From: Escherichia phage BAU.Micro_ELP-22
DNA: 64,000 bases
Direction: 5' to 3' (one strand)
Sequence record: OR699282.2
Notes under the pieces: generated by a model
Told to the model about the DNA's origin: nothing
Database searches by the model: none
Seen by the model: the letters and a program-made list of their open reading frames with translations, nothing else
Part shown: positions 1 to 64,000 of the stretch, in pieces
How the letters are laid out: every line of letters starts with the position of its first letter
How positions within the stretch are numbered: position 1 is the first letter of the stretch
Position numbers and translations under genes: made by a program

Positions 1-241
1 TCATGATGCATTAATGAAACCACATAATCGTCCATTTGATGATACCTTTGTGACACACCCATTTTACCTGGCTGATTCCGAAGAAGATGAGTTTCAAAAG
101 AACACAACGTTAAGCCCAGGTGAAATTTGCATCCCTTACGTACTTAAAGATAAAATGAATCACATCACAGAAGTTATGAAAACATGCTGGTAGATGCAAT
201 GAAACTTTGATATAATACAAATAATGATAATAGGAGGATAT

Positions 242-460
242 ATGAAATTTATTGATTTTGATATTTCTAAGGCCAAAGAATTATTTGTAAGAAATGAAGT
301 TTATGATATCATGTTACATAACGGCACTGTACAAGAAGATGTTGTGTTGTTTTCGTTTGATGGTGAAAATCTCGAAACTATATATAAATTCAGCAACTTA
401 GATGGTGACTTTTGGGAAACCAGTGCTGTTAAAATGTATAGAATTAAAAAGGAGCATTAA
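242..460 (+). CDS. hypothetical small protein
   Basis: ATG preceded by AGGAGG (233-238); extended -10 TGATATAAT upstream. Confidence 0.5.
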   Translation: MKFIDFDISKAKELFVRNEVYDIMLHNGTVQEDVVLFSFDGENLETIYKFSNLDGDFWETSAVKMYRIKKEH

Positions 461-461
461 C

Positions 462-950
462 ATGCCAATTCGTGGTGTACCAGAACCATTAATGGAAGTT
501 ATTAAGCATGTTCGCATTGGAGATCGAGAAGTTAATCTTCGCCGTAATAACATTTATTACTTTAAAACTTCAGAAATGAGTTCTGTACAGATTGTCATTG
601 GTACATCTATTAAGATCACTCGCGTACTTGATGGTAGTACTGACTTCGTTGAATATAATGTACTTACTAATAAAGTAACGCATATATATAAATGGAGTGG
701 GTATAAAACTATTAAGTATGAATTTGACTTAGCTAGAACTGAAGAAGAACGATTTATGCTGAGTACTATCAATCCAGCAAACTATCCCGATCTTGATGCA
801 TTTTTGCTAATTTTAAAATTGTATAATGAAGCAAATCAGAAAGCTAAAGAGTATGATAGAATCATGTATGAACGCCGAAAAGAACGTGCACAAAAAAGTT
901 ATGATCTGTATGATAGCCCATACGTAAAATATAGTAAGGGATCGAAATGA
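462..950 (+). CDS. hypothetical protein
   Basis: ATG after AAGGAG; 162 codons; track ORF 402..950 trimmed to SD-supported start. Confidence 0.55.
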   Translation: MPIRGVPEPLMEVIKHVRIGDREVNLRRNNIYYFKTSEMSSVQIVIGTSIKITRVLDGSTDFVEYNVLTNKVTHIYKWSGYKTIKYEFDLARTEEERFMLSTINPANYPDLDAFLLILKLYNEANQKAKEYDRIMYERRKERAQKSYDLYDSPYVKYSKGSK

Positions 951-1351
951 ATAAAGAAGTTCAAATTATCATAACTCCACCTATACAAAGTCTGGATGTA
1001 TCCATTAGTGATTTTTTGGAAAAATACTATGAATGGTTTAATGAAGATTCAGTAATTTATAACCATTCATTGCCTGATGGTTTCGTTGAGCTTATTGAAT
1101 TAAATGCCAAATCACTATACTTCTGTGTTGAATACAATGATTATATGACAGATGAAGCATATCGTTTTCGTTGTACATTGTATCCTAACCATTTTTCCAT
1201 TGGTTATAAAGATTACCAGTACTGTACCACTAACTATAGTGTTGAGGAAGAATTTCAGTACAATTTACTTTATCCTGATTTAGATTATACGATTGCAGTA
1301 CTGTTGACTAAAATCATGGATTTTTATAAAGATAAATATAATGCAGCCTAA
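947..1351 (+). CDS. hypothetical protein
   Basis: 134-codon ORF, start overlaps upstream stop. Confidence 0.55.
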   Translation: MNKEVQIIITPPIQSLDVSISDFLEKYYEWFNEDSVIYNHSLPDGFVELIELNAKSLYFCVEYNDYMTDEAYRFRCTLYPNHFSIGYKDYQYCTTNYSVEEEFQYNLLYPDLDYTIAVLLTKIMDFYKDKYNAA

Positions 1352-1526
1352 GACATTTGATGAGTGGTTTAATCTACACTATAATATAAATGCAGCAGAT
1401 ATATACTATTTTAAGCTTGAATTGTATATATCATTGCGTAACCCAATTGAGTACTATAACAACATTATCAATTGTGATGATTTTGGTACATATTTTAGTA
1501 TAGCCGTTATGGATATTAAGAGATGA
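1341..1526 (+). CDS. hypothetical small protein
   Basis: 61-codon ORF in operon context. Confidence 0.4.
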   Translation: MQPKTFDEWFNLHYNINAADIYYFKLELYISLRNPIEYYNNIINCDDFGTYFSIAVMDIKR

Positions 1527-1702
1527 CACATGAAGAATGGATGACAATGATGAAAAAACGTTATGACCAGTTTGGAAATGGATTTATTGATGGTCATTTC
1601 GATATTTTACGAGACAAATATAAGTTCGAATCATATGTACTAGATGAGAATGGAAATCGTTGGTTCATCTATGAGCTTGCGGTTAGAGACAAAAAAATAT
1701 AA
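1523..1702 (+). CDS. MTHEEW-family small protein (paralog)
   Basis: 59 codons, N-terminus MTHEEWM, ends YELAVRDKK like 1781 and 2300 copies. Confidence 0.5.
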   Translation: MTHEEWMTMMKKRYDQFGNGFIDGHFDILRDKYKFESYVLDENGNRWFIYELAVRDKKI

Positions 1703-1780
1703 TAATCTTTTCCATTGTCCATTGCAATGCTTTCTTTACAGAAGAATAAATGAAACACTTAATTGAACTGGATACATAAA

Positions 1781-1957
1781 ATGACACATGAAGAATGGAT
1801 AGAGTCACTAAAATATAAACATGATCATTTTGGATTTGGTATACGCCAAGGCCATTATGATGTTTTGAACGATAAAAAAACGTTCGAATCATTGGTTTTG
1901 AACGAAGATTCCAACCACTGGTTCATCTACGAGCTTGCTATTAGAGATAAAAAATAG
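1781..1957 (+). CDS. MTHEEW-family small protein (paralog)
   Basis: N-terminus MTHEEWI, C-term WFIYELAIRDKK; conserved upstream TTAATTGAACTGGATACATAAA. Confidence 0.55.
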   Translation: MTHEEWIESLKYKHDHFGFGIRQGHYDVLNDKKTFESLVLNEDSNHWFIYELAIRDKK

Positions 1958-1962
1958 TAAGA

Positions 1963-2298
<336 letters not shown>

Positions 2299-2299
2299 A

Positions 2300-2482
2300 A
2301 TGACACACGAAGAATGGATGTCCAAACAGCATAAAGAACATGACTGCTTTGGGAATGGCATTCGTCAGGTACATTATGATATATTAAGAGATGAAAATCT
2401 TTTCAGGTCATATGTTTTGGATACCAGAAAACCCTGGTTTATATGCGAACTGGCATTTAGAAAGTCAAATAATCAAAACTAA
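2300..2482 (+). CDS. MTHEEW-family small protein (paralog)
   Basis: N-terminus MTHEEWM, C-term WFICELAFRK. Confidence 0.55.
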   Translation: MTHEEWMSKQHKEHDCFGNGIRQVHYDILRDENLFRSYVLDTRKPWFICELAFRKSNNQN

Positions 2483-2498
2483 ACAAGGAATACAAAAA

Positions 2499-2717
2499 AT
2501 GGAAACAACTTTATTAGAAGTTATTCAATCATTAAAACCTGAAGATGAGGTTCAAGTACTACTACATGGTTATCGTGTAAAAGGTACTGTGGTTTTAGTC
2601 AATGATACAACATTGGTTATTACAGAAACAAACCCATATGATAGTAATCAACTTGCCAATATCCATATCGATATCACTGGAATTATTGGTGTCGGTGTAT
2701 CTAAAACACTTGCATAA
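2499..2717 (+). CDS. hypothetical small protein
   Basis: ATG 9 nt after CAAGGA; track ORF 2391..2717 trimmed. Confidence 0.4.
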   Translation: METTLLEVIQSLKPEDEVQVLLHGYRVKGTVVLVNDTTLVITETNPYDSNQLANIHIDITGIIGVGVSKTLA

Positions 2718-2770
2718 ATCATTAATTCATTATATAATGATTATCACTGGTTCTAGATGAGGATAATATT

Positions 2771-3043
2771 ATGCATTTTGAAAAATTCAACGTAAATCGT
2801 AACACACGCATTGAAGTTCTTTATGAAACTCAAGACACCATTAGTATTCGTACAAGTAGTGGGGATGTATATCATGACTGTACGATTGGCTGGGAACAGG
2901 GAAGAACGCGTAGTGCAGTATTTGATAATTATCGCTTTTATCAAGGAGACACTACGATTTGGCCTGAATACGTAGAAGATATTGCGTTTGAAGATGAACA
3001 TAAAGATGAATTTATCAAATTTAATCCTCAAACTGAATCATAA
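2771..3043 (+). CDS. hypothetical protein
   Basis: 90-codon ORF with GAGGAT SD. Confidence 0.5.
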   Translation: MHFEKFNVNRNTRIEVLYETQDTISIRTSSGDVYHDCTIGWEQGRTRSAVFDNYRFYQGDTTIWPEYVEDIAFEDEHKDEFIKFNPQTES

Positions 3044-3060
3044 ATAATGGGACATCACAT

Positions 3061-3176
<116 letters not shown>

Positions 3177-3180
3177 AAAT

Positions 3181-3282
<102 letters not shown>

Positions 3283-3287
3283 AAACC

Positions 3288-3448
3288 ATGACGCATGAAG
3301 AATGGATGAATGACATTAATTTTAGATATTCGGGTATCGGTAAATGGCTAAAGTATCATTGGGAATTCATTTCAGAGCCACATATGTATGATAAACTTAT
3401 CAACGATCCAGCATATGAAATGTACTTAATTGAACTACTGGTACGAAT

Positions 3449-3452
<4 letters not shown>
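3288..3452 (+). CDS. MTHEEW-family small protein (paralog)
   Basis: 54 codons starting MTHEEWM, directly after tRNA-like element. Confidence 0.5.
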
Positions 3453-3614
<162 letters not shown>

Positions 3615-3624
3615 AAAAAAAAGA

Positions 3625-4033
<409 letters not shown>

Positions 4034-4037
<4 letters not shown>

Positions 4038-4061
4038 CTAAATAATTCAGTACTGTATAAT
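4034..4061 (+). promoter_or_regulatory. sigma70-like early promoter
   Basis: TTGACTAAATAATTCAGTACTGTATAAT immediately upstream of tRNA-Gly. Confidence 0.6.
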
Positions 4062-4063
4062 GC

Positions 4064-4147
<84 letters not shown>

Positions 4148-4161
4148 TTAATAATTCAAAG

Positions 4162-4344
4162 GTGAATATGATGCTATCACACAAAACAGCAACTGTTGAA
4201 AATATTGAATCATTATCTGCACAAGAATTGGTTGACAAAATTAAAGAAGTATGTGATAATAATGGCATTGATATGAATGATACATTTATTAGTGTAGGTT
4301 ATGGTGATTTAGAAATTCAATCTAAAACACTATATTATACTTGA
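4162..4344 (+). CDS. hypothetical small protein
   Basis: 60-codon ORF with AAAGGTGA SD. Confidence 0.45.
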   Translation: MNMMLSHKTATVENIESLSAQELVDKIKEVCDNNGIDMNDTFISVGYGDLEIQSKTLYYT

Positions 4345-4400
4345 CTAAATAGTTCAGTACCGAAGGAGATTAATATGTTTAAAGATGAACGTCCAGATTT

Positions 4401-4441
<41 letters not shown>

Positions 4442-4449
4442 GAATTCCA

Positions 4450-4795
4450 CAATCAGACGTATATGGTGTAAGTTACGTCGATGCAATCCAGAACAAGATC
4501 TCTGGTACTCTAGGAAGTGGTGAATGTTAACCTAGACGGGTTTGATAATTGGACGATAGGCAATTATTACTTGACTAGCAGGTTGAAACTAGAGGTGACA
4601 GTCCTTCACCAAACTGGAAAACCGGATGGACTTTTATTTAAAAGGGTAAGGCGTGGAAATATGTTTACAGAAGTTGCTTTTAGTAGCCTGTACGCCCCAC
4701 GTCAAGGTAGCCGAAAGGCAAGTTAAAACGGATGGTTATAAAGCTGAATTAACAGCGGCGTTTAAAAGCGTCACCATCCATTTTTTTTAATTAAA
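4450..4795 (+). ncRNA. candidate structured small RNA(s) in tRNA cluster
   Basis: GC-richer stretch downstream of promoter 4413-4441, ends in hairpin GGATGGT..CACCATCC plus T8; only a weak 69-codon ORF without SD. Confidence 0.3.
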
Positions 4796-4804
4796 GTTGG
4801 TGAT

Positions 4805-5194
<390 letters not shown>

Positions 5195-5210
5195 TATTAA
5201 GTATTGATAT

Positions 5211-5456
<246 letters not shown>

Positions 5457-5461
5457 CTAAA

Positions 5462-5626
<165 letters not shown>

Positions 5627-5650
5627 ACGAAATTACAATAGGAAATTAAA

Positions 5651-5836
5651 ATGCAACTTTTAATTCTTTCAATATTGTATATTATTATAATGGTTCCGAT
5701 ATCAATACGTTTAATTACAGTTGAACGATTTTTATCGAAACATGGAAATAGATCTATGATCTTTGTACCAATCGGGTTGATATTGTTTGGTATATTTTCA
5801 TTTATAATGGGAATTAACGCTACATTCATTTCATAG
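5651..5836 (+). CDS. small hydrophobic membrane protein
   Basis: 61 codons, two hydrophobic segments. Confidence 0.45.
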   Translation: MQLLILSILYIIIMVPISIRLITVERFLSKHGNRSMIFVPIGLILFGIFSFIMGINATFIS

Positions 5837-5845
5837 GAAACAAAT

Positions 5846-6103
<258 letters not shown>

Positions 6104-6111
6104 GAATTTAA

Positions 6112-6513
6112 ATGAAAAAGAATGACTTGATCAAAATGCTTCAAGAGATTGACGGCAATCCAGAGATTGTTATTTGGAATGGATATGTCGATGATTATAT
6201 GAACATCGAAAAAGGCTTGACTAAAATCACTCTAGTCAAAGAAACTGAACAGTTCCTTCTGGAAGCATTAGTGCACGAATGGTGCAAACGTAACAATACA
6301 TTCGACATTCCAGAAGATCAACGAACTAAGATTGCAGAACGTGCTAAAGAACTGCATAAGAAACGCGAATACGATTTCCAGAACCCACATGTTACTGAAG
6401 ACGAATTCAATCACTGGTACGGTAAAAAGAAATTGACAAAGTATGTCCTTTCACCTAAACTACGTGGTAAGACTTCACTTGGTGTATTCAACGCCGCAGA
6501 CTTAAACTACTAG
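6112..6513 (+). CDS. hypothetical protein
   Basis: 133-codon ORF, GC-richer codon usage. Confidence 0.6.
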   Translation: MKKNDLIKMLQEIDGNPEIVIWNGYVDDYMNIEKGLTKITLVKETEQFLLEALVHEWCKRNNTFDIPEDQRTKIAERAKELHKKREYDFQNPHVTEDEFNHWYGKKKLTKYVLSPKLRGKTSLGVFNAADLNY

Positions 6514-6522
6514 CGGGTATTA

Positions 6523-6777
<255 letters not shown>

Positions 6778-6812
6778 CAGGGGAGGTTGTGATTCCCGAT
6801 TCAGTAGCTTAT

Positions 6813-6935
<123 letters not shown>

Positions 6936-6936
6936 T

Positions 6937-7071
<135 letters not shown>

Positions 7072-7073
7072 TA

Positions 7074-7130
<57 letters not shown>

Positions 7131-7215
7131 AGTAAGAGTAAAAATGAAAGTAAGTAAAAAAACTACCAAGCAGCTTGAAGAACTTTGTAGTGCTGCACCT
7201 ATGCCGACTCTTGGC

Positions 7216-7316
<101 letters not shown>

Positions 7317-7328
7317 TATCTTACTTCT

Positions 7329-7407
<79 letters not shown>

Positions 7408-7424
7408 CAAAATAAAGGTACACT

Positions 7425-7850
7425 ATGAAATACAACATTGTTAAAATGGTGAACTATGTATTAAAAAACAACGCATGGTCACTGCATGATGTACATATAG
7501 AAGATATTGGTGAAGTTAGAGTATTTTGCTATGATCCAGATTTGAATCAAACCACAGATTTGAGTAAATGTTTTAATATTTTTCTTGGTTATGAATTCAA
7601 TAATCATTTTTATTCATTTGATGTGTATTTTGAAAAAGTTATATTCAGAAGTTATGAATGTGATAATGAAGATTATGATTATGATGATGAATCAATTGAA
7701 TTGAATGTTAACGATATTGATACTGAAGAAAAATTCTTCCAGTACTGCCTCGTTAACAACACATTAGGATTAACATTTGATGACATTAGTGCTATCCTTA
7801 AAGTTCAAAAATTGATTCCAGAAGAGGTATTAAATCCGTTAAATGACTAG
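7425..7850 (+). CDS. hypothetical protein, FQxSTV-motif family
   Basis: 141 codons; C-term EEKFFQYCLVNNTLGLTFDDISAIL. Confidence 0.6.
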   Translation: MKYNIVKMVNYVLKNNAWSLHDVHIEDIGEVRVFCYDPDLNQTTDLSKCFNIFLGYEFNNHFYSFDVYFEKVIFRSYECDNEDYDYDDESIELNVNDIDTEEKFFQYCLVNNTLGLTFDDISAILKVQKLIPEEVLNPLND

Positions 7851-8058
7851 AACAGTTTACAAGCACAATGGTGTGGTGTATCTAGCAGATAATACTGGAA
7901 CTTGGATTGTTAATCAAGGTAATCCACCAAATCCATATTCAGTTGGAAGTGAGTTTTCACTTAAAAGAACATGGCTATCAACTGATAATATGTGTAAGTA
8001 TGGGGATTTTGATACATATGAAGATGCTATGAATCGTGTTCGTTCTATAATTGATTAA
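7843..8058 (+). CDS. hypothetical protein
   Basis: 71-codon ORF, overlapping start. Confidence 0.5.
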   Translation: MTRTVYKHNGVVYLADNTGTWIVNQGNPPNPYSVGSEFSLKRTWLSTDNMCKYGDFDTYEDAMNRVRSIID

Positions 8059-8428
8059 AAGGTACTTGATGGATAGTCTAATAGTACGTATAATGCAAGA
8101 TGTTCGTAAGAATCTTTATACTGGTAATTTTGATGATCATAACATAAAAATATTATGTTATGATGGTTTCACACTGACACATCCATCAGAATCTAATAAT
8201 ATATACATAGCATATACTTCTCCTAATATTTTGTATCAATTTGATTTATATAGTACAATGGCTAAGATAACCTTAGATGTTTCTAATGAGCCGATTTTTA
8301 TAGCAGTACGTGATGTTGAGTACACAGAAGAGTCATTATTCCAGTACTCAATGATAAATGACATTGGTGACTTGACATTAGAAGAAATAAATGTTATAGT
8401 TGGTATGTGTCGTTTGATTAATCCATAA
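8051..8428 (+). CDS. hypothetical protein, FQxSTV-motif family
   Basis: 125 codons; C-term EESLFQYSMINDIGDLTLEEINVIV parallels 7425. Confidence 0.55.
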   Translation: MIKRYLMDSLIVRIMQDVRKNLYTGNFDDHNIKILCYDGFTLTHPSESNNIYIAYTSPNILYQFDLYSTMAKITLDVSNEPIFIAVRDVEYTEESLFQYSMINDIGDLTLEEINVIVGMCRLINP

Positions 8429-8441
8429 CTCGGAGCTTAAT

Positions 8442-8633
8442 ATGTTTTGGAATTTGTTATGCTTATTTGGTCGTACATTGGTTCTTGCTATTATTCATAC
8501 ACCTGGTATTCGTAATTATGTTTCTTATGAATTTAAGAAAAATTATCATAACAATACTGAAGTTCGTACAACTAAGATGTGCAAAGACTTCAAGGTAGAT
8601 GTTCCACCATTCAAGAAGTACGAGGATGAATAA
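8442..8633 (+). CDS. hypothetical small protein
   Basis: 63-codon ORF with GGAG SD. Confidence 0.4.
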   Translation: MFWNLLCLFGRTLVLAIIHTPGIRNYVSYEFKKNYHNNTEVRTTKMCKDFKVDVPPFKKYEDE

Positions 8634-8917
8634 TGGAATTCATTGTTGCACCTGATGAACTTAAAACATTTACGTTCAGAGATAATAACAATTATCCTTA
8701 TACAAATCATTCATTGAATTCATTGCATGTTATTTCAATCATTGCATCTGAATACAGAGATAATCCATGTATTGATTTTAAAACCACTGATGGTGAATAT
8801 ACATGGGTGTTCCCAAAAGATAAATATAGTTATCAAGGGGCAGTAGAAATTCGTGACTCGATTCTAAAACAAATCGAAGATGGAAATACTCATCCTAAAC
8901 TAAACACTCAGTACTGA
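8633..8917 (+). CDS. hypothetical protein
   Basis: 94-codon ORF, ATG overlaps upstream stop. Confidence 0.5.
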   Translation: MEFIVAPDELKTFTFRDNNNYPYTNHSLNSLHVISIIASEYRDNPCIDFKTTDGEYTWVFPKDKYSYQGAVEIRDSILKQIEDGNTHPKLNTQY

Positions 8918-9104
8918 AATCGTTTAACCCGATAGCTTCTAGTCAGTACTGATTCCTCCTTATGTATAGAAGCTATCACTTTTTTACGTATAATGATATT
9001 ACCCTCAAATTCATTATATTCGTTACCCTCTAACAGTATCTTTTTATTCCTCTTGGATGCTGTAATTTAGAAGTTGACTTTTTAACTTCTACTGTGTTAT
9101 ACTT

Positions 9105-9133
9105 AAGGCTGATTCGATGAATCGGCCTTTTTT
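9105..9133 (+). terminator. rho-independent terminator
   Basis: 11 bp stem AAGGCTGATTC/GAATCGGCCTT with GAT loop, then TTTTTT. Confidence 0.7.
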
Positions 9134-9142
9134 CTTATATAG

Positions 9143-9571
9143 GTGAATGCAATGAGTTATTTGTTTACTTTAATTGATAAGTATGTTGACATTGTATACC
9201 GTCAAGTTTGTAGTGATACGTTTGAAACAAAAAACCCAATTAGAGATGGCATTTTTGATGTTGTCGTTGGATCATTTTTGAATGGATACACCGAGACATT
9301 ATACAACAGTAATAATATTTTTATTTCAGTTCAATCCAGACATACATCAGACTATGCTGTTAGCATTGATATTTGGGAAAATAATATAGAAATAGATATA
9401 ACGGAACATACTAACATTCATGTTGATGATACATTTAATCAATTAACTGAAGAAATGTACTTGCAGTTGAATTTTGTACATGATCTTACAAATATCAGTT
9501 ATGATACATTAAGGAAAATATGTTTTCTTAGTGGGGTGATCCGTAGTAATATGAGTAAGGATGGGAAGTGA
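9143..9571 (+). CDS. hypothetical protein, FQxSTV-motif family
   Basis: 142 codons; C-term motif TEEMYLQLNFVHDLTNISYDTL. Confidence 0.55.
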   Translation: MNAMSYLFTLIDKYVDIVYRQVCSDTFETKNPIRDGIFDVVVGSFLNGYTETLYNSNNIFISVQSRHTSDYAVSIDIWENNIEIDITEHTNIHVDDTFNQLTEEMYLQLNFVHDLTNISYDTLRKICFLSGVIRSNMSKDGK

Positions 9572-9572
9572 A

Positions 9573-9989
9573 ATGTTAAAAATTCCACCTAAGTCGTTAA
9601 CACATCTTATTGAATGTGGTGTAATATTTTCCGAAGGTGATACCTCATCATACACATCGGTCGATGAACCTTATAATTTTTCATACCAATCTTATAAAAA
9701 TAATTCTAAAATTTCTTGTAGATATGCTGAAAACATATTAATAGATGTTTCGTTACATAATGTTCCGAAATTTTACATTGATATCTTTGGTGATTCTTTG
9801 ACAATTCGAACATATGATTATTTTATTAATAACGACCTCTTGAGTCTTCCAATTGAACATGATACTATAGATTCAGAGATGTTCTTTCAACTATCAACAG
9901 TTTACGATTTACAGGGTTTAACTGTTGAGCAGTTGAATGGAATATTTGAGATTTCACGAAACATACGAAGCAGGAATAAAAATGTCTAA
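9573..9989 (+). CDS. hypothetical protein, FQxSTV-motif family
   Basis: Start moved to second ATG after upstream stop; C-term DSEMFFQLSTVYDLQGLTVEQL. Confidence 0.5.
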   Translation: MLKIPPKSLTHLIECGVIFSEGDTSSYTSVDEPYNFSYQSYKNNSKISCRYAENILIDVSLHNVPKFYIDIFGDSLTIRTYDYFINNDLLSLPIEHDTIDSEMFFQLSTVYDLQGLTVEQLNGIFEISRNIRSRNKNV

Positions 9990-10392
9990 TATTTTAAATG
10001 AAAAAACAGTTGATGTTGTTATTGGTGTTCTTAACACCGCAACTTCATTTCAGAAGAAACACAGTGTTGTATACTTCGGTGAAGATTGTTGGCTGAACTA
10101 TACTAATAATTCGTTTATAATTCGTGTAGAGGCTGATGATATTGGATTAACCGTTCAGGTAGGATGTGCCAAAACTGACAAACAAATCACTGTCATTGTT
10201 GATAAACTTACGTCTTCTTTTTATGATAGTATAGATGATTGTGAACACTATAGTTCAACATTTTATGATACAGAAGAAGAACATTTTATGGAAAGTACTG
10301 TTCAAGAGTTAGCTATTCCATATAAGCTAATGAAAGCAGTGAGTGATTTAATTTTAAAATATAAAAAAATAGGAGTTACTAATGCAATTTAA
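9982..10392 (+). CDS. hypothetical protein, FQxSTV-motif family
   Basis: ATG after CAGGAA; C-term EEEHFMESTVQELAIPYKL. Confidence 0.5.
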   Translation: MSNILNEKTVDVVIGVLNTATSFQKKHSVVYFGEDCWLNYTNNSFIIRVEADDIGLTVQVGCAKTDKQITVIVDKLTSSFYDSIDDCEHYSSTFYDTEEEHFMESTVQELAIPYKLMKAVSDLILKYKKIGVTNAI

Positions 10393-10828
10393 TGGTAAAG
10401 TTTCCAAAGTAGGTTTGGTTTTTGAAAACTGTGAATTTGTTGATATTGATGTAAAGAATGTTTTATGGATGCATATTGCTGATGAGAAGACTCTTTGTAG
10501 CCGTTTTTCAAACGGACTGACAATTAGTACTGTTATCGGTGAGTTCGGTATTGCATTACGCAGCAATACACCATCGGATTTCATGGACAACTCTACACTG
10601 TTAGACCGTTTAAAAATGCGTGACGTTACACACGTTTATCTATATGATACTAACGGTGTTGAACAGCGTTATGTAGTTGAATGGGCTAATTATAACCTTA
10701 GTGATCAATATTCAGTAAACCAGCGTGTTCAAATCACCCCTGGTGGTAATATTGTGTTTGTTAGTTCAACTGGTAAATTAATCAGTGTAGATGATAAAAA
10801 CATTGACCTATTCACAGCATATAACTAA
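10382..10828 (+). CDS. hypothetical protein
   Basis: 148-codon ORF. Confidence 0.55.
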   Translation: MQFNGKVSKVGLVFENCEFVDIDVKNVLWMHIADEKTLCSRFSNGLTISTVIGEFGIALRSNTPSDFMDNSTLLDRLKMRDVTHVYLYDTNGVEQRYVVEWANYNLSDQYSVNQRVQITPGGNIVFVSSTGKLISVDDKNIDLFTAYN

Positions 10829-10839
10829 TACGAGCTTCC

Positions 10840-11259
10840 ATGAAAACAATCAAAATTCATTTCAAAGACACTTGGACAGAAGTAAGTACTGGTAATATTC
10901 AGGATATTTTATATAGTACTGAAACTATTCATGTTTATGATGAAGAGACTGCTTCCGAGCAGTTAAAAGTTTTGCATCGTAGTGTTGGTGTGCACACTGA
11001 ATATGGCATTAAACATACTCGTGAATTACTTAATACTAATCACATTGAAACCCGTAAAGCAAACTTATCAAAAGAAGAAATGTTCGATTTCATCCTGAAC
11101 CATAAAGTTCATATTGAGCCTGATGGGTCTATATGGGAGAACACTGCTGGACAAAAAGTGCTGAAAAAATATCATGTTTCAATTGATAATGTAAAAATGT
11201 CAGGGTATGATTTGGAAGATGCAATTAATGAATATGTATCTAGGCAGAGGGCAAATTGA
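10840..11259 (+). CDS. hypothetical protein
   Basis: 139-codon ORF. Confidence 0.55.
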   Translation: MKTIKIHFKDTWTEVSTGNIQDILYSTETIHVYDEETASEQLKVLHRSVGVHTEYGIKHTRELLNTNHIETRKANLSKEEMFDFILNHKVHIEPDGSIWENTAGQKVLKKYHVSIDNVKMSGYDLEDAINEYVSRQRAN

Positions 11260-11630
11260 TGAGCTTGATAACATTTACAATTATTTGTTGCATTACTATT
11301 GTACTTTGTCGCCTGATTCATGTATACTCATATCATAAAGCGTTGCGAATCGAACAAGAGATTTACAACGAAAACCGAGAACCAGAACCAGTCAAGAAGC
11401 CACCATCACCTTATGGGTTGAAACGTGAGATGCATTCTCAAAGTAAAAAGTGGGGTTATGCAATTACTAAAAATGGCTACATCTATACTGCAAGTAATGG
11501 TTATTTTCAAATTCACCACGAATTAGAAGTGGCAGTTCAAATTTTGTGGGAGATGGAGGACATTGGTGGTTATGAGCGTACTAAGTTTGAATTCATATCA
11601 AATGATCCAGGAACTTCACGAGAAACATGA
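11256..11630 (+). CDS. hypothetical protein with N-terminal transmembrane segment
   Basis: 124 codons; hydrophobic N-terminus. Confidence 0.55.
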   Translation: MMSLITFTIICCITIVLCRLIHVYSYHKALRIEQEIYNENREPEPVKKPPSPYGLKREMHSQSKKWGYAITKNGYIYTASNGYFQIHHELEVAVQILWEMEDIGGYERTKFEFISNDPGTSRET

Positions 11631-11775
11631 TATAATTGTTGATGTGGAGAAGAAGGAAGTCGTTATGAAAAAGCAAGCATATAGAATTTTAGAAGACTTC
11701 CATCTAAAAGCATTTATAATGAAGTTCTGTACAGATGAACATCTTACCGGACGAGTAATACGTAAGGAGTTGTAA

Positions 11776-12117
11776 ATGAACTTAAGTTCAACAATTCAGT
11801 ACTTGAGCAGTAACTTCGAGAAAATTATTTCTCGCGGTGGGATGATTGTACACCCAGAAACAGAGGAAATGTACATCATTGGATTTGATAAAAATTCTTA
11901 TGATCAAGTACTTGTAATTTCCAAGTTAGAAAGTTATAATGAAGTTGTTCAGTTTTGCTGTACCGAATTTGGTATCTATATTAAAGACGCTGAAACTAAT
12001 ACAATTTCGCATTATTTTTACCACACACTGATGGGTACTAAAGACTTCGGCTTGAAGTTCGATGATTTAGTACAATGTCACTATATGTTTAAAACCTTCC
12101 CAGCTAGTGGGCATTAA
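11776..12117 (+). CDS. hypothetical protein
   Basis: 113-codon ORF with AAGGAG SD. Confidence 0.55.
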   Translation: MNLSSTIQYLSSNFEKIISRGGMIVHPETEEMYIIGFDKNSYDQVLVISKLESYNEVVQFCCTEFGIYIKDAETNTISHYFYHTLMGTKDFGLKFDDLVQCHYMFKTFPASGH

Positions 12118-12130
12118 GGAGTATATCAAT

Positions 12131-12919
12131 ATGAGCAACATTTTCTTCAAAACTATTTCTTTCAAAAAAGCATCTTACTCCTACGCCTACGTTGATGGTA
12201 AAGTGCTTAATATTGTACTGGATGGTGTTGACGTACCAGTTGAATTTAAAACACATGAAGAAGCAGTTGAAGGTGCTAAAGAATTGAATTCAATTCTTAA
12301 TGGTGAAGTAAGTCAAAAACAACATGTAAAATCTGATTTAGATGTACTTTTGGAAAAAATCAAAACTGGTGAAGTATTAGAAATTTTAGACAACTGTAAT
12401 GAAAAACTTCGTAATGTAGTTAATAATGTTCGTGACCAGATTCAAGAAAAAGCACTAGAGCAAGCATTCAAACATGTATCCAAGAATGCTGAATCTCGTA
12501 TTGACGGTATGGTTAAAAATCTTGATGATGTACTATCCCATCTCTTTACTAAAGAATACGAACAAGAAGTTGAAGAAGAACCAGTAAAAGAAACTAAAAA
12601 AGAAAAACGTAGCTTTGGCTCAGGTGATGATGTGTTTGGTTTTACGAATGTCAGAACAAGTGCAGATGAACCAAAAGAAATTAGTGAGATGCTCATTGGT
12701 GACATGACAACTAAGCAGCTTCGTAATGAAATTGACAAGTTTGTAACTAGTTGTATCAAATCAGAACGTGCACAAAGTATGTTTAAAAGCATTAGTGAGA
12801 ACTTTGGTCCAGAAGCAACTGAGCAGGCACTAACTGCATTTAAAGAATTGATTTATAATGTAGCCATTAGCAATCCAGATAAAACACTTGAAGAAGTTCT
12901 ACGTGACAATTTCAAATAA
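12131..12919 (+). CDS. hypothetical acidic protein
   Basis: ATG 9 nt after AAGGAG; ends just before terminator. Confidence 0.6.
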   Translation: MSNIFFKTISFKKASYSYAYVDGKVLNIVLDGVDVPVEFKTHEEAVEGAKELNSILNGEVSQKQHVKSDLDVLLEKIKTGEVLEILDNCNEKLRNVVNNVRDQIQEKALEQAFKHVSKNAESRIDGMVKNLDDVLSHLFTKEYEQEVEEEPVKETKKEKRSFGSGDDVFGFTNVRTSADEPKEISEMLIGDMTTKQLRNEIDKFVTSCIKSERAQSMFKSISENFGPEATEQALTAFKELIYNVAISNPDKTLEEVLRDNFK

Positions 12920-12932
12920 TTAGATAAAATTA

Positions 12933-12960
12933 AAGCCACTACAATGTAGTGGCTTTTTTT
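12933..12960. terminator. bidirectional rho-independent terminator
   Basis: AAAGCCACTAC-AAT-GTAGTGGCTTTTTTT between convergent genes. Confidence 0.75.
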
Positions 12961-12961
12961 A

Positions 12962-14116
12962 TTATGCGTTGTAACCAACTATTACGACTGAGCAGTCAAG
13001 CGGTTCTACTACTTTAAGAATTACATTATCATCTTCATCCACTTGTATTTCACTATGAACTACATGATTGTCTGAAGAATATAATTGAACTTGTGGTAGT
13101 GCTTTACCATGTTCAGTTACTGGAACTGAGATAGAGTACATAGAGTCTTCACCGAGAACCCACTCACTTAAAGTATATTCTTTATGGAAAGGAGTAGTAT
13201 GCAGTGTTTTTCCGATTATACTCAAAGAAACAGGTAAATTATCAGTTTGATACACAGTAATATTACCTTCTGCGTCTACAGAAAGATCTACACCAACTTG
13301 ATATAAGTCACCACTGTATGCTTGAAGTGCTAAGTACTGTCCACGATCATGAACATCAAATGGAACAACCGCAGAAAATACACCTTCCGAAACAGGTTCA
13401 AATTGGGATAGAAGAACTGATGTAACAAAATCAATATCCTCACCACTTTCAAGAACATCAAATTCCACCACTTTAGTGTTATAATATGGAGAAGTGAGTG
13501 TAGCAGTACCTTTCCCTGATTGTGTGATAACATCAACTGGAATTGTAAATGCATCATTAACAAATTGGGTAGTAAAGTATTCTGTCCCGTCTGGTAATAC
13601 GATTGTTATTACCATACCGTTAGTATCAATTTCTGAACCAGTGTTGAATAATTTACCACTAATTGAGTCATTACCAACAAATACTGGTGAAATGAGAATA
13701 TTATCTATATCACGATCTATAATACCACATTCAGGTGTATACATATGATACAAGGTTTGTGAACTACCTAAAATTGTTTTATGTAGCATGAATTTATATA
13801 CAAATCCAGTATCAGTTTCTTGTGGCTCTTCAGAATATCCACGAACAAAGAAACAATTTTTATTAATTTCACTTAATAGTTGGTCATTAGTTTTATTGTA
13901 ATTTAATAGATAACCTTTATTATCTTTAGTTGTTATTTGTACTTTACGATATATTATATTAGTTCTTGGATCAACTAAATCATATAATCTATGGCTTCTT
14001 TGGCGATAGATTCTAATATTTTTTAGTCTAGTTCCATCATTGAGGATTGCACCATCAACAACATAACCACATTCACCAAACTTATAGCGTCCAGCCGCAG
14101 CAATTGACCTTGACAT
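12962..14116 (-). CDS. hypothetical protein (single inverted gene)
   Basis: 384-codon minus-strand ORF with GGAGGG SD and TATAAT on minus strand at 14120-14160. Confidence 0.7.
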   Translation of the reverse strand: MSRSIAAAGRYKFGECGYVVDGAILNDGTRLKNIRIYRQRSHRLYDLVDPRTNIIYRKVQITTKDNKGYLLNYNKTNDQLLSEINKNCFFVRGYSEEPQETDTGFVYKFMLHKTILGSSQTLYHMYTPECGIIDRDIDNILISPVFVGNDSISGKLFNTGSEIDTNGMVITIVLPDGTEYFTTQFVNDAFTIPVDVITQSGKGTATLTSPYYNTKVVEFDVLESGEDIDFVTSVLLSQFEPVSEGVFSAVVPFDVHDRGQYLALQAYSGDLYQVGVDLSVDAEGNITVYQTDNLPVSLSIIGKTLHTTPFHKEYTLSEWVLGEDSMYSISVPVTEHGKALPQVQLYSSDNHVVHSEIQVDEDDNVILKVVEPLDCSVVIVGYNA

Positions 14117-14175
14117 TTATCCCTCCATTGGTATAATTATTATAACGTATTTATTATGCATATCCAAAAAATGAG

Positions 14176-14204
14176 CTTGACTGGTGTATGATTTGGTGTT
14201 ATCA
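14176..14204 (+). promoter_or_regulatory. sigma70-like promoter TTGACT-N17-TATCAT
   Basis: Divergent from minus-strand promoter of 12962..14116. Confidence 0.5.
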
Positions 14205-14232
14205 TGTAGTGAATGAATAATGAGGTGTTTTT

Positions 14233-14817
14233 ATGAATGTTATTGATAATAGATTAGTACTGAAAAATGGAAAAATGACTGTTAAGTTATATAAAGATGA
14301 AGCTGATTCCTTTATGGCAAAAGCGATTGAAAAATCAGAAAGATATAAACTTTTGGCTCCAGCAAGTAAATCGCCATATGGTTTTAATCATGCACATAGT
14401 CATTTTGTTGGTATGGTGTGTGAGCACGCATCTTTAGTACTTTTTAATGAAATTGAAAACAATACTGGTATTAAACTTAATATCGATCCAGCATTCCAAA
14501 ATGAAGCACGTGACGGTGAATGTGATATTAAGGTAAACAACCTTCGTATTGAAGTAAAAGGTATCAAGTATAAATCATGGACTGACTTTGGACCATGTGT
14601 TAGTACTCGACAGTTAAAAAATATCCAGAAAAAAGCTGACGTAATACTATGGGTATTGTATAATGAGAAAAAACAAGAGTTCACGTTTGAGGGATTCAAC
14701 TATGTAAAAGATATTAGTTCTATCCCAGTTGTCCTCACTGGTGTACCAGGGCGACCAATGATTGAAAATCACCCAGTACTCGGTATTATGAAACCACTAC
14801 AGGAGTTACCATTGTGA
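14233..14817 (+). CDS. hypothetical protein (possible PD-(D/E)xK-like motif)
   Basis: 194 codons; DGECDIKVNNLRIEVKG resembles D...ExK nuclease core (weak). Confidence 0.6.
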   Translation: MNVIDNRLVLKNGKMTVKLYKDEADSFMAKAIEKSERYKLLAPASKSPYGFNHAHSHFVGMVCEHASLVLFNEIENNTGIKLNIDPAFQNEARDGECDIKVNNLRIEVKGIKYKSWTDFGPCVSTRQLKNIQKKADVILWVLYNEKKQEFTFEGFNYVKDISSIPVVLTGVPGRPMIENHPVLGIMKPLQELPL

Positions 14818-15041
14818 TTACTGCAACTGTATATCAAGATATCAATGAAGAATTTCATTCTAAAATTGCGTTCTTATCATTTCCTGTACTCCCAGTAGTT
14901 GGGTCAACGTTGAATCTTACCATTTGTGGGTTTGAGAAATATTATAAAGTTCTAGATATTGAGTACTGTGCTGATGTGTATTCATGTAATAGTGAAATTG
15001 CAATTCCAGTATCAATCGATATTATTGTAAAAGAGGTTTGA
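14814..15041 (+). CDS. hypothetical small protein
   Basis: 75-codon ORF, overlapping start. Confidence 0.5.
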   Translation: MITATVYQDINEEFHSKIAFLSFPVLPVVGSTLNLTICGFEKYYKVLDIEYCADVYSCNSEIAIPVSIDIIVKEV

Positions 15042-15499
15042 TTATGTTTAAGAATTTTATGGTTATCGTAGCAGTACTGTTTGGCACATCATGTTTTATT
15101 TCCCCAGTACACGCAGAAGAACAACGTCAAACTATTAAAACTATTGGGACTGGTAAAACTCCCCCTAAACGTACTGCTGACGAATACATGCCTGAAATGC
15201 GTGAACGTTATCGTCAGACATACAGGGAAAAACATGCTAATGATAAACCCATCAAGAAGCATAAATGGGAAGTTGTTAAATCTCCTTCATTTTGTGCTGG
15301 ATATGCTAAAGTAAAGATTGAGCAGCACAAAAACCAGTACTATAAAGATATGTATTCCTTCTATGACTCCAGAATTTCTGACACAGATATGATGGCAGGG
15401 AAGGTTGATAAAGAAGAATTTCTACAAGGCTATGATATGATGGACGATGACAAAATCATGGAATGCGTTGAAGTGTATGAAAAATACAGAGGCTTCTGA
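15038..15499 (+). CDS. secreted protein with signal peptide
   Basis: N-terminus MIMFKNFMVIVAVLFGTSCFISPVHA then charged mature region. Confidence 0.6.
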   Translation: MIMFKNFMVIVAVLFGTSCFISPVHAEEQRQTIKTIGTGKTPPKRTADEYMPEMRERYRQTYREKHANDKPIKKHKWEVVKSPSFCAGYAKVKIEQHKNQYYKDMYSFYDSRISDTDMMAGKVDKEEFLQGYDMMDDDKIMECVEVYEKYRGF

Positions 15500-15975
15500 T
15501 GTTAACAATAGTGTTGTTGGTAAGTCCATTTGTGTATTTTGTGCTGTATAATATTTTTAGTAATGCTAATCATTTTAAATATGCACAAACAATTGCAAAA
15601 CATGAAGGATTTTGGAATTTTTTCCCAGCGTTACTATGCTCATATCTATACCATGAACGCTATTTCATTTTTCCTGAATATAAAAATTATGGTTATGATT
15701 CTAAAGTAAATGGTATAATTGAGTACTGTATAAGAAATTATCTTAATAATAATGATAACGTCCAAGTAAGAATAGGAAATGGTAATATATCAAGAATAGT
15801 TTTCATACCTGATATACAAGACCCAATATACTTATATCCATATGATTATAGTATTAGTGTAGGTTGTTCGATACATGGTAGTAAATCTATGTACGATTAC
15901 TTTATCTTACCACCAACACAAATTAAATTAATAGAAAAATATTTGAGGGAAAAGTTTGACAACAAAGATTCTTAG
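15499..15975 (+). CDS. hypothetical membrane-anchored protein
   Basis: 158 codons; hydrophobic N-terminus. Confidence 0.55.
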   Translation: MLTIVLLVSPFVYFVLYNIFSNANHFKYAQTIAKHEGFWNFFPALLCSYLYHERYFIFPEYKNYGYDSKVNGIIEYCIRNYLNNNDNVQVRIGNGNISRIVFIPDIQDPIYLYPYDYSISVGCSIHGSKSMYDYFILPPTQIKLIEKYLREKFDNKDS

Positions 15976-16016
15976 TATTATAATTAACACACCAAGTAAC
16001 CCAAGGGGGATGGAAA

Positions 16017-16475
16017 ATGGATGTATTAGCTACAAATTTCAAACGTAATGTTGAAGAGCGTGAAGGTTATTTTAGTATTAGTGAAGTTGTCGATGACAAT
16101 TTTAAACAATACATTTTTAATAGTGCAATTAAATTAAAATGCACAAAAGATTCACCTGATCGTAGCTTTACTAAATGGATTGCGTATTGGGAAGATTCAC
16201 CAGTTGCAATTGAAATGACTGTGATTACAACAGTACTTGAAACTGGTTACATCAAAGCCATTATAGTTGATAAGAAAGTCCGTACTCTTGATGAAATTAA
16301 TCCATATCCAGCCCGAAATTCTAAAGTTTTTGGTGTGTTGGTTGATGGTAAATTTATGATAGAAAAAGATGCAAAGGAATATGTAATTAATAAACTTCAA
16401 ACTACATCAGAAAAAAAGGAAGTAGTGGACCAAAACTCTGTTGATGCAATCAAAAAAGCATGGGGACTAAAGTAA
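16017..16475 (+). CDS. hypothetical protein
   Basis: 152 codons, GGGGGA SD. Confidence 0.55.
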   Translation: MDVLATNFKRNVEEREGYFSISEVVDDNFKQYIFNSAIKLKCTKDSPDRSFTKWIAYWEDSPVAIEMTVITTVLETGYIKAIIVDKKVRTLDEINPYPARNSKVFGVLVDGKFMIEKDAKEYVINKLQTTSEKKEVVDQNSVDAIKKAWGLK

Positions 16476-16476
16476 T

Positions 16477-16899
16477 ATGTTCACACTAAGTAATGCAAAA
16501 TATCTTTTTCTTATTAGTATTATTGGTTGGGTTATGGCTCCAGTGCTAAATGCACTGGGGTTTTCCGATGAACATAAACTTTTAAATGTTTCAGGTTTAA
16601 TTCAGGGTATTTCATGGTATACATTAATTACATTTTCAGTGTGCATCAATACATTTGCCCGTGATTATCGACGTTTGTTATATCTGAAAGTATTTGGAAC
16701 TACACGATATAGTTTTGTTTACACTTTCATTTTAGTACCGTGTATGTTATATGCATTTGTATTTGATTACTATACATATCTATGGGTATGTGGAACTATG
16801 TTTGTTATGTTGGAATACATCAGAACTGTTCAAAACTCATATGCCGATGAGTTTCATGATCTAGAAGTTAAACGAAAATTAACGGAGCTAAACAAATGA
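16477..16899 (+). CDS. integral membrane protein
   Basis: 140 codons, multiple hydrophobic segments. Confidence 0.55.
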   Translation: MFTLSNAKYLFLISIIGWVMAPVLNALGFSDEHKLLNVSGLIQGISWYTLITFSVCINTFARDYRRLLYLKVFGTTRYSFVYTFILVPCMLYAFVFDYYTYLWVCGTMFVMLEYIRTVQNSYADEFHDLEVKRKLTELNK

Positions 16900-17321
16900 G
16901 AGGCTATAATAAGATTTGTATTTTTGTATTTTTAGTTTGTGCATTCAATTCGTTTGGTTACTACTGTACAGAAAATAATATTTCATATGGTTTAAATCCT
17001 TTGTGGTTTACAATTTCCAATGTAGCACAAATTGGTATTGCTCTTATGTCTGCACTTATGTTCTGTCCAATTGTCACTATGGATACTGATCATGAAAGGC
17101 TTGGATTTCTCCGTGATACTGGAGACGAACCTTACAGTAGATTGATTGTGTTGTATCCATTTATTGTTATTTTAGGTACTAACATCCAACTTGGGTCATT
17201 ATCTAATAGTGTTACATCAGCAGCTATTGCTATATTTGCATTCACATTTTTTATGGTACACAAATCAGTACTTAATTGGTATATCACAAAAATGGCAGAA
17301 GAAGGTACTAAAAATACTTGA
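16896..17321 (+). CDS. integral membrane protein
   Basis: 141 codons, multiple hydrophobic segments. Confidence 0.55.
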   Translation: MRGYNKICIFVFLVCAFNSFGYYCTENNISYGLNPLWFTISNVAQIGIALMSALMFCPIVTMDTDHERLGFLRDTGDEPYSRLIVLYPFIVILGTNIQLGSLSNSVTSAAIAIFAFTFFMVHKSVLNWYITKMAEEGTKNT

Positions 17322-17346
17322 CATAATTTAGTATGTTATATATAAT
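17318..17346 (+). promoter_or_regulatory. sigma70-like promoter TTGACA-N17-TATAAT
   Basis: TTGACATAATTTAGTATGTTATATATAAT. Confidence 0.55.
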
Positions 17347-17380
17347 TATTTTGTTAAAAACAAATTAGAGTAAGGAACTT

Positions 17381-17632
17381 ATGAACATCGATAAGGTCAA
17401 AGAACTTAGTGCTGCACTAATTAAGAATGAAGAAGTTTGTGAAGAACTTCGCAGTACTATCAAAGTTGAGTACGCACGACTCCAAGGTATGCTTCAAGAA
17501 TCAGAATGGGTAGTAACTAAATCTATCGAAGCAATCTATAAGGATATCGAATCCCTTTTCAACAAGAAAAGTAAGATTGAATCTGATTCATATAACAAAC
17601 GTAAAGAGTTATCTACTGCACTTGGTATCTAA
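17381..17632 (+). CDS. hypothetical protein
   Basis: 83 codons, AAGGAA SD. Confidence 0.5.
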   Translation: MNIDKVKELSAALIKNEEVCEELRSTIKVEYARLQGMLQESEWVVTKSIEAIYKDIESLFNKKSKIESDSYNKRKELSTALGI

Positions 17633-17706
17633 AAGTATTTGAGATAACAAATAATATGGAGTACAATGTGCTCCTAATTTAATTATCAGCTAAAAAGGAA
17701 AACATT

Positions 17707-17967
17707 ATGAAATCTATTCTCGTTGCAGTTAACCTGGTTGCTTCCCCATCTTTCAACTTCAAACAAGTTGTTGCTGATAATCTGAAGAAGATCTGTCCAA
17801 ACGCTGAATTAACTTTCTGTGTGTTTGATTCAGAAAAAGTAACTAAAGTTGATCTAAACTATCTTTTGAACGAAGTAAAAAGCGTTTCTGGTGAAAGTAA
17901 CTTAAAAGTTCTTCATGATATTGCAGAAGATTATGATGACACTCTAGTAATTTCGGAGAAATTCTAA
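17707..17967 (+). CDS. hypothetical protein
   Basis: 86 codons, AAAGGAAA SD. Confidence 0.5.
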   Translation: MKSILVAVNLVASPSFNFKQVVADNLKKICPNAELTFCVFDSEKVTKVDLNYLLNEVKSVSGESNLKVLHDIAEDYDDTLVISEKF

Positions 17968-17972
17968 ATCAA

Positions 17973-18392
17973 ATGATTACATTCATTCAGTACTTAATCA
18001 TTAAATTTTTTGGCTATCATACGATTGAAGGCAAAGCTACACTCGCACATAAAATCTTTGTAGCATTATGTACGGGTGATTATGACGTATTGAATAAGTA
18101 CTGTAAATCTAAAGCATGTATTGATATAATGGCACTTCGTATCTATGAGTGCCGTTCCAATAGATACAATTTTTACCAATACAGATTTGATGAAAAAGAA
18201 TTTGATAGCATCAAAATGCTTAAGAATTTATGTAACAATAAAAAGAATATGCATATATCAGAATTTGTTGCTTTGTATTTTTATTTAAAAAGTTCATTGT
18301 ATATGAACACAATGCAAAGATTCGATACTAGAATTAATGTATTCACCGATAAAGAATTTTATATATACGATAAATTCTTAGATAAGGTTTAA
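17973..18392 (+). CDS. hypothetical protein
   Basis: 139-codon ORF. Confidence 0.5.
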   Translation: MITFIQYLIIKFFGYHTIEGKATLAHKIFVALCTGDYDVLNKYCKSKACIDIMALRIYECRSNRYNFYQYRFDEKEFDSIKMLKNLCNNKKNMHISEFVALYFYLKSSLYMNTMQRFDTRINVFTDKEFYIYDKFLDKV

Positions 18393-18393
18393 T

Positions 18394-18891
18394 ATGACAA
18401 CTGTTTATATTGATAAACGATTAAATTTATTGATTACCGATTCTAGAGTTACGTCAACTATACCACGAAACTTATTTGGTTTTTTCCCACTAAGACCAAA
18501 ATATCAATATGGAGTTGTTAATCAAAAAACTTTATATGTACATGACCGTTTATTCAGTGCTAGTGGGGTAGTAAGTGAAATTGATAAAGTACTGGATTGG
18601 TTAATTAATAAAGTACCAGTTATACCTGACAGAAAGTTAAGTTGCCATTGTGTGCTTCTTTCTAAAGATTATGTTATTCATATGATTTTAACTAAAGGAA
18701 AGTTTATTAAAAAACTTGAATATCTACATGAAGACTACACTTTCTTTATGGGAAGTGGTGGAGAATACATGCTAGATGCTGCTATTCATGAAGAACATAC
18801 AACTTTATATGATAAAGTGTTTAGTACTTTCATGGATGTGCACAACCATGATTGTTTCACAGATGATAATATTAATGTATATCGATTTTGA
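18394..18891 (+). CDS. HslV-like Ntn-hydrolase peptidase (proteasome beta-type)
   Basis: N-terminal MTTVYIDKRLNLLITDSRVT parallels HslV Thr nucleophile region; FFMGSGGEYMLDAAI matches the HslV GSGG motif (recalled, not searched). Confidence 0.55.
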   Translation: MTTVYIDKRLNLLITDSRVTSTIPRNLFGFFPLRPKYQYGVVNQKTLYVHDRLFSASGVVSEIDKVLDWLINKVPVIPDRKLSCHCVLLSKDYVIHMILTKGKFIKKLEYLHEDYTFFMGSGGEYMLDAAIHEEHTTLYDKVFSTFMDVHNHDCFTDDNINVYRF

Positions 18892-18912
18892 TTTCGTCAT
18901 TAGGAGATGTAA

Positions 18913-19878
18913 GTGAAAAAGCTTGATTTAAATACAATTGCCGAAGAAGTTCTGGATGAATGTTTTGCTAATGAAGAAGTCAACACACTAGAAGCCTTAG
19001 ATTTCGTTGAAGATAAAGATGAAAATGAAGGTAAAGTACAAAGCAGTTTCAAATATAATATTACACTTAAGCGACCACCAAATGTTTCCAATGAAGATCT
19101 AATTCGTGATATTCAAGCTGGTATCAATGTAAAGAAAAACACTGAACTGTTAGTTCGTTACAATTATGGACTGATTATTGATGTAGCAAGTAAATGTACT
19201 TGTTATATCCCATTTGAAGATAAGATTTCATATGGTGTTGAGGGGTTCATGAGAGCACTAAAAACCTTTGATCTTAATAAGAATGTTAAGTTCATTACCT
19301 ATGCTTCTTCTAGTATTTACATGACAGTCTATAACGAAAGTTCTGACGCTAACTATATGGTACACTTCCCACGTTATATGAGTGTTCATAAGATCAAAGT
19401 AAAAAGATTCTGTCAGGAATATATGCGTAAACATGGTGTTCGCCCAACTCCTGAAATAATCTCAGAGGGTACTGGGATTGAGATTCAGCATGTTAATAAT
19501 TGTTTGTTATTTCAAAGCGAATACACTTCGCTGGATGCACCATTAGACGGTGTTACAGATGGTACATTAGGTGACATTATTCATTCACCTGCTTCTGATT
19601 TTAACCTCAATGTTGATAGTATCCGTGCACCTTTACGTTATGCTATCAATGAACTGACTAACGAATTGAGTACTAAAGAACGTGAGATTATCCAGCGTGT
19701 TCATGGTCTAGGTGAATATGAACCTGAAACGCTTCGTGAGATTGCTGATAATGGTTTTGTTGATGATAATGGAAAATATGTTAAATCCCGTTCATCAATA
19801 CACCGAAAGTACAGTGAAGCTATGCAAAAGCTTAAGAAGTTAGTACTTGCAAAAGGGTACGAATACGAAGATTTCTAA
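18913..19878 (+). CDS. sigma-70 family RNA polymerase sigma factor
   Basis: GTG start after TAGGAG; regions 2 and 4 recognisable: NVKFITYASSSIYMTV, HFPRYM, GVRPTPEIISE, LSTKEREIIQRVHGL..TLREIA. Confidence 0.7.
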   Translation: MKKLDLNTIAEEVLDECFANEEVNTLEALDFVEDKDENEGKVQSSFKYNITLKRPPNVSNEDLIRDIQAGINVKKNTELLVRYNYGLIIDVASKCTCYIPFEDKISYGVEGFMRALKTFDLNKNVKFITYASSSIYMTVYNESSDANYMVHFPRYMSVHKIKVKRFCQEYMRKHGVRPTPEIISEGTGIEIQHVNNCLLFQSEYTSLDAPLDGVTDGTLGDIIHSPASDFNLNVDSIRAPLRYAINELTNELSTKEREIIQRVHGLGEYEPETLREIADNGFVDDNGKYVKSRSSIHRKYSEAMQKLKKLVLAKGYEYEDF

Positions 19879-19884
19879 AGAACA

Positions 19885-19911
19885 AGGGTTGGCTTATGCC
19901 AACCTTTTTTT
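19885..19911 (+). terminator. rho-independent terminator
   Basis: GGTTGGC-TTAT-GCCAACC followed by TTTTTTT. Confidence 0.8.
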
Positions 19912-19949
19912 ATGGGATGAAGTAAAAGTTTGTGATATAATTATCTTGT

Positions 19950-20430
19950 ACAATTCTGTTGGCATGATATTCATGTACCTGATCCACTCGAAAACGTAGA
20001 GGGCAGTTGAGCAGTCCGACAGTGCGAACAGCAAAAGAAACCCGTTAGATGTGGGCATAGTTTGAACCCCTCACGGCAATGCGGCTGTATAAAGAACCAC
20101 GTTAGGATAGCTGGTGGTTCCTTGATAGACATATAAGGATAACACCTTACGAATTATCTAAGGGAGAGTTATCGAATTTTGTACAGGAAAGTTGCGTCCA
20201 AAATTTGAGTACTCACATTAAGTATTTGATTGCATAGATACTTAATGAAGATACACTATGTTTAAAAGTGTAGACCGTCATATGAAACTGAAGTAGAGAG
20301 AAACAGGATGACCCGCTTTCGCACTCGTTATGAGTAATCTTCAATGCAATAGCTCTGATACCATCAGCGTCAAATTTCCCTCCTTGTGGGGGGAAGAAAA
20401 ATCCCTTCCTCAAATCCCGTCAATATTAAA
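19950..20430 (+). ncRNA. candidate structured noncoding RNA
   Basis: ~600 bp gene-free, GC-richer interval between terminator and next promoter; extended -10 TGATATAAT at 19933-19941; G/C hairpins. Confidence 0.3.
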
Positions 20431-20435
20431 AGTCC

Positions 20436-20464
20436 TTGACAGTTATTAATCATTCGCGTAGAAT
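20436..20464 (+). promoter_or_regulatory. sigma70-like promoter TTGACA-N17-TAGAAT
   Basis: Upstream of 20529 operon. Confidence 0.55.
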
Positions 20465-20528
20465 ACGTAGTATTAGAAGCGAACAGACATCTCGAAGAGA
20501 TGGATGATTAACCATTAAGGAATATCCA

Positions 20529-20738
20529 ATGAATTCAGTAATCTTTTTAGTAGTCGCTTTTTCTGTTAATTCCGGTGTACAAATAACCCCAATGAATTCC
20601 ATGAATCAATGTATAGCAGTACGTGATAGTACATACGAACAAGTAAACAAAGATATTTGGATTACAGTTAATAAAGAACAAATGTGGTGTTACAATAGTA
20701 ATACTAACACAAAGCTTATTGTAGGACAAACTCAATGA
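20529..20738 (+). CDS. small secreted protein
   Basis: 69 codons; hydrophobic N-terminus. Confidence 0.5.
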   Translation: MNSVIFLVVAFSVNSGVQITPMNSMNQCIAVRDSTYEQVNKDIWITVNKEQMWCYNSNTNTKLIVGQTQ

Positions 20739-20965
20739 GTTATGGTGTTCGTTTTGAGATTCGTTCTATTGTCATCGATGCAGAGAAACAAGTATCGTTA
20801 GATGGTGATATACGTGAAATTTATCTATCATGTATACGTGCGAAATCTGAAGCAGATGCCTTAGTACAAATGTATAGTTTTAACTTTTCAAATGGATTCT
20901 ATTTGGTACGAGTTATTGAAGTGAAAAAAGTACTTATTGGTTGTAGCATAGAAGGATTAATGTAA
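20735..20965 (+). CDS. hypothetical protein
   Basis: 76-codon ORF. Confidence 0.5.
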   Translation: MSYGVRFEIRSIVIDAEKQVSLDGDIREIYLSCIRAKSEADALVQMYSFNFSNGFYLVRVIEVKKVLIGCSIEGLM

Positions 20966-20966
20966 A

Positions 20967-21755
20967 ATGAGCACTATAGATGAACTGATTCGACGGAATT
21001 CAAAATATTACCAACCATCAGAAATTGTAGGTAACATTACCAAATCAGAGTTTGGTCCAAATACTCGAAAACTCATTCATGTAATGTCACGTGATGGCTT
21101 TAAATGTGATTGTTGTGGTGAATCAAATGTAGTATTCACTTTACACAAGCACAGTACTAAAGAACGTTATAAATTCAGACCTTATGTACTTAAAGGGAAA
21201 CGCCTTGTACGCATGACGTTAGACCATAATGTACTGGACTGTCTTCAGGGCGGTAATGATAAAGAGAACATGACTGCACTGTGTGAAGATTGTAACGCAT
21301 TACGCCAGCATAAGTTTGCTGAATACAGTGAGTTTAAACACTGGTATCATAACGCGGATCGTTCAATCGAGCCTGACGTTAACTACTGCTTCATTGAGTA
21401 CATTAAGAATGCCAAAGATACATACATTCTTAAATCAATGTCACCTATTACCGTGTTTCCTGAGAACCTATTCACTACATTAAAGAATAGTTTTATTGTA
21501 GGTGATATTGATGCATTCAAGTATTTTGACAAAGGTGCAAAACATTTTGAAATTCAATGTCTTAGTACTGCACTATGTGAACTCATTAAAATTTACATAA
21601 AAGAGTATTTGGGTATTGACAATGTACGTGTACCAGAGTATACTTTTTCTATTGAATTCGATTGTGAATCAATCAAAGAGTTTGGAATTCTTTTCAATAA
21701 ACAAATAGAACTTGCAATTCAAAACGAAATCAAGTACTATACTACTAACATTTAA
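20967..21755 (+). CDS. HNH endonuclease-like protein
   Basis: CDCCGES zinc-ribbon Cys plus LDHNVLDCLQGGNDKENMTALCEDCNALRQH (HNH core). Confidence 0.6.
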   Translation: MSTIDELIRRNSKYYQPSEIVGNITKSEFGPNTRKLIHVMSRDGFKCDCCGESNVVFTLHKHSTKERYKFRPYVLKGKRLVRMTLDHNVLDCLQGGNDKENMTALCEDCNALRQHKFAEYSEFKHWYHNADRSIEPDVNYCFIEYIKNAKDTYILKSMSPITVFPENLFTTLKNSFIVGDIDAFKYFDKGAKHFEIQCLSTALCELIKIYIKEYLGIDNVRVPEYTFSIEFDCESIKEFGILFNKQIELAIQNEIKYYTTNI

Positions 21756-21770
21756 TCAGAGGAAATTATC

Positions 21771-21953
21771 ATGCAAATTATCATTCTTATCGTTGGCATC
21801 ATGCTGGGTGTTTACGGTCACTCCTGGATGAACGAGAAGTTTCCTAATACGCGTCCTGAGTATTGCAGTACTAATGTATTCCAGAATGGTGAGAAACCAA
21901 AGGAAAGCATTGGTAAAAAGCTGGATAAAGTACTTGATGTGATCAATGAATAA
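21771..21953 (+). CDS. small membrane protein
   Basis: 60 codons, hydrophobic N-terminus. Confidence 0.45.
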   Translation: MQIIILIVGIMLGVYGHSWMNEKFPNTRPEYCSTNVFQNGEKPKESIGKKLDKVLDVINE

Positions 21954-21963
21954 GGGCCATAAA

Positions 21964-22164
21964 ATGTTTAAACCGAATTCCAATGTTGGTAAGAAAGTTC
22001 AATTACTTGAAGATGTATCCACCATGAGTGGAATTTTCCCAAGAGGTCACATCATGACTATTATTGCCGAAACATCCCGTGGGTGGGATTTGGAAGATGC
22101 TGATGGTAATCGCATCCTTGAGGCTGGATTCTATGGTCATCGTGAATATAAAATCATTGATTAA
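21964..22164 (+). CDS. hypothetical small protein
   Basis: Start chosen after upstream stop; track start 21946 also possible. Confidence 0.45.
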   Translation: MFKPNSNVGKKVQLLEDVSTMSGIFPRGHIMTIIAETSRGWDLEDADGNRILEAGFYGHREYKIID

Positions 22165-22173
22165 GGATACAAC

Positions 22174-22257
22174 ATGACTTTAGAGATTGTCTTTGGTATT
22201 GTTAGCTTAGTCGTCTGTGTGGGTTGGTTTGGGTATCTGATGATTTTTGGTGATTAA
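22174..22257 (+). CDS. hydrophobic micropeptide (27 aa)
   Basis: ATG after AAGGAT; MTLEIVFGIVSLVVCVGWFGYLMIFGD. Confidence 0.3.
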   Translation: MTLEIVFGIVSLVVCVGWFGYLMIFGD

Positions 22258-22260
22258 TAC

Positions 22261-22288
22261 TTGACATAAGATATCAGTACTGTATAAT
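22261..22288 (+). promoter_or_regulatory. sigma70-like early promoter
   Basis: TTGACATAAGATATCAGTACTGTATAAT. Confidence 0.6.
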
Positions 22289-22381
22289 GTTTATATCAAA
22301 GGGAATGCAGTGAAAGGAAAGACAGCATAATCGTACTCGTCACTGCGTTCCCGCCCTTTTAAATTAAATGAGGAATTAACT

Positions 22382-22690
22382 ATGTTTCAAACTAACACTC
22401 AAGGTTTTGTAATCATCGATTTGAATCAAAACAGCGGTTATTGGATGAAACCTACTGACGCATGTATGCAGTTTGATTTTTTAGGTTACAGGATTAGTGT
22501 AAGTACTGGTGCTTCTGTACTGCGTGGTGGTTGTATCGTTGAACATCTGGTAACTGATCCAGAAGGTCGTGAGTATGAAATCGCAGGTTCGGTACAAGAT
22601 GCCATTATGTTTGTATGTCAGCGTGAAATGAATAGTTCGAATTCAAATGCACTGACTCATGCTCTTTCTCAAGAAGTGGAGGTTCGTTAA
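22382..22690 (+). CDS. hypothetical protein
   Basis: 102 codons, GAGGAA SD. Confidence 0.55.
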   Translation: MFQTNTQGFVIIDLNQNSGYWMKPTDACMQFDFLGYRISVSTGASVLRGGCIVEHLVTDPEGREYEIAGSVQDAIMFVCQREMNSSNSNALTHALSQEVEVR

Positions 22691-22941
22691 TGAAATATAT
22701 CGTAGCAGTACTCGTTGCATTTTTACTCACTGCATGTGACGCTTCAACAAAAGAACGCACAAGTGATTTTATTCTCCCTATTGAATTACAAGAAGCAGGA
22801 TGTAAGATTTATCGTATGCAAAAGGACGGTGCTGGCGTAACCTTGTATACAGTTTATTGCCCTAATGCAAATACCAGTACTGGATACAGCAGCGGTAAAA
22901 CACGAATCAATACTTCAGTGATTAATGGAGTACAACAATGA
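22690..22941 (+). CDS. putative lipoprotein
   Basis: MKYIVAVLVAFLLTAC lipobox-like signal. Confidence 0.55.
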   Translation: MKYIVAVLVAFLLTACDASTKERTSDFILPIELQEAGCKIYRMQKDGAGVTLYTVYCPNANTSTGYSSGKTRINTSVINGVQQ

Positions 22942-23306
22942 GCCTTGATACAACCCGTGCAACAGATTTATTAACTCGTATGAATAATGAAGAATTTCTT
23001 GCTGAAATAAAGTACAAGCTTGAAAAACTGGCACGAAGTGCTGAAGTAATTGAAGTTGAAGGTCACTTACCAATGGACCAATTCAATACGTTCAACGAAG
23101 ATATGGTTTATTATCCAAATGAAATTTGGATTGAGTGGGAGTCATGGACTAACAAAACTCTACGCATTGAAGGTTATTGTGTGAATTATGAATCTGAACC
23201 TGGTGATGTTACAAAAACTCTCTCCATTTGGTGTACAAAAACACATGAACTCGTTGAGGTGAATTTGAATTATATGAAAGGTTTCCGTTGGGGTGATGTT
23301 CAATGA
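22938..23306 (+). CDS. hypothetical protein
   Basis: 122-codon ORF. Confidence 0.55.
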   Translation: MSLDTTRATDLLTRMNNEEFLAEIKYKLEKLARSAEVIEVEGHLPMDQFNTFNEDMVYYPNEIWIEWESWTNKTLRIEGYCVNYESEPGDVTKTLSIWCTKTHELVEVNLNYMKGFRWGDVQ

Positions 23307-23578
23307 TTAAAAAACTATTGACAGTTGTCTTTGTATTCTGTACAATGTTTCTTACAGCATGTAATGATGACGGCAGGTTTAGTGCAAAAGACTTAGTTCG
23401 TCAGGATTGTACATTCACAGGTAAGTCTTTTATTAACGAGTATGAGGTATGTACACAATCAGGCCGTATCTGTGGTGGTTGGGAAAAACGACAGGAGCGA
23501 TTGTATGTATATGAATGCCCTGGACATCACAACAAAGTACTAAGCACACACAAACTTGTTTATGATAAGGTTGAATAA
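23303..23578 (+). CDS. putative lipoprotein
   Basis: MIKKLLTVVFVFCTMFLTAC lipobox-like signal. Confidence 0.55.
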   Translation: MIKKLLTVVFVFCTMFLTACNDDGRFSAKDLVRQDCTFTGKSFINEYEVCTQSGRICGGWEKRQERLYVYECPGHHNKVLSTHKLVYDKVE

Positions 23579-23793
23579 TGACTACCAATGAAATGATGCA
23601 GGTTATTTGGGATAAAGGTTGTGATATTAAAATCACTAGTACTGATGTTCGTGTATTCAAAACTGAATATATGGAGTACTTGGACCTTGATACTTATAAT
23701 AATATTGTATCAATTGAACACAAAGGTGCAGTACTGGAAACCATTGACGTAGTACTCAAGAAAGCTACCGACCTATTAGGAGTGGCAGTGTGA
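23578..23793 (+). CDS. hypothetical protein
   Basis: 71-codon ORF. Confidence 0.5.
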   Translation: MTTNEMMQVIWDKGCDIKITSTDVRVFKTEYMEYLDLDTYNNIVSIEHKGAVLETIDVVLKKATDLLGVAV

Positions 23794-23944
23794 ATAACAA
23801 AGAGTGGGAAGATTACCGCAAGAAGTGCAGGGAGTTTGATAAAGAACTTACTGGTACAGTGAATGCAGTAATGTGGGTATCTGTAATTATTGCAGTTCTT
23901 GCGTTGGGTGCTATTATTATTAATAAATTATTCTAAGGACTAAT

Positions 23945-24145
23945 ATGTTTACTTTATATCTTGCAGTAGTACTAACTAATGGTGAAATCACTCGCACCGT
24001 TGGTGAAGGTGTATATAAAACACCTGATCAGTGTTACTCTGCAACTCATTGGCCTCGTGATGCTGGTGATGAATCTCGCACTGAATACAAATGTATGAAG
24101 GTTAAAGGTGACTTTGTAAATCTAAAGGTTATTGAGACTAAGTAA
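23945..24145 (+). CDS. small secreted protein
   Basis: 66 codons, hydrophobic N-terminus. Confidence 0.5.
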   Translation: MFTLYLAVVLTNGEITRTVGEGVYKTPDQCYSATHWPRDAGDESRTEYKCMKVKGDFVNLKVIETK

Positions 24146-24663
24146 TGGATATTAATGAGTTGTTGAAATTAGTGTTTAATCGTGAACGCCGCGATACAAG
24201 ACCAATTGAATATCAAGATGTGATACGCATTGAAACTGATTTCTGTTATGGTAAAACAACTCATGACCTTTTGAATCTCTCTGGAAAACGCTATGCTGAT
24301 GTTTGTTTTTCAGAGAGAAGTGATGGTTCAGAAATAACGAGTACTGATATTGTTTGTTACGCACGCAGTGCTGATAAATCTTATGAAATAGAACTTATAT
24401 ATTCCCCTAGTTCTAAAACAAATCATCACCGCCATATTTTATATGATGTTTACACACCACCTGGTATTGCTGAATATTTTGTTATTGATTATAGTACTGA
24501 AGAAAATGTGTTTCAACAAAGTTTGATTCATAACTTTGAGGTTAATGATCCATTAGTGCCAAAGTTATTCAAACTACTTGACACCATCGATGTTGATTTT
24601 GAATTTGTTATGTGTATTAGAACTTCTTTATTCAATGAATTCATGGAACTTTTTAATATATGA
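24145..24663 (+). CDS. hypothetical protein
   Basis: 172-codon ORF. Confidence 0.55.
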   Translation: MDINELLKLVFNRERRDTRPIEYQDVIRIETDFCYGKTTHDLLNLSGKRYADVCFSERSDGSEITSTDIVCYARSADKSYEIELIYSPSSKTNHHRHILYDVYTPPGIAEYFVIDYSTEENVFQQSLIHNFEVNDPLVPKLFKLLDTIDVDFEFVMCIRTSLFNEFMELFNI

Positions 24664-24881
24664 ATAGATACTATGTTGTGTATGAACACGTCTCTGAATT
24701 TAATAACATACGAGGTTATTCCAGAGTTGTCACAAAGATGGATGTATTCATTCGTGCTCTTAGTGAAGTGGATGCACTGTTTAAATTGTTTGATGAAATT
24801 ACAAAGTATAACACACCCAAAACACACCGCTATGTGGAAACTGTACATAGCATTATACTAACTGAAAGTGATGAGGAATGA
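24660..24881 (+). CDS. hypothetical protein
   Basis: 73-codon ORF. Confidence 0.5.
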   Translation: MNRYYVVYEHVSEFNNIRGYSRVVTKMDVFIRALSEVDALFKLFDEITKYNTPKTHRYVETVHSIILTESDEE

Positions 24882-24884
24882 TAA

Positions 24885-25103
24885 ATGAATTTATATCTAG
24901 TTGAAGGTTTAGTACAAGTCTATAAACCAGAAGGTGAAGGTCAACGTTTTTCACACGTAGAAGAATTTAAGTACGTTGTACAGGCTGATGGTCAGTACGA
25001 TGCGGAAATTCAAGTAGATGAATCATTCCGTAAGAAAAATGAAATTGGTAAATTTCAATACCAGAACTTACAATATAAAGTATGGCCTAGTATAAATGAC
25101 TAA
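24885..25103 (+). CDS. hypothetical protein
   Basis: 72-codon ORF. Confidence 0.5.
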   Translation: MNLYLVEGLVQVYKPEGEGQRFSHVEEFKYVVQADGQYDAEIQVDESFRKKNEIGKFQYQNLQYKVWPSIND

Positions 25104-25311
25104 GATGTGGTGGTGTCATGGTGTATATAACGTGTATGTAAATGGTAGATATAAAATGTCTAGTACCTATGCAAGACGTGTTAATGCGAACAACCAAGTT
25201 GATGCTGCTTGTGAGATCATTGAGTGGTATGCTGAGTTCAATGCACCTGACTATATGTACGAAATAGTTACAATAAATGTTGTACAAATCGATACATCTT
25301 TGATACAATAA
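25096..25311 (+). CDS. hypothetical protein
   Basis: 71-codon ORF. Confidence 0.45.
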   Translation: MTKMWWCHGVYNVYVNGRYKMSSTYARRVNANNQVDAACEIIEWYAEFNAPDYMYEIVTINVVQIDTSLIQ

Positions 25312-25343
25312 CCACATCAAAAAAATTGCATCTGAGGATACTT

Positions 25344-26006
25344 ATGTTAGTTAATCTTAATTTCATCACTTCACCTGACTGGGCATTACGTGGAGTTTCT
25401 TTAAACTTCAAGGAAACTATGTTTGACTACATTGGTGAGTGTACATTGGTAAATGCAACTTTTGATCCAAATCATCCGTTTTGGGCTGAAATTCATGATC
25501 CAAATGTAAACAACAATACATCTGTTATGACTATTGTCCAGACTAAACATGCAGGTATCCTTGCAGGTTATCGACCTGCACATGCAATTGAACACTTCAC
25601 TGATTACGATGTCGTGGATGAATACCCAATGATCCATGAAGATGGAAGTCTATACACATCTGAAGACTTCCGTGCTATCTTTAATAGTACTGATGATATT
25701 CTACCAAGTGGACGTCCACGTCCTGAGTCTTATCTTATGCATCCATCTTATGGTGTAGCAGATACGCTTGAACAGATTATGAATAAGTACAAGAACCTAA
25801 TTGAAGGTCCAGAAGAAATTGTCCTGTGCTATCACCCAGTACTGAAGTCTGAACAACCAAAGGATGGTGGATGGCGTTGGCATAAGAATGGTGAGTATAT
25901 CGGTACTAAACGAAGTAAAGAACGTTTTGAGTACTTGTATGATGAGCCAGATGTTGATGTGGTTTTGTGTTATAATTTTATTAAGGTGAAAAAGAAATGT
26001 ATCTAG
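25344..26006 (+). CDS. hypothetical protein
   Basis: ATG after GAGGAT; track ORF 25326 begins at a TTG. Confidence 0.6.
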   Translation: MLVNLNFITSPDWALRGVSLNFKETMFDYIGECTLVNATFDPNHPFWAEIHDPNVNNNTSVMTIVQTKHAGILAGYRPAHAIEHFTDYDVVDEYPMIHEDGSLYTSEDFRAIFNSTDDILPSGRPRPESYLMHPSYGVADTLEQIMNKYKNLIEGPEEIVLCYHPVLKSEQPKDGGWRWHKNGEYIGTKRSKERFEYLYDEPDVDVVLCYNFIKVKKKCI

Positions 26007-26239
26007 TACTAAGTTTTGTTGTTGCACTATTGTTTATGTTCTATCCTACACTAGTGGCATTAGCCACTAGGCGAACGATGGTAGATCTCACTACTGTATT
26101 CTTGCTAAACGTGGCATTAGTACTGGTGTCTATTATCATTCCAGTGAGCTTTACAGTTATTGATATTATTTCGGTATTACTCTTCGTGTTAAGTTATCTT
26201 ATGCTTATTGAAGAAACAAATGTTGACAAACGTTCGTAG
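25997..26239 (+). CDS. small membrane protein
   Basis: 80 codons, two hydrophobic segments. Confidence 0.5.
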   Translation: MYLVLSFVVALLFMFYPTLVALATRRTMVDLTTVFLLNVALVLVSIIIPVSFTVIDIISVLLFVLSYLMLIEETNVDKRS

Positions 26240-26250
26240 TACTGTATAAT
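26223..26250 (+). promoter_or_regulatory. sigma70-like early promoter
   Basis: TTGACAAACGTTCGTAGTACTGTATAAT. Confidence 0.55.
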
Positions 26251-26297
26251 GGTTCCTGTAGTCTGAAACTTAACACTTAAACTTGAGGTAAAAAAAT

Positions 26298-26624
26298 ATG
26301 CTATCAGTACTAATTTCAATTCCGTCTTTAATTCTGATTTGGCTTCTGGTTTACGAATGCTTTATTACTGATGATAATGATAAAAAAGAGTTCTCTGAGT
26401 TGTTTATGCTTGATTCACCGATTGTGCGTATTTTCTATACAGTCGTTGTGGTTTCAGTAATTGTATGGATTTTGAGTTTTATCTTCCCACTCGGTGCAGT
26501 AGTTAAAACTTTGGATTTAGTTGAGAACTTTGTTGCAATTATGTGGCTAATCAAAGCACTATTTGCAGGAAATGTTAAAATTTGGATTGATATTATCAAA
26601 TTCAAGTTCACGAATAAGATGTAA
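26298..26624 (+). CDS. membrane protein
   Basis: 108 codons, hydrophobic. Confidence 0.55.
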   Translation: MLSVLISIPSLILIWLLVYECFITDDNDKKEFSELFMLDSPIVRIFYTVVVVSVIVWILSFIFPLGAVVKTLDLVENFVAIMWLIKALFAGNVKIWIDIIKFKFTNKM

Positions 26625-26702
26625 CAGTGAAAATATCTCTATAGTATTAAATACTTCTGTACATATATATAGTACAGAAGTATTTCTCGTTAGAGGTTTG
26701 TT

Positions 26703-27062
26703 ATGAAGAGTTATATAAAATTAATAGCACTTGTGTGTGCATTATTTTCATGTTTTAGTTATGGTGCAGCAGCAGAAACATATTGTCGTAGTACTAAGGG
26801 AACGTGGCATGTATTGACTAACGACCCTAGAAATGGTAAAAATATAGTTGTTGATGGTGTGATTTATCGTTTTAAAGTAGAAAGTATTATCGGTAATAAA
26901 AAAATCTCGACTTATAGAGATGATTCTGGTACATTAGCAAACGTAATATTAATTGTAGACCCAAGAACTGGTAATGGTGATATCTATATAGTAATTTACT
27001 TGGACTCATCGGTACGCCGTGACCTAGATATAGATAAATTGAACTTACACTGTGAAATATAG
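26703..27062 (+). CDS. secreted protein with signal peptide
   Basis: MKSYIKLIALVCALFSCFSYGAAA; related to 27453 product (shared IY..DG..Y.F motif). Confidence 0.55.
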   Translation: MKSYIKLIALVCALFSCFSYGAAAETYCRSTKGTWHVLTNDPRNGKNIVVDGVIYRFKVESIIGNKKISTYRDDSGTLANVILIVDPRTGNGDIYIVIYLDSSVRRDLDIDKLNLHCEI

Positions 27063-27072
27063 GACTTAAAAA

Positions 27073-27450
27073 ATGGTAAACACTATTTTACTTTTGTTGT
27101 TGAATATTCCAATTATTCTGTCTTTTTTAATTTCTATTTTTATGGCAGGATATTGTTTAGTTGCAGTAATTCATTTCATTTTAACAAACAAATATGTCCT
27201 AATTTCTAAGCTTGATTCTATTTTTGCTTGCGATTCGATTGCTTATAACTTGTGGTTAATTTGTTCTTGCATTATGGGAGTAACTTTCCTTCTGTATGTA
27301 TTTGATGTCCTTGACCAAAAGTTCGTATACATCAGTACTGGATTGGCTCTTTATCCTGCTACGTGGTACTTGATTTACGTTGGTGATATATGGTATAGTA
27401 CTTATAAAGAATATCAGTACAAGAAATCACTTAACGTTGGAGGAAAATAA
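27073..27450 (+). CDS. membrane protein
   Basis: 125 codons, hydrophobic. Confidence 0.55.
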   Translation: MVNTILLLLLNIPIILSFLISIFMAGYCLVAVIHFILTNKYVLISKLDSIFACDSIAYNLWLICSCIMGVTFLLYVFDVLDQKFVYISTGLALYPATWYLIYVGDIWYSTYKEYQYKKSLNVGGK

Positions 27451-27452
27451 TC

Positions 27453-27803
27453 ATGAAAATTATTTTATTTTTTGTATGTATGTTAATGTGTGGATTGTCA
27501 TATGCTGAACCATTGGAAGGTTTAGTTTGTACAGATGGTAATATTAAACATATCTATCAAGGTGATAGTGACAATCGAGATATTGTATATATTGATGGAC
27601 AATCATATACGTTTGTTAAAGAGCATACAGTAGGCGACATTAGCTTCACTGAGTTTTCTAACGACACAGACCCTAACTTCTTAGCGTTTATTGAAGTAGA
27701 TGTATATGAAGATAGTAATGGCACACAATATGCTAAATTAGTTATGATGCGTCGTGGTGCTAAAGAAACTAGTTTTGGTGGCTTGTGTAAATATAAGGAT
27801 TGA
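27453..27803 (+). CDS. secreted protein with signal peptide
   Basis: MKIILFFVCMLMCGLSYA signal; paralog-like to 26703. Confidence 0.55.
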   Translation: MKIILFFVCMLMCGLSYAEPLEGLVCTDGNIKHIYQGDSDNRDIVYIDGQSYTFVKEHTVGDISFTEFSNDTDPNFLAFIEVDVYEDSNGTQYAKLVMMRRGAKETSFGGLCKYKD

Positions 27804-27807
27804 TATT

Positions 27808-27999
27808 ATGTTGATTTATCAAAGTGATAATATTCGTGTTATGCAGCATCCCTACTTACAAATCTTTGATGTGCAGCAGTATATGGAAGGTGATGACCCA
27901 AGAACCTATGGTCGTAAGTATGATTACTTCACTGTAAAGCAGTGTAAAAATATTAACGAAGTACGACAATTAGTTCAAGAACTTCAAAACAAAGGTTGA
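27808..27999 (+). CDS. hypothetical small protein
   Basis: ATG after AAGGAT; track ORF 27754 trimmed. Confidence 0.45.
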   Translation: MLIYQSDNIRVMQHPYLQIFDVQQYMEGDDPRTYGRKYDYFTVKQCKNINEVRQLVQELQNKG

Positions 28000-28025
28000 C
28001 TTCGGTCAGCCTTTTTTGTTATAAT
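27991..28025 (+). promoter_or_regulatory. terminator-promoter stem-loop cassette (PeSL-like)
   Basis: AAAGGTTGAC-TTCG-GTCAGCC + T6 + TATAAT; -35 TTGACT lies inside the stem. Confidence 0.65.
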
Positions 28026-28053
28026 TCTCTTAATAAATTAGAGGATTTTAATT

Positions 28054-28494
28054 ATGTATGTATATCGTTTTGAACTTAAATTTAGTTACATTGAACCTAA
28101 CTTAGATCCTGCACGAACTGTAGGTCCGTTTGCACGGTATTCAACTAGATACAGTACTAAAAATGGATTTGACCGTTTGTGCATGACCACACCTTCGCAA
28201 TTCCAACCAGAACCAACTGAAGATGGAATCTATTCAATCAAACGTGGCTGGGTATTTGGCTGTCAAAGTTTGAAAGATTTGTTCAGATTCTTCACTATGG
28301 ACTTGGGTAAATTGCATCGTGCTGGGTTTGCTATATCTGTATATGAAGTTCCAGACCACCATGTAGACATTGGTCGTAATCAGGTTCAGTACTATTGCGG
28401 TAGTGCTAAATTAGTTCGTATCATGTCAGTTAAGGAAGCAAAGGATGAGTTCCGACAAAGTAAAAGAGAAACACATGAGGTAATATATGGATAA
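28054..28494 (+). CDS. hypothetical protein
   Basis: 146 codons, GAGGAT SD. Confidence 0.55.
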   Translation: MYVYRFELKFSYIEPNLDPARTVGPFARYSTRYSTKNGFDRLCMTTPSQFQPEPTEDGIYSIKRGWVFGCQSLKDLFRFFTMDLGKLHRAGFAISVYEVPDHHVDIGRNQVQYYCGSAKLVRIMSVKEAKDEFRQSKRETHEVIYG

Positions 28495-28831
28495 AACTCA
28501 AATAGAATTAAAGAAATTTGTTTCATTCTATTTTCCTGATGACCCACGTAATTCACAAAAAGATATTGAATATTATAATATCCTATCTAAACAGTTAATG
28601 AGAAAGTTTCAACAGTGTTTAACTATATTCAATACAGATGGAAGACGTAGATACCGAATCGTTTCAATGAATGATGAAAACGCAAATTTCTTTGATTACG
28701 ATGTAGTTTTTAGAGCATATAATGATGATCGTATAAAATTAAATTATGATCAAATTATACTTGACCTGAATGTTATATGTGTTATAATCACTCACGTAGC
28801 CGAACTTAATGGTTTTAAAGAATGGTATTGA
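28487..28831 (+). CDS. hypothetical protein
   Basis: 114-codon ORF. Confidence 0.5.
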   Translation: MDKTQIELKKFVSFYFPDDPRNSQKDIEYYNILSKQLMRKFQQCLTIFNTDGRRRYRIVSMNDENANFFDYDVVFRAYNDDRIKLNYDQIILDLNVICVIITHVAELNGFKEWY

Positions 28832-28845
28832 ATAGAGGATAACAT

Positions 28846-29112
28846 ATGAAGCTTAAATTACAATATAATGGATTTACTTTACGTAATGATACTGAATTTA
28901 TTAATCGTTCTCCTGGTGCTGAACTGTTTTTACGAGAGATGAACATTCCTTTCATCATTACTACAGTGGGCGACCGTGAAGTTCTACAATATGCAGAGCA
29001 TCCGATTATTGATGTTCCTTGGTACTCTGAGCATATGTACATGGATATGGCACGTCGCTACAACTGTAAGTTCGTAGTTGAAGGTGATAAAATTACAGTC
29101 GAATTTAAATAA
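28846..29112 (+). CDS. hypothetical protein
   Basis: 88 codons, GAGGAT SD. Confidence 0.5.
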   Translation: MKLKLQYNGFTLRNDTEFINRSPGAELFLREMNIPFIITTVGDREVLQYAEHPIIDVPWYSEHMYMDMARRYNCKFVVEGDKITVEFK

Positions 29113-29124
29113 GGTAAATTAAAA

Positions 29125-29418
29125 ATGATCAGTACTTCAGTTAATGAAAGCATCGTCGCTGACGTAGAAATGGTTAAAGAATGTGCAGATGAAACTCTTC
29201 GTGATATGTACATTAATGATTTAATTACTGAATACGGTAGTCGTGGTGTACACGAATTTATTCGTTTAAGTGGAGAGTTGATGAAAAATCGAATTCGTAT
29301 GAAGCTTAACGTACATCCAAAAGCATGGGCATTTACATTAAAATACGCAGAAGATATTGTGAATTTGCGTCGAACTGAAGTATATGAACGTTTGCACAAT
29401 GGTATGTTAGATAAATGA
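29125..29418 (+). CDS. hypothetical protein
   Basis: 97-codon ORF followed by terminator. Confidence 0.5.
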   Translation: MISTSVNESIVADVEMVKECADETLRDMYINDLITEYGSRGVHEFIRLSGELMKNRIRMKLNVHPKAWAFTLKYAEDIVNLRRTEVYERLHNGMLDK

Positions 29419-29426
29419 TTGTAAAA

Positions 29427-29456
29427 AAGGAATTCTTAAATGAATTCCTTTTTGTT
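29427..29456 (+). terminator. rho-independent terminator
   Basis: AAGGAATTC-TTAAAT-GAATTCCTT then TTTT. Confidence 0.7.
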
Positions 29457-29470
29457 TATAAGGTATAGTA

Positions 29471-29692
29471 ATGAAATATATAGTACTTGTACTGATATTA
29501 TTCAGTACTGTTGTAAGTGCTAAACAAAAAGAATATGTTAAATGTATAAATTATGAAGAGAAATATGTTGAAACATATAAAAAAAGTATAATTAAAAACG
29601 TTTCGATTACTAACAGAGCAACAATCATTGTACTTAAAAATGGGTTAATTATGCTATATAAACCACACGTTAAATGTGAAATTATTAATTGA
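29471..29692 (+). CDS. small secreted protein
   Basis: MKYIVLVLILFSTVVSA signal. Confidence 0.5.
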   Translation: MKYIVLVLILFSTVVSAKQKEYVKCINYEEKYVETYKKSIIKNVSITNRATIIVLKNGLIMLYKPHVKCEIIN

Positions 29693-29699
29693 GGAAATT

Positions 29700-30272
29700 A
29701 TGAATCGTAAAGGTCGTTTTAAAGTATCAAAAAAGAACAAAAGTTCTAGGTTTAAACCTATTGTTTTAACAGTTAAATCTAACAAAGATTTAACTGCACT
29801 TAGTAAAAAGATAATTTCATCTAAGATTGAAGTATCATACGTAAATTCATTAAAATATATGAATGTCAAACCACTGGACCAACTCATTTCACTTATATTT
29901 GAACGTAATGATTTTGAGATATCAGTAGATGATTATAGAGCCTATAATGCTGGTTTCATTAATGTTACTTGTAATAAAAAACTAACTGAGTTGGAAAATT
30001 TGTCATGTATAATAAATCTAGATAAAGGTGTTGTGAAGTACCATTTTGTACATTTCACTAATATCAATAATGGAATGGGTGTACAATCCAGACCTATAGT
30101 GCCTACGTGTGATGTTACTAAATTAGCAAAGCTCAATGATGAAGAATATTTTCAAGAAAGCATTGTAACTGAGCATTTAGATGATATAATAGCTACTTAC
30201 AAAGAATGCATATGGGTGTTGAATGCTATAAAACCTAAATTGTGTTTAATGAATATTGTTCGTGATTTATGA
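29700..30272 (+). CDS. hypothetical protein, FQxSTV-motif family
   Basis: ATG after GAGGAA; contains DEEYFQESIVTEHLDDII. Confidence 0.55.
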   Translation: MNRKGRFKVSKKNKSSRFKPIVLTVKSNKDLTALSKKIISSKIEVSYVNSLKYMNVKPLDQLISLIFERNDFEISVDDYRAYNAGFINVTCNKKLTELENLSCIINLDKGVVKYHFVHFTNINNGMGVQSRPIVPTCDVTKLAKLNDEEYFQESIVTEHLDDIIATYKECIWVLNAIKPKLCLMNIVRDL

Positions 30273-30285
30273 ATGGGGAATCGTA

Positions 30286-30729
30286 ATGAGTTGGGTAAAT
30301 GTTAATAGTATTGAACTTAACGAACAAGATATTTTTGCATTTGTAAATTTAACTAATAACACAGTACTAAAAGGGCGTTTGTTCAGTGCTAGTGATGGGT
30401 ACAAATGGATCTCTTTGATGGATGATAGTGGTGTGATTTATAATGTAATGCAATTACCCCAATGGGTATATAGTAACACTGCTGACGATGTTCTTACCGC
30501 AGTTATGCGTGAGTTTGAAAAACTCCCAGGTGGTGATATCAAAAACAAAGTTTTTAATGCAGAACGTAAAAATTATACAGCACAGCAATTGGAATCCCTT
30601 GCCATTGCTGCTTATCAAGCTGCTATTAAGAAGCCAGAGTGCGTTATTCTTAAGTATGTACCAGACTTAAAACTTACGTTGGAAGACATGGATGCATTCA
30701 TTTTTACATCTGAACTTGATCAGTACTAA
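30286..30729 (+). CDS. hypothetical protein
   Basis: In-frame ATG just after upstream stop. Confidence 0.55.
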   Translation: MSWVNVNSIELNEQDIFAFVNLTNNTVLKGRLFSASDGYKWISLMDDSGVIYNVMQLPQWVYSNTADDVLTAVMREFEKLPGGDIKNKVFNAERKNYTAQQLESLAIAAYQAAIKKPECVILKYVPDLKLTLEDMDAFIFTSELDQY

Positions 30730-30844
30730 TTTAACTTTGGGACAACCATTCTTATTATGATATAATGTTTTATGTCATTCGATATAAATGACAACGGAAC
30801 TATAAATATTATAGTAAAATTTATCTCTTATAGGAGTTATAAAA

Positions 30845-31228
30845 ATGGTTGATAAATGGAATAAGAAAGATCCATCACATGATGTTGATATTTCTGGTCT
30901 AGACAATGCACATAAGCACAAGTATCTAGATTCACTAGGTCTTCTAAAACCAGACCAAAGTCTTGCACATGATCGTCCATCCCGTGAAAAAGCATTTAGC
31001 CTAGAATCACTAGGTCATGAGCTTAATCGTGTGTTTGAGGATCACCCAATCTATGTACGTGATATTATCGAGAAACTTAAAGTAACTCCTAAAGAGCACT
31101 TTAAAGCAACTGTACACTCTGCATTCCGTGCATTACATGAATCTCTAAAGAAAACTCACAATCTTCGTAAAATTCATGATGAAATCGTGAATGCTATCGA
31201 AAGTGAAAAACATAAGTTCAAGAAGTAA
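30845..31228 (+). CDS. hypothetical basic protein
   Basis: 127 codons; LDSLGLLKPDQ motif shared with 31475 product. Confidence 0.55.
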   Translation: MVDKWNKKDPSHDVDISGLDNAHKHKYLDSLGLLKPDQSLAHDRPSREKAFSLESLGHELNRVFEDHPIYVRDIIEKLKVTPKEHFKATVHSAFRALHESLKKTHNLRKIHDEIVNAIESEKHKFKK

Positions 31229-31230
31229 TA

Positions 31231-31268
31231 AAAAGGGTTGACTAAGGTCAGCCCTTTGTTGTATCATA
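31231..31268 (+). promoter_or_regulatory. terminator-promoter stem-loop cassette (PeSL-like)
   Basis: GGGTTGAC-TAAG-GTCAGCCC + T-run + TATCAT. Confidence 0.6.
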
Positions 31269-31296
31269 ACTTCTCAATATAACTGAGGTATCATAT

Positions 31297-31410
31297 ATGC
31301 AAGGTTTAAAATTTGTAGTTGCTGCACTCATCGCCGCAGTACTGGTTGGTGGTGTATTCTATGTAGTGGATCAAAAAGTAAATCCACCTGCACAAGAACA
31401 ATCTACGTAA
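31297..31410 (+). CDS. hydrophobic micropeptide (37 aa)
   Basis: ATG after TGAGGT; MQGLKFVVAALIAAVLVGGVFYVV..; bracketed by two PeSL-like elements. Confidence 0.35.
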   Translation: MQGLKFVVAALIAAVLVGGVFYVVDQKVNPPAQEQST

Positions 31411-31417
31411 CAAAATA

Positions 31418-31450
31418 AGGTTGACTTCGGTCAGCCTTTTCTTTATACTA
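31418..31450 (+). promoter_or_regulatory. terminator-promoter stem-loop cassette (PeSL-like)
   Basis: GGTTGAC-TTCG-GTCAGCC + T-run + TATACT/TATAAATA. Confidence 0.6.
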
Positions 31451-31474
31451 TAAATATAGACATAGAGAAAAAAA

Positions 31475-32752
31475 ATGAAATCTATGGAGAGAAATCAAAT
31501 GCCAAGTAATTTTACTGATAAAAATGGTGGTAACATGGCTGGTCACTCTGATAAATGGAGTGAACGCAACCGCCGTCCAAATAGTTATCAAGCAGGTCAA
31601 GGTTCACGTGGGTCACGTAATCAAGGAACTGGTCTAGCTGGTAAAGCAAACGCAGAAGCAGGTGAAGTTAAGAGTACTGAGAACATGACTGAGCTAGAAA
31701 AGCTACGTTATGTTAATTCATTGGGACTTCTTAATGCTACACAAAAACAACGTCTAGCTGATATGGAACGTGAAGAAAAAGAAAAATCTGCTCCTGCTAA
31801 AGAAGAACCAAAACAAGAAGCACCAAAGGCGGTTAACCCTGTCAAAGAACTGTCGGATAAGTTAGGTAAGATTTTTGCTAATAAACCACAACTTATCCAA
31901 GGTATTGTGAAAGAATTGCAATCTGTACCTAAAGAAGAATTAAAAGTCAAAGCACAAGCTGTACTTGATGCAATGAGTGGAAATACCAGTACTGAACCAA
32001 CTGAAGTATTCAGTACTATAATGCGTGCACTTGAAGGTACGCAACAAGGTGATGTGCCTGCACAAGAGGAAGTAAGTCTTGAAAGCGTACTTAAAACATT
32101 TGATAGTATTGGTAAAGAAGACCGTGCTAATGCTCAACAAGTTAAGAATGTACTAGCTAAGTTAGAAAACCGTCTGGAAGGTAAAGACGATAAGATTAAA
32201 TTAGTATCTGATGCAGTTAACGATGCACTTAAATCTTATGTACAAGGTGAAAAGAGTCGTTTTGTAACTGCAATGGATGCTGCATTCAATACTATGAAAA
32301 AGTATGAAGCTGATCATGGTGAGAAGGTTACACGAGATGGTTATCTGATGCGTGATGATGAAGAAGGTGCAGTAGAACAGAACGATGTTCATTCAGACGA
32401 AGAAATTGATGACATGGAAGCTGAACTGTCACAAGACCGCCAAATGACTGAAAAATCCCATAACGAACTACAGAAATTAATGCAATGGGTTGCAGATGTT
32501 GGTGAAAAAGCTGGTGCTGATAAGAAGAGTATAAACCGAAATCTTAGTTGGATTAAAGATAAAGTTGGTAACAACGCTCGTAAACTACAAAAAGCGTGGA
32601 CTGATGTAGTGAATGGTGCTGTTGATATTGATGTTGAATCCGGTGAGGCATATGATTATGCATTGACTACACTTGATGACTCTTTCCGTGATTACGAAAA
32701 TGGAAATGTAACTCCTTGGGAAAAGGACATCATGAGCAAATACGGTAAATGA
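31475..32752 (+). CDS. hypothetical charged coiled-coil-rich protein
   Basis: 425 codons, GC-richer, K/E-rich; N-terminal YVNSLGLLNATQ resembles 30845 product. Confidence 0.65.
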   Translation: MKSMERNQMPSNFTDKNGGNMAGHSDKWSERNRRPNSYQAGQGSRGSRNQGTGLAGKANAEAGEVKSTENMTELEKLRYVNSLGLLNATQKQRLADMEREEKEKSAPAKEEPKQEAPKAVNPVKELSDKLGKIFANKPQLIQGIVKELQSVPKEELKVKAQAVLDAMSGNTSTEPTEVFSTIMRALEGTQQGDVPAQEEVSLESVLKTFDSIGKEDRANAQQVKNVLAKLENRLEGKDDKIKLVSDAVNDALKSYVQGEKSRFVTAMDAAFNTMKKYEADHGEKVTRDGYLMRDDEEGAVEQNDVHSDEEIDDMEAELSQDRQMTEKSHNELQKLMQWVADVGEKAGADKKSINRNLSWIKDKVGNNARKLQKAWTDVVNGAVDIDVESGEAYDYALTTLDDSFRDYENGNVTPWEKDIMSKYGK

Positions 32753-32756
32753 TAAA

Positions 32757-32795
32757 ACAAAAGGTTGACTTCGGTCAGCCTTTTTTTGTAAATAC
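32757..32795 (+). promoter_or_regulatory. terminator stem-loop cassette (PeSL-like)
   Basis: AAAAGGTTGAC-TTCG-GTCAGCC + T7. Confidence 0.6.
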
Positions 32796-32823
32796 AAAAG
32801 AGGAATTAAGAAGAGGGATTACA

Positions 32824-33075
32824 ATGAAAAAATATATTATATTTGGAATTGTATTATTTTCCAGTACTGCTTATGGTGCAGATTATCATTGCTCCGTAGC
32901 AAGGCAGGATTTCAGAAATGGGGAGTTCTATACTACCTCATACACAAAAGGAATAATACACGACACCGACAGAACTATTGGATTTAATGTGTTTGACAAC
33001 AAAGATTCATATACTTCAGGTATACTATCTGAGCATAAGACTGATGTAATGGGAATAGAAAAAGAGTTCCGGTGA
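32824..33075 (+). CDS. small secreted protein
   Basis: ATG after AGAGGG; MKKYIIFGIVLFSSTAYGA signal. Confidence 0.5.
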   Translation: MKKYIIFGIVLFSSTAYGADYHCSVARQDFRNGEFYTTSYTKGIIHDTDRTIGFNVFDNKDSYTSGILSEHKTDVMGIEKEFR

Positions 33076-33085
33076 TTCAGTAGTA

Positions 33086-33409
33086 ATGTGCAATGACATT
33101 GAAAGTACTAAAACAATTTATTATAATAATGAACGTAACTATCGTTTTCATAATTTAACCACAAATAAAAGTTTACTATTTTACAATTGTAAAGAAGTAA
33201 TACTCCCATCAGACAATAGCTGTACTCCAACTAATCAACCCCCAGCACAATGTAATACTCCCTCTGAACCTGATAAAAATAAAAAAGACAAAGATAAAGA
33301 TAAAAAAGAAGACAAAAAACCTTTAAAAGATAAAAAGAAAGATAAAAAACCTAATCCGTTTAAAAATAATAAACCAGCACAACCCGATATGACATGTAAA
33401 ATAAAATAA
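33086..33409 (+). CDS. hypothetical Lys/Asp-rich low-complexity protein
   Basis: 107 codons with KDKDKDKKEDKKPLKDKKKDKK tract. Confidence 0.5.
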   Translation: MCNDIESTKTIYYNNERNYRFHNLTTNKSLLFYNCKEVILPSDNSCTPTNQPPAQCNTPSEPDKNKKDKDKDKKEDKKPLKDKKKDKKPNPFKNNKPAQPDMTCKIK

Positions 33410-33418
33410 GGATATATA

Positions 33419-33838
33419 ATGAAAAAGATTTTTTTAAGTATTATTTTAGTACTTTTTAGTTTTAATGTATATGCAGCAGATGCTAAACAGGTTGCAAATA
33501 CAGTAAAAGATGTTATAGTAGATAATGCTCCTACATTAGAGGAAATTGGGGTAAAAACTTGTGATATAGTAATATATAATTTAGTTAATGATGAACGAGT
33601 TATGTTGAATACGTATGAACAAGTAGTCCCATTGGTTGAATCTGGTGATGCTTTTAGCTTTACATATAAAGTTAAATTAACAGGAGGGGTTGAAGTTAAT
33701 CTTGACATTGATACCGCTTCAGTACTAAAAGATAAACTAGGATATGTGTTCAATCGTATTCGTGAAGAAGGTCATCTTAAGTATGTTTATGAAAGTAAAA
33801 TACTAAAACGTGCAATAGTTATAGAAAACTGTAAATGA
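33419..33838 (+). CDS. secreted protein with signal peptide
   Basis: MKKIFLSIILVLFSFNVYA signal. Confidence 0.55.
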   Translation: MKKIFLSIILVLFSFNVYAADAKQVANTVKDVIVDNAPTLEEIGVKTCDIVIYNLVNDERVMLNTYEQVVPLVESGDAFSFTYKVKLTGGVEVNLDIDTASVLKDKLGYVFNRIREEGHLKYVYESKILKRAIVIENCK

Positions 33839-33841
33839 TAA

Positions 33842-33878
33842 TAAAAGGGTTGACTTCGGTCAGCCTTTTTTGTTATGA
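33842..33878 (+). promoter_or_regulatory. terminator-promoter stem-loop cassette (PeSL-like)
   Basis: AAAAGGGTTGAC-TTCG-GTCAGCC + T6 + TATGAT. Confidence 0.6.
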
Positions 33879-33907
33879 TGTTGGTATTAACTACAGAGGA
33901 TAAAGTA

Positions 33908-34549
33908 ATGACTAAGCAAGACATATTCAAAACTTTAATTGACATTTTGCGTCCATCAAAAACTCGTTGTGCGATGGAGTTTGATATTCCTTATGCTGAA
34001 CGCGTAATCTTTCCACAAGTTAAAGCTGCTGGACTTACTTTGCTTGGAATGGGGATGTACTCTGTAGTAGTTGAACATAAAAACTATCCTGGACGTGCAT
34101 TTAAAGTAACCACTTCACGCTGGGATGGTTTTCGTGCTTATGCAAAGTACTGCATTGAAAACGCAGGAACCAAGTTTCTTCCAGTGATCTACAGTGCCAA
34201 CGAACAAGGAAACTTTGGATGGTATGAGATGGACAAGTACTATCCTATAATTAAACAAAAAAATAATTATGATGACTTTGTTAGTACTAAAATTGGAGAT
34301 TTATATTCTTATGCACATGCTGGTCAGTACGCTACTTCAGTGAATGATATGCGTGGTAATTCTGAAGAGATTGCTATTGCAACGGTCGCTGCTAACATCA
34401 TGAAAGAGTTTCACGGGCGTTTTGTACCAGACATTCATTCCAGTAATGTCATGATGGATAAAGATGGCAATGTATTCATTACTGATCCTCTTTCGTGTGA
34501 TGTACGTAGAGAAATACCAGTTACTGAAGAAGATCCAGTTTTTTATTGA
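33908..34549 (+). CDS. hypothetical protein with kinase/phosphotransferase-like motif
   Basis: ATG after AGAGGA; DIHSSNVMMDKDGNVFITDP resembles APH/protein-kinase catalytic loop (weak). Confidence 0.55.
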   Translation: MTKQDIFKTLIDILRPSKTRCAMEFDIPYAERVIFPQVKAAGLTLLGMGMYSVVVEHKNYPGRAFKVTTSRWDGFRAYAKYCIENAGTKFLPVIYSANEQGNFGWYEMDKYYPIIKQKNNYDDFVSTKIGDLYSYAHAGQYATSVNDMRGNSEEIAIATVAANIMKEFHGRFVPDIHSSNVMMDKDGNVFITDPLSCDVRREIPVTEEDPVFY

Positions 34550-34610
34550 CAGAACTGATGTTCTGGTGTATTCTTAATAAACCATAAAAATTGCGGTAAA
34601 GGATAAAATC

Positions 34611-34892
34611 ATGCGTTCATTTGAAAACTTAATAGGTAAGCATCTTTTATCTGAAATTGATGCAGACGTTAAAGAATTATCCAAATCAAAAAGTTACATT
34701 CATTTGGATGAACTGTTTATTAAGTACGGTGAGATTGGTTTTAAGTCATTATTTGTTTTTACTATGAAAGTACATAGTTTAAAGTACTTCGATTTGAGTT
34801 CTAAAGATGGTGAACCGAATCTATATTACATGTATTACCTTAAGAACAAAGATGAAGCTAATACATTACTCTCTGAATATATATTGGGGTAA
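34611..34892 (+). CDS. hypothetical protein
   Basis: 93 codons, AAAGGA SD. Confidence 0.5.
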   Translation: MRSFENLIGKHLLSEIDADVKELSKSKSYIHLDELFIKYGEIGFKSLFVFTMKVHSLKYFDLSSKDGEPNLYYMYYLKNKDEANTLLSEYILG

Positions 34893-34894
34893 AA

Positions 34895-35233
34895 ATGGAA
34901 CAATATTTTGAATTAATAAACAAAGTATCATTTTATGTAGTATCTTTGGTTTGGGTGTATTATATGTTTTGCTACATTATTGCATTCTTCCGATACACTA
35001 CTTTATATGAACGTATCTACTATGATGCCCCAATTTCATTCTTGATGTTTTGTGCATGTACGTGGGGAATATTAGAAGTACTGATATGTGGGTATAGTAC
35101 TGATGAATTAAATCTGGTATCGGTCTTGACTGGGTTTTCATTTGTTGTTATGATAGCTGCCGTTCCAGTATGGTTGTTCTTTGGACTAGTTCATCGCATT
35201 GATATATGGCGTTCTAATATCCCTGAAAAGTAA
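34895..35233 (+). CDS. membrane protein, small multi-TM paralog family
   Basis: 112 codons; C-term RSNIPEK parallels 35237 and 35586. Confidence 0.55.
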   Translation: MEQYFELINKVSFYVVSLVWVYYMFCYIIAFFRYTTLYERIYYDAPISFLMFCACTWGILEVLICGYSTDELNLVSVLTGFSFVVMIAAVPVWLFFGLVHRIDIWRSNIPEK

Positions 35234-35236
35234 GGA

Positions 35237-35584
35237 TTGGTAATGATTTATTACACTAACATGTTTGCCTATGCTGTTGCTTGCATTTACATTGTTTACT
35301 TCTTATTCGGTGGAGTACTGTGCTTCTTTAAGTACAAAACGTTGTTCAACCGAATGTACCCAAATCATCCAATTGTAGTTGTACTTTTGATTCTTTCAGT
35401 TTCTCAAATAATCGTTGAAACTACAATGGGTATCAGTAGTGTACATTATAGTTTTGGCACTATAGTAATTATTACTATGCTTATTGCATACATTTTAGTA
35501 CTTGGATATGGTATCTTTGGTAATATTGGTATGAAAATGTATCATCGAATTAAAACATTACGTGATAATCTACCGGAGCGTTGA
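35237..35584 (+). CDS. membrane protein, small multi-TM paralog family
   Basis: 115 codons; C-term RDNLPER. Confidence 0.55.
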   Translation: MVMIYYTNMFAYAVACIYIVYFLFGGVLCFFKYKTLFNRMYPNHPIVVVLLILSVSQIIVETTMGISSVHYSFGTIVIITMLIAYILVLGYGIFGNIGMKMYHRIKTLRDNLPER

Positions 35585-35585
35585 T

Positions 35586-35930
35586 ATGTATAATTTGAAC
35601 CTAATCTCATATATTATAACAACACTGTTTACATTCTATGCCTTTGTTGGTATAATCCTACTGTACTTTAAATTTTATAAAGTGTTTAACCGTTTCTATC
35701 CTTCAATGGAGAATGAGTTTTTCTTTGTGTTGTACGTAGGTTACACATTAATGGCTACATGTTTCACTGTAGCCGATGGTGTCATCGGCATTAAAACTGA
35801 TTCCCCAAATGGTAGTACGCTGGTTGCATTTATTCTTACTGGATTCCTTGCAACTTATATTGCCTTCATTACAACATGGTCAGTGGTTGAATTTCTCTTG
35901 CGACTACGAAAGAATATGCCGAATCGATAG
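35586..35930 (+). CDS. membrane protein, small multi-TM paralog family
   Basis: ATG just after upstream stop; C-term RKNMPNR. Confidence 0.55.
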   Translation: MYNLNLISYIITTLFTFYAFVGIILLYFKFYKVFNRFYPSMENEFFFVLYVGYTLMATCFTVADGVIGIKTDSPNGSTLVAFILTGFLATYIAFITTWSVVEFLLRLRKNMPNR

Positions 35931-35939
35931 GAGACATAT

Positions 35940-36194
35940 ATGTTTGCGTTGCGTAATAAAAACACTAAAGAATTATTATGTATTGATACCGTATGGGATT
36001 GTGCGGGATCAACTACAGTTCTTGAAGAAGGAACTGGATATTGCGTGTTTGTTGTTCATGATAGGAATGAACTCGAATTATTACTTGCTGAGTTCAATGC
36101 TGGTGGTAATCCTAACAGTACTGAATACCCTGAGATTATCAATCCAGCACCACCAGGCTCTTATGAAATTCTACAACTGTGGGAGTTGAAGTAA
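35940..36194 (+). CDS. hypothetical protein
   Basis: 84 codons, AGGAGA SD. Confidence 0.5.
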   Translation: MFALRNKNTKELLCIDTVWDCAGSTTVLEEGTGYCVFVVHDRNELELLLAEFNAGGNPNSTEYPEIINPAPPGSYEILQLWELK

Positions 36195-36574
36195 TGCGTC
36201 AAATGCACAAAGTAACCGAGCTAAACAAGCGTCTGGTTAAACAATCAATGTTCGAGGATAAAGAGTCTTATTATAACTTTAAACGTGCTGTAGAGGCTGC
36301 TATCCACATTCAGAAGCTTAAAGAACGTGGTTGTATTATTCTGGAAAATGGGTCGGAAGTTGTAACGGATGACTTTAGTGTAGCGTTTGATGTTTCACCT
36401 GACGGGACGCTATCAATGCCCCGCTTAGGAACTGGAAACATGACTGTTTGGGTTGGCTTCACTATGGGGAATGTACCTGGTACTGTGTACGTAGATGATG
36501 CGGAATTGAAAGACAGTTTCAAAAACTTATCTTATCTTGAACCACAATACGCACATGAAATGAATTTATTTTGA
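36194..36574 (+). CDS. hypothetical protein
   Basis: ATG overlaps upstream stop (TAATG). Confidence 0.5.
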   Translation: MRQMHKVTELNKRLVKQSMFEDKESYYNFKRAVEAAIHIQKLKERGCIILENGSEVVTDDFSVAFDVSPDGTLSMPRLGTGNMTVWVGFTMGNVPGTVYVDDAELKDSFKNLSYLEPQYAHEMNLF

Positions 36575-36575
36575 G

Positions 36576-36603
36576 TTGACAAACACATTCAGTACTGTAT
36601 AAT
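36576..36603 (+). promoter_or_regulatory. sigma70-like early promoter
   Basis: TTGACAAACACATTCAGTACTGTATAAT. Confidence 0.6.
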
Positions 36604-36650
36604 GCTTATCAAGGGGATGAACTTCTCATCCCTACAATCGAGGAACTACC

Positions 36651-37205
36651 ATGATTACTTTTAAGAAAACTGCTAACCACATCCATGAAATCTACATTAA
36701 CGGTCACAAAGCTGGCCTTCTTCGTTTACTCGCCCATCATCCTGATGTTACCGTATCTGATAATGAACCTAAAGATTGGCGTGTATTTTTCTTTGGAAAG
36801 TACAGTGATTTTCAAGTATCAAACCTGAAGAACATTCGTTCAGTATGCACGTTAACTGAAATTAAAGAAAAGTTAGAAAAAGCATTGAAAACTAATCCAG
36901 ATGGTGTTCTTCCACCTGATAACTTTGTAGAGAAAGGTTATGCATTAGCTCATTTCAAAGATGGTACTATTCAATCTATCAGTACTGAATATGAATATCA
37001 ATGGACTGAGTACTTCACTTATGGATCGCGTAATACATTGATGGCTTCACGTAGTAAATTGGAAGAAGTACTGACTCGTATGAATGAACGCGAACGTCAA
37101 TTTTATGACAAACCAGAAATGTGGAGTTCAACTTACATTGACCGTATTGACTATGTTATTATGACTCCAATCTTTGACACTGCTTACTATGATTCTTTGA
37201 AATAA
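36651..37205 (+). CDS. hypothetical protein
   Basis: 184 codons, GAGGAA SD. Confidence 0.6.
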   Translation: MITFKKTANHIHEIYINGHKAGLLRLLAHHPDVTVSDNEPKDWRVFFFGKYSDFQVSNLKNIRSVCTLTEIKEKLEKALKTNPDGVLPPDNFVEKGYALAHFKDGTIQSISTEYEYQWTEYFTYGSRNTLMASRSKLEEVLTRMNERERQFYDKPEMWSSTYIDRIDYVIMTPIFDTAYYDSLK

Positions 37206-37216
37206 GGATAACTTAT

Positions 37217-37393
37217 ATGAAACTACGTACTCGTAATCGACTGATGGATGCACTGTACCATGAACAGCTTTCACTGAATGAAGTGAAGCGTCAGTTAATG
37301 TACACATATCTGTTACCCGCTCGCATTGCAAAACAACGTGCTAAAGAATTGCTGAAAGAAGCAATCGAGTACTGGGAATCTGATTCGTACTAA
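37217..37393 (+). CDS. hypothetical small basic protein
   Basis: 58 codons (below track cutoff), ATG after AAGGAT. Confidence 0.4.
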   Translation: MKLRTRNRLMDALYHEQLSLNEVKRQLMYTYLLPARIAKQRAKELLKEAIEYWESDSY

Positions 37394-37421
37394 TTGTCAC
37401 GTTAATTAAGTGAGGCGATAA

Positions 37422-37673
37422 ATGAAAATTTTATTAGTTCTAATACTACTAATTGTTTTACCATTTACGTTAGTATCCCCTGAACTTGCATGGAATGTGT
37501 TTGTGTACTTACTATGTACTATTGTAGTAAATGGTATCTTGTTCTTAGTTCTATTCATAAATGGAATAGGACACGGTGGAGGATGGACCAGTACTGCTGA
37601 TATTGTACATAAAACCACTATGTCTTTATTTGTAGTGTGGAATTTATTCTGGACTTGGTTTGTGTTCTTCTAA
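37422..37673 (+). CDS. small membrane protein
   Basis: 83 codons, hydrophobic. Confidence 0.5.
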   Translation: MKILLVLILLIVLPFTLVSPELAWNVFVYLLCTIVVNGILFLVLFINGIGHGGGWTSTADIVHKTTMSLFVVWNLFWTWFVFF

Positions 37674-37682
37674 TTAAAAAAT

Positions 37683-38054
37683 ATGAATATAGATTTGAAA
37701 GGTGCAACCCGAACTGTTATCCTCATTGGGGAATACGCTATCAAGATTCCAACCTTTAAAAGTTGGAAGCTATTCTTAACAGGGATGATAGCTAACCTCA
37801 ATGAACGTTCGTGGATGCAGTACTCCAAGCGTAGTGATACTGGTATCTGTCCTACTTTGTGGTCATCATGTACTGGACTAGTAACTGTACAGAAACGTTG
37901 TAAGCCAGTACAACATAGGGGTTTATTTTGGGTGGAGTTGTGTGCTTTAGCATTGAATTCAGAGTTAAGTACTGACTTCTTCTATTCAGATGCGAAGCCA
38001 GAAAACTTTGGGTATCTGTGTGGTAAGTTGGTTAAACTTGATTATGGAGATTAA
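37683..38054 (+). CDS. hypothetical protein
   Basis: 123-codon ORF. Confidence 0.5.
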   Translation: MNIDLKGATRTVILIGEYAIKIPTFKSWKLFLTGMIANLNERSWMQYSKRSDTGICPTLWSSCTGLVTVQKRCKPVQHRGLFWVELCALALNSELSTDFFYSDAKPENFGYLCGKLVKLDYGD

Positions 38055-38055
38055 T

Positions 38056-38325
38056 ATGTACGCACTGTATAATAAAGAAAAGAAACGATTTGCTAAGGTT
38101 GAAATTTCGATTGATACATTTGATATGTTGGAGTACTGTATTGTAACTGACCTATATGCTAACTTGTATTACGTTCTTGATGACGTATCAGTACTGCAAC
38201 GATTGCTTGAGAATTCCAAAAGTCAATGCCAGGGCATCCATGATGGTTCATCTTATGAAACACCTGAGTGTTCCTACGGCTATCTGGACGGGTATGAGAT
38301 TGTGAAGTTGGGGATTGTTGAATAA
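38056..38325 (+). CDS. hypothetical protein
   Basis: ATG after GGAGA, immediately after upstream stop. Confidence 0.5.
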   Translation: MYALYNKEKKRFAKVEISIDTFDMLEYCIVTDLYANLYYVLDDVSVLQRLLENSKSQCQGIHDGSSYETPECSYGYLDGYEIVKLGIVE

Positions 38326-38416
38326 ATGGATTAAACAATGAAGAAGTGTATGATTCTTTGTTCTAATCACCATCGCATGGTACATTCTGGTAGACTATGT
38401 TTGATTGAAAGAAAAA

Positions 38417-38453
38417 AAAAGGGTTGACTTCAGTCGGCCCTTTTTGCTATAAT
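38417..38453 (+). promoter_or_regulatory. terminator-promoter stem-loop cassette (PeSL-like)
   Basis: A9-GGGTTGAC-TTCA-GTCGGCCC + T5 + TATAAT, then conserved leader CATTTCATC..GAGG. Confidence 0.65.
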
Positions 38454-38481
38454 CATTTCATCGAAACGAGAGGATGAATAC

Positions 38482-38997
38482 ATGACACGCATTAACTTAG
38501 TACACGTTAAAGAACTTGCTGACCAACATCTGATGGCTGAATATCGTGAACTCCCACGTGTATTTGGTGCTGTACAAAAACACGTTCAAGCACGTAAGCG
38601 TGTACGTGATTTCAAAATTAACAGTACTTACCTGTTGGGTTCAGGTCATGTAACATTCTTCTACAACAAGTTATTGTACTTACAGAAGCGTCATATTGAT
38701 ATTGTTAACGAATGTTTGCGTCGTGGTATGAAGATTCAAAACACTGAAGTAAACGACATTAGCGGATTCCCTGCTGAGTTTTGTAATGACTACGTACCAT
38801 CGGAGTCAGAGATTAAAATGTCTCGTGATCGTTTGATTGAGAAGCTCCAGATGAAGCCTAAGTGGTATAAGTTTACTGATGTTGAATGTCCACAGTACGT
38901 TAAAGATATGCAGAACGTAAGTAGTAAGAACGAATCTAGTACTGATATGTTCGACGAAATTGAAGAACAAATCAAAGATGAAATGAATAATTATTAA
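38482..38997 (+). CDS. denV: pyrimidine dimer DNA glycosylase (T4 endonuclease V-like) with acidic C-terminal extension
   Basis: [35 protein letters not shown]...RVRDFKI...[10 protein letters not shown] matches recalled T4 DenV nearly residue-for-residue at the N-terminus. Confidence 0.85.
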
Positions 38998-39035
38998 AGG
39001 AAAGGATTGACTTCGGTCACATAAAGGAACATAAC

Positions 39036-39230
39036 ATGTTATTAGTATATTCAAAGCGTTTCTGGATTTCTTTCATTGTACTTTCGCTAATCGGCTTCGG
39101 TGTGAGTATAATCTTTTCGTGGGATGAATTGGGTACATGGTATTATGAAGTTCCGTGGTACATGAAGATAGCTCCTTGTTATGCGGCATTGTTCGTGTCA
39201 TTCCTTATTGTTGTCTTCAGCGAGGATTAG
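39036..39230 (+). CDS. small membrane protein
   Basis: 64 codons; preceded by degenerate PeSL remnant at 39003-39030. Confidence 0.45.
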   Translation: MLLVYSKRFWISFIVLSLIGFGVSIIFSWDELGTWYYEVPWYMKIAPCYAALFVSFLIVVFSED

Positions 39231-39336
39231 TTGATGTAGTATTTGCTACACCAAAGTATTTGGATATTTTAGATATAAACATGGACACCTGTTCTATCTT
39301 TCTGTATTATGTACATCACCAAATGAGGAATACAAC

Positions 39337-39696
39337 ATGGCATCTTTAAGTGAAATCGCAGAATACAACCCACTAACAATCTCAACAATTCAACGTACAA
39401 AAACTTTTTATTTCCGTCCTGCTGATGGATGGAAACGTGGAATGAATGGTGACTATCGAGTACTGGAAGATTCACTAATCGAGCGTATCAACTCTGAACT
39501 ACAGAAGTATGAAGGTGTTAAAGTTGTGCGTTCAACTTCTCGTTATTTTGAGTACTACATTGAGTCTTCAACTGTAAATGAAAACTCATCATTATCGGTG
39601 GACAACACTGATATTCTTCGTAATGCAGTTGGTATGTTATGCAACATTGCAGAAGAAATGGGATTAACTATTAGTACTATGAGTGAGTTAGAATAA
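39337..39696 (+). CDS. hypothetical protein
   Basis: 119 codons, GAGGAA SD. Confidence 0.55.
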   Translation: MASLSEIAEYNPLTISTIQRTKTFYFRPADGWKRGMNGDYRVLEDSLIERINSELQKYEGVKVVRSTSRYFEYYIESSTVNENSSLSVDNTDILRNAVGMLCNIAEEMGLTISTMSELE

Positions 39697-39699
39697 CAT

Positions 39700-39735
39700 A
39701 AAGGGTTGACTTCGGTCAGCCCTTTTTGCTATAAT
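39700..39735 (+). promoter_or_regulatory. terminator-promoter stem-loop cassette (PeSL-like)
   Basis: AAAGGGTTGAC-TTCG-GTCAGCCC + T5 + TATAAT; near-identical to 38417 and 41421 copies. Confidence 0.7.
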
Positions 39736-39761
39736 CATTTCATCAACTCAAGAGGCAACAC

Positions 39762-39995
39762 ATGAAACTATCTTTTATACGATTGGCTGAATTCTTTGGT
39801 ACTGATGTAATTACTCTACAACAAATCGCAGATAATACATCATTAACTACACAAGAAGTACTTGATTTAGATGTAATTCAGTGCGATAATACTTCCATCG
39901 ATTACAAAGAAGGTCTTGTCGAAAAAGATAAGATTCAAGCTAAAATTAATGGTGCTGGACGGGTTCAGTACTGGAAAGGAGTTTTAAGTAAATGA
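39762..39995 (+). CDS. hypothetical protein
   Basis: 77 codons, AGAGGC SD. Confidence 0.5.
   Translation: MKLSFIRLAEFFGTDVITLQQIADNTSLTTQEVLDLDVIQCDNTSIDYKEGLVEKDKIQAKINGAGRVQYWKGVLSK

Positions 39996-64000: not shown

What the first reader, a model, noticed from the sequence alone, without database searches (positions are those of the whole stretch)
22690..33838. Concentration of small secreted, lipoprotein and membrane proteins
Within ~11 kb there are at least two lipobox proteins (22690, 23303), five signal-peptide proteins (26703, 27453, 29471, 32824, 33419) and several tiny membrane proteins (25997, 26298, 27073, 31297). Early-expressed envelope-targeted micro-proteins in phages are typically superinfection exclusion, lysis-inhibition or receptor-masking factors.
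Basis: inference. Interest (0 to 1): 0.4.

Follow-up and report, generated by a model that had tools for sequence, protein, structure and literature searches.

The report
Exported small proteins of a jumbo phage
An 11-kb stretch of an E. coli jumbo phage (Asteriusvirus) really does encode an unusual concentration of small lipoproteins, secreted proteins and membrane proteins, carried in swappable promoter/terminator cassettes and evolving fast; they probably guard or remodel the infected cell's envelope, but none can yet be assigned to a known exclusion family.

Summary
The window is an Asteriusvirus jumbo coliphage (98.6% identical to phage JP4). All 11 named genes show the predicted signals by explicit rules, and diverged orthologs keep them. 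Cleaved-signal proteins are 7 of 30 genes in the region against 1 of 116 elsewhere (p about 6e-5, post hoc). TM-only proteins are not enriched.

The genes lie in sigma70-type transcription units. Five copies of a conserved hairpin terminator/promoter cassette (PeSL-like) bound slots whose gene content differs between relatives. Envelope genes evolve about 3x faster than neighbours but stay under purifying selection. The lipoprotein module was swapped by recombination. None of their annotated phAPEC6 homologs is among that phage's virion proteins. Two interleaved genes (30845, 31499) are late virion proteins.

This is an ordinary kind of phage region holding uncharacterised families. Interest is moderate.

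The parts
22261..22288 (+). Perfect sigma70 consensus promoter (TTGACA-16-TATAAT) in the gap before 22382. Inferred start of the unit that carries both lipoprotein genes.
22690..22941 (+). 83-aa lipoprotein (LTA|C, Asp at +2). Member of the widespread phage family phrog_902. The mature domain of about 67 aa has two conserved Cys.
23303..23578 (+). 91-aa lipoprotein (LTA|C) with four conserved Cys in the mature domain. Restricted to Rak2-like jumbo phages (41 records).
23790..23936 (+). 48-aa protein with one C-terminal TM segment.
25997..26239 (+). 80-aa membrane protein with 2 predicted TM segments.
26223..26250 (+). Perfect sigma70 consensus promoter. Inferred start of the operon 26298-27999.
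26298..26624 (+). 108-aa membrane protein with 3 TM segments.
26703..27062 (+). 119-aa secreted protein, paralog of 27453. Cys near the mature N-terminus and near the C-terminus.
27073..27450 (+). 125-aa membrane protein with at least 2 TM segments.
27453..27803 (+). [not shown]
27991..28025 (+). Hairpin cassette: UUCG-tetraloop terminator with the -35 TTGACT inside the stem, followed by TATAAT.
29471..29692 (+). 73-aa secreted protein (VSA|KQ) with two conserved Cys.
30845..31228 (+). Interleaved late gene for a virion protein (phAPEC6 gp037c, found by mass spectrometry). TATAAATA lies 36 nt upstream. Not part of the envelope set.
31233..31267 (+). Hairpin cassette (terminator plus TTGACT-18-TATCAT).
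31297..31410 (+). 37-aa single-TM micro-protein, monocistronic between two cassettes. This slot holds 0, 1 or 3 genes in different relatives.
31417..31449 (+). Hairpin cassette, immediately followed by a late-type TATAAATA motif.
31499..32752 (+). Interleaved late gene for a virion protein (phAPEC6 gp035c, found by mass spectrometry). Not part of the envelope set.
32760..32790 (+). Hairpin cassette. It lies inside the longer ORF that JP4 annotates, which argues for the 32824 start.
32824..33075 (+). 83-aa secreted protein.
33419..33838 (+). 139-aa secreted protein (VYA|AD) with two conserved Cys. Found only in this phage lineage.
33845..33879 (+). Hairpin cassette (terminator plus TTGACT-18-TATGAT) ahead of the kinase gene.

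Best explanation
The region is part of the accessory ('hyperplastic') gene block of an Asteriusvirus jumbo coliphage, probably expressed early. The block is built from modules bounded by composite hairpin-terminator/sigma70-promoter cassettes.

Inferred mechanism: after infection, host sigma70 RNA polymerase transcribes these units. Seven products are exported by Sec. Two are lipid-modified (22690, with Asp at +2, would be retained in the inner membrane facing the periplasm). Five are cleaved by signal peptidase I and probably disulfide-bonded in the periplasm. Five more small proteins insert into the inner membrane.

Most likely role (inferred): a battery that alters the infected cell's envelope to keep out competing or superinfecting phages, and possibly to protect against or time cell-wall breakdown. 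The duplicated barrel proteins 26703/27453 would bind a periplasmic target such as a peptidoglycan hydrolase. The lipoproteins and TM proteins would act on envelope machinery.

Shown: the export signals and their conservation, the enrichment, the cassette architecture, fast but constrained evolution, module exchange, and absence of the annotated phAPEC6 homologs from that phage's virion list.

Inferred: expression timing, cellular location, and every functional step.
For: Identity of the phage. Export signals by explicit rules and their retention in diverged orthologs. Enrichment of cleaved-signal proteins, 7/30 vs 1/116. Lipobox Cys invariant and two more Cys conserved across 102 family members in six or more phage lineages. 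Conserved Cys pairs in the mature domains of the secreted proteins.

Consensus sigma70 promoters and 8 hairpin cassettes against 0 expected by chance, all intergenic and all on the + strand, folding at -12 to -17 kcal/mol with z about -4.4 to -5.2. The cassettes are conserved as far as Salmonella phage Munch and bound gene gain and loss. PeSL precedent: PMC2839356 and PMC4122927. The suspected early region in relative CBB contains the sigma-factor gene.

Median dN 0.243 for envelope genes vs 0.084 for neighbours (p = 9e-4), with dN/dS 0.23 vs 0.15, all below 1. The lipoprotein module 22000-23750 is 98-100% identical to fEgEco12 in an otherwise JP4-identical backbone. In this block only gp035c and gp037c are virion-associated in phAPEC6.

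Against: No expression data exist for any Asteriusvirus. Two genes in the region are late virion genes.

No homology to any characterised exclusion, lysis-inhibition or defence protein. The Cor hit vanishes without the leader, and Llp matches only residues 1-18. No Imm, Sp or RI families were found, and PADLOC found nothing.

Faster evolution could reflect weaker constraint rather than an arms race, and dS is near saturation for several genes. Signal predictions are rule-based, not from SignalP or LipoP. Both lipoprotein genes and the 26703 homolog are unannotated in phAPEC6, so they could not have been detected in its virion proteomics.
Confidence: 0.45

Rival explanations
1. The envelope proteins serve the phage's own infection cycle by reprogramming host envelope physiology: transport, cell-wall or division machinery, stress responses, or neutralising membrane-associated host defences. 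On this view they do not act against other phages.
For: The same evidence for early-type promoters, export and absence from the virion list applies. The phrog_902 lipoprotein occurs in phages that use very different hosts, and lies among replication and early genes, not near adsorption genes. This fits a conserved envelope target better than a specific receptor. In one Vibrio phage its neighbour is PagP-like, an envelope-modifying function.
Against: High divergence and module swapping between near-identical phages infecting the same species fit an antagonistic, variable target better than conserved host machinery. No homology to any known host-takeover protein was found.
Confidence: 0.25
2. 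Some of these genes are lysis components: the lipoproteins as o-spanins, and the small TM proteins as holins, antiholins or i-spanins.
For: One source names a family member 'putative spanin'. In phage 4MG the homolog follows a gene matching phrog_6073 'Rz-like spanin'. Small TM proteins are compatible in size with holins.
Against: No conserved TM or coiled-coil partner exists: neighbours are unrelated in the 8 genomes examined, and 6 have no TM neighbour at all. The mature domains are predicted beta-rich and not proline-rich (2 Pro in 68 residues). The promoters are sigma70/early type rather than late. No holin, endolysin or spanin PHROG matched any window protein.
Confidence: 0.1
3. The concentration has no common function. 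It is a chance accumulation of unrelated ORFans in a recombination-prone region, and hydrophobic N-termini are simply common among small AT-rich ORFs.
For: TM-only proteins are not enriched here. The region boundaries were chosen post hoc. The proteins belong to at least six unrelated families. Membrane-protein arrays occur elsewhere in the window.
Against: Cleaved-signal proteins are 7/30 vs 1/116. All genes are under purifying selection (dN/dS 0.1-0.5). Signals and Cys pairs persist at 40% identity. The same kind of cluster, with one shared family, is present at the syntenic site in the distant phage Munch.
Confidence: 0.15

Closest known systems
T5 Llp and T1/phi80 Cor superinfection-exclusion lipoproteins (PMC9586334)
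   Same: Small phage lipoproteins (60-70 aa mature) with an intramolecular Cys pair, made by lytic phages, apparently early, and facing the periplasm. Annotators of phage fEgEco12 labelled the homologs 'lytic conversion lipoprotein'.
   Different: There is no homology beyond the leader peptide. The genes are not downstream of a receptor-binding gene but lie among early or replication genes in every lineage checked. The window protein has Asp at +2, which by the E. coli sorting rule (my own knowledge) predicts inner-membrane retention, whereas Llp and Cor act at the outer membrane. One of the three fEgEco12 proteins with that label (the 32824 ortholog) has no lipobox at all.
MliC/PliC periplasmic lysozyme inhibitors and Brucella PhiA (PMC2267010, PMC8334348)
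   Different: No sequence or profile similarity. No SGxxY motif in the equivalent loop. Foldseek does not rank the family. PhiA, the member that also lacks SGxxY, showed no inhibition in vitro. The phage proteins are encoded by a phage, not a bacterium.
T4 Spackle (gp61.3) and Imm (PMC7677548, PMC7650644)
   Same: Spackle and Imm are early T4 proteins that cause superinfection exclusion: Spackle is periplasmic and inhibits the tail lysozyme gp5, and Imm is a small inner-membrane protein. This is the functional model proposed here for the secreted barrels and for small TM proteins such as 25997.
   Different: No homology: no PHROG match to either family. The predicted fold of 27453 is all-beta, whereas I recall Spackle being helical (own knowledge, not checked here).
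PeSLs (promoter-early stem-loops) of T4-type hyperplastic regions (PMC2839356, PMC4122927)
   Same: A composite stem-loop terminator plus strong sigma70-like promoter, repeated in intergenic gaps of a variable small-ORF region, bounding insertions, deletions and replacements between related phages.
   Different: Here the -35 hexamer lies inside the stem and the loop is a UUCG tetraloop. The host is a Rak2-like jumbo phage, not a T4-type phage. Promoter and terminator activity and mini-circle formation were not tested.

Membership tests
Llp/Cor exclusion lipoproteins | Lipoprotein signal with lipobox Cys | tested here: met
   22690 has LTA|C and 23303 has LTA|C. The Cys is invariant in 102 family members.
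Llp/Cor exclusion lipoproteins | Sequence homology of the mature domain to Llp or Cor | tested here: not met
   The Cor PHROG hit (E = 9e-4, residues 1-49) disappears once the leader is removed. The family profile matches Llp 8a60_B only over residues 1-18, at E = 4.3.
Llp/Cor exclusion lipoproteins | Gene directly downstream of the receptor-binding or tail-tip gene | tested here: not met
   Neighbours are small hypothetical, replication or early genes in the window and in seven other phage genomes.
Llp/Cor exclusion lipoproteins | Outer-membrane location and blocking of a receptor | not testable with these tools
   Asp at +2 (C-D-A) suggests inner-membrane retention by the E. coli sorting rule (own knowledge). 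The +2 residue is mixed across the family.
Llp/Cor exclusion lipoproteins | Structural similarity to Llp | tested here: inconclusive
   The AF2 model has pLDDT 59.7 and Foldseek gives no hit with E below 5. AF2 is also reported to mispredict Llp itself.
o-spanin (Rz1-like) | Adjacent, overlapping or embedded i-spanin partner gene | tested here: not met
   No TM or coiled-coil neighbour in the window. Neighbours are unrelated across 8 genomes. Only 4MG has a gene labelled Rz-like.
o-spanin (Rz1-like) | Short, proline-rich, largely unstructured mature domain | tested here: not met
   2 Pro in 68 residues (22690) and 1 in 72 (23303). Beta strands are predicted for 22690.
MliC/PliC (COG3895, PF09864) | Export to the periplasm by a Sec signal or lipobox | tested here: met
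   27453 has SYA|EP and 26703 has a cleavable leader. Both are retained in orthologs.
MliC/PliC (COG3895, PF09864) | Eight-stranded antiparallel beta-barrel | tested here: inconclusive
   [not shown]
MliC/PliC (COG3895, PF09864) | Conserved disulfide stabilising the barrel | tested here: inconclusive
   There are conserved Cys in the first strand and in the last strand, the same placement as YQCDEK...NNCQLQ in E. coli MliC. The Cys-Cys distance in the model was not measured.
MliC/PliC (COG3895, PF09864) | SGxxY lysozyme-binding motif | tested here: not met
   No SGxxY in the alignment. A conserved N-G-x-x-Y sits in a different loop, between strands 6 and 7.
MliC/PliC (COG3895, PF09864) | Detectable sequence or profile homology | tested here: not met
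   Pfam finds nothing, the profile search of PDB sequences finds nothing, and HHalign against E. coli MliC gives 2.5% probability.
PeSL-type regulatory cassette | Composite stem-loop terminator plus sigma70-like promoter, repeated in intergenic gaps | tested here: met
   8 copies against 0 expected, all intergenic, each with a -10 box 16-18 nt after the -35. Stems fold at -12 to -17 kcal/mol.
PeSL-type regulatory cassette | Cassettes bound insertions, deletions and replacements between related genomes | tested here: met
   The slot around 31297 holds 0, 1 or 3 genes. The 32824, 33086 and kinase units are present or absent as cassette-bounded modules.
PeSL-type regulatory cassette | Demonstrated promoter and terminator activity; mini-circle formation | not testable with these tools
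   These require reporter assays and inverse PCR, as in PMC2839356.
T4 Imm / Spackle | Sequence homology | tested here: not met
   No PHROG match to either family for any of the 13 exported or membrane proteins scanned.

The most novel reading that the evidence does not exclude
The duplicated secreted proteins 26703 and 27453, with a remote homolog in Salmonella phage Munch, are phage-encoded periplasmic inhibitors with an MliC/PliC-like barrel. They would neutralise peptidoglycan hydrolases, for example the tail lysozymes of superinfecting phages. That would be an independent, structurally unrelated reinvention of T4 Spackle-type exclusion, with the two paralogs aimed at different enzymes and the flanking TM proteins acting as partners.
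Probability: 0.12. Interest if true: 0.65.

Novelty: new member of a known kind. Interest (0 to 1): 0.4.

Why it matters
Jumbo phages of this group are being proposed for therapy, and more than 80% of their genes have no assigned function. This region gives a defined, testable shortlist of 12 small envelope-targeted genes. These are the most likely carriers of phage-phage exclusion, lysis control or envelope remodelling, traits that affect cocktail design and host range.

Two items have wider reach. First, phrog_902 is a stand-alone disulfide-containing lipoprotein found in at least 530 phage genomes from six or more lineages, with no known function. Second, a PeSL-like cassette system operates outside the T4-type phages, which extends that mechanism of modular gene shuffling.

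Asteriusvirus and Vequintavirinae, which both carry phrog_902, are among the phage groups most often found persisting in E. coli isolates (bioRxiv 10.1101/2024.12.31.630880). This is only a correlation, but it makes envelope or exclusion functions worth testing.

Tried and rejected
- **Cor homology of 22690.** The PHROG hit came from the leader peptide and is lost without it.
- **TrbK entry-exclusion lipoprotein.** The NCBIfam hit (E = 0.03, residues 4-43) is below threshold and falls mainly in the leader.
- **Precomputed Pfam tag PF16225.** It is attached to all phrog_902 hits but was not reproduced by a direct hmmscan of six members at E up to 10.
- **Structure of 22690.** AF2 with 102 sequences gave pLDDT 59.7, and Foldseek against the PDB found nothing meaningful.
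- **33419.** An exhaustive HMMER search found only its own lineage plus two proteins of about 2,000 aa. Their scattered sub-threshold Pfam matches point to repetitive or compositional similarity.
- **A duplicated two-gene TM+SP module at 26298-27803.** Only the secreted proteins are paralogs (HHalign 95.5%). The TM proteins are not related.
- **26703 as a third lipoprotein.** The LFSC motif is not conserved in orthologs.
- **afdb50 fold search.** The library was not available.
- **PADLOC.** No hits.
- **Pfam on ten non-envelope genes of the region.** Nothing significant.
- **Genome papers on JP4, fEgEco12 and Sharanji.** None discusses lipoproteins, signal peptides, superinfection or timing.


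Full report
**Source.** The window is from an Asteriusvirus-type jumbo coliphage. Region 22000-34500 is 98.6% identical over its full length to Escherichia phage JP4 and 96-98% identical to SP27, phAPEC6, PBECO4, 121Q, G17 and Sharanji. More distant relatives (fEgEco12, Turkey5, Salmonella phage Munch) cover it only partly. Public annotation calls nearly every gene here hypothetical. phAPEC6 does not annotate either lipoprotein gene or the 26703 homolog. The fEgEco12 record labels three of the genes 'lytic conversion lipoprotein', but its paper does not discuss them.

**Observation.** I called genes across the whole window, giving 146 genes with strand blocks taken from GC skew. I then applied explicit rules for lipoboxes, SPase-I signals and TM segments.

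There are two lipoproteins (22690, 23303), five secreted proteins (26703, 27453, 29471, 32824, 33419) and four small membrane proteins (25997, 26298, 27073, 31297). A further 48-aa C-terminally anchored protein lies at 23790.

Orthologs from fEgEco12 and Turkey5, which are 41-77% identical, keep the leader's n-h-c architecture while its sequence changes, and keep the Cys residues of the mature domains. The pseudo-lipobox of 26703 is not conserved, so that protein is SPase-I type.

Cleaved-signal proteins are 7 of 30 genes in the region against 1 of 116 elsewhere (Fisher p = 5.7e-5). TM-only proteins are not enriched (p = 0.49). The test is post hoc and the boundaries are not natural, because envelope genes also occur at 15044-17321, 34895-35930 and 42323-45103.

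**Transcription architecture.** Perfect TTGACA-16-TATAAT promoters sit in the gaps at 22261 and 26223.

A conserved element, AAAGGGTTGACTTCGGTCAGCCCTTTTT followed by a -10 box, occurs 8 times in the window against 0 expected by chance. All copies are on the + strand, each just after a stop codon and roughly 35-60 nt before the next start. Five of the eight are inside the region. Each folds into a UUCG-tetraloop hairpin at -12 to -17 kcal/mol (z about -4.4 to -5.2) followed by a U-run, with the -35 hexamer inside the stem.

The same element is present in JP4, fEgEco12, Turkey5 and Munch, where it was annotated as a terminator. It bounds variable slots. The slot containing the 37-aa gene 31297 holds 0 genes in Turkey5, 1 here and 3 in fEgEco12. 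The units carrying 32824, 33086 and the kinase come and go as whole modules.

This matches the PeSL concept described for T4-type hyperplastic regions (PMC2839356, PMC4122927). In the relative CBB, RpoD-like promoters cluster in the short-ORF block containing the phage sigma-factor gene, which those authors suspect is the early region. In this window the sigma-factor homolog is at 18913-19878, just upstream.

There is one exception. The only two T4-like late motifs (TATAAATA) upstream of any gene in the window precede 30845 and 31499. Their phAPEC6 homologs, gp037c and gp035c, are virion proteins by mass spectrometry. None of the annotated homologs of the envelope-directed genes appears in that list.

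**Evolution.** Against fEgEco12, envelope genes have median dN of 0.243 against 0.084 for their neighbours (p = 9e-4), and dN/dS of 0.23 against 0.15 (p = 0.004). All values are well below 1. The dN trend is the same against Turkey5; the dN/dS difference there is not significant. dS is close to saturation for several genes, so the ratios are rough.

At the nucleotide level the window equals JP4 almost everywhere. The exception is 22750-23250, which is 86-89% identical to JP4, while 22000-23750 is 98-100% identical to fEgEco12. The module holding both lipoproteins has therefore been replaced by recombination. The deepest divergence valleys against fEgEco12 coincide with 26250-27750 and with 32500 onward, which are the secreted/membrane gene clusters.

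In the distant phage Munch, the syntenic block between the sigma-factor gene and the kinase also holds a lipoprotein (the 23303 homolog), secreted proteins and small TM proteins. It includes a remote homolog of 26703/27453 (hmmsearch E = 1.2e-5 in a small local database) in a TM-SP-TM arrangement.

**The 22690 lipoprotein.** It matches phrog_902 (unknown function) both with and without its leader. Its weak match to the Cor exclusion family is lost when the leader is removed.

tblastn finds it in 530 phage records covering Asteriusvirus, Eneladusvirus, Vequintavirinae, Felixounavirus, Schitoviridae and Demerecviridae. A profile search finds 148 protein clusters. All 102 aligned members have a canonical lipobox, and 87 have exactly two further Cys. 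Cys38 is invariant, and P30, V55, C57-P58-N59, T62 and K70 are nearly invariant.

The family profile matches T5 Llp only in the leader. The AF2 model is poor and gives no fold match. The gene lies among early or replication genes in every lineage examined: between DNA polymerase and ligase in Felix-O1-like phages, and between the origin-binding protein and a helicase in a T5-like Vibrio phage. It is never next to a receptor-binding gene, and it has no conserved neighbour.

That fails the positional and homology criteria for Llp/Cor (PMC9586334), and fails the partner and composition criteria for o-spanins. The window protein has Asp at +2. By the E. coli lipoprotein sorting rule (my own knowledge) this predicts inner-membrane retention. 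The +2 residue is mixed across the family.

**The 26703/27453 family.** The two proteins are paralogs (HHalign 95.5%). The family is confined to this phage lineage, with 21 clusters. One Cys follows the leader and another lies within the last six residues.

Against membership: Foldseek ranks a different lipocalin-like barrel first and finds nothing significant. Profile and sequence searches find no link. The SGxxY motif that binds the lysozyme active site is absent. PhiA, the fold member that also lacks it, did not inhibit in vitro (PMC8334348).

I therefore describe these proteins as periplasmic, disulfide-clamped 8-strand barrels of the lipocalin/MliC-like class. The peptidoglycan-hydrolase-inhibitor idea, a functional analogue of T4 Spackle (PMC7677548), is a hypothesis at roughly 12%.

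**Other proteins.** 23303 occurs only in Rak2-like jumbo phages (41 records). 29471, 32824 and 33419 match only lineage-specific PHROGs. An exhaustive search with 33419 found only its own lineage. There are no meaningful Pfam or NCBIfam matches and no PADLOC matches.

**Verdict.** The most likely reading (about 0.45) is an early, modular, fast-evolving battery of envelope-directed proteins used in phage-phage competition or control of cell-wall breakdown. Host envelope takeover for the phage's own cycle is the main rival (about 0.25). The kind of region is well known from T4-type phages; the families themselves are uncharacterised.

Noticed in passing
window 27991-28025, 31233-31267, 31417-31449, 32760-32790, 33845-33879, 38419-38450, 39701-39735, 41422-41455: Eight copies of a conserved UUCG-hairpin terminator with an embedded -35 and a downstream -10 (PeSL-like cassette). 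The element is conserved as far as Salmonella phage Munch and bounds gene gain and loss.
   Followed up: yes
window 30800-30845 and 31440-31499: The only two T4-like late-promoter motifs (TATAAATA) upstream of any gene in the 64-kb window precede 30845 and 31499, two paralogous proteins that are virion-associated in phAPEC6. These are late genes embedded in an early-type block.
   Followed up: partly
window 22000-23750: Mosaic segment: 98-100% identical to fEgEco12 but only 86-94% identical to JP4, within a backbone otherwise about 100% JP4-like. The two-lipoprotein module has been replaced by recombination.
   Followed up: yes
window 32749-33075; L012 (phAPEC6) 1541-1789, 2157-2429 and 5475-5924: Annotation problems in public records. 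JP4 starts the 32824 gene at 32749, which runs through the hairpin cassette and buries the signal peptide. phAPEC6 leaves both lipoprotein genes and the 26703 homolog unannotated.
   Followed up: partly
window 15044-17321: A second envelope cluster upstream of the flagged region: a 151-aa lipoprotein (Cys17) followed by three membrane proteins (15499, 16477, 16896).
   Followed up: no
window 34895-35930 and 42323-45103: Tandem arrays of about 112-aa proteins with three TM segments: three clear paralogs (HHalign 99.9%), then eight more similar-sized genes. Together with the 26-28 kb block they explain the T-rich dips in AT skew.
   Followed up: partly
window 47014-58628 (- strand): An array of about eleven paralogous genes of 245-400 aa, annotated 'DNA condensation protein' in Munch. 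Proteins with that annotation in phAPEC6 are virion-associated by mass spectrometry.
   Followed up: no
window 59161-63935 and 1523-3613: Long tandem arrays of about 60-aa paralogs: two families of 14 and 6 copies at the right end, and a 5-copy family at the left end.
   Followed up: no
window 33908-34549: A T7 gp0.7-like protein kinase gene, preceded by a hairpin cassette. It is absent at this position in fEgEco12 and Turkey5 and present in Munch, so it behaves as a cassette-bounded accessory module.
   Followed up: partly
window 33086-33409: A 107-aa protein with a Lys/Asp-rich low-complexity tail and several Cys but no signal peptide, lying between two secreted-protein genes in the same unit. 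Role unknown.
   Followed up: no
L007 (Vibrio phage BUCT194) 2013-2453: The gene next to the phrog_902 lipoprotein in this N4-like Vibrio phage matches a PagP-like lipid A acylation PHROG (E = 1e-14), another envelope-modifying accessory gene.
   Followed up: no
proteins P0001-P0120 (phrog_902 family): Every hit carries a precomputed Pfam tag PF16225 that a direct hmmscan of six members does not reproduce. It is likely a faint or outdated assignment.
   Followed up: yes
phrog_902 distribution compared with bioRxiv 10.1101/2024.12.31.630880: Asteriusvirus and Vequintavirinae, which both carry the phrog_902 lipoprotein, are among the groups most often found as persistent virulent phages in E. 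coli assemblies. This is only a correlation.
   Followed up: no

What the first reader, a model, noticed from the sequence alone, without database searches (positions are those of the whole stretch)
33908..34549. Possible kinase/phosphotransferase-fold protein
The segment PDIHSSNVMMDKDGNVFITDP resembles the H-x-D-x-H-x-x-N...D catalytic loop of APH-type phosphotransferases and eukaryotic-like kinases. Phage kinases that modify host proteins are of interest; the evidence here is a single motif.
Basis: inference. Interest (0 to 1): 0.35.

Follow-up and report, generated by a model that had tools for sequence, protein, structure and literature searches.

The report
Jumbo-phage copy of T7 protein kinase
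The gene is a short, stand-alone relative of the well-known phage T7 protein kinase (gp0.7), carried by a giant E. coli phage; it is already annotated and mentioned in the literature, so the finding is correct but ordinary.

Summary
Window 33908-34549 (+) is a 213-aa gene, and the peptide PDIHSSNVMMDKDGNVFITDP lies at 34427-34489. The motif alone is no better than chance (1 hit against 0.64 expected). The whole protein, however, matches phage kinase families: PHROG 15752 at E 4e-91, and PHROG 2828, the T7 gp0.7 family, at E 8e-17. It carries the precomputed Pfam domain PF27024 (Phage_T7_kinase) and aligns with T7 gp0.7 residues 68-230. It keeps every near-invariant family residue: G47, G49, K66, D175, H177, N180, M182, D193 and P194. 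A confident AlphaFold2 model (pLDDT 94.7) matches only protein kinases or APH in the PDB, and T7-like phage kinases in BFVD.

The window is an Asteriusvirus jumbo phage, 99.8% identical to phAPEC6. The same gene is annotated 'protein kinase' in phAPEC6, 121Q, PBECO4 and G17. Two papers already name it a T7-kinase homologue: Sharanji (2025) and Bartolec et al. (Nature 2026). The latter notes that jumbophage versions lack the C-terminal shut-off/DNA-binding domain and are functionally untested.

Activity, substrates and any anti-defence role remain inferred.

The parts
33908..34549 (+). CDS, 213 aa plus stop: stand-alone T7-gp0.7-type (PF27024 Phage_T7_kinase) protein kinase domain
   Evidence: ORF. 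Identical coordinates to phAPEC6 gp031c 'protein kinase'. PHROG 15752 E 4e-91 and PHROG 2828 E 8e-17. PF27024 precomputed for its cluster, P0001, and named. AF2 model with kinase-fold matches.
34046..34063 (+). Gly-rich nucleotide-binding loop G47-M-G49-M-Y-S52 (family pattern GxGxFS)
   Evidence: G47 and G49 are invariant in alignments A1 and A2 and present in 285 and 287 of 297 aligned domains. The loop lies between strands 44-48 and 52-56 of the model.
34103..34105 (+). K66, counterpart of the ATP-anchoring 'VAIK' lysine (A-F-K-V)
   Evidence: Invariant in A1 and A2. K in 288 of 290 non-gap domains. Sits in strand 63-68 of the model. The assignment to the VAIK lysine is by position in the fold (inference).
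34430..34447 (+). Catalytic loop D175-I-H177-S-S-N180, followed by invariant M182
   Evidence: D in 287/287, H in 278/287 and N in 287/287 non-gap domains. HMMER aligns D175 with the HRD aspartate of PAK4 and DiHsgN with DLHLGN of a solved protein-kinase-domain protein, 8wgo.
34484..34495 (+). D193-P194-L195-S196: the family's DPV motif in place of DFG (Mg-binding Asp), followed by the counterpart of T7 Ser216
   Evidence: D in 287/287 and P in 284/286. Position 195 is V 215 / L 39 / I 18. Position 196 is S 222 / A 24 / G 14. The roles of DPV and Ser216 in T7K are described in PMC13645617.
33848..33872 (+). Stem-loop GGTTGAC-TTCG-GTCAGCC followed by a T-run, directly upstream of the gene; terminator-like for the preceding gene
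   Evidence: Sequence. RNA fold -16.9 kcal/mol, z = -5.4. The equivalent site is annotated as a terminator in G17. It is one of 8 copies in the window.
33850..33879 (+). Sigma-70-like promoter: -35 TTGACT (inside the 5' arm of the stem), 18-nt spacer, TG-extended -10 TATGAT
   Evidence: Consensus scan, 10/12 matches with TG. The same arrangement occurs at all 8 copies of the element. Function is not demonstrated.
33896..33900 (+). Shine-Dalgarno GAGGA, 7 nt before ATG 33908
   Evidence: Read directly from the sequence.
34550..34565 (+). Weak terminator-like hairpin just after the stop codon
   Evidence: Pattern scan only: 6-bp stem and a poor T-run. Doubtful.

Best explanation
The gene encodes a minimal, stand-alone member of the phage T7 gp0.7 (T7K) protein-kinase family.

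Architecture: three N-terminal helices precede a kinase N-lobe. The N-lobe holds the Gly-rich loop G47/G49, the ATP lysine K66 and an alphaC-like helix at 75-84. Next come two helices and a catalytic core: D175 as the presumed catalytic base, H177 where ePKs have Lys, N180 and D193 as the presumed Mg ligands, and DPL in place of DFG. The chain ends 20 residues after that Asp. There is no activation segment and no alphaF-alphaI helices. There is also no equivalent of T7K's basic C-terminal shut-off/DNA-binding domain.

Most likely mechanism (inferred): the gene is probably transcribed by host RNA polymerase from the sigma-70-like promoter just upstream, soon after infection. The protein is not a detected virion component. 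It then transfers phosphate from ATP to Ser/Thr, and possibly Tyr, residues of host proteins and perhaps phage proteins. This would help host take-over and/or disarm defence proteins, as T7K and JSS1_004 do. Lacking the DNA-binding domain, it should not share T7K's bias towards nucleic-acid-bound substrates. S196, aligned with T7K's inhibitory autophosphorylation site Ser216, may let it switch itself off.

Shown: family membership, conserved catalytic residues and the kinase fold. Inferred: catalytic activity, protein rather than small-molecule substrates, early timing, any anti-defence role and autoinhibition.
For: Family membership: PHROG 15752 E 4.4e-91 and PHROG 2828 E 7.8e-17. PHROG 2828 is the family holding T7K and was used for the T7K homologue search in PMC13645617. 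BLASTP against T7 gp0.7 gives 26% identity, residues 41-210 against 68-230, E 5e-9. PF27024 (Phage_T7_kinase) is precomputed both for the window protein's cluster and for T7 gp0.7.

Conserved residues: invariant and near-invariant catalytic residues are retained.

Fold: AF2 pLDDT 94.7. PDB matches are protein kinases, apart from APH(3')-IIIa at Foldseek rank 2. BFVD matches are Autographiviridae kinases with TMq 0.65-0.75 and E about 1e-14.

Selection: the protein is conserved at 91-100% identity in 22 Asteriusvirus-like records and at 45-62% in Munch-like and other jumbo phages, consistent with purifying selection.

Independence from the C-terminal domain: the T7K kinase domain 1-242 works without the SO domain, and a delta-SO phage still gives about 31% of the phosphopeptides.

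Expression: a promoter-like site with TG-extended -10 and an SD lie upstream. The kinase is absent from the phAPEC6 virion MS list as far as the passage retrieved shows, while neighbours gp035c and gp037c are present.

Prior literature: the homologues in G17/Munch and Sharanji have already been named T7K homologues.
Against: [quoted passage not shown]
- Identity to T7K is only about 26%.
- The local Pfam-A, NCBIfam and PDB sequence searches give nothing significant.
- The window protein departs from the family majority next to the catalytic Asp (P174 where 218 domains have F) and at S179 (G in 203 domains).
- In JSS1, both the kinase and the shut-off domain were needed to counter DndFGH, so a domain-less kinase may not have the same anti-defence power.
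- Promoter calls in this stretch are no more frequent than in shuffles: 24 found against 25.8 expected.
- Gene context is not conserved in phage Munch.
Confidence: 0.8

Rival explanations
1. It is a small-molecule phosphotransferase of the APH / choline-kinase type, acting on an antibiotic, sugar, lipid or nucleotide precursor rather than on proteins.
For: APH(3')-IIIa is the second-best Foldseek PDB hit (E 2.2e-5). A D-x-H-x-x-N catalytic loop with His rather than the ePK Lys is not the protein-kinase standard. The protein lacks the activation segment and the substrate-binding C-lobe helices of protein kinases.
Confidence: 0.05
2. It is a kinase-fold protein without phosphotransfer to proteins: a pseudokinase or ATP-binding regulator, or a kinase-fold enzyme with another chemistry such as AMPylation.
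For: No activity data exist for any jumbophage homologue. There are substitutions next to the catalytic residues (P174, S179). Kinase folds are known to support other chemistries (general knowledge).
Against: Every residue needed for catalysis in the family is intact: G47, G49, K66, D175, H177, N180, D193 and P194. Pseudokinases typically lose one or more of these (general knowledge). The residues are also conserved across jumbo-phage homologues at 45-62% identity.
Confidence: 0.08
3. The motif is a chance resemblance in an unrelated protein.
For: The bare motif is expected 0.64 times by chance in the window's ORFs.
Against: Whole-length HMM matches, 3345 family representatives at E<=1e-3 with the profile, and a kinase-fold model.
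Confidence: 0.01

Closest known systems
Bacteriophage T7 gp0.7 (T7K, UniProt P00513), kinase domain residues 1-242; Pfam PF27024 Phage_T7_kinase; PHROG 2828; CDD PHA00451
   Same: Homologous over essentially the whole 213 aa. Both share the GxGxxS loop, the lysine, the DxHxxNxM catalytic loop, I-T-D-P in place of DFG, and a Ser right after the DP(V/L) motif. Both are truncated kinases that end shortly after the Mg-binding Asp. Both are phage genes preceded by host-type promoter signals; the class I early status of T7 gene 0.7 is general knowledge.
   Different: Only about 26% identical. About 25 residues shorter at the N-terminus. Lacks the basic C-terminal shut-off/DNA-binding domain (T7K 243-359) that targets T7K to nucleic-acid-binding proteins and delays autoinhibition. 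Has DPL instead of DPV. Encoded by a roughly 350-kb myovirus rather than a 40-kb podovirus. Untested experimentally.
Jumbophage T7K homologues already reported: Escherichia phage G17 G17_00108, 121Q gp205, PBECO4, phAPEC6 gp031c, Sharanji WNN14432.1; Salmonella phage Munch CPT_Munch_521
   Same: The window protein is 98.6-100% identical to the Asteriusvirus proteins and 62% identical to Munch. They share the 213-aa stand-alone architecture. They are annotated 'protein kinase' and discussed as T7K homologues in PMC13645617 and PMC11895373.
   Different: Essentially nothing for the Asteriusvirus copies. Munch and other relatives have Ala or Gly where this protein and T7K have the Ser216-equivalent serine, and their gene neighbourhood differs.
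JSS1_004 (T7-like Salmonella phage JSS1 kinase, anti-Dnd and other defences)
   Same: Same kinase family as T7K. The attenuating mutations G200W, N201T and M203T reported in it appear, by motif position, to fall in the HSGNIM segment. That segment corresponds to S179, N180 and M182 here. This mapping is my inference; I did not align the sequence.
   Different: JSS1_004 has the shut-off domain, and both domains were needed for full anti-DndFGH activity. The window protein has only the kinase domain.
Eukaryotic-like Ser/Thr protein kinases (Pkinase, e.g. PknB, PAK4) and atypical minimal kinases (Rio2)
   Different: No Pkinase HMM hit. His replaces the HRDxK lysine, and DPL replaces DFG. No activation segment/APE or alphaF-alphaI helices. 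There is an extra N-terminal three-helix unit.

Membership tests
Phage T7 kinase family (PF27024 Phage_T7_kinase / PHROG 2828 / T7 gp0.7 kinase domain) | Significant sequence similarity to the T7 gp0.7 kinase domain over most of its length | tested here: met
   PHROG 2828 E 7.8e-17 and PHROG 15752 E 4.4e-91. BLASTP to T7 gp0.7 E 5e-9 over residues 41-210. A profile built with it retrieves T7 gp0.7 at E 2.6e-57. PF27024 is precomputed for its cluster.
Phage T7 kinase family (PF27024 Phage_T7_kinase / PHROG 2828 / T7 gp0.7 kinase domain) | Gly-rich loop GxGxxS plus the conserved lysine in the following strand | tested here: met
   G47, G49, S52 and K66 are present; these positions are conserved in 229-288 of 297 aligned domains.
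Phage T7 kinase family (PF27024 Phage_T7_kinase / PHROG 2828 / T7 gp0.7 kinase domain) | Catalytic loop D-x-H-x-x-N-x-M | tested here: met
   D175-I-H177-S-S-N180-V-M182. D in 287/287, H in 278/287, N in 287/287 and M in 284/287.
Phage T7 kinase family (PF27024 Phage_T7_kinase / PHROG 2828 / T7 gp0.7 kinase domain) | DPV motif replacing DFG (Bartolec et al. 2026) | tested here: met
   The window has I-T-D193-P194-L195. D and P are invariant. The third position is V 215 / L 39 / I 18, and Leu is usual in the jumbo-phage clade. The paper itself says the Val is less conserved in jumbophage homologues.
Phage T7 kinase family (PF27024 Phage_T7_kinase / PHROG 2828 / T7 gp0.7 kinase domain) | Protein-kinase-like fold | tested here: met
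Phage T7 kinase family (PF27024 Phage_T7_kinase / PHROG 2828 / T7 gp0.7 kinase domain) | ATP-dependent Ser/Thr(/Tyr) protein phosphorylation | not testable with these tools
   Needs biochemistry or phosphoproteomics. No data exist for jumbophage homologues.
Full-length T7 gp0.7 orthologue (kinase + shut-off architecture of Autographiviridae) | C-terminal basic shut-off / DNA-binding domain after the kinase domain | tested here: not met
   The protein ends at residue 213, 20 residues after D193, and has no counterpart of T7 residues 243-359. The same loss is reported for the G17 and Munch homologues.
Full-length T7 gp0.7 orthologue (kinase + shut-off architecture of Autographiviridae) | Inhibitory autophosphorylation serine (T7 Ser216) immediately after DPV | tested here: inconclusive
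   A serine (S196) is present at the aligned position. Close jumbo-phage relatives have Ala or Gly there. Phosphorylation itself cannot be tested here.
Full-length T7 gp0.7 orthologue (kinase + shut-off architecture of Autographiviridae) | Early gene transcribed by host RNA polymerase | tested here: inconclusive
   A sigma-70-like TTGACT-18-TGnTATGAT site lies 29 nt upstream of the ATG. The protein is not among the virion proteins in the retrieved passage. No transcript data were found.
Canonical eukaryotic-like protein kinases (Pfam Pkinase PF00069) | Match to the Pkinase HMM, with HRD...K, DFG and APE motifs and alphaF-alphaI helices | tested here: not met
   No Pfam-A family at E<=10. PDB sequence hits to PAK4 and others reach only E about 1.2. 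The motifs are VPDxH and DPL, and the chain ends before any APE or alphaF.
Aminoglycoside/choline-type phosphotransferases (Pfam APH PF01636) | Match to the APH HMM and a C-terminal helical substrate-binding subdomain | tested here: not met
   No Pfam hit. There is only a fold-level resemblance to APH(3')-IIIa. No sequence follows the Mg-binding Asp that could form such a subdomain.

The most novel reading that the evidence does not exclude
This would be a natural kinase-only T7K. On this reading it is a hyperpromiscuous Ser/Thr/Tyr kinase that a 350-kb jumbo phage uses early in infection to blunt host defence systems without any DNA-tethering domain. The self-inactivating serine (S196) would be present in the Asteriusvirus lineage but not in Munch-like relatives, which have Ala or Gly. 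That difference would imply different off-switch logic among jumbo-phage kinases.
Probability: 0.3. Interest if true: 0.4.

Novelty: already known. Interest (0 to 1): 0.15.

Why it matters
T7-type kinases have recently been shown to phosphorylate nearly the whole host proteome and to disarm several defence systems. A naturally domain-less version in jumbo phages is a convenient test of what the kinase domain can do alone, and of whether this anti-defence strategy extends beyond Autographiviridae. For this scan, however, the gene is already annotated and already cited as a T7K homologue. The added value is limited to confirming the call and listing the residues to mutate.

Tried and rejected
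- **Local Pfam-A** (E<=10) gave no hit for the window protein, and none of note for T7 gp0.7 itself. The family model PF27024 is evidently newer than the local copy.
- **NCBIfam** gave only noise.
- **PADLOC** was not run.
- **PDB sequence searches**, with the single protein and with the 45-sequence profile, found nothing significant. The best hits were E 0.14-1.2, although they fell on kinases and aligned the catalytic loop. No family member therefore appears to have a solved structure detectable by sequence.
- **The bare motif regex** showed the motif alone is not significant.
- **A profile search of all six-frame ORFs** in the window found no second T7K-type gene. The 'second kinase' mentioned for phage Sharanji is therefore either outside the window or of another family.
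- **Gene neighbourhood**: comparison with phage Munch showed it is not conserved. PHROG scans of ten neighbours gave no functional partner. No operon-level clue to substrates emerged.
- **APH-type small-molecule kinase, pseudokinase and chance motif** were considered and rejected as unlikely (see rival explanations).
- **Not attempted**: Ser/Thr/Tyr depletion of early proteins. The AT-rich codon bias and the lack of defined early/late classes would make the result uninterpretable.

Full report
**Observation.** Window 33908-34549 on the + strand is a genuine open reading frame. The mechanical ORF starts at 33875. ATG 33908 is the better start: it is preceded by GAGGA at 33896-33900, and the earlier ATG overlaps the -10 hexamer of a promoter-like site. 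All 213-aa homologues start MTK. GenBank's phAPEC6 gp031c has exactly these limits. The quoted peptide PDIHSSNVMMDKDGNVFITDP is encoded at 34427-34489. As a bare pattern (D.H..N.{8,16}D) it occurs once among all six-frame ORFs of the window, against 0.64 +/- 0.82 in shuffles. The motif alone is therefore not evidence.

**Source of the window.** The window is an Asteriusvirus jumbo myovirus. The 3 kb around the gene is 99.8% identical to Escherichia phage phAPEC6 and 98.3-99.6% identical to the other 19 listed records, which include JP4, PBECO4, 121Q, G17 and Sharanji. The protein is 100% identical to that of JP4, E9.1 and three Salmonella 'SD' phages. It is 91-99.5% identical in 17 further records. 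It is 60-62% identical in Munch-like phages (Munch, 7t3, SE_PL, PHA46, fENko-Kae01), 56% in EJP2 and 45% in Erwinia phage Hallingskeid. Below that come about 700 Autographiviridae records at under 33% identity, annotated as protein kinase.

**Family assignment.**
- PHROG 15752 matches end to end at E 4.4e-91, and PHROG 2828, the Ser/Thr kinase family that contains T7 gp0.7, at E 7.8e-17.
- Direct BLASTP to T7 gp0.7 aligns residues 41-210 with 68-230 (26% identity, E 5e-9).
- The big protein database lists Pfam PF27024 for the window protein's cluster and for T7 gp0.7 alike. A later output names PF27024 'Phage_T7_kinase'.
- The local Pfam-A copy lacks that model and gives no hit for either protein. 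NCBIfam gives nothing.
- A 45-sequence profile finds 3345 cluster representatives at E<=1e-3 (692 at E<=1e-10) among 1.84 billion proteins, so the family is large.
- Among the 266 fetched homologues, 80 are 260 aa or shorter, so the stand-alone form is common.

**Catalytic residues.** Across 297 aligned domains, G47, G49, K66, D175, H177, N180, M182, D193 and P194 (window numbering) are present in 278-288 of the 286-290 domains with a residue at that column. The window protein has all of them.

HMMER alignments to PAK4 and to a solved 'protein kinase domain-containing protein' (8wgo) map these residues onto canonical positions:

| Window residue | Canonical kinase position |
|---|---|
| D175 | HRD aspartate |
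| H177 | HRDxK lysine position |
| N180 | catalytic-loop asparagine |
| D193 | DFG aspartate |

The protein departs from the family majority only at non-catalytic neighbours: P174 where most have F, S179 where most have G, and L195 where most have V.

**Structure.**
- AlphaFold2 with the 45-sequence alignment gives pLDDT 94.7 and pTM 0.90.
- The order of elements is: three helices (3-40), five strands with one helix (75-84) as in a kinase N-lobe, a small hairpin, two helices (127-139 and 152-168), then the catalytic-loop and Mg-loop strands. The chain ends 20 residues after D193.
- Foldseek against the PDB gives 254 hits at E<=1e-3. All 50 listed are protein kinases, apart from APH(3')-IIIa at rank 2.
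- In BFVD the best match is a 213-aa protein at 62% identity (TM 0.91). It is followed by Autographiviridae 'protein kinase' models at TMq 0.65-0.75 and E about 1e-14.

**What is already known.**
- GenBank annotates this gene as 'protein kinase'. phAPEC6 notes 'Klebsiella phage K11 gp0.7; PKc_like'. G17 notes CDD PHA00451. The 121Q and PBECO4 RefSeq records carry the T7 gp0.7 description.
- The Sharanji genome paper calls it a T7 kinase homologue and suggests an anti-defence role (PMC11895373).
- Bartolec et al. [quoted passage not shown] Its kinase domain (1-242) is active without the C-terminal domain. [quoted passage not shown]
- For the homologue JSS1_004, both domains were needed to counter DndFGH.

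**Expression context.** Directly upstream lies GGTTGACTTCGGTCAGCC followed by a T-run (33848-33872). It forms a stable stem-loop with a UUCG loop (-16.9 kcal/mol, z = -5.4) and is annotated as a terminator in G17. The 5' arm contains TTGACT, and 18 nt later comes a TG-extended TATGAT (33850-33879).

The same composite element occurs eight times on the + strand between 27994 and 41442, against 0 expected. Each copy lies 40-65 nt before an ORF start and has a -10-like hexamer at the same spacing. It recurs in phage Munch.

This suggests host-RNA-polymerase transcription, as for an early gene, but that is inference. Generic promoter matches in the region are no more frequent than in shuffles, and no transcript data were found. 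In the phAPEC6 virion proteome table, the retrieved passage lists gp035c and gp037c from this region but no gp031c, so the kinase appears to be made after infection rather than injected.

The neighbouring genes give no functional clue, and the neighbourhood is not conserved in Munch. No second T7K-type gene is present in the window.

**Explanation and rivals.** Family membership and a kinase fold are, in my view, near certain.

The best explanation (confidence 0.8) is that this is a catalytically competent, stand-alone T7K-family protein kinase. It is probably expressed early and phosphorylates host proteins. An anti-defence or hyperpromiscuous role is plausible, at about 0.3-0.4. Without the DNA-binding domain, its substrate bias and persistence should differ from T7K.

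The rivals are all weak:
- an APH-like small-molecule kinase (0.05);
- a pseudokinase or a kinase fold with another chemistry (0.08);
- a chance motif (0.01).

**A small discrepancy.** Bartolec et al. say the inhibitory Ser216 is conserved in all variants. Here the aligned position is Ser in the window protein (S196). It is Ala in Munch in an ungapped alignment and Ala or Gly in most metagenomic jumbo-clade relatives. Family-wide the counts are S 222, A 24 and G 14.

**Verdict.** The gene is already annotated and already discussed in the literature, so interest is low. What remains open is experimental: activity, substrates, timing and any role in countering defence.

Noticed in passing
window 27994-28011, 31236-31253, 31419-31436, 32763-32780, 33848-33865, 38422-38439, 39704-39721, 41425-41442 (all + strand); also L006 (phage Munch) 1502, 3925, 4765: There are eight copies of the stem-loop GGTTGAC-TTCG-GTCAGCC, against 0 expected. 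Each is preceded by an A-run and followed by a T-run and a -10-like hexamer (TATAAT/TATGAT, often TG-extended). The -35 TTGACT lies inside the 5' arm of the stem, so each copy looks like a terminator fused to a sigma-70 promoter, 40-65 nt before an ORF. G17 annotates them only as terminators. The element is conserved in the distantly related phage Munch.
   Followed up: partly
window 34895-35233, 35237-35584, 35562-35930 (+): Three tandem paralogous small ORFs of 112-122 aa lie directly downstream of the kinase region. All match phrog_19285 (unknown function) and end in a similar R-x-N-(I/L/M)-P-(E/N)-(K/R) tail. Their sequences look hydrophobic and membrane-protein-like.
   Followed up: partly
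window 31475-32752 (+): This 425-aa acidic, repeat-rich protein matches phrog_20398 'virion structural protein' (E 6e-180). Its phAPEC6 counterpart gp035c, annotated 'chromosome segregation protein', was detected in virions by MS. A virion protein gene thus sits among small, early-looking genes and could encode an injected protein.
   Followed up: partly
window 32749-33075 (probable start about 32824) and 33419-33838 (+): Two small proteins just upstream of the kinase begin with signal-peptide-like sequences (MKKYIIFGIVLFSSTAYGA..., MKKIFLSIILVLFSFNVYAA...). The ORF between them (33086-33409) ends in a Lys/Asp-rich low-complexity tail (KNKKDKDKDKKEDKKPLKDKKKDKKP).
   Followed up: no
proteins P0123, P0147, P0178, P0191, P0196, P0200, P0234, P0246; locus L004 193-3258: Metagenomic proteins of 636-1343 aa consist of three to five tandem T7K-like kinase domains. 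In the six checked, most repeats keep the K, D-x-H-x-x-N and D-P residues. P0123 (five domains) lies on a 56-kb contig next to genes with Pfam hits to a 5'-3' exonuclease N-terminal domain, Gad2, DUF7487 and a methyltransferase. Multi-kinase polypeptides of this family do not seem to be described in the papers read here.
   Followed up: partly
window 34493-34495 (S196); L006 2501-3139 (Munch): The serine aligned with T7K's inhibitory autophosphorylation site Ser216 is present in the window protein. It is Ala in phage Munch and Ala or Gly in most other jumbo-clade relatives. This is at odds with the published statement that Ser216 is conserved in all variants.
   Followed up: yes
BFVD hit H6X4G3 (Klebsiella phage RaK2), not in the window: RaK2, a related jumbo phage without a close homologue of this kinase, has a 194-aa uncharacterised protein whose predicted structure weakly resembles the model (TMq 0.53, 13% identity, E 7e-5). 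It may be a very divergent kinase-like protein.
   Followed up: no

Follow-up and report, generated by a model that had tools for sequence, protein, structure and literature searches.

An endonuclease V (DenV) orthologue with a conserved yet dispensable acidic C-terminal tail in an Asteriusvirus jumbo phage

The window analysed here, a stretch of 64,000 nucleotides, derives from an Asteriusvirus, a jumbo phage of the 121Q/PBECO4-like group and not of the T4 type. The gene under study is an ORF with an ATG start that encodes 171 aa (38482..38997, +), and its direct reading gave the C-terminal tail as the original prediction had quoted it; the features of the locus are collected in Table 1. DenV homologues are already known from a subset of jumbo phages (PMC7824862, PMC5259590), and the orthologues in Asteriusvirus GenBank genomes carry an endonuclease V annotation (121Q gp217, AIT14107.1; PBECO4, AGC34989.1). 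Three core residues separate the window protein from 121Q gp217, and the two are identical from residue 132 onward, whole tail included. The enzyme by itself is thus nothing new, but an ordinary, already annotated UV-damage repair gene of the T4 endonuclease V type. The conserved yet dispensable acidic tail, made up of a floppy linker and a short acidic helix, is a real add-on that is so far undescribed; a literature search found no paper mentioning an acidic tail of Asteriusvirus DenV, and NCBIfam holds no family for DenV or the neighbouring ORFs.

Table 1. Features of the denV locus, in positions of the window
Feature	Position	Strand	Basis or remark
PeSL-like composite terminator/promoter cassette	38416..38453	+	Fold, promoter scan, copy count
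Shine-Dalgarno sequence GAGAGGA	38468..38474	+	7 nt 5' of the denV ATG; read from the sequence
DenV catalytic domain, predicted pyrimidine-dimer DNA glycosylase/AP lyase, codons 1-131	38482..38874	+	Pfam, PHROG and 2END matches, predicted fold
C-terminal extension, codons 132-143	38875..38910	+	In all jumbo-phage-type DenVs, with or without tail; alignment
Variable low-complexity Ser/Asn/Thr-rich linker, codons 144-155	38911..38946	+	Unalignable, 0-20 aa in relatives
Conserved acidic amphipathic helix motif, codons 156-171 and stop	38947..38997	+	Conservation in four lineages, hydrophobic moment
Truncated cassette copy AGGAAAGGATTGACTTCGGTCA	38998..39019	+	Without 3' arm, T-run and -10 box
64-aa hydrophobic small ORF (ORF64)	39036..39230	+	No PHROGs or NCBIfam match

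The proposal that the gene encodes a DenV homologue is borne out by matches to Pfam PF03013 Pyr_excise (56.4 bits; cut-off 23), to PHROG 1183 'endonuclease V N-glycosylase UV repair enzyme' (E=1.2e-58, residues 1-133) and to T4 endonuclease V (PDB 2END; E=7e-53), the last aligned without gaps over residues 1-131 with 83 of 131 positions (63%) identical, and by the conservation of the catalytic residues. Loss of the catalytic Thr and Glu had been named as what would undo the assignment; neither Thr2 nor Glu23 varies in either alignment (23 and 40 sequences), the same holds for Arg3, Arg22, Arg26 and Arg117, and Lys121 is invariant in the smaller alignment and at least 90% conserved in the larger one. 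Y129 is likewise invariant in both and W128 among the 23 sequences, while position 131 is F or Y throughout the jumbo-phage clade, the window protein reading WYKF at 128-131; its N-terminus is MTRINL, and Glu23 sits within AEYRELPRV. The AF2 model (pLDDT 88.9) has the all-alpha endonuclease V fold, with a target-normalised TM-score of 0.94 and an rmsd of 1.2 A over 133 columns against 2END in Foldseek. A Pfam match to DUF6376 over residues 104-167 (17.8 bits) lay under its cut-off of 27.3 and was ignored.

In T4 endonuclease V, the alpha-amino group of Thr2, freed by the removal of Met1, attacks C1' of the 5' pyrimidine of the dimer; Glu23 assists catalysis, and Arg3, Arg22, Arg26, Arg117 and Lys121 hold the kinked DNA. 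All these residues, together with W128-Y129-K130, are kept in the window protein, which is a DenV orthologue with a predicted glycosylase/AP-lyase activity on cyclobutane pyrimidine dimers; it would act specifically on such dimers by the T4 mechanism, Met1 being presumably removed ahead of Thr2, as expected from the specificity of methionine aminopeptidase. The differences from the T4 enzyme are found elsewhere: the window protein is 33 residues longer (171 versus 138 aa), where T4 has its last seven residues (YGKAIYA) there are a 12-residue extension specific to the clade, the linker and the conserved acidic helix, T4 Y131 is a Phe, the strongly basic character of the T4 protein gives way to a net charge of 0, and the gene is carried by an Asteriusvirus genome of ~350 kb, not by a T4-like phage.

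The original prediction put the acidic addition at ~35 residues. The tail itself is real, its terminal motif being conserved in jumbo phages of E. coli and of Xanthomonas alike; the add-on proper, however, comprises only ~28 residues (144-171), since the 132-143 extension is present in every jumbo-phage DenV, tail-less ones included. These 28 residues hold 8 acidic and 2 basic ones, and the charge of +8 on residues 1-131 is matched by -8 on residues 132-171, so that the full protein is neutral, with a pI of 6.96 versus 9.6 for the core. In the AF2 model, pLDDT is ~84 for residues 131-140, with a predicted helix beginning at residue 138, 66-69 for the linker and ~80 for the terminal motif; residues 138-169 are drawn with moderate confidence as a single straight helix, which may be the default prediction for a charged segment. 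The terminal motif follows the consensus D-x-[FY]-[DE]-x-[IV]-E-x-QIK[DE]EMNNY, in which E161, Q163, I164, K165, E167, M168 and N169 are invariant in four lineages, and presents a hydrophobic face made of F157-I160-I164-M168-Y171; its hydrophobic moment is 0.48, a value that only 0.16% of shuffles reach.

The four lineages in which the same motif ends DenV are Asteriusvirus, the Xanthomonas jumbo phage XbC2 (Mimasvirus) and two metagenomic lineages, the window protein agreeing with the others at 56-62% of motif positions and at 73-80% of core positions. The stretch between core and motif ranges from 0 to 20 residues across lineages, and its in-frame indels, which give rise to forms of 158, 167, 171, 176 and 179 aa, always keep the motif. 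The tail is found in ~18 of ~41 related phage records, roughly half of the close relatives being without it, and the tree shows several losses or replacements of it. Alleles of the PBECO4 type (144 aa) end in ...ELPEYYRSMI and are without linker, motif and the next 64-aa ORF; the P0008 lineage ends in ...MNLE, without the terminal aromatic residue; in Salmonella phage SD-2_S15 (P0005) the DenV core is fused to the downstream ORF, and P0010 and P0017 carry different aberrant tails at the same spot. Within one genus, tail-bearing and tail-less cores are ~95% identical and show no systematic differences, which indicates that the tail works as a plug-in.

The gene had also been described as launched from a PeSL cassette. 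A cassette with a hairpin and a sigma70 promoter does precede it, one of eight near-identical copies in the window, all on the + strand between 27994 and 41447 (none expected from 100 shuffles); the phage, however, is not T4-like, and 'PeSL-like' is the defensible term, since, as a named class, PeSLs have so far been reported from T4-like phages alone (Arbiol et al. 2010, PMC2839356; Comeau et al. 2014, PMC4122927). As in those elements, a stem-loop and a near-consensus sigma70 promoter are combined in one unit, many near-identical copies lie among small ORFs and at the boundaries of indels and replacements, and the stem, A(n)GGG-loop-CCCT(n), resembles that of the nt-1 type. Unlike them, the window cassettes occur in Rak2-like jumbo phages (Asteriusvirus, Mimasvirus XbC2), and they have the -35 hexamer inside the 5' arm of the hairpin, an 18-nt spacer and an extended TGn -10 box. 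The hairpin upstream of denV (38416-38445) folds at -17.3 kcal/mol (z = -4.5); its 5' arm contains the -35 box TTGACT (38424-38429), and after the T-run comes the extended -10 box TGcTATAAT (38445-38453), the whole (TTGACT-18-TATAAT with TG) scoring 11 of 12 in a sigma70 promoter scan. From this predicted promoter, the gene would be transcribed early by the host sigma70 RNA polymerase; in the related phage CBB, the DenV homologue CBB_519 is numbered within CBB_390-546, a suspected early region with clustered RpoD-like promoters (PMC5259590). The same cassette lies 5' of denV in XbC2 and in two metagenomic contigs (L007 and L008).

Downstream of denV, the truncated copy forms no stable hairpin (-3.2 kcal/mol) and runs directly into the RBS and start of ORF64. 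The two relatives BF17 and ph0011 have a complete cassette at this position and join it to different sequences, BF17 to the window ORF at 39762, 0.7 kb further on, and ph0011 to a homologue of window 41485-42252, 2.4 kb further on, whereas in the window and in 121Q the truncated copy is joined to ORF64. Deletions and replacements between relatives thus fall exactly at cassettes, and the earlier description of denV as a shuffled accessory module fits such flanks. ORF64, which is absent from PBECO4, BF17 and ph0011, is probably co-transcribed with denV, since no terminator is seen between them. The idea that the tail always requires ORF64 as its partner was rejected, the tail-bearing genes of BF17, ph0011, XbC2 and P0008/P0012 being without it.

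Searches for the motif elsewhere returned essentially DenV. A profile of six tails (48 columns) gave 17 candidates in a database of 5.8 billion proteins, none at E<=10; phmmer with the last 40 residues found nothing at E<=0.001 among 1.84 billion cluster representatives, where the DenV cluster is probably represented by a tail-less member. With tblastn, the tail matched DenV genes only among 50,697 phage records, a weak match to XbC2 among them, and the back-translated motif found 121Q itself as its sole match in IMG/VR. The metagenome scan used the pattern E-x-QIK[DENK]EMN, which also admits Lys at the variable position, and gave 51 loci, one being DenV (the P0008 contig) and 50 looking like chance matches. 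These 50 lie in short or unrelated ORFs, which by eye resemble NusA, MscL, an HTH protein and an O-antigen ligase. In the complete 121Q genome, the tail HMM run against all stop-to-stop ORFs found DenV only (45.6 bits; the next match, internal to an ORF, had 11 bits), and a docking tag shared among phage proteins was rejected for want of a second carrier there. A sliding-clamp-binding peptide of the T4 type was also rejected: 'DMFD' in the tail is reminiscent of the C-terminus of the RB69 polymerase, but the gp43-like polymerase of 121Q itself ends in ...SVNNGFFTW, unlike the DenV tail, and the F is not conserved as in such a motif.

Acidic C-terminal tails that dock partners and compete with DNA for the basic surface of their own protein are known from E. 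coli SSB (SSB-Ct), T7 gp2.5 and gp4, and the A-domain of T4 gp32. In architecture the DenV tail resembles them, with a short acidic peptide ending the protein beyond a flexible linker, and Y171 of the window protein would correspond to a terminal aromatic residue. It differs in having no sequence similarity to D-F-D-D-D-I-P-F, in ending with ...NLE in P0008, in being carried by a DNA glycosylase, in its predicted amphipathic helix with a five-residue hydrophobic face, and in that its binding is putative. The most likely role of the tail appears to be that of a tethered docking helix, with a charge-neutralising autoinhibitory helix as its main rival. The five residues of the hydrophobic face would sit in a basic-lined groove of a phage or host protein of DNA repair or replication, and docking would either recruit DenV or pass on the nicked abasic product; cancellation of the +8 charge of the catalytic core would be a side effect, and the module would be swapped or lost by recombination events that fall within the 3' end of denV and at the cassettes on either side. 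The invariance of the non-acidic Q163, I164, K165, M168 and N169 points to a specific interface rather than to bulk negative charge. That the tail is under selection is further supported by the one motif recurring beyond unalignable linkers in four lineages, by the variation within the genus, which falls in the linker and spares the last 13 residues except for D166N, and by the significant amphipathicity. Against docking stand the searches, which gave no partner, no other 121Q protein with the motif and no further carrier in the large databases, the dissimilarity to the C-terminus of the phage polymerase, the missing terminal aromatic residue in P0008, the moderate confidence of the AF2 helix, and the somewhat lower conservation of the motif compared with the core; the repeated loss of the tail also implies that any interaction is dispensable. 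The joint reading, a DenV orthologue expressed early from a cassette and provided with an optional tail as tethered docking helix, is given an even chance. The narrower proposal, that of a sequence-specific docking peptide coupling the phage base-excision glycosylase to a defined partner and swapped by recombination at PeSL-like cassettes, is put forward more tentatively, as somewhat doubtful when taken in full; the partner might belong to the phage end-processing, ligation or replication machinery, or be a host repair protein.

Rather unlikely, but the closest competitor, is an intramolecular role, in which the tail would be an autoinhibitory element or DNA mimic that transiently occupies or shields the basic DNA-binding face beside the WYK[FY] segment, lowering the non-specific affinity for DNA and tuning the electrostatic one-dimensional scanning for which T4 endonuclease V is known; the acidic C-terminal tails of T4 gp32, T7 gp2.5, E. 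coli SSB and HMGB1 are the analogues. The balance of +8 on the core and -8 on residues 132-171, with the accompanying shift in pI, speaks for such a role, and the tail emerges from the core immediately behind W128-Y129-K130-F131, a segment that in T4 endonuclease V (W128-Y129-K130-Y131) lies at the dimer-binding face. Its dispensability suits a modulator, and the searches that gave no external partner and no second carrier of the motif agree with a function within the molecule. A polyanionic mimic, however, needs no strict positional conservation of the non-acidic Q, I, K, M and N-N-Y, and a linker of 0 or 20 residues is hard to square with one fixed intramolecular geometry; moreover, tail-bearing and tail-less cores show no co-adapted differences, and AF2 does not fold the tail back onto the core, although this last point is weak evidence.

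The tail may also be a neutral or nearly neutral allele of the 3' end, made by recombination at a plastic locus and hitch-hiking with the gene and its cassettes, a reading that is considered improbable. The patchy presence among the related records, the several losses and replacements in the tree and the other accidents at the same spot (the SD-2_S15 fusion and the aberrant tails of P0010 and P0017) are all compatible with it; within the genus, 4 of the 12 linker codons vary in amino acid and the last 13 residues vary only at D166N, differences too few in this codon-level comparison for a formal selection test, which leaves room for neutrality. Nevertheless, a neutral tail would not be expected to keep QIK[DE]EMNNY beside an unalignable linker while the cores diverged by 20-27%, nor would linker indels always be in frame with the motif preserved. 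A reading of the tail as a C-terminal tag recognised by a protease, unfoldase or other regulatory machine, which would limit the level or timing of DenV, is pure speculation and highly improbable: 121Q does encode ClpS-like, two ClpP-like, ClpYQ-like and ClpA-like proteins, and degrons usually sit as this motif does, at the very end of the protein and beyond a flexible linker, but the restriction of the motif to a single 121Q protein (tail HMM) is unusual for a degron class, and there is no resemblance to known C-terminal degrons such as ssrA (...YALAA).

Regardless of the role of the tail, nearly identical phages bearing a 28-residue tail, a 15-residue tail or none provide a clean natural experiment, one that would allow a direct measurement of what a tethered acidic helix does to a classic DNA-scanning glycosylase. 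T4 endonuclease V is used as a reagent and as an ingredient of photoprotection products, and a tail that altered salt dependence or non-specific DNA binding could be useful in this respect. The predicted cassettes, with the same stem sequence in an E. coli phage and in a Xanthomonas phage, suggest that the PeSL mechanism of modular shuffling, hitherto known only from T4-like phages, is at work in Rak2-like jumbo phages too. If the tail is indeed a docking peptide that is swapped at the cassettes, the Rak2-like DenV would become the first known example, among phage DNA glycosylases, of recruitment through a tethered linear motif, and cassette-mediated shuffling would reach beyond whole genes to protein modules smaller than a gene, and beyond T4-like phages to jumbo phages.

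The denV reading frame and the C-terminus of its product were found exactly as the original prediction had them, with a ribosome-binding site (GAGAGGA) read from the DNA 7 nt 5' of the start, and the homology of DenV to T4 endonuclease V is borne out by Pfam PF03013 (Pyr_excise; 56.4 bits, cut-off 23), by PHROG 1183 ('endonuclease V N-glycosylase UV repair enzyme'; E=1.2e-58) and by a PDB match to T4 endonuclease V itself (2END; E=7e-53), which is gap-free, 1-131 on 1-131, with 63% identity (83/131). The AlphaFold2 model of DenV, for which 40 homologues were the input (mean pLDDT 88.9), superposes as a predicted structure on 2END with an rmsd of 1.2 A and a target-normalised TM of 0.94. The mechanism of the T4 enzyme is defined by Thr2, the N-terminal amine of which is the nucleophile, and by Glu23, Arg3, Arg22, Arg26, Arg117, Lys121 and W128-Y129-K130. 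All of these are kept across the aligned DenV homologues, most of them being invariant in both alignments (23 and 40 sequences); K121 and W128 are invariant in the first, and K121 is at least 90% conserved in the second. Since the mechanism residues are conserved, including Thr2 and Glu23, the loss of which would speak against DenV homology, that assignment stands, and membership of the endonuclease V family makes it very likely that the product incises cyclobutane pyrimidine dimers, as an N-glycosylase and AP-lyase acting through the Thr2 amine. The gene itself is known, being annotated as endonuclease V already in Asteriusvirus records, and T4 endonuclease V homologues have been noted in a subset of jumbo phages (PMC7824862).

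The PHROG 1183 profile (139 positions) stops at DenV residue 133, and the alignment of 23 homologues partitions the C-terminal region into three parts (see table), the last two of which form the tail. T4 endonuclease V has YGKAIYA at the site where the jumbo-phage enzymes have residues 132-143. The linker measures 0 residues in the 158-aa alleles P0003 and P0004, 8 in phage ph0011, 12 in the window, 17 in P0008, and 20 in both P0012 and XbC2, and 4/12 of its codons vary among seven Asteriusvirus alleles, in which the last 13 residues show a single difference (D166N in UE-S1). The extra acidic stretch originally proposed is thus present, and its terminal motif is conserved in Asteriusvirus and at the C-terminus of DenV from the Xanthomonas jumbo phage XbC2 (Mimasvirus; ...DDEYEDVERQIKEEMNNY), from P0012, a metagenomic relative of XbC2, and from a third lineage, P0008 (...SDPYEDIEQQIKDEMNLE). 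Across tail-bearing lineages, identity is 56-62% over the last 16 residues and 73-80% over the catalytic cores, with E161, Q163, I164, K165, E167, M168 and N169 invariant. The motif forms a strongly amphipathic helix with the hydrophobic face F157-I160-I164-M168-Y171 and a hydrophobic moment of 0.48, a value reached by only 0.16% of shuffles, and AlphaFold2 predicts a helix over 138-169 (pLDDT 66-69 in the linker, ~80 in the motif). The core carries a charge of +8 and residues 132-171 one of -8, so that full-length DenV is neutral (pI 6.96; core 9.6). A different long tail (...HDEFSEVADATWNEYYQENHF) is found in P0023 (181 aa, metagenomic, CBB-like subclade); its resemblance to that of the window is limited to a D-x-F-x-E-V start, an aromatic residue at the C-terminus and an acidic/aromatic character, and it may have been acquired independently or be a strongly diverged form of the same tail. 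A literature search found no description of the tail, the three-part architecture, its conservation between Asteriusvirus and Mimasvirus, or its presence/absence polymorphism.

Features of denV and its surroundings in the window
Feature	Position	Strand	Description
denV	38482..38997	+	ATG-initiated ORF, 171 aa (ORF listing)
Jumbo-phage extension	residues 132-143		in every jumbo-phage-type DenV, tail or no tail
Linker	residues 144-155		low-complexity; unalignable between lineages
Terminal motif	residues 156-171		conserved
Cassette 5' of denV	38413-38453	+	AAAAAAAAAGGGTTGACTTCAGTCGGCCCTTTTTGCTATAAT
Cassette copies	27994, 31236, 31419, 32763, 33848, 38422, 39704, 41425	+	near-identical
ORF64	39036-39230	+	64 aa, very hydrophobic
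HNH remnant	38338-38412	+	free-standing homing endonuclease gene relic, directly 5' of denV cassette; MKKCMILCSNHHRMVHSGRLCLIER

The tail occurs in ~18 of ~41 related records. In PBECO4-type alleles, which encode 144 aa ending ...ELPEYYRSMI, DNA homology to the window is lost near 38890 and regained near 39278, and these alleles therefore have neither the tail nor ORF64. When the cores are placed in a neighbour-joining tree, genes with the tail fall into three subclades and tail-less sisters are interspersed in each, which means either repeated loss or recombinational exchange of the 3' segment. Aberrant, unrelated tails stand at the same place in P0010 and P0017. Another rearrangement at this 3'-end hotspot is P0005, an 'endonuclease' of Salmonella phage SD-2_S15 (242 aa), in which a deletion has joined window 38482-38886 to 39372-39696, so that DenV residues 1-135 run on in frame into a downstream 119-aa protein (PHROG 32140, a function-unknown family) from about its residue 13. 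Judged from protein sequences only, P0003 and P0004 look like deletions, relative to window 38905-38949, between the two GATATG (Asp-Met) repeats flanking the linker, with 13 codons lost and the motif still in frame after KDM.

A variable tether, a positionally conserved amphipathic acidic helix, a core unadapted to the tail and a tail that is dispensable are together typical of a tethered linear docking motif, and binding of a partner protein is for this reason ranked first, as a tentative reading with a chance close to even; speculative partners in the phage are the 5'-3' exonuclease/RNase H, DNA ligase, polynucleotide kinase/3'-phosphatase and recombination proteins. The main rival, intramolecular electrostatic autoinhibition or DNA mimicry, has in its favour that the charges cancel exactly and that the tail leaves the core beside the WYK[FY] DNA-binding segment; it is nevertheless rather unlikely, given that non-acidic motif residues are invariant and linker length is free. 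That the tail is a neutral appendage is improbable in view of a motif conserved across genera, and a degradation or regulation tag for phage Clp-like proteins is only a thought, with very little probability. No evidence was found for use of the motif outside DenV: among all ORFs of the complete 121Q genome, the tail HMM matched DenV alone (45.6 bits; runner-up 11 bits, internal to its ORF), tblastn against all phage records returned DenV genes only, protein sets of 5.8 billion and 1.84 billion returned nothing, degenerate DNA scans of IMG/VR gave 121Q alone, and a metagenome scan gave one DenV, its other 50 matches being apparently fortuitous and lying in spurious or unrelated ORFs. A polymerase-type clamp-binding peptide is not supported, because the phage gp43-like polymerase ends in ...NNGFFTW, unlike the tail.

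Megablast of 38300-39100 returned ~40 phage records with 95-98% identical DNA and genomes of roughly 350-380 kb, including Escherichia phages 121Q, PBECO4, vB_EcoM_G17, JP4 and E9.1, of the genus Asteriusvirus (Rak2-like jumbo phages). As the near-identical DNA belongs to these jumbo phages, the designation 'T4-type' is rejected; T4-like replication and repair genes are nonetheless present in this phage type.

In the denV cassette, a predicted 13-bp hairpin (-17.3 kcal/mol, z = -4.5) with a T-run behind it has the layout of an intrinsic terminator; a -35 hexamer (TTGACT) lies inside the hairpin 5' arm, and an extended -10 (TGcTATAAT) 18 nt 3' of that hexamer. Its 23-nt core has 8 copies in the window, all of them + strand and within 27994-41447 (0 expected by chance); the cassettes are laid out as A-run, GGGTTGAC, 4-nt loop, GTCAGCCC, T-run and TGnTATAAT. 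denV has this cassette in front of it in each of the seven further Asteriusvirus alleles examined, in the contigs of P0008 and P0012 (L007, L008) and in XbC2 (L004). The stem arms of the XbC2 copy are the same, with GAGA replacing TTCG as the loop; the stem sequence is common to jumbo phages of E. coli (Asteriusvirus) and Xanthomonas (Mimasvirus). The promoter consensus and the position among small early-type ORFs suggest early denV expression by host sigma70 RNA polymerase. The CBB homologue, CBB_519, has a gene number inside CBB_390-546, a suspected early-gene region where RpoD-like promoters cluster (PMC5259590). TTGAC-N-TAnnnT sites number 35 on the + strand and 4 on the - strand of the window. 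A second sigma70-like consensus promoter class (3625, 4034, 4413, 22261, 26223, 36576 and 58678, +) has a conserved spacer ending in a palindrome, (T)CAGTACTG, directly before TATAAT (example, TTGACTAAATAGTTCAGTACTGTATAAT); this may represent an operator or a variant of the extended -10.

Downstream of denV, 38998-39019 holds only the cassette 5' half, joined directly to the ORF64 ribosome-binding site; since the hairpin does not form there, the two genes are probably co-transcribed. ORF64 apparently has two membrane-spanning segments, judged by eye, and no family in PHROG or NCBIfam; 121Q, JP4, UE-S1 and Ec-M-J carry it, whereas PBECO4, BF17 and ph0011 do not. In BF17 and ph0011, a complete cassette follows the tail-bearing denV and leads to homologues of window ORF 39762-39995 and of 41485-42252, respectively, which in the window directly follow the next complete cassettes, 39704 and 41425. 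The ph0011 gene (L017) lies between genes for a putative DNA N6-adenine methyltransferase and for an AAA-ATPase, with neighbours on either side unlike those of the window and the same flanking cassettes. The HNH remnant corresponds to the 137-aa HNH gene of JP4 minus ~339 bp, by in-frame internal deletion between two AAGTGTAT repeats; 121Q and PBECO4 lack the HNH gene at this site.

PeSLs are composite promoter/terminator motifs bounding shuffled modules in T4-like phages (PMC2839356, PMC4122927). The prediction that a PeSL cassette launches denV holds for the form of the element, likewise a composite promoter/terminator at shuffled-module boundaries, but not for the name, which has so far been applied to T4-like phages only, whereas these cassettes lie in a Rak2-like jumbo phage; they are for this reason termed PeSL-like. 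The literature apparently has no description of PeSL-type elements outside T4-like phages, and the family found here in Rak2-like jumbo phages is a useful by-product of the analysis.
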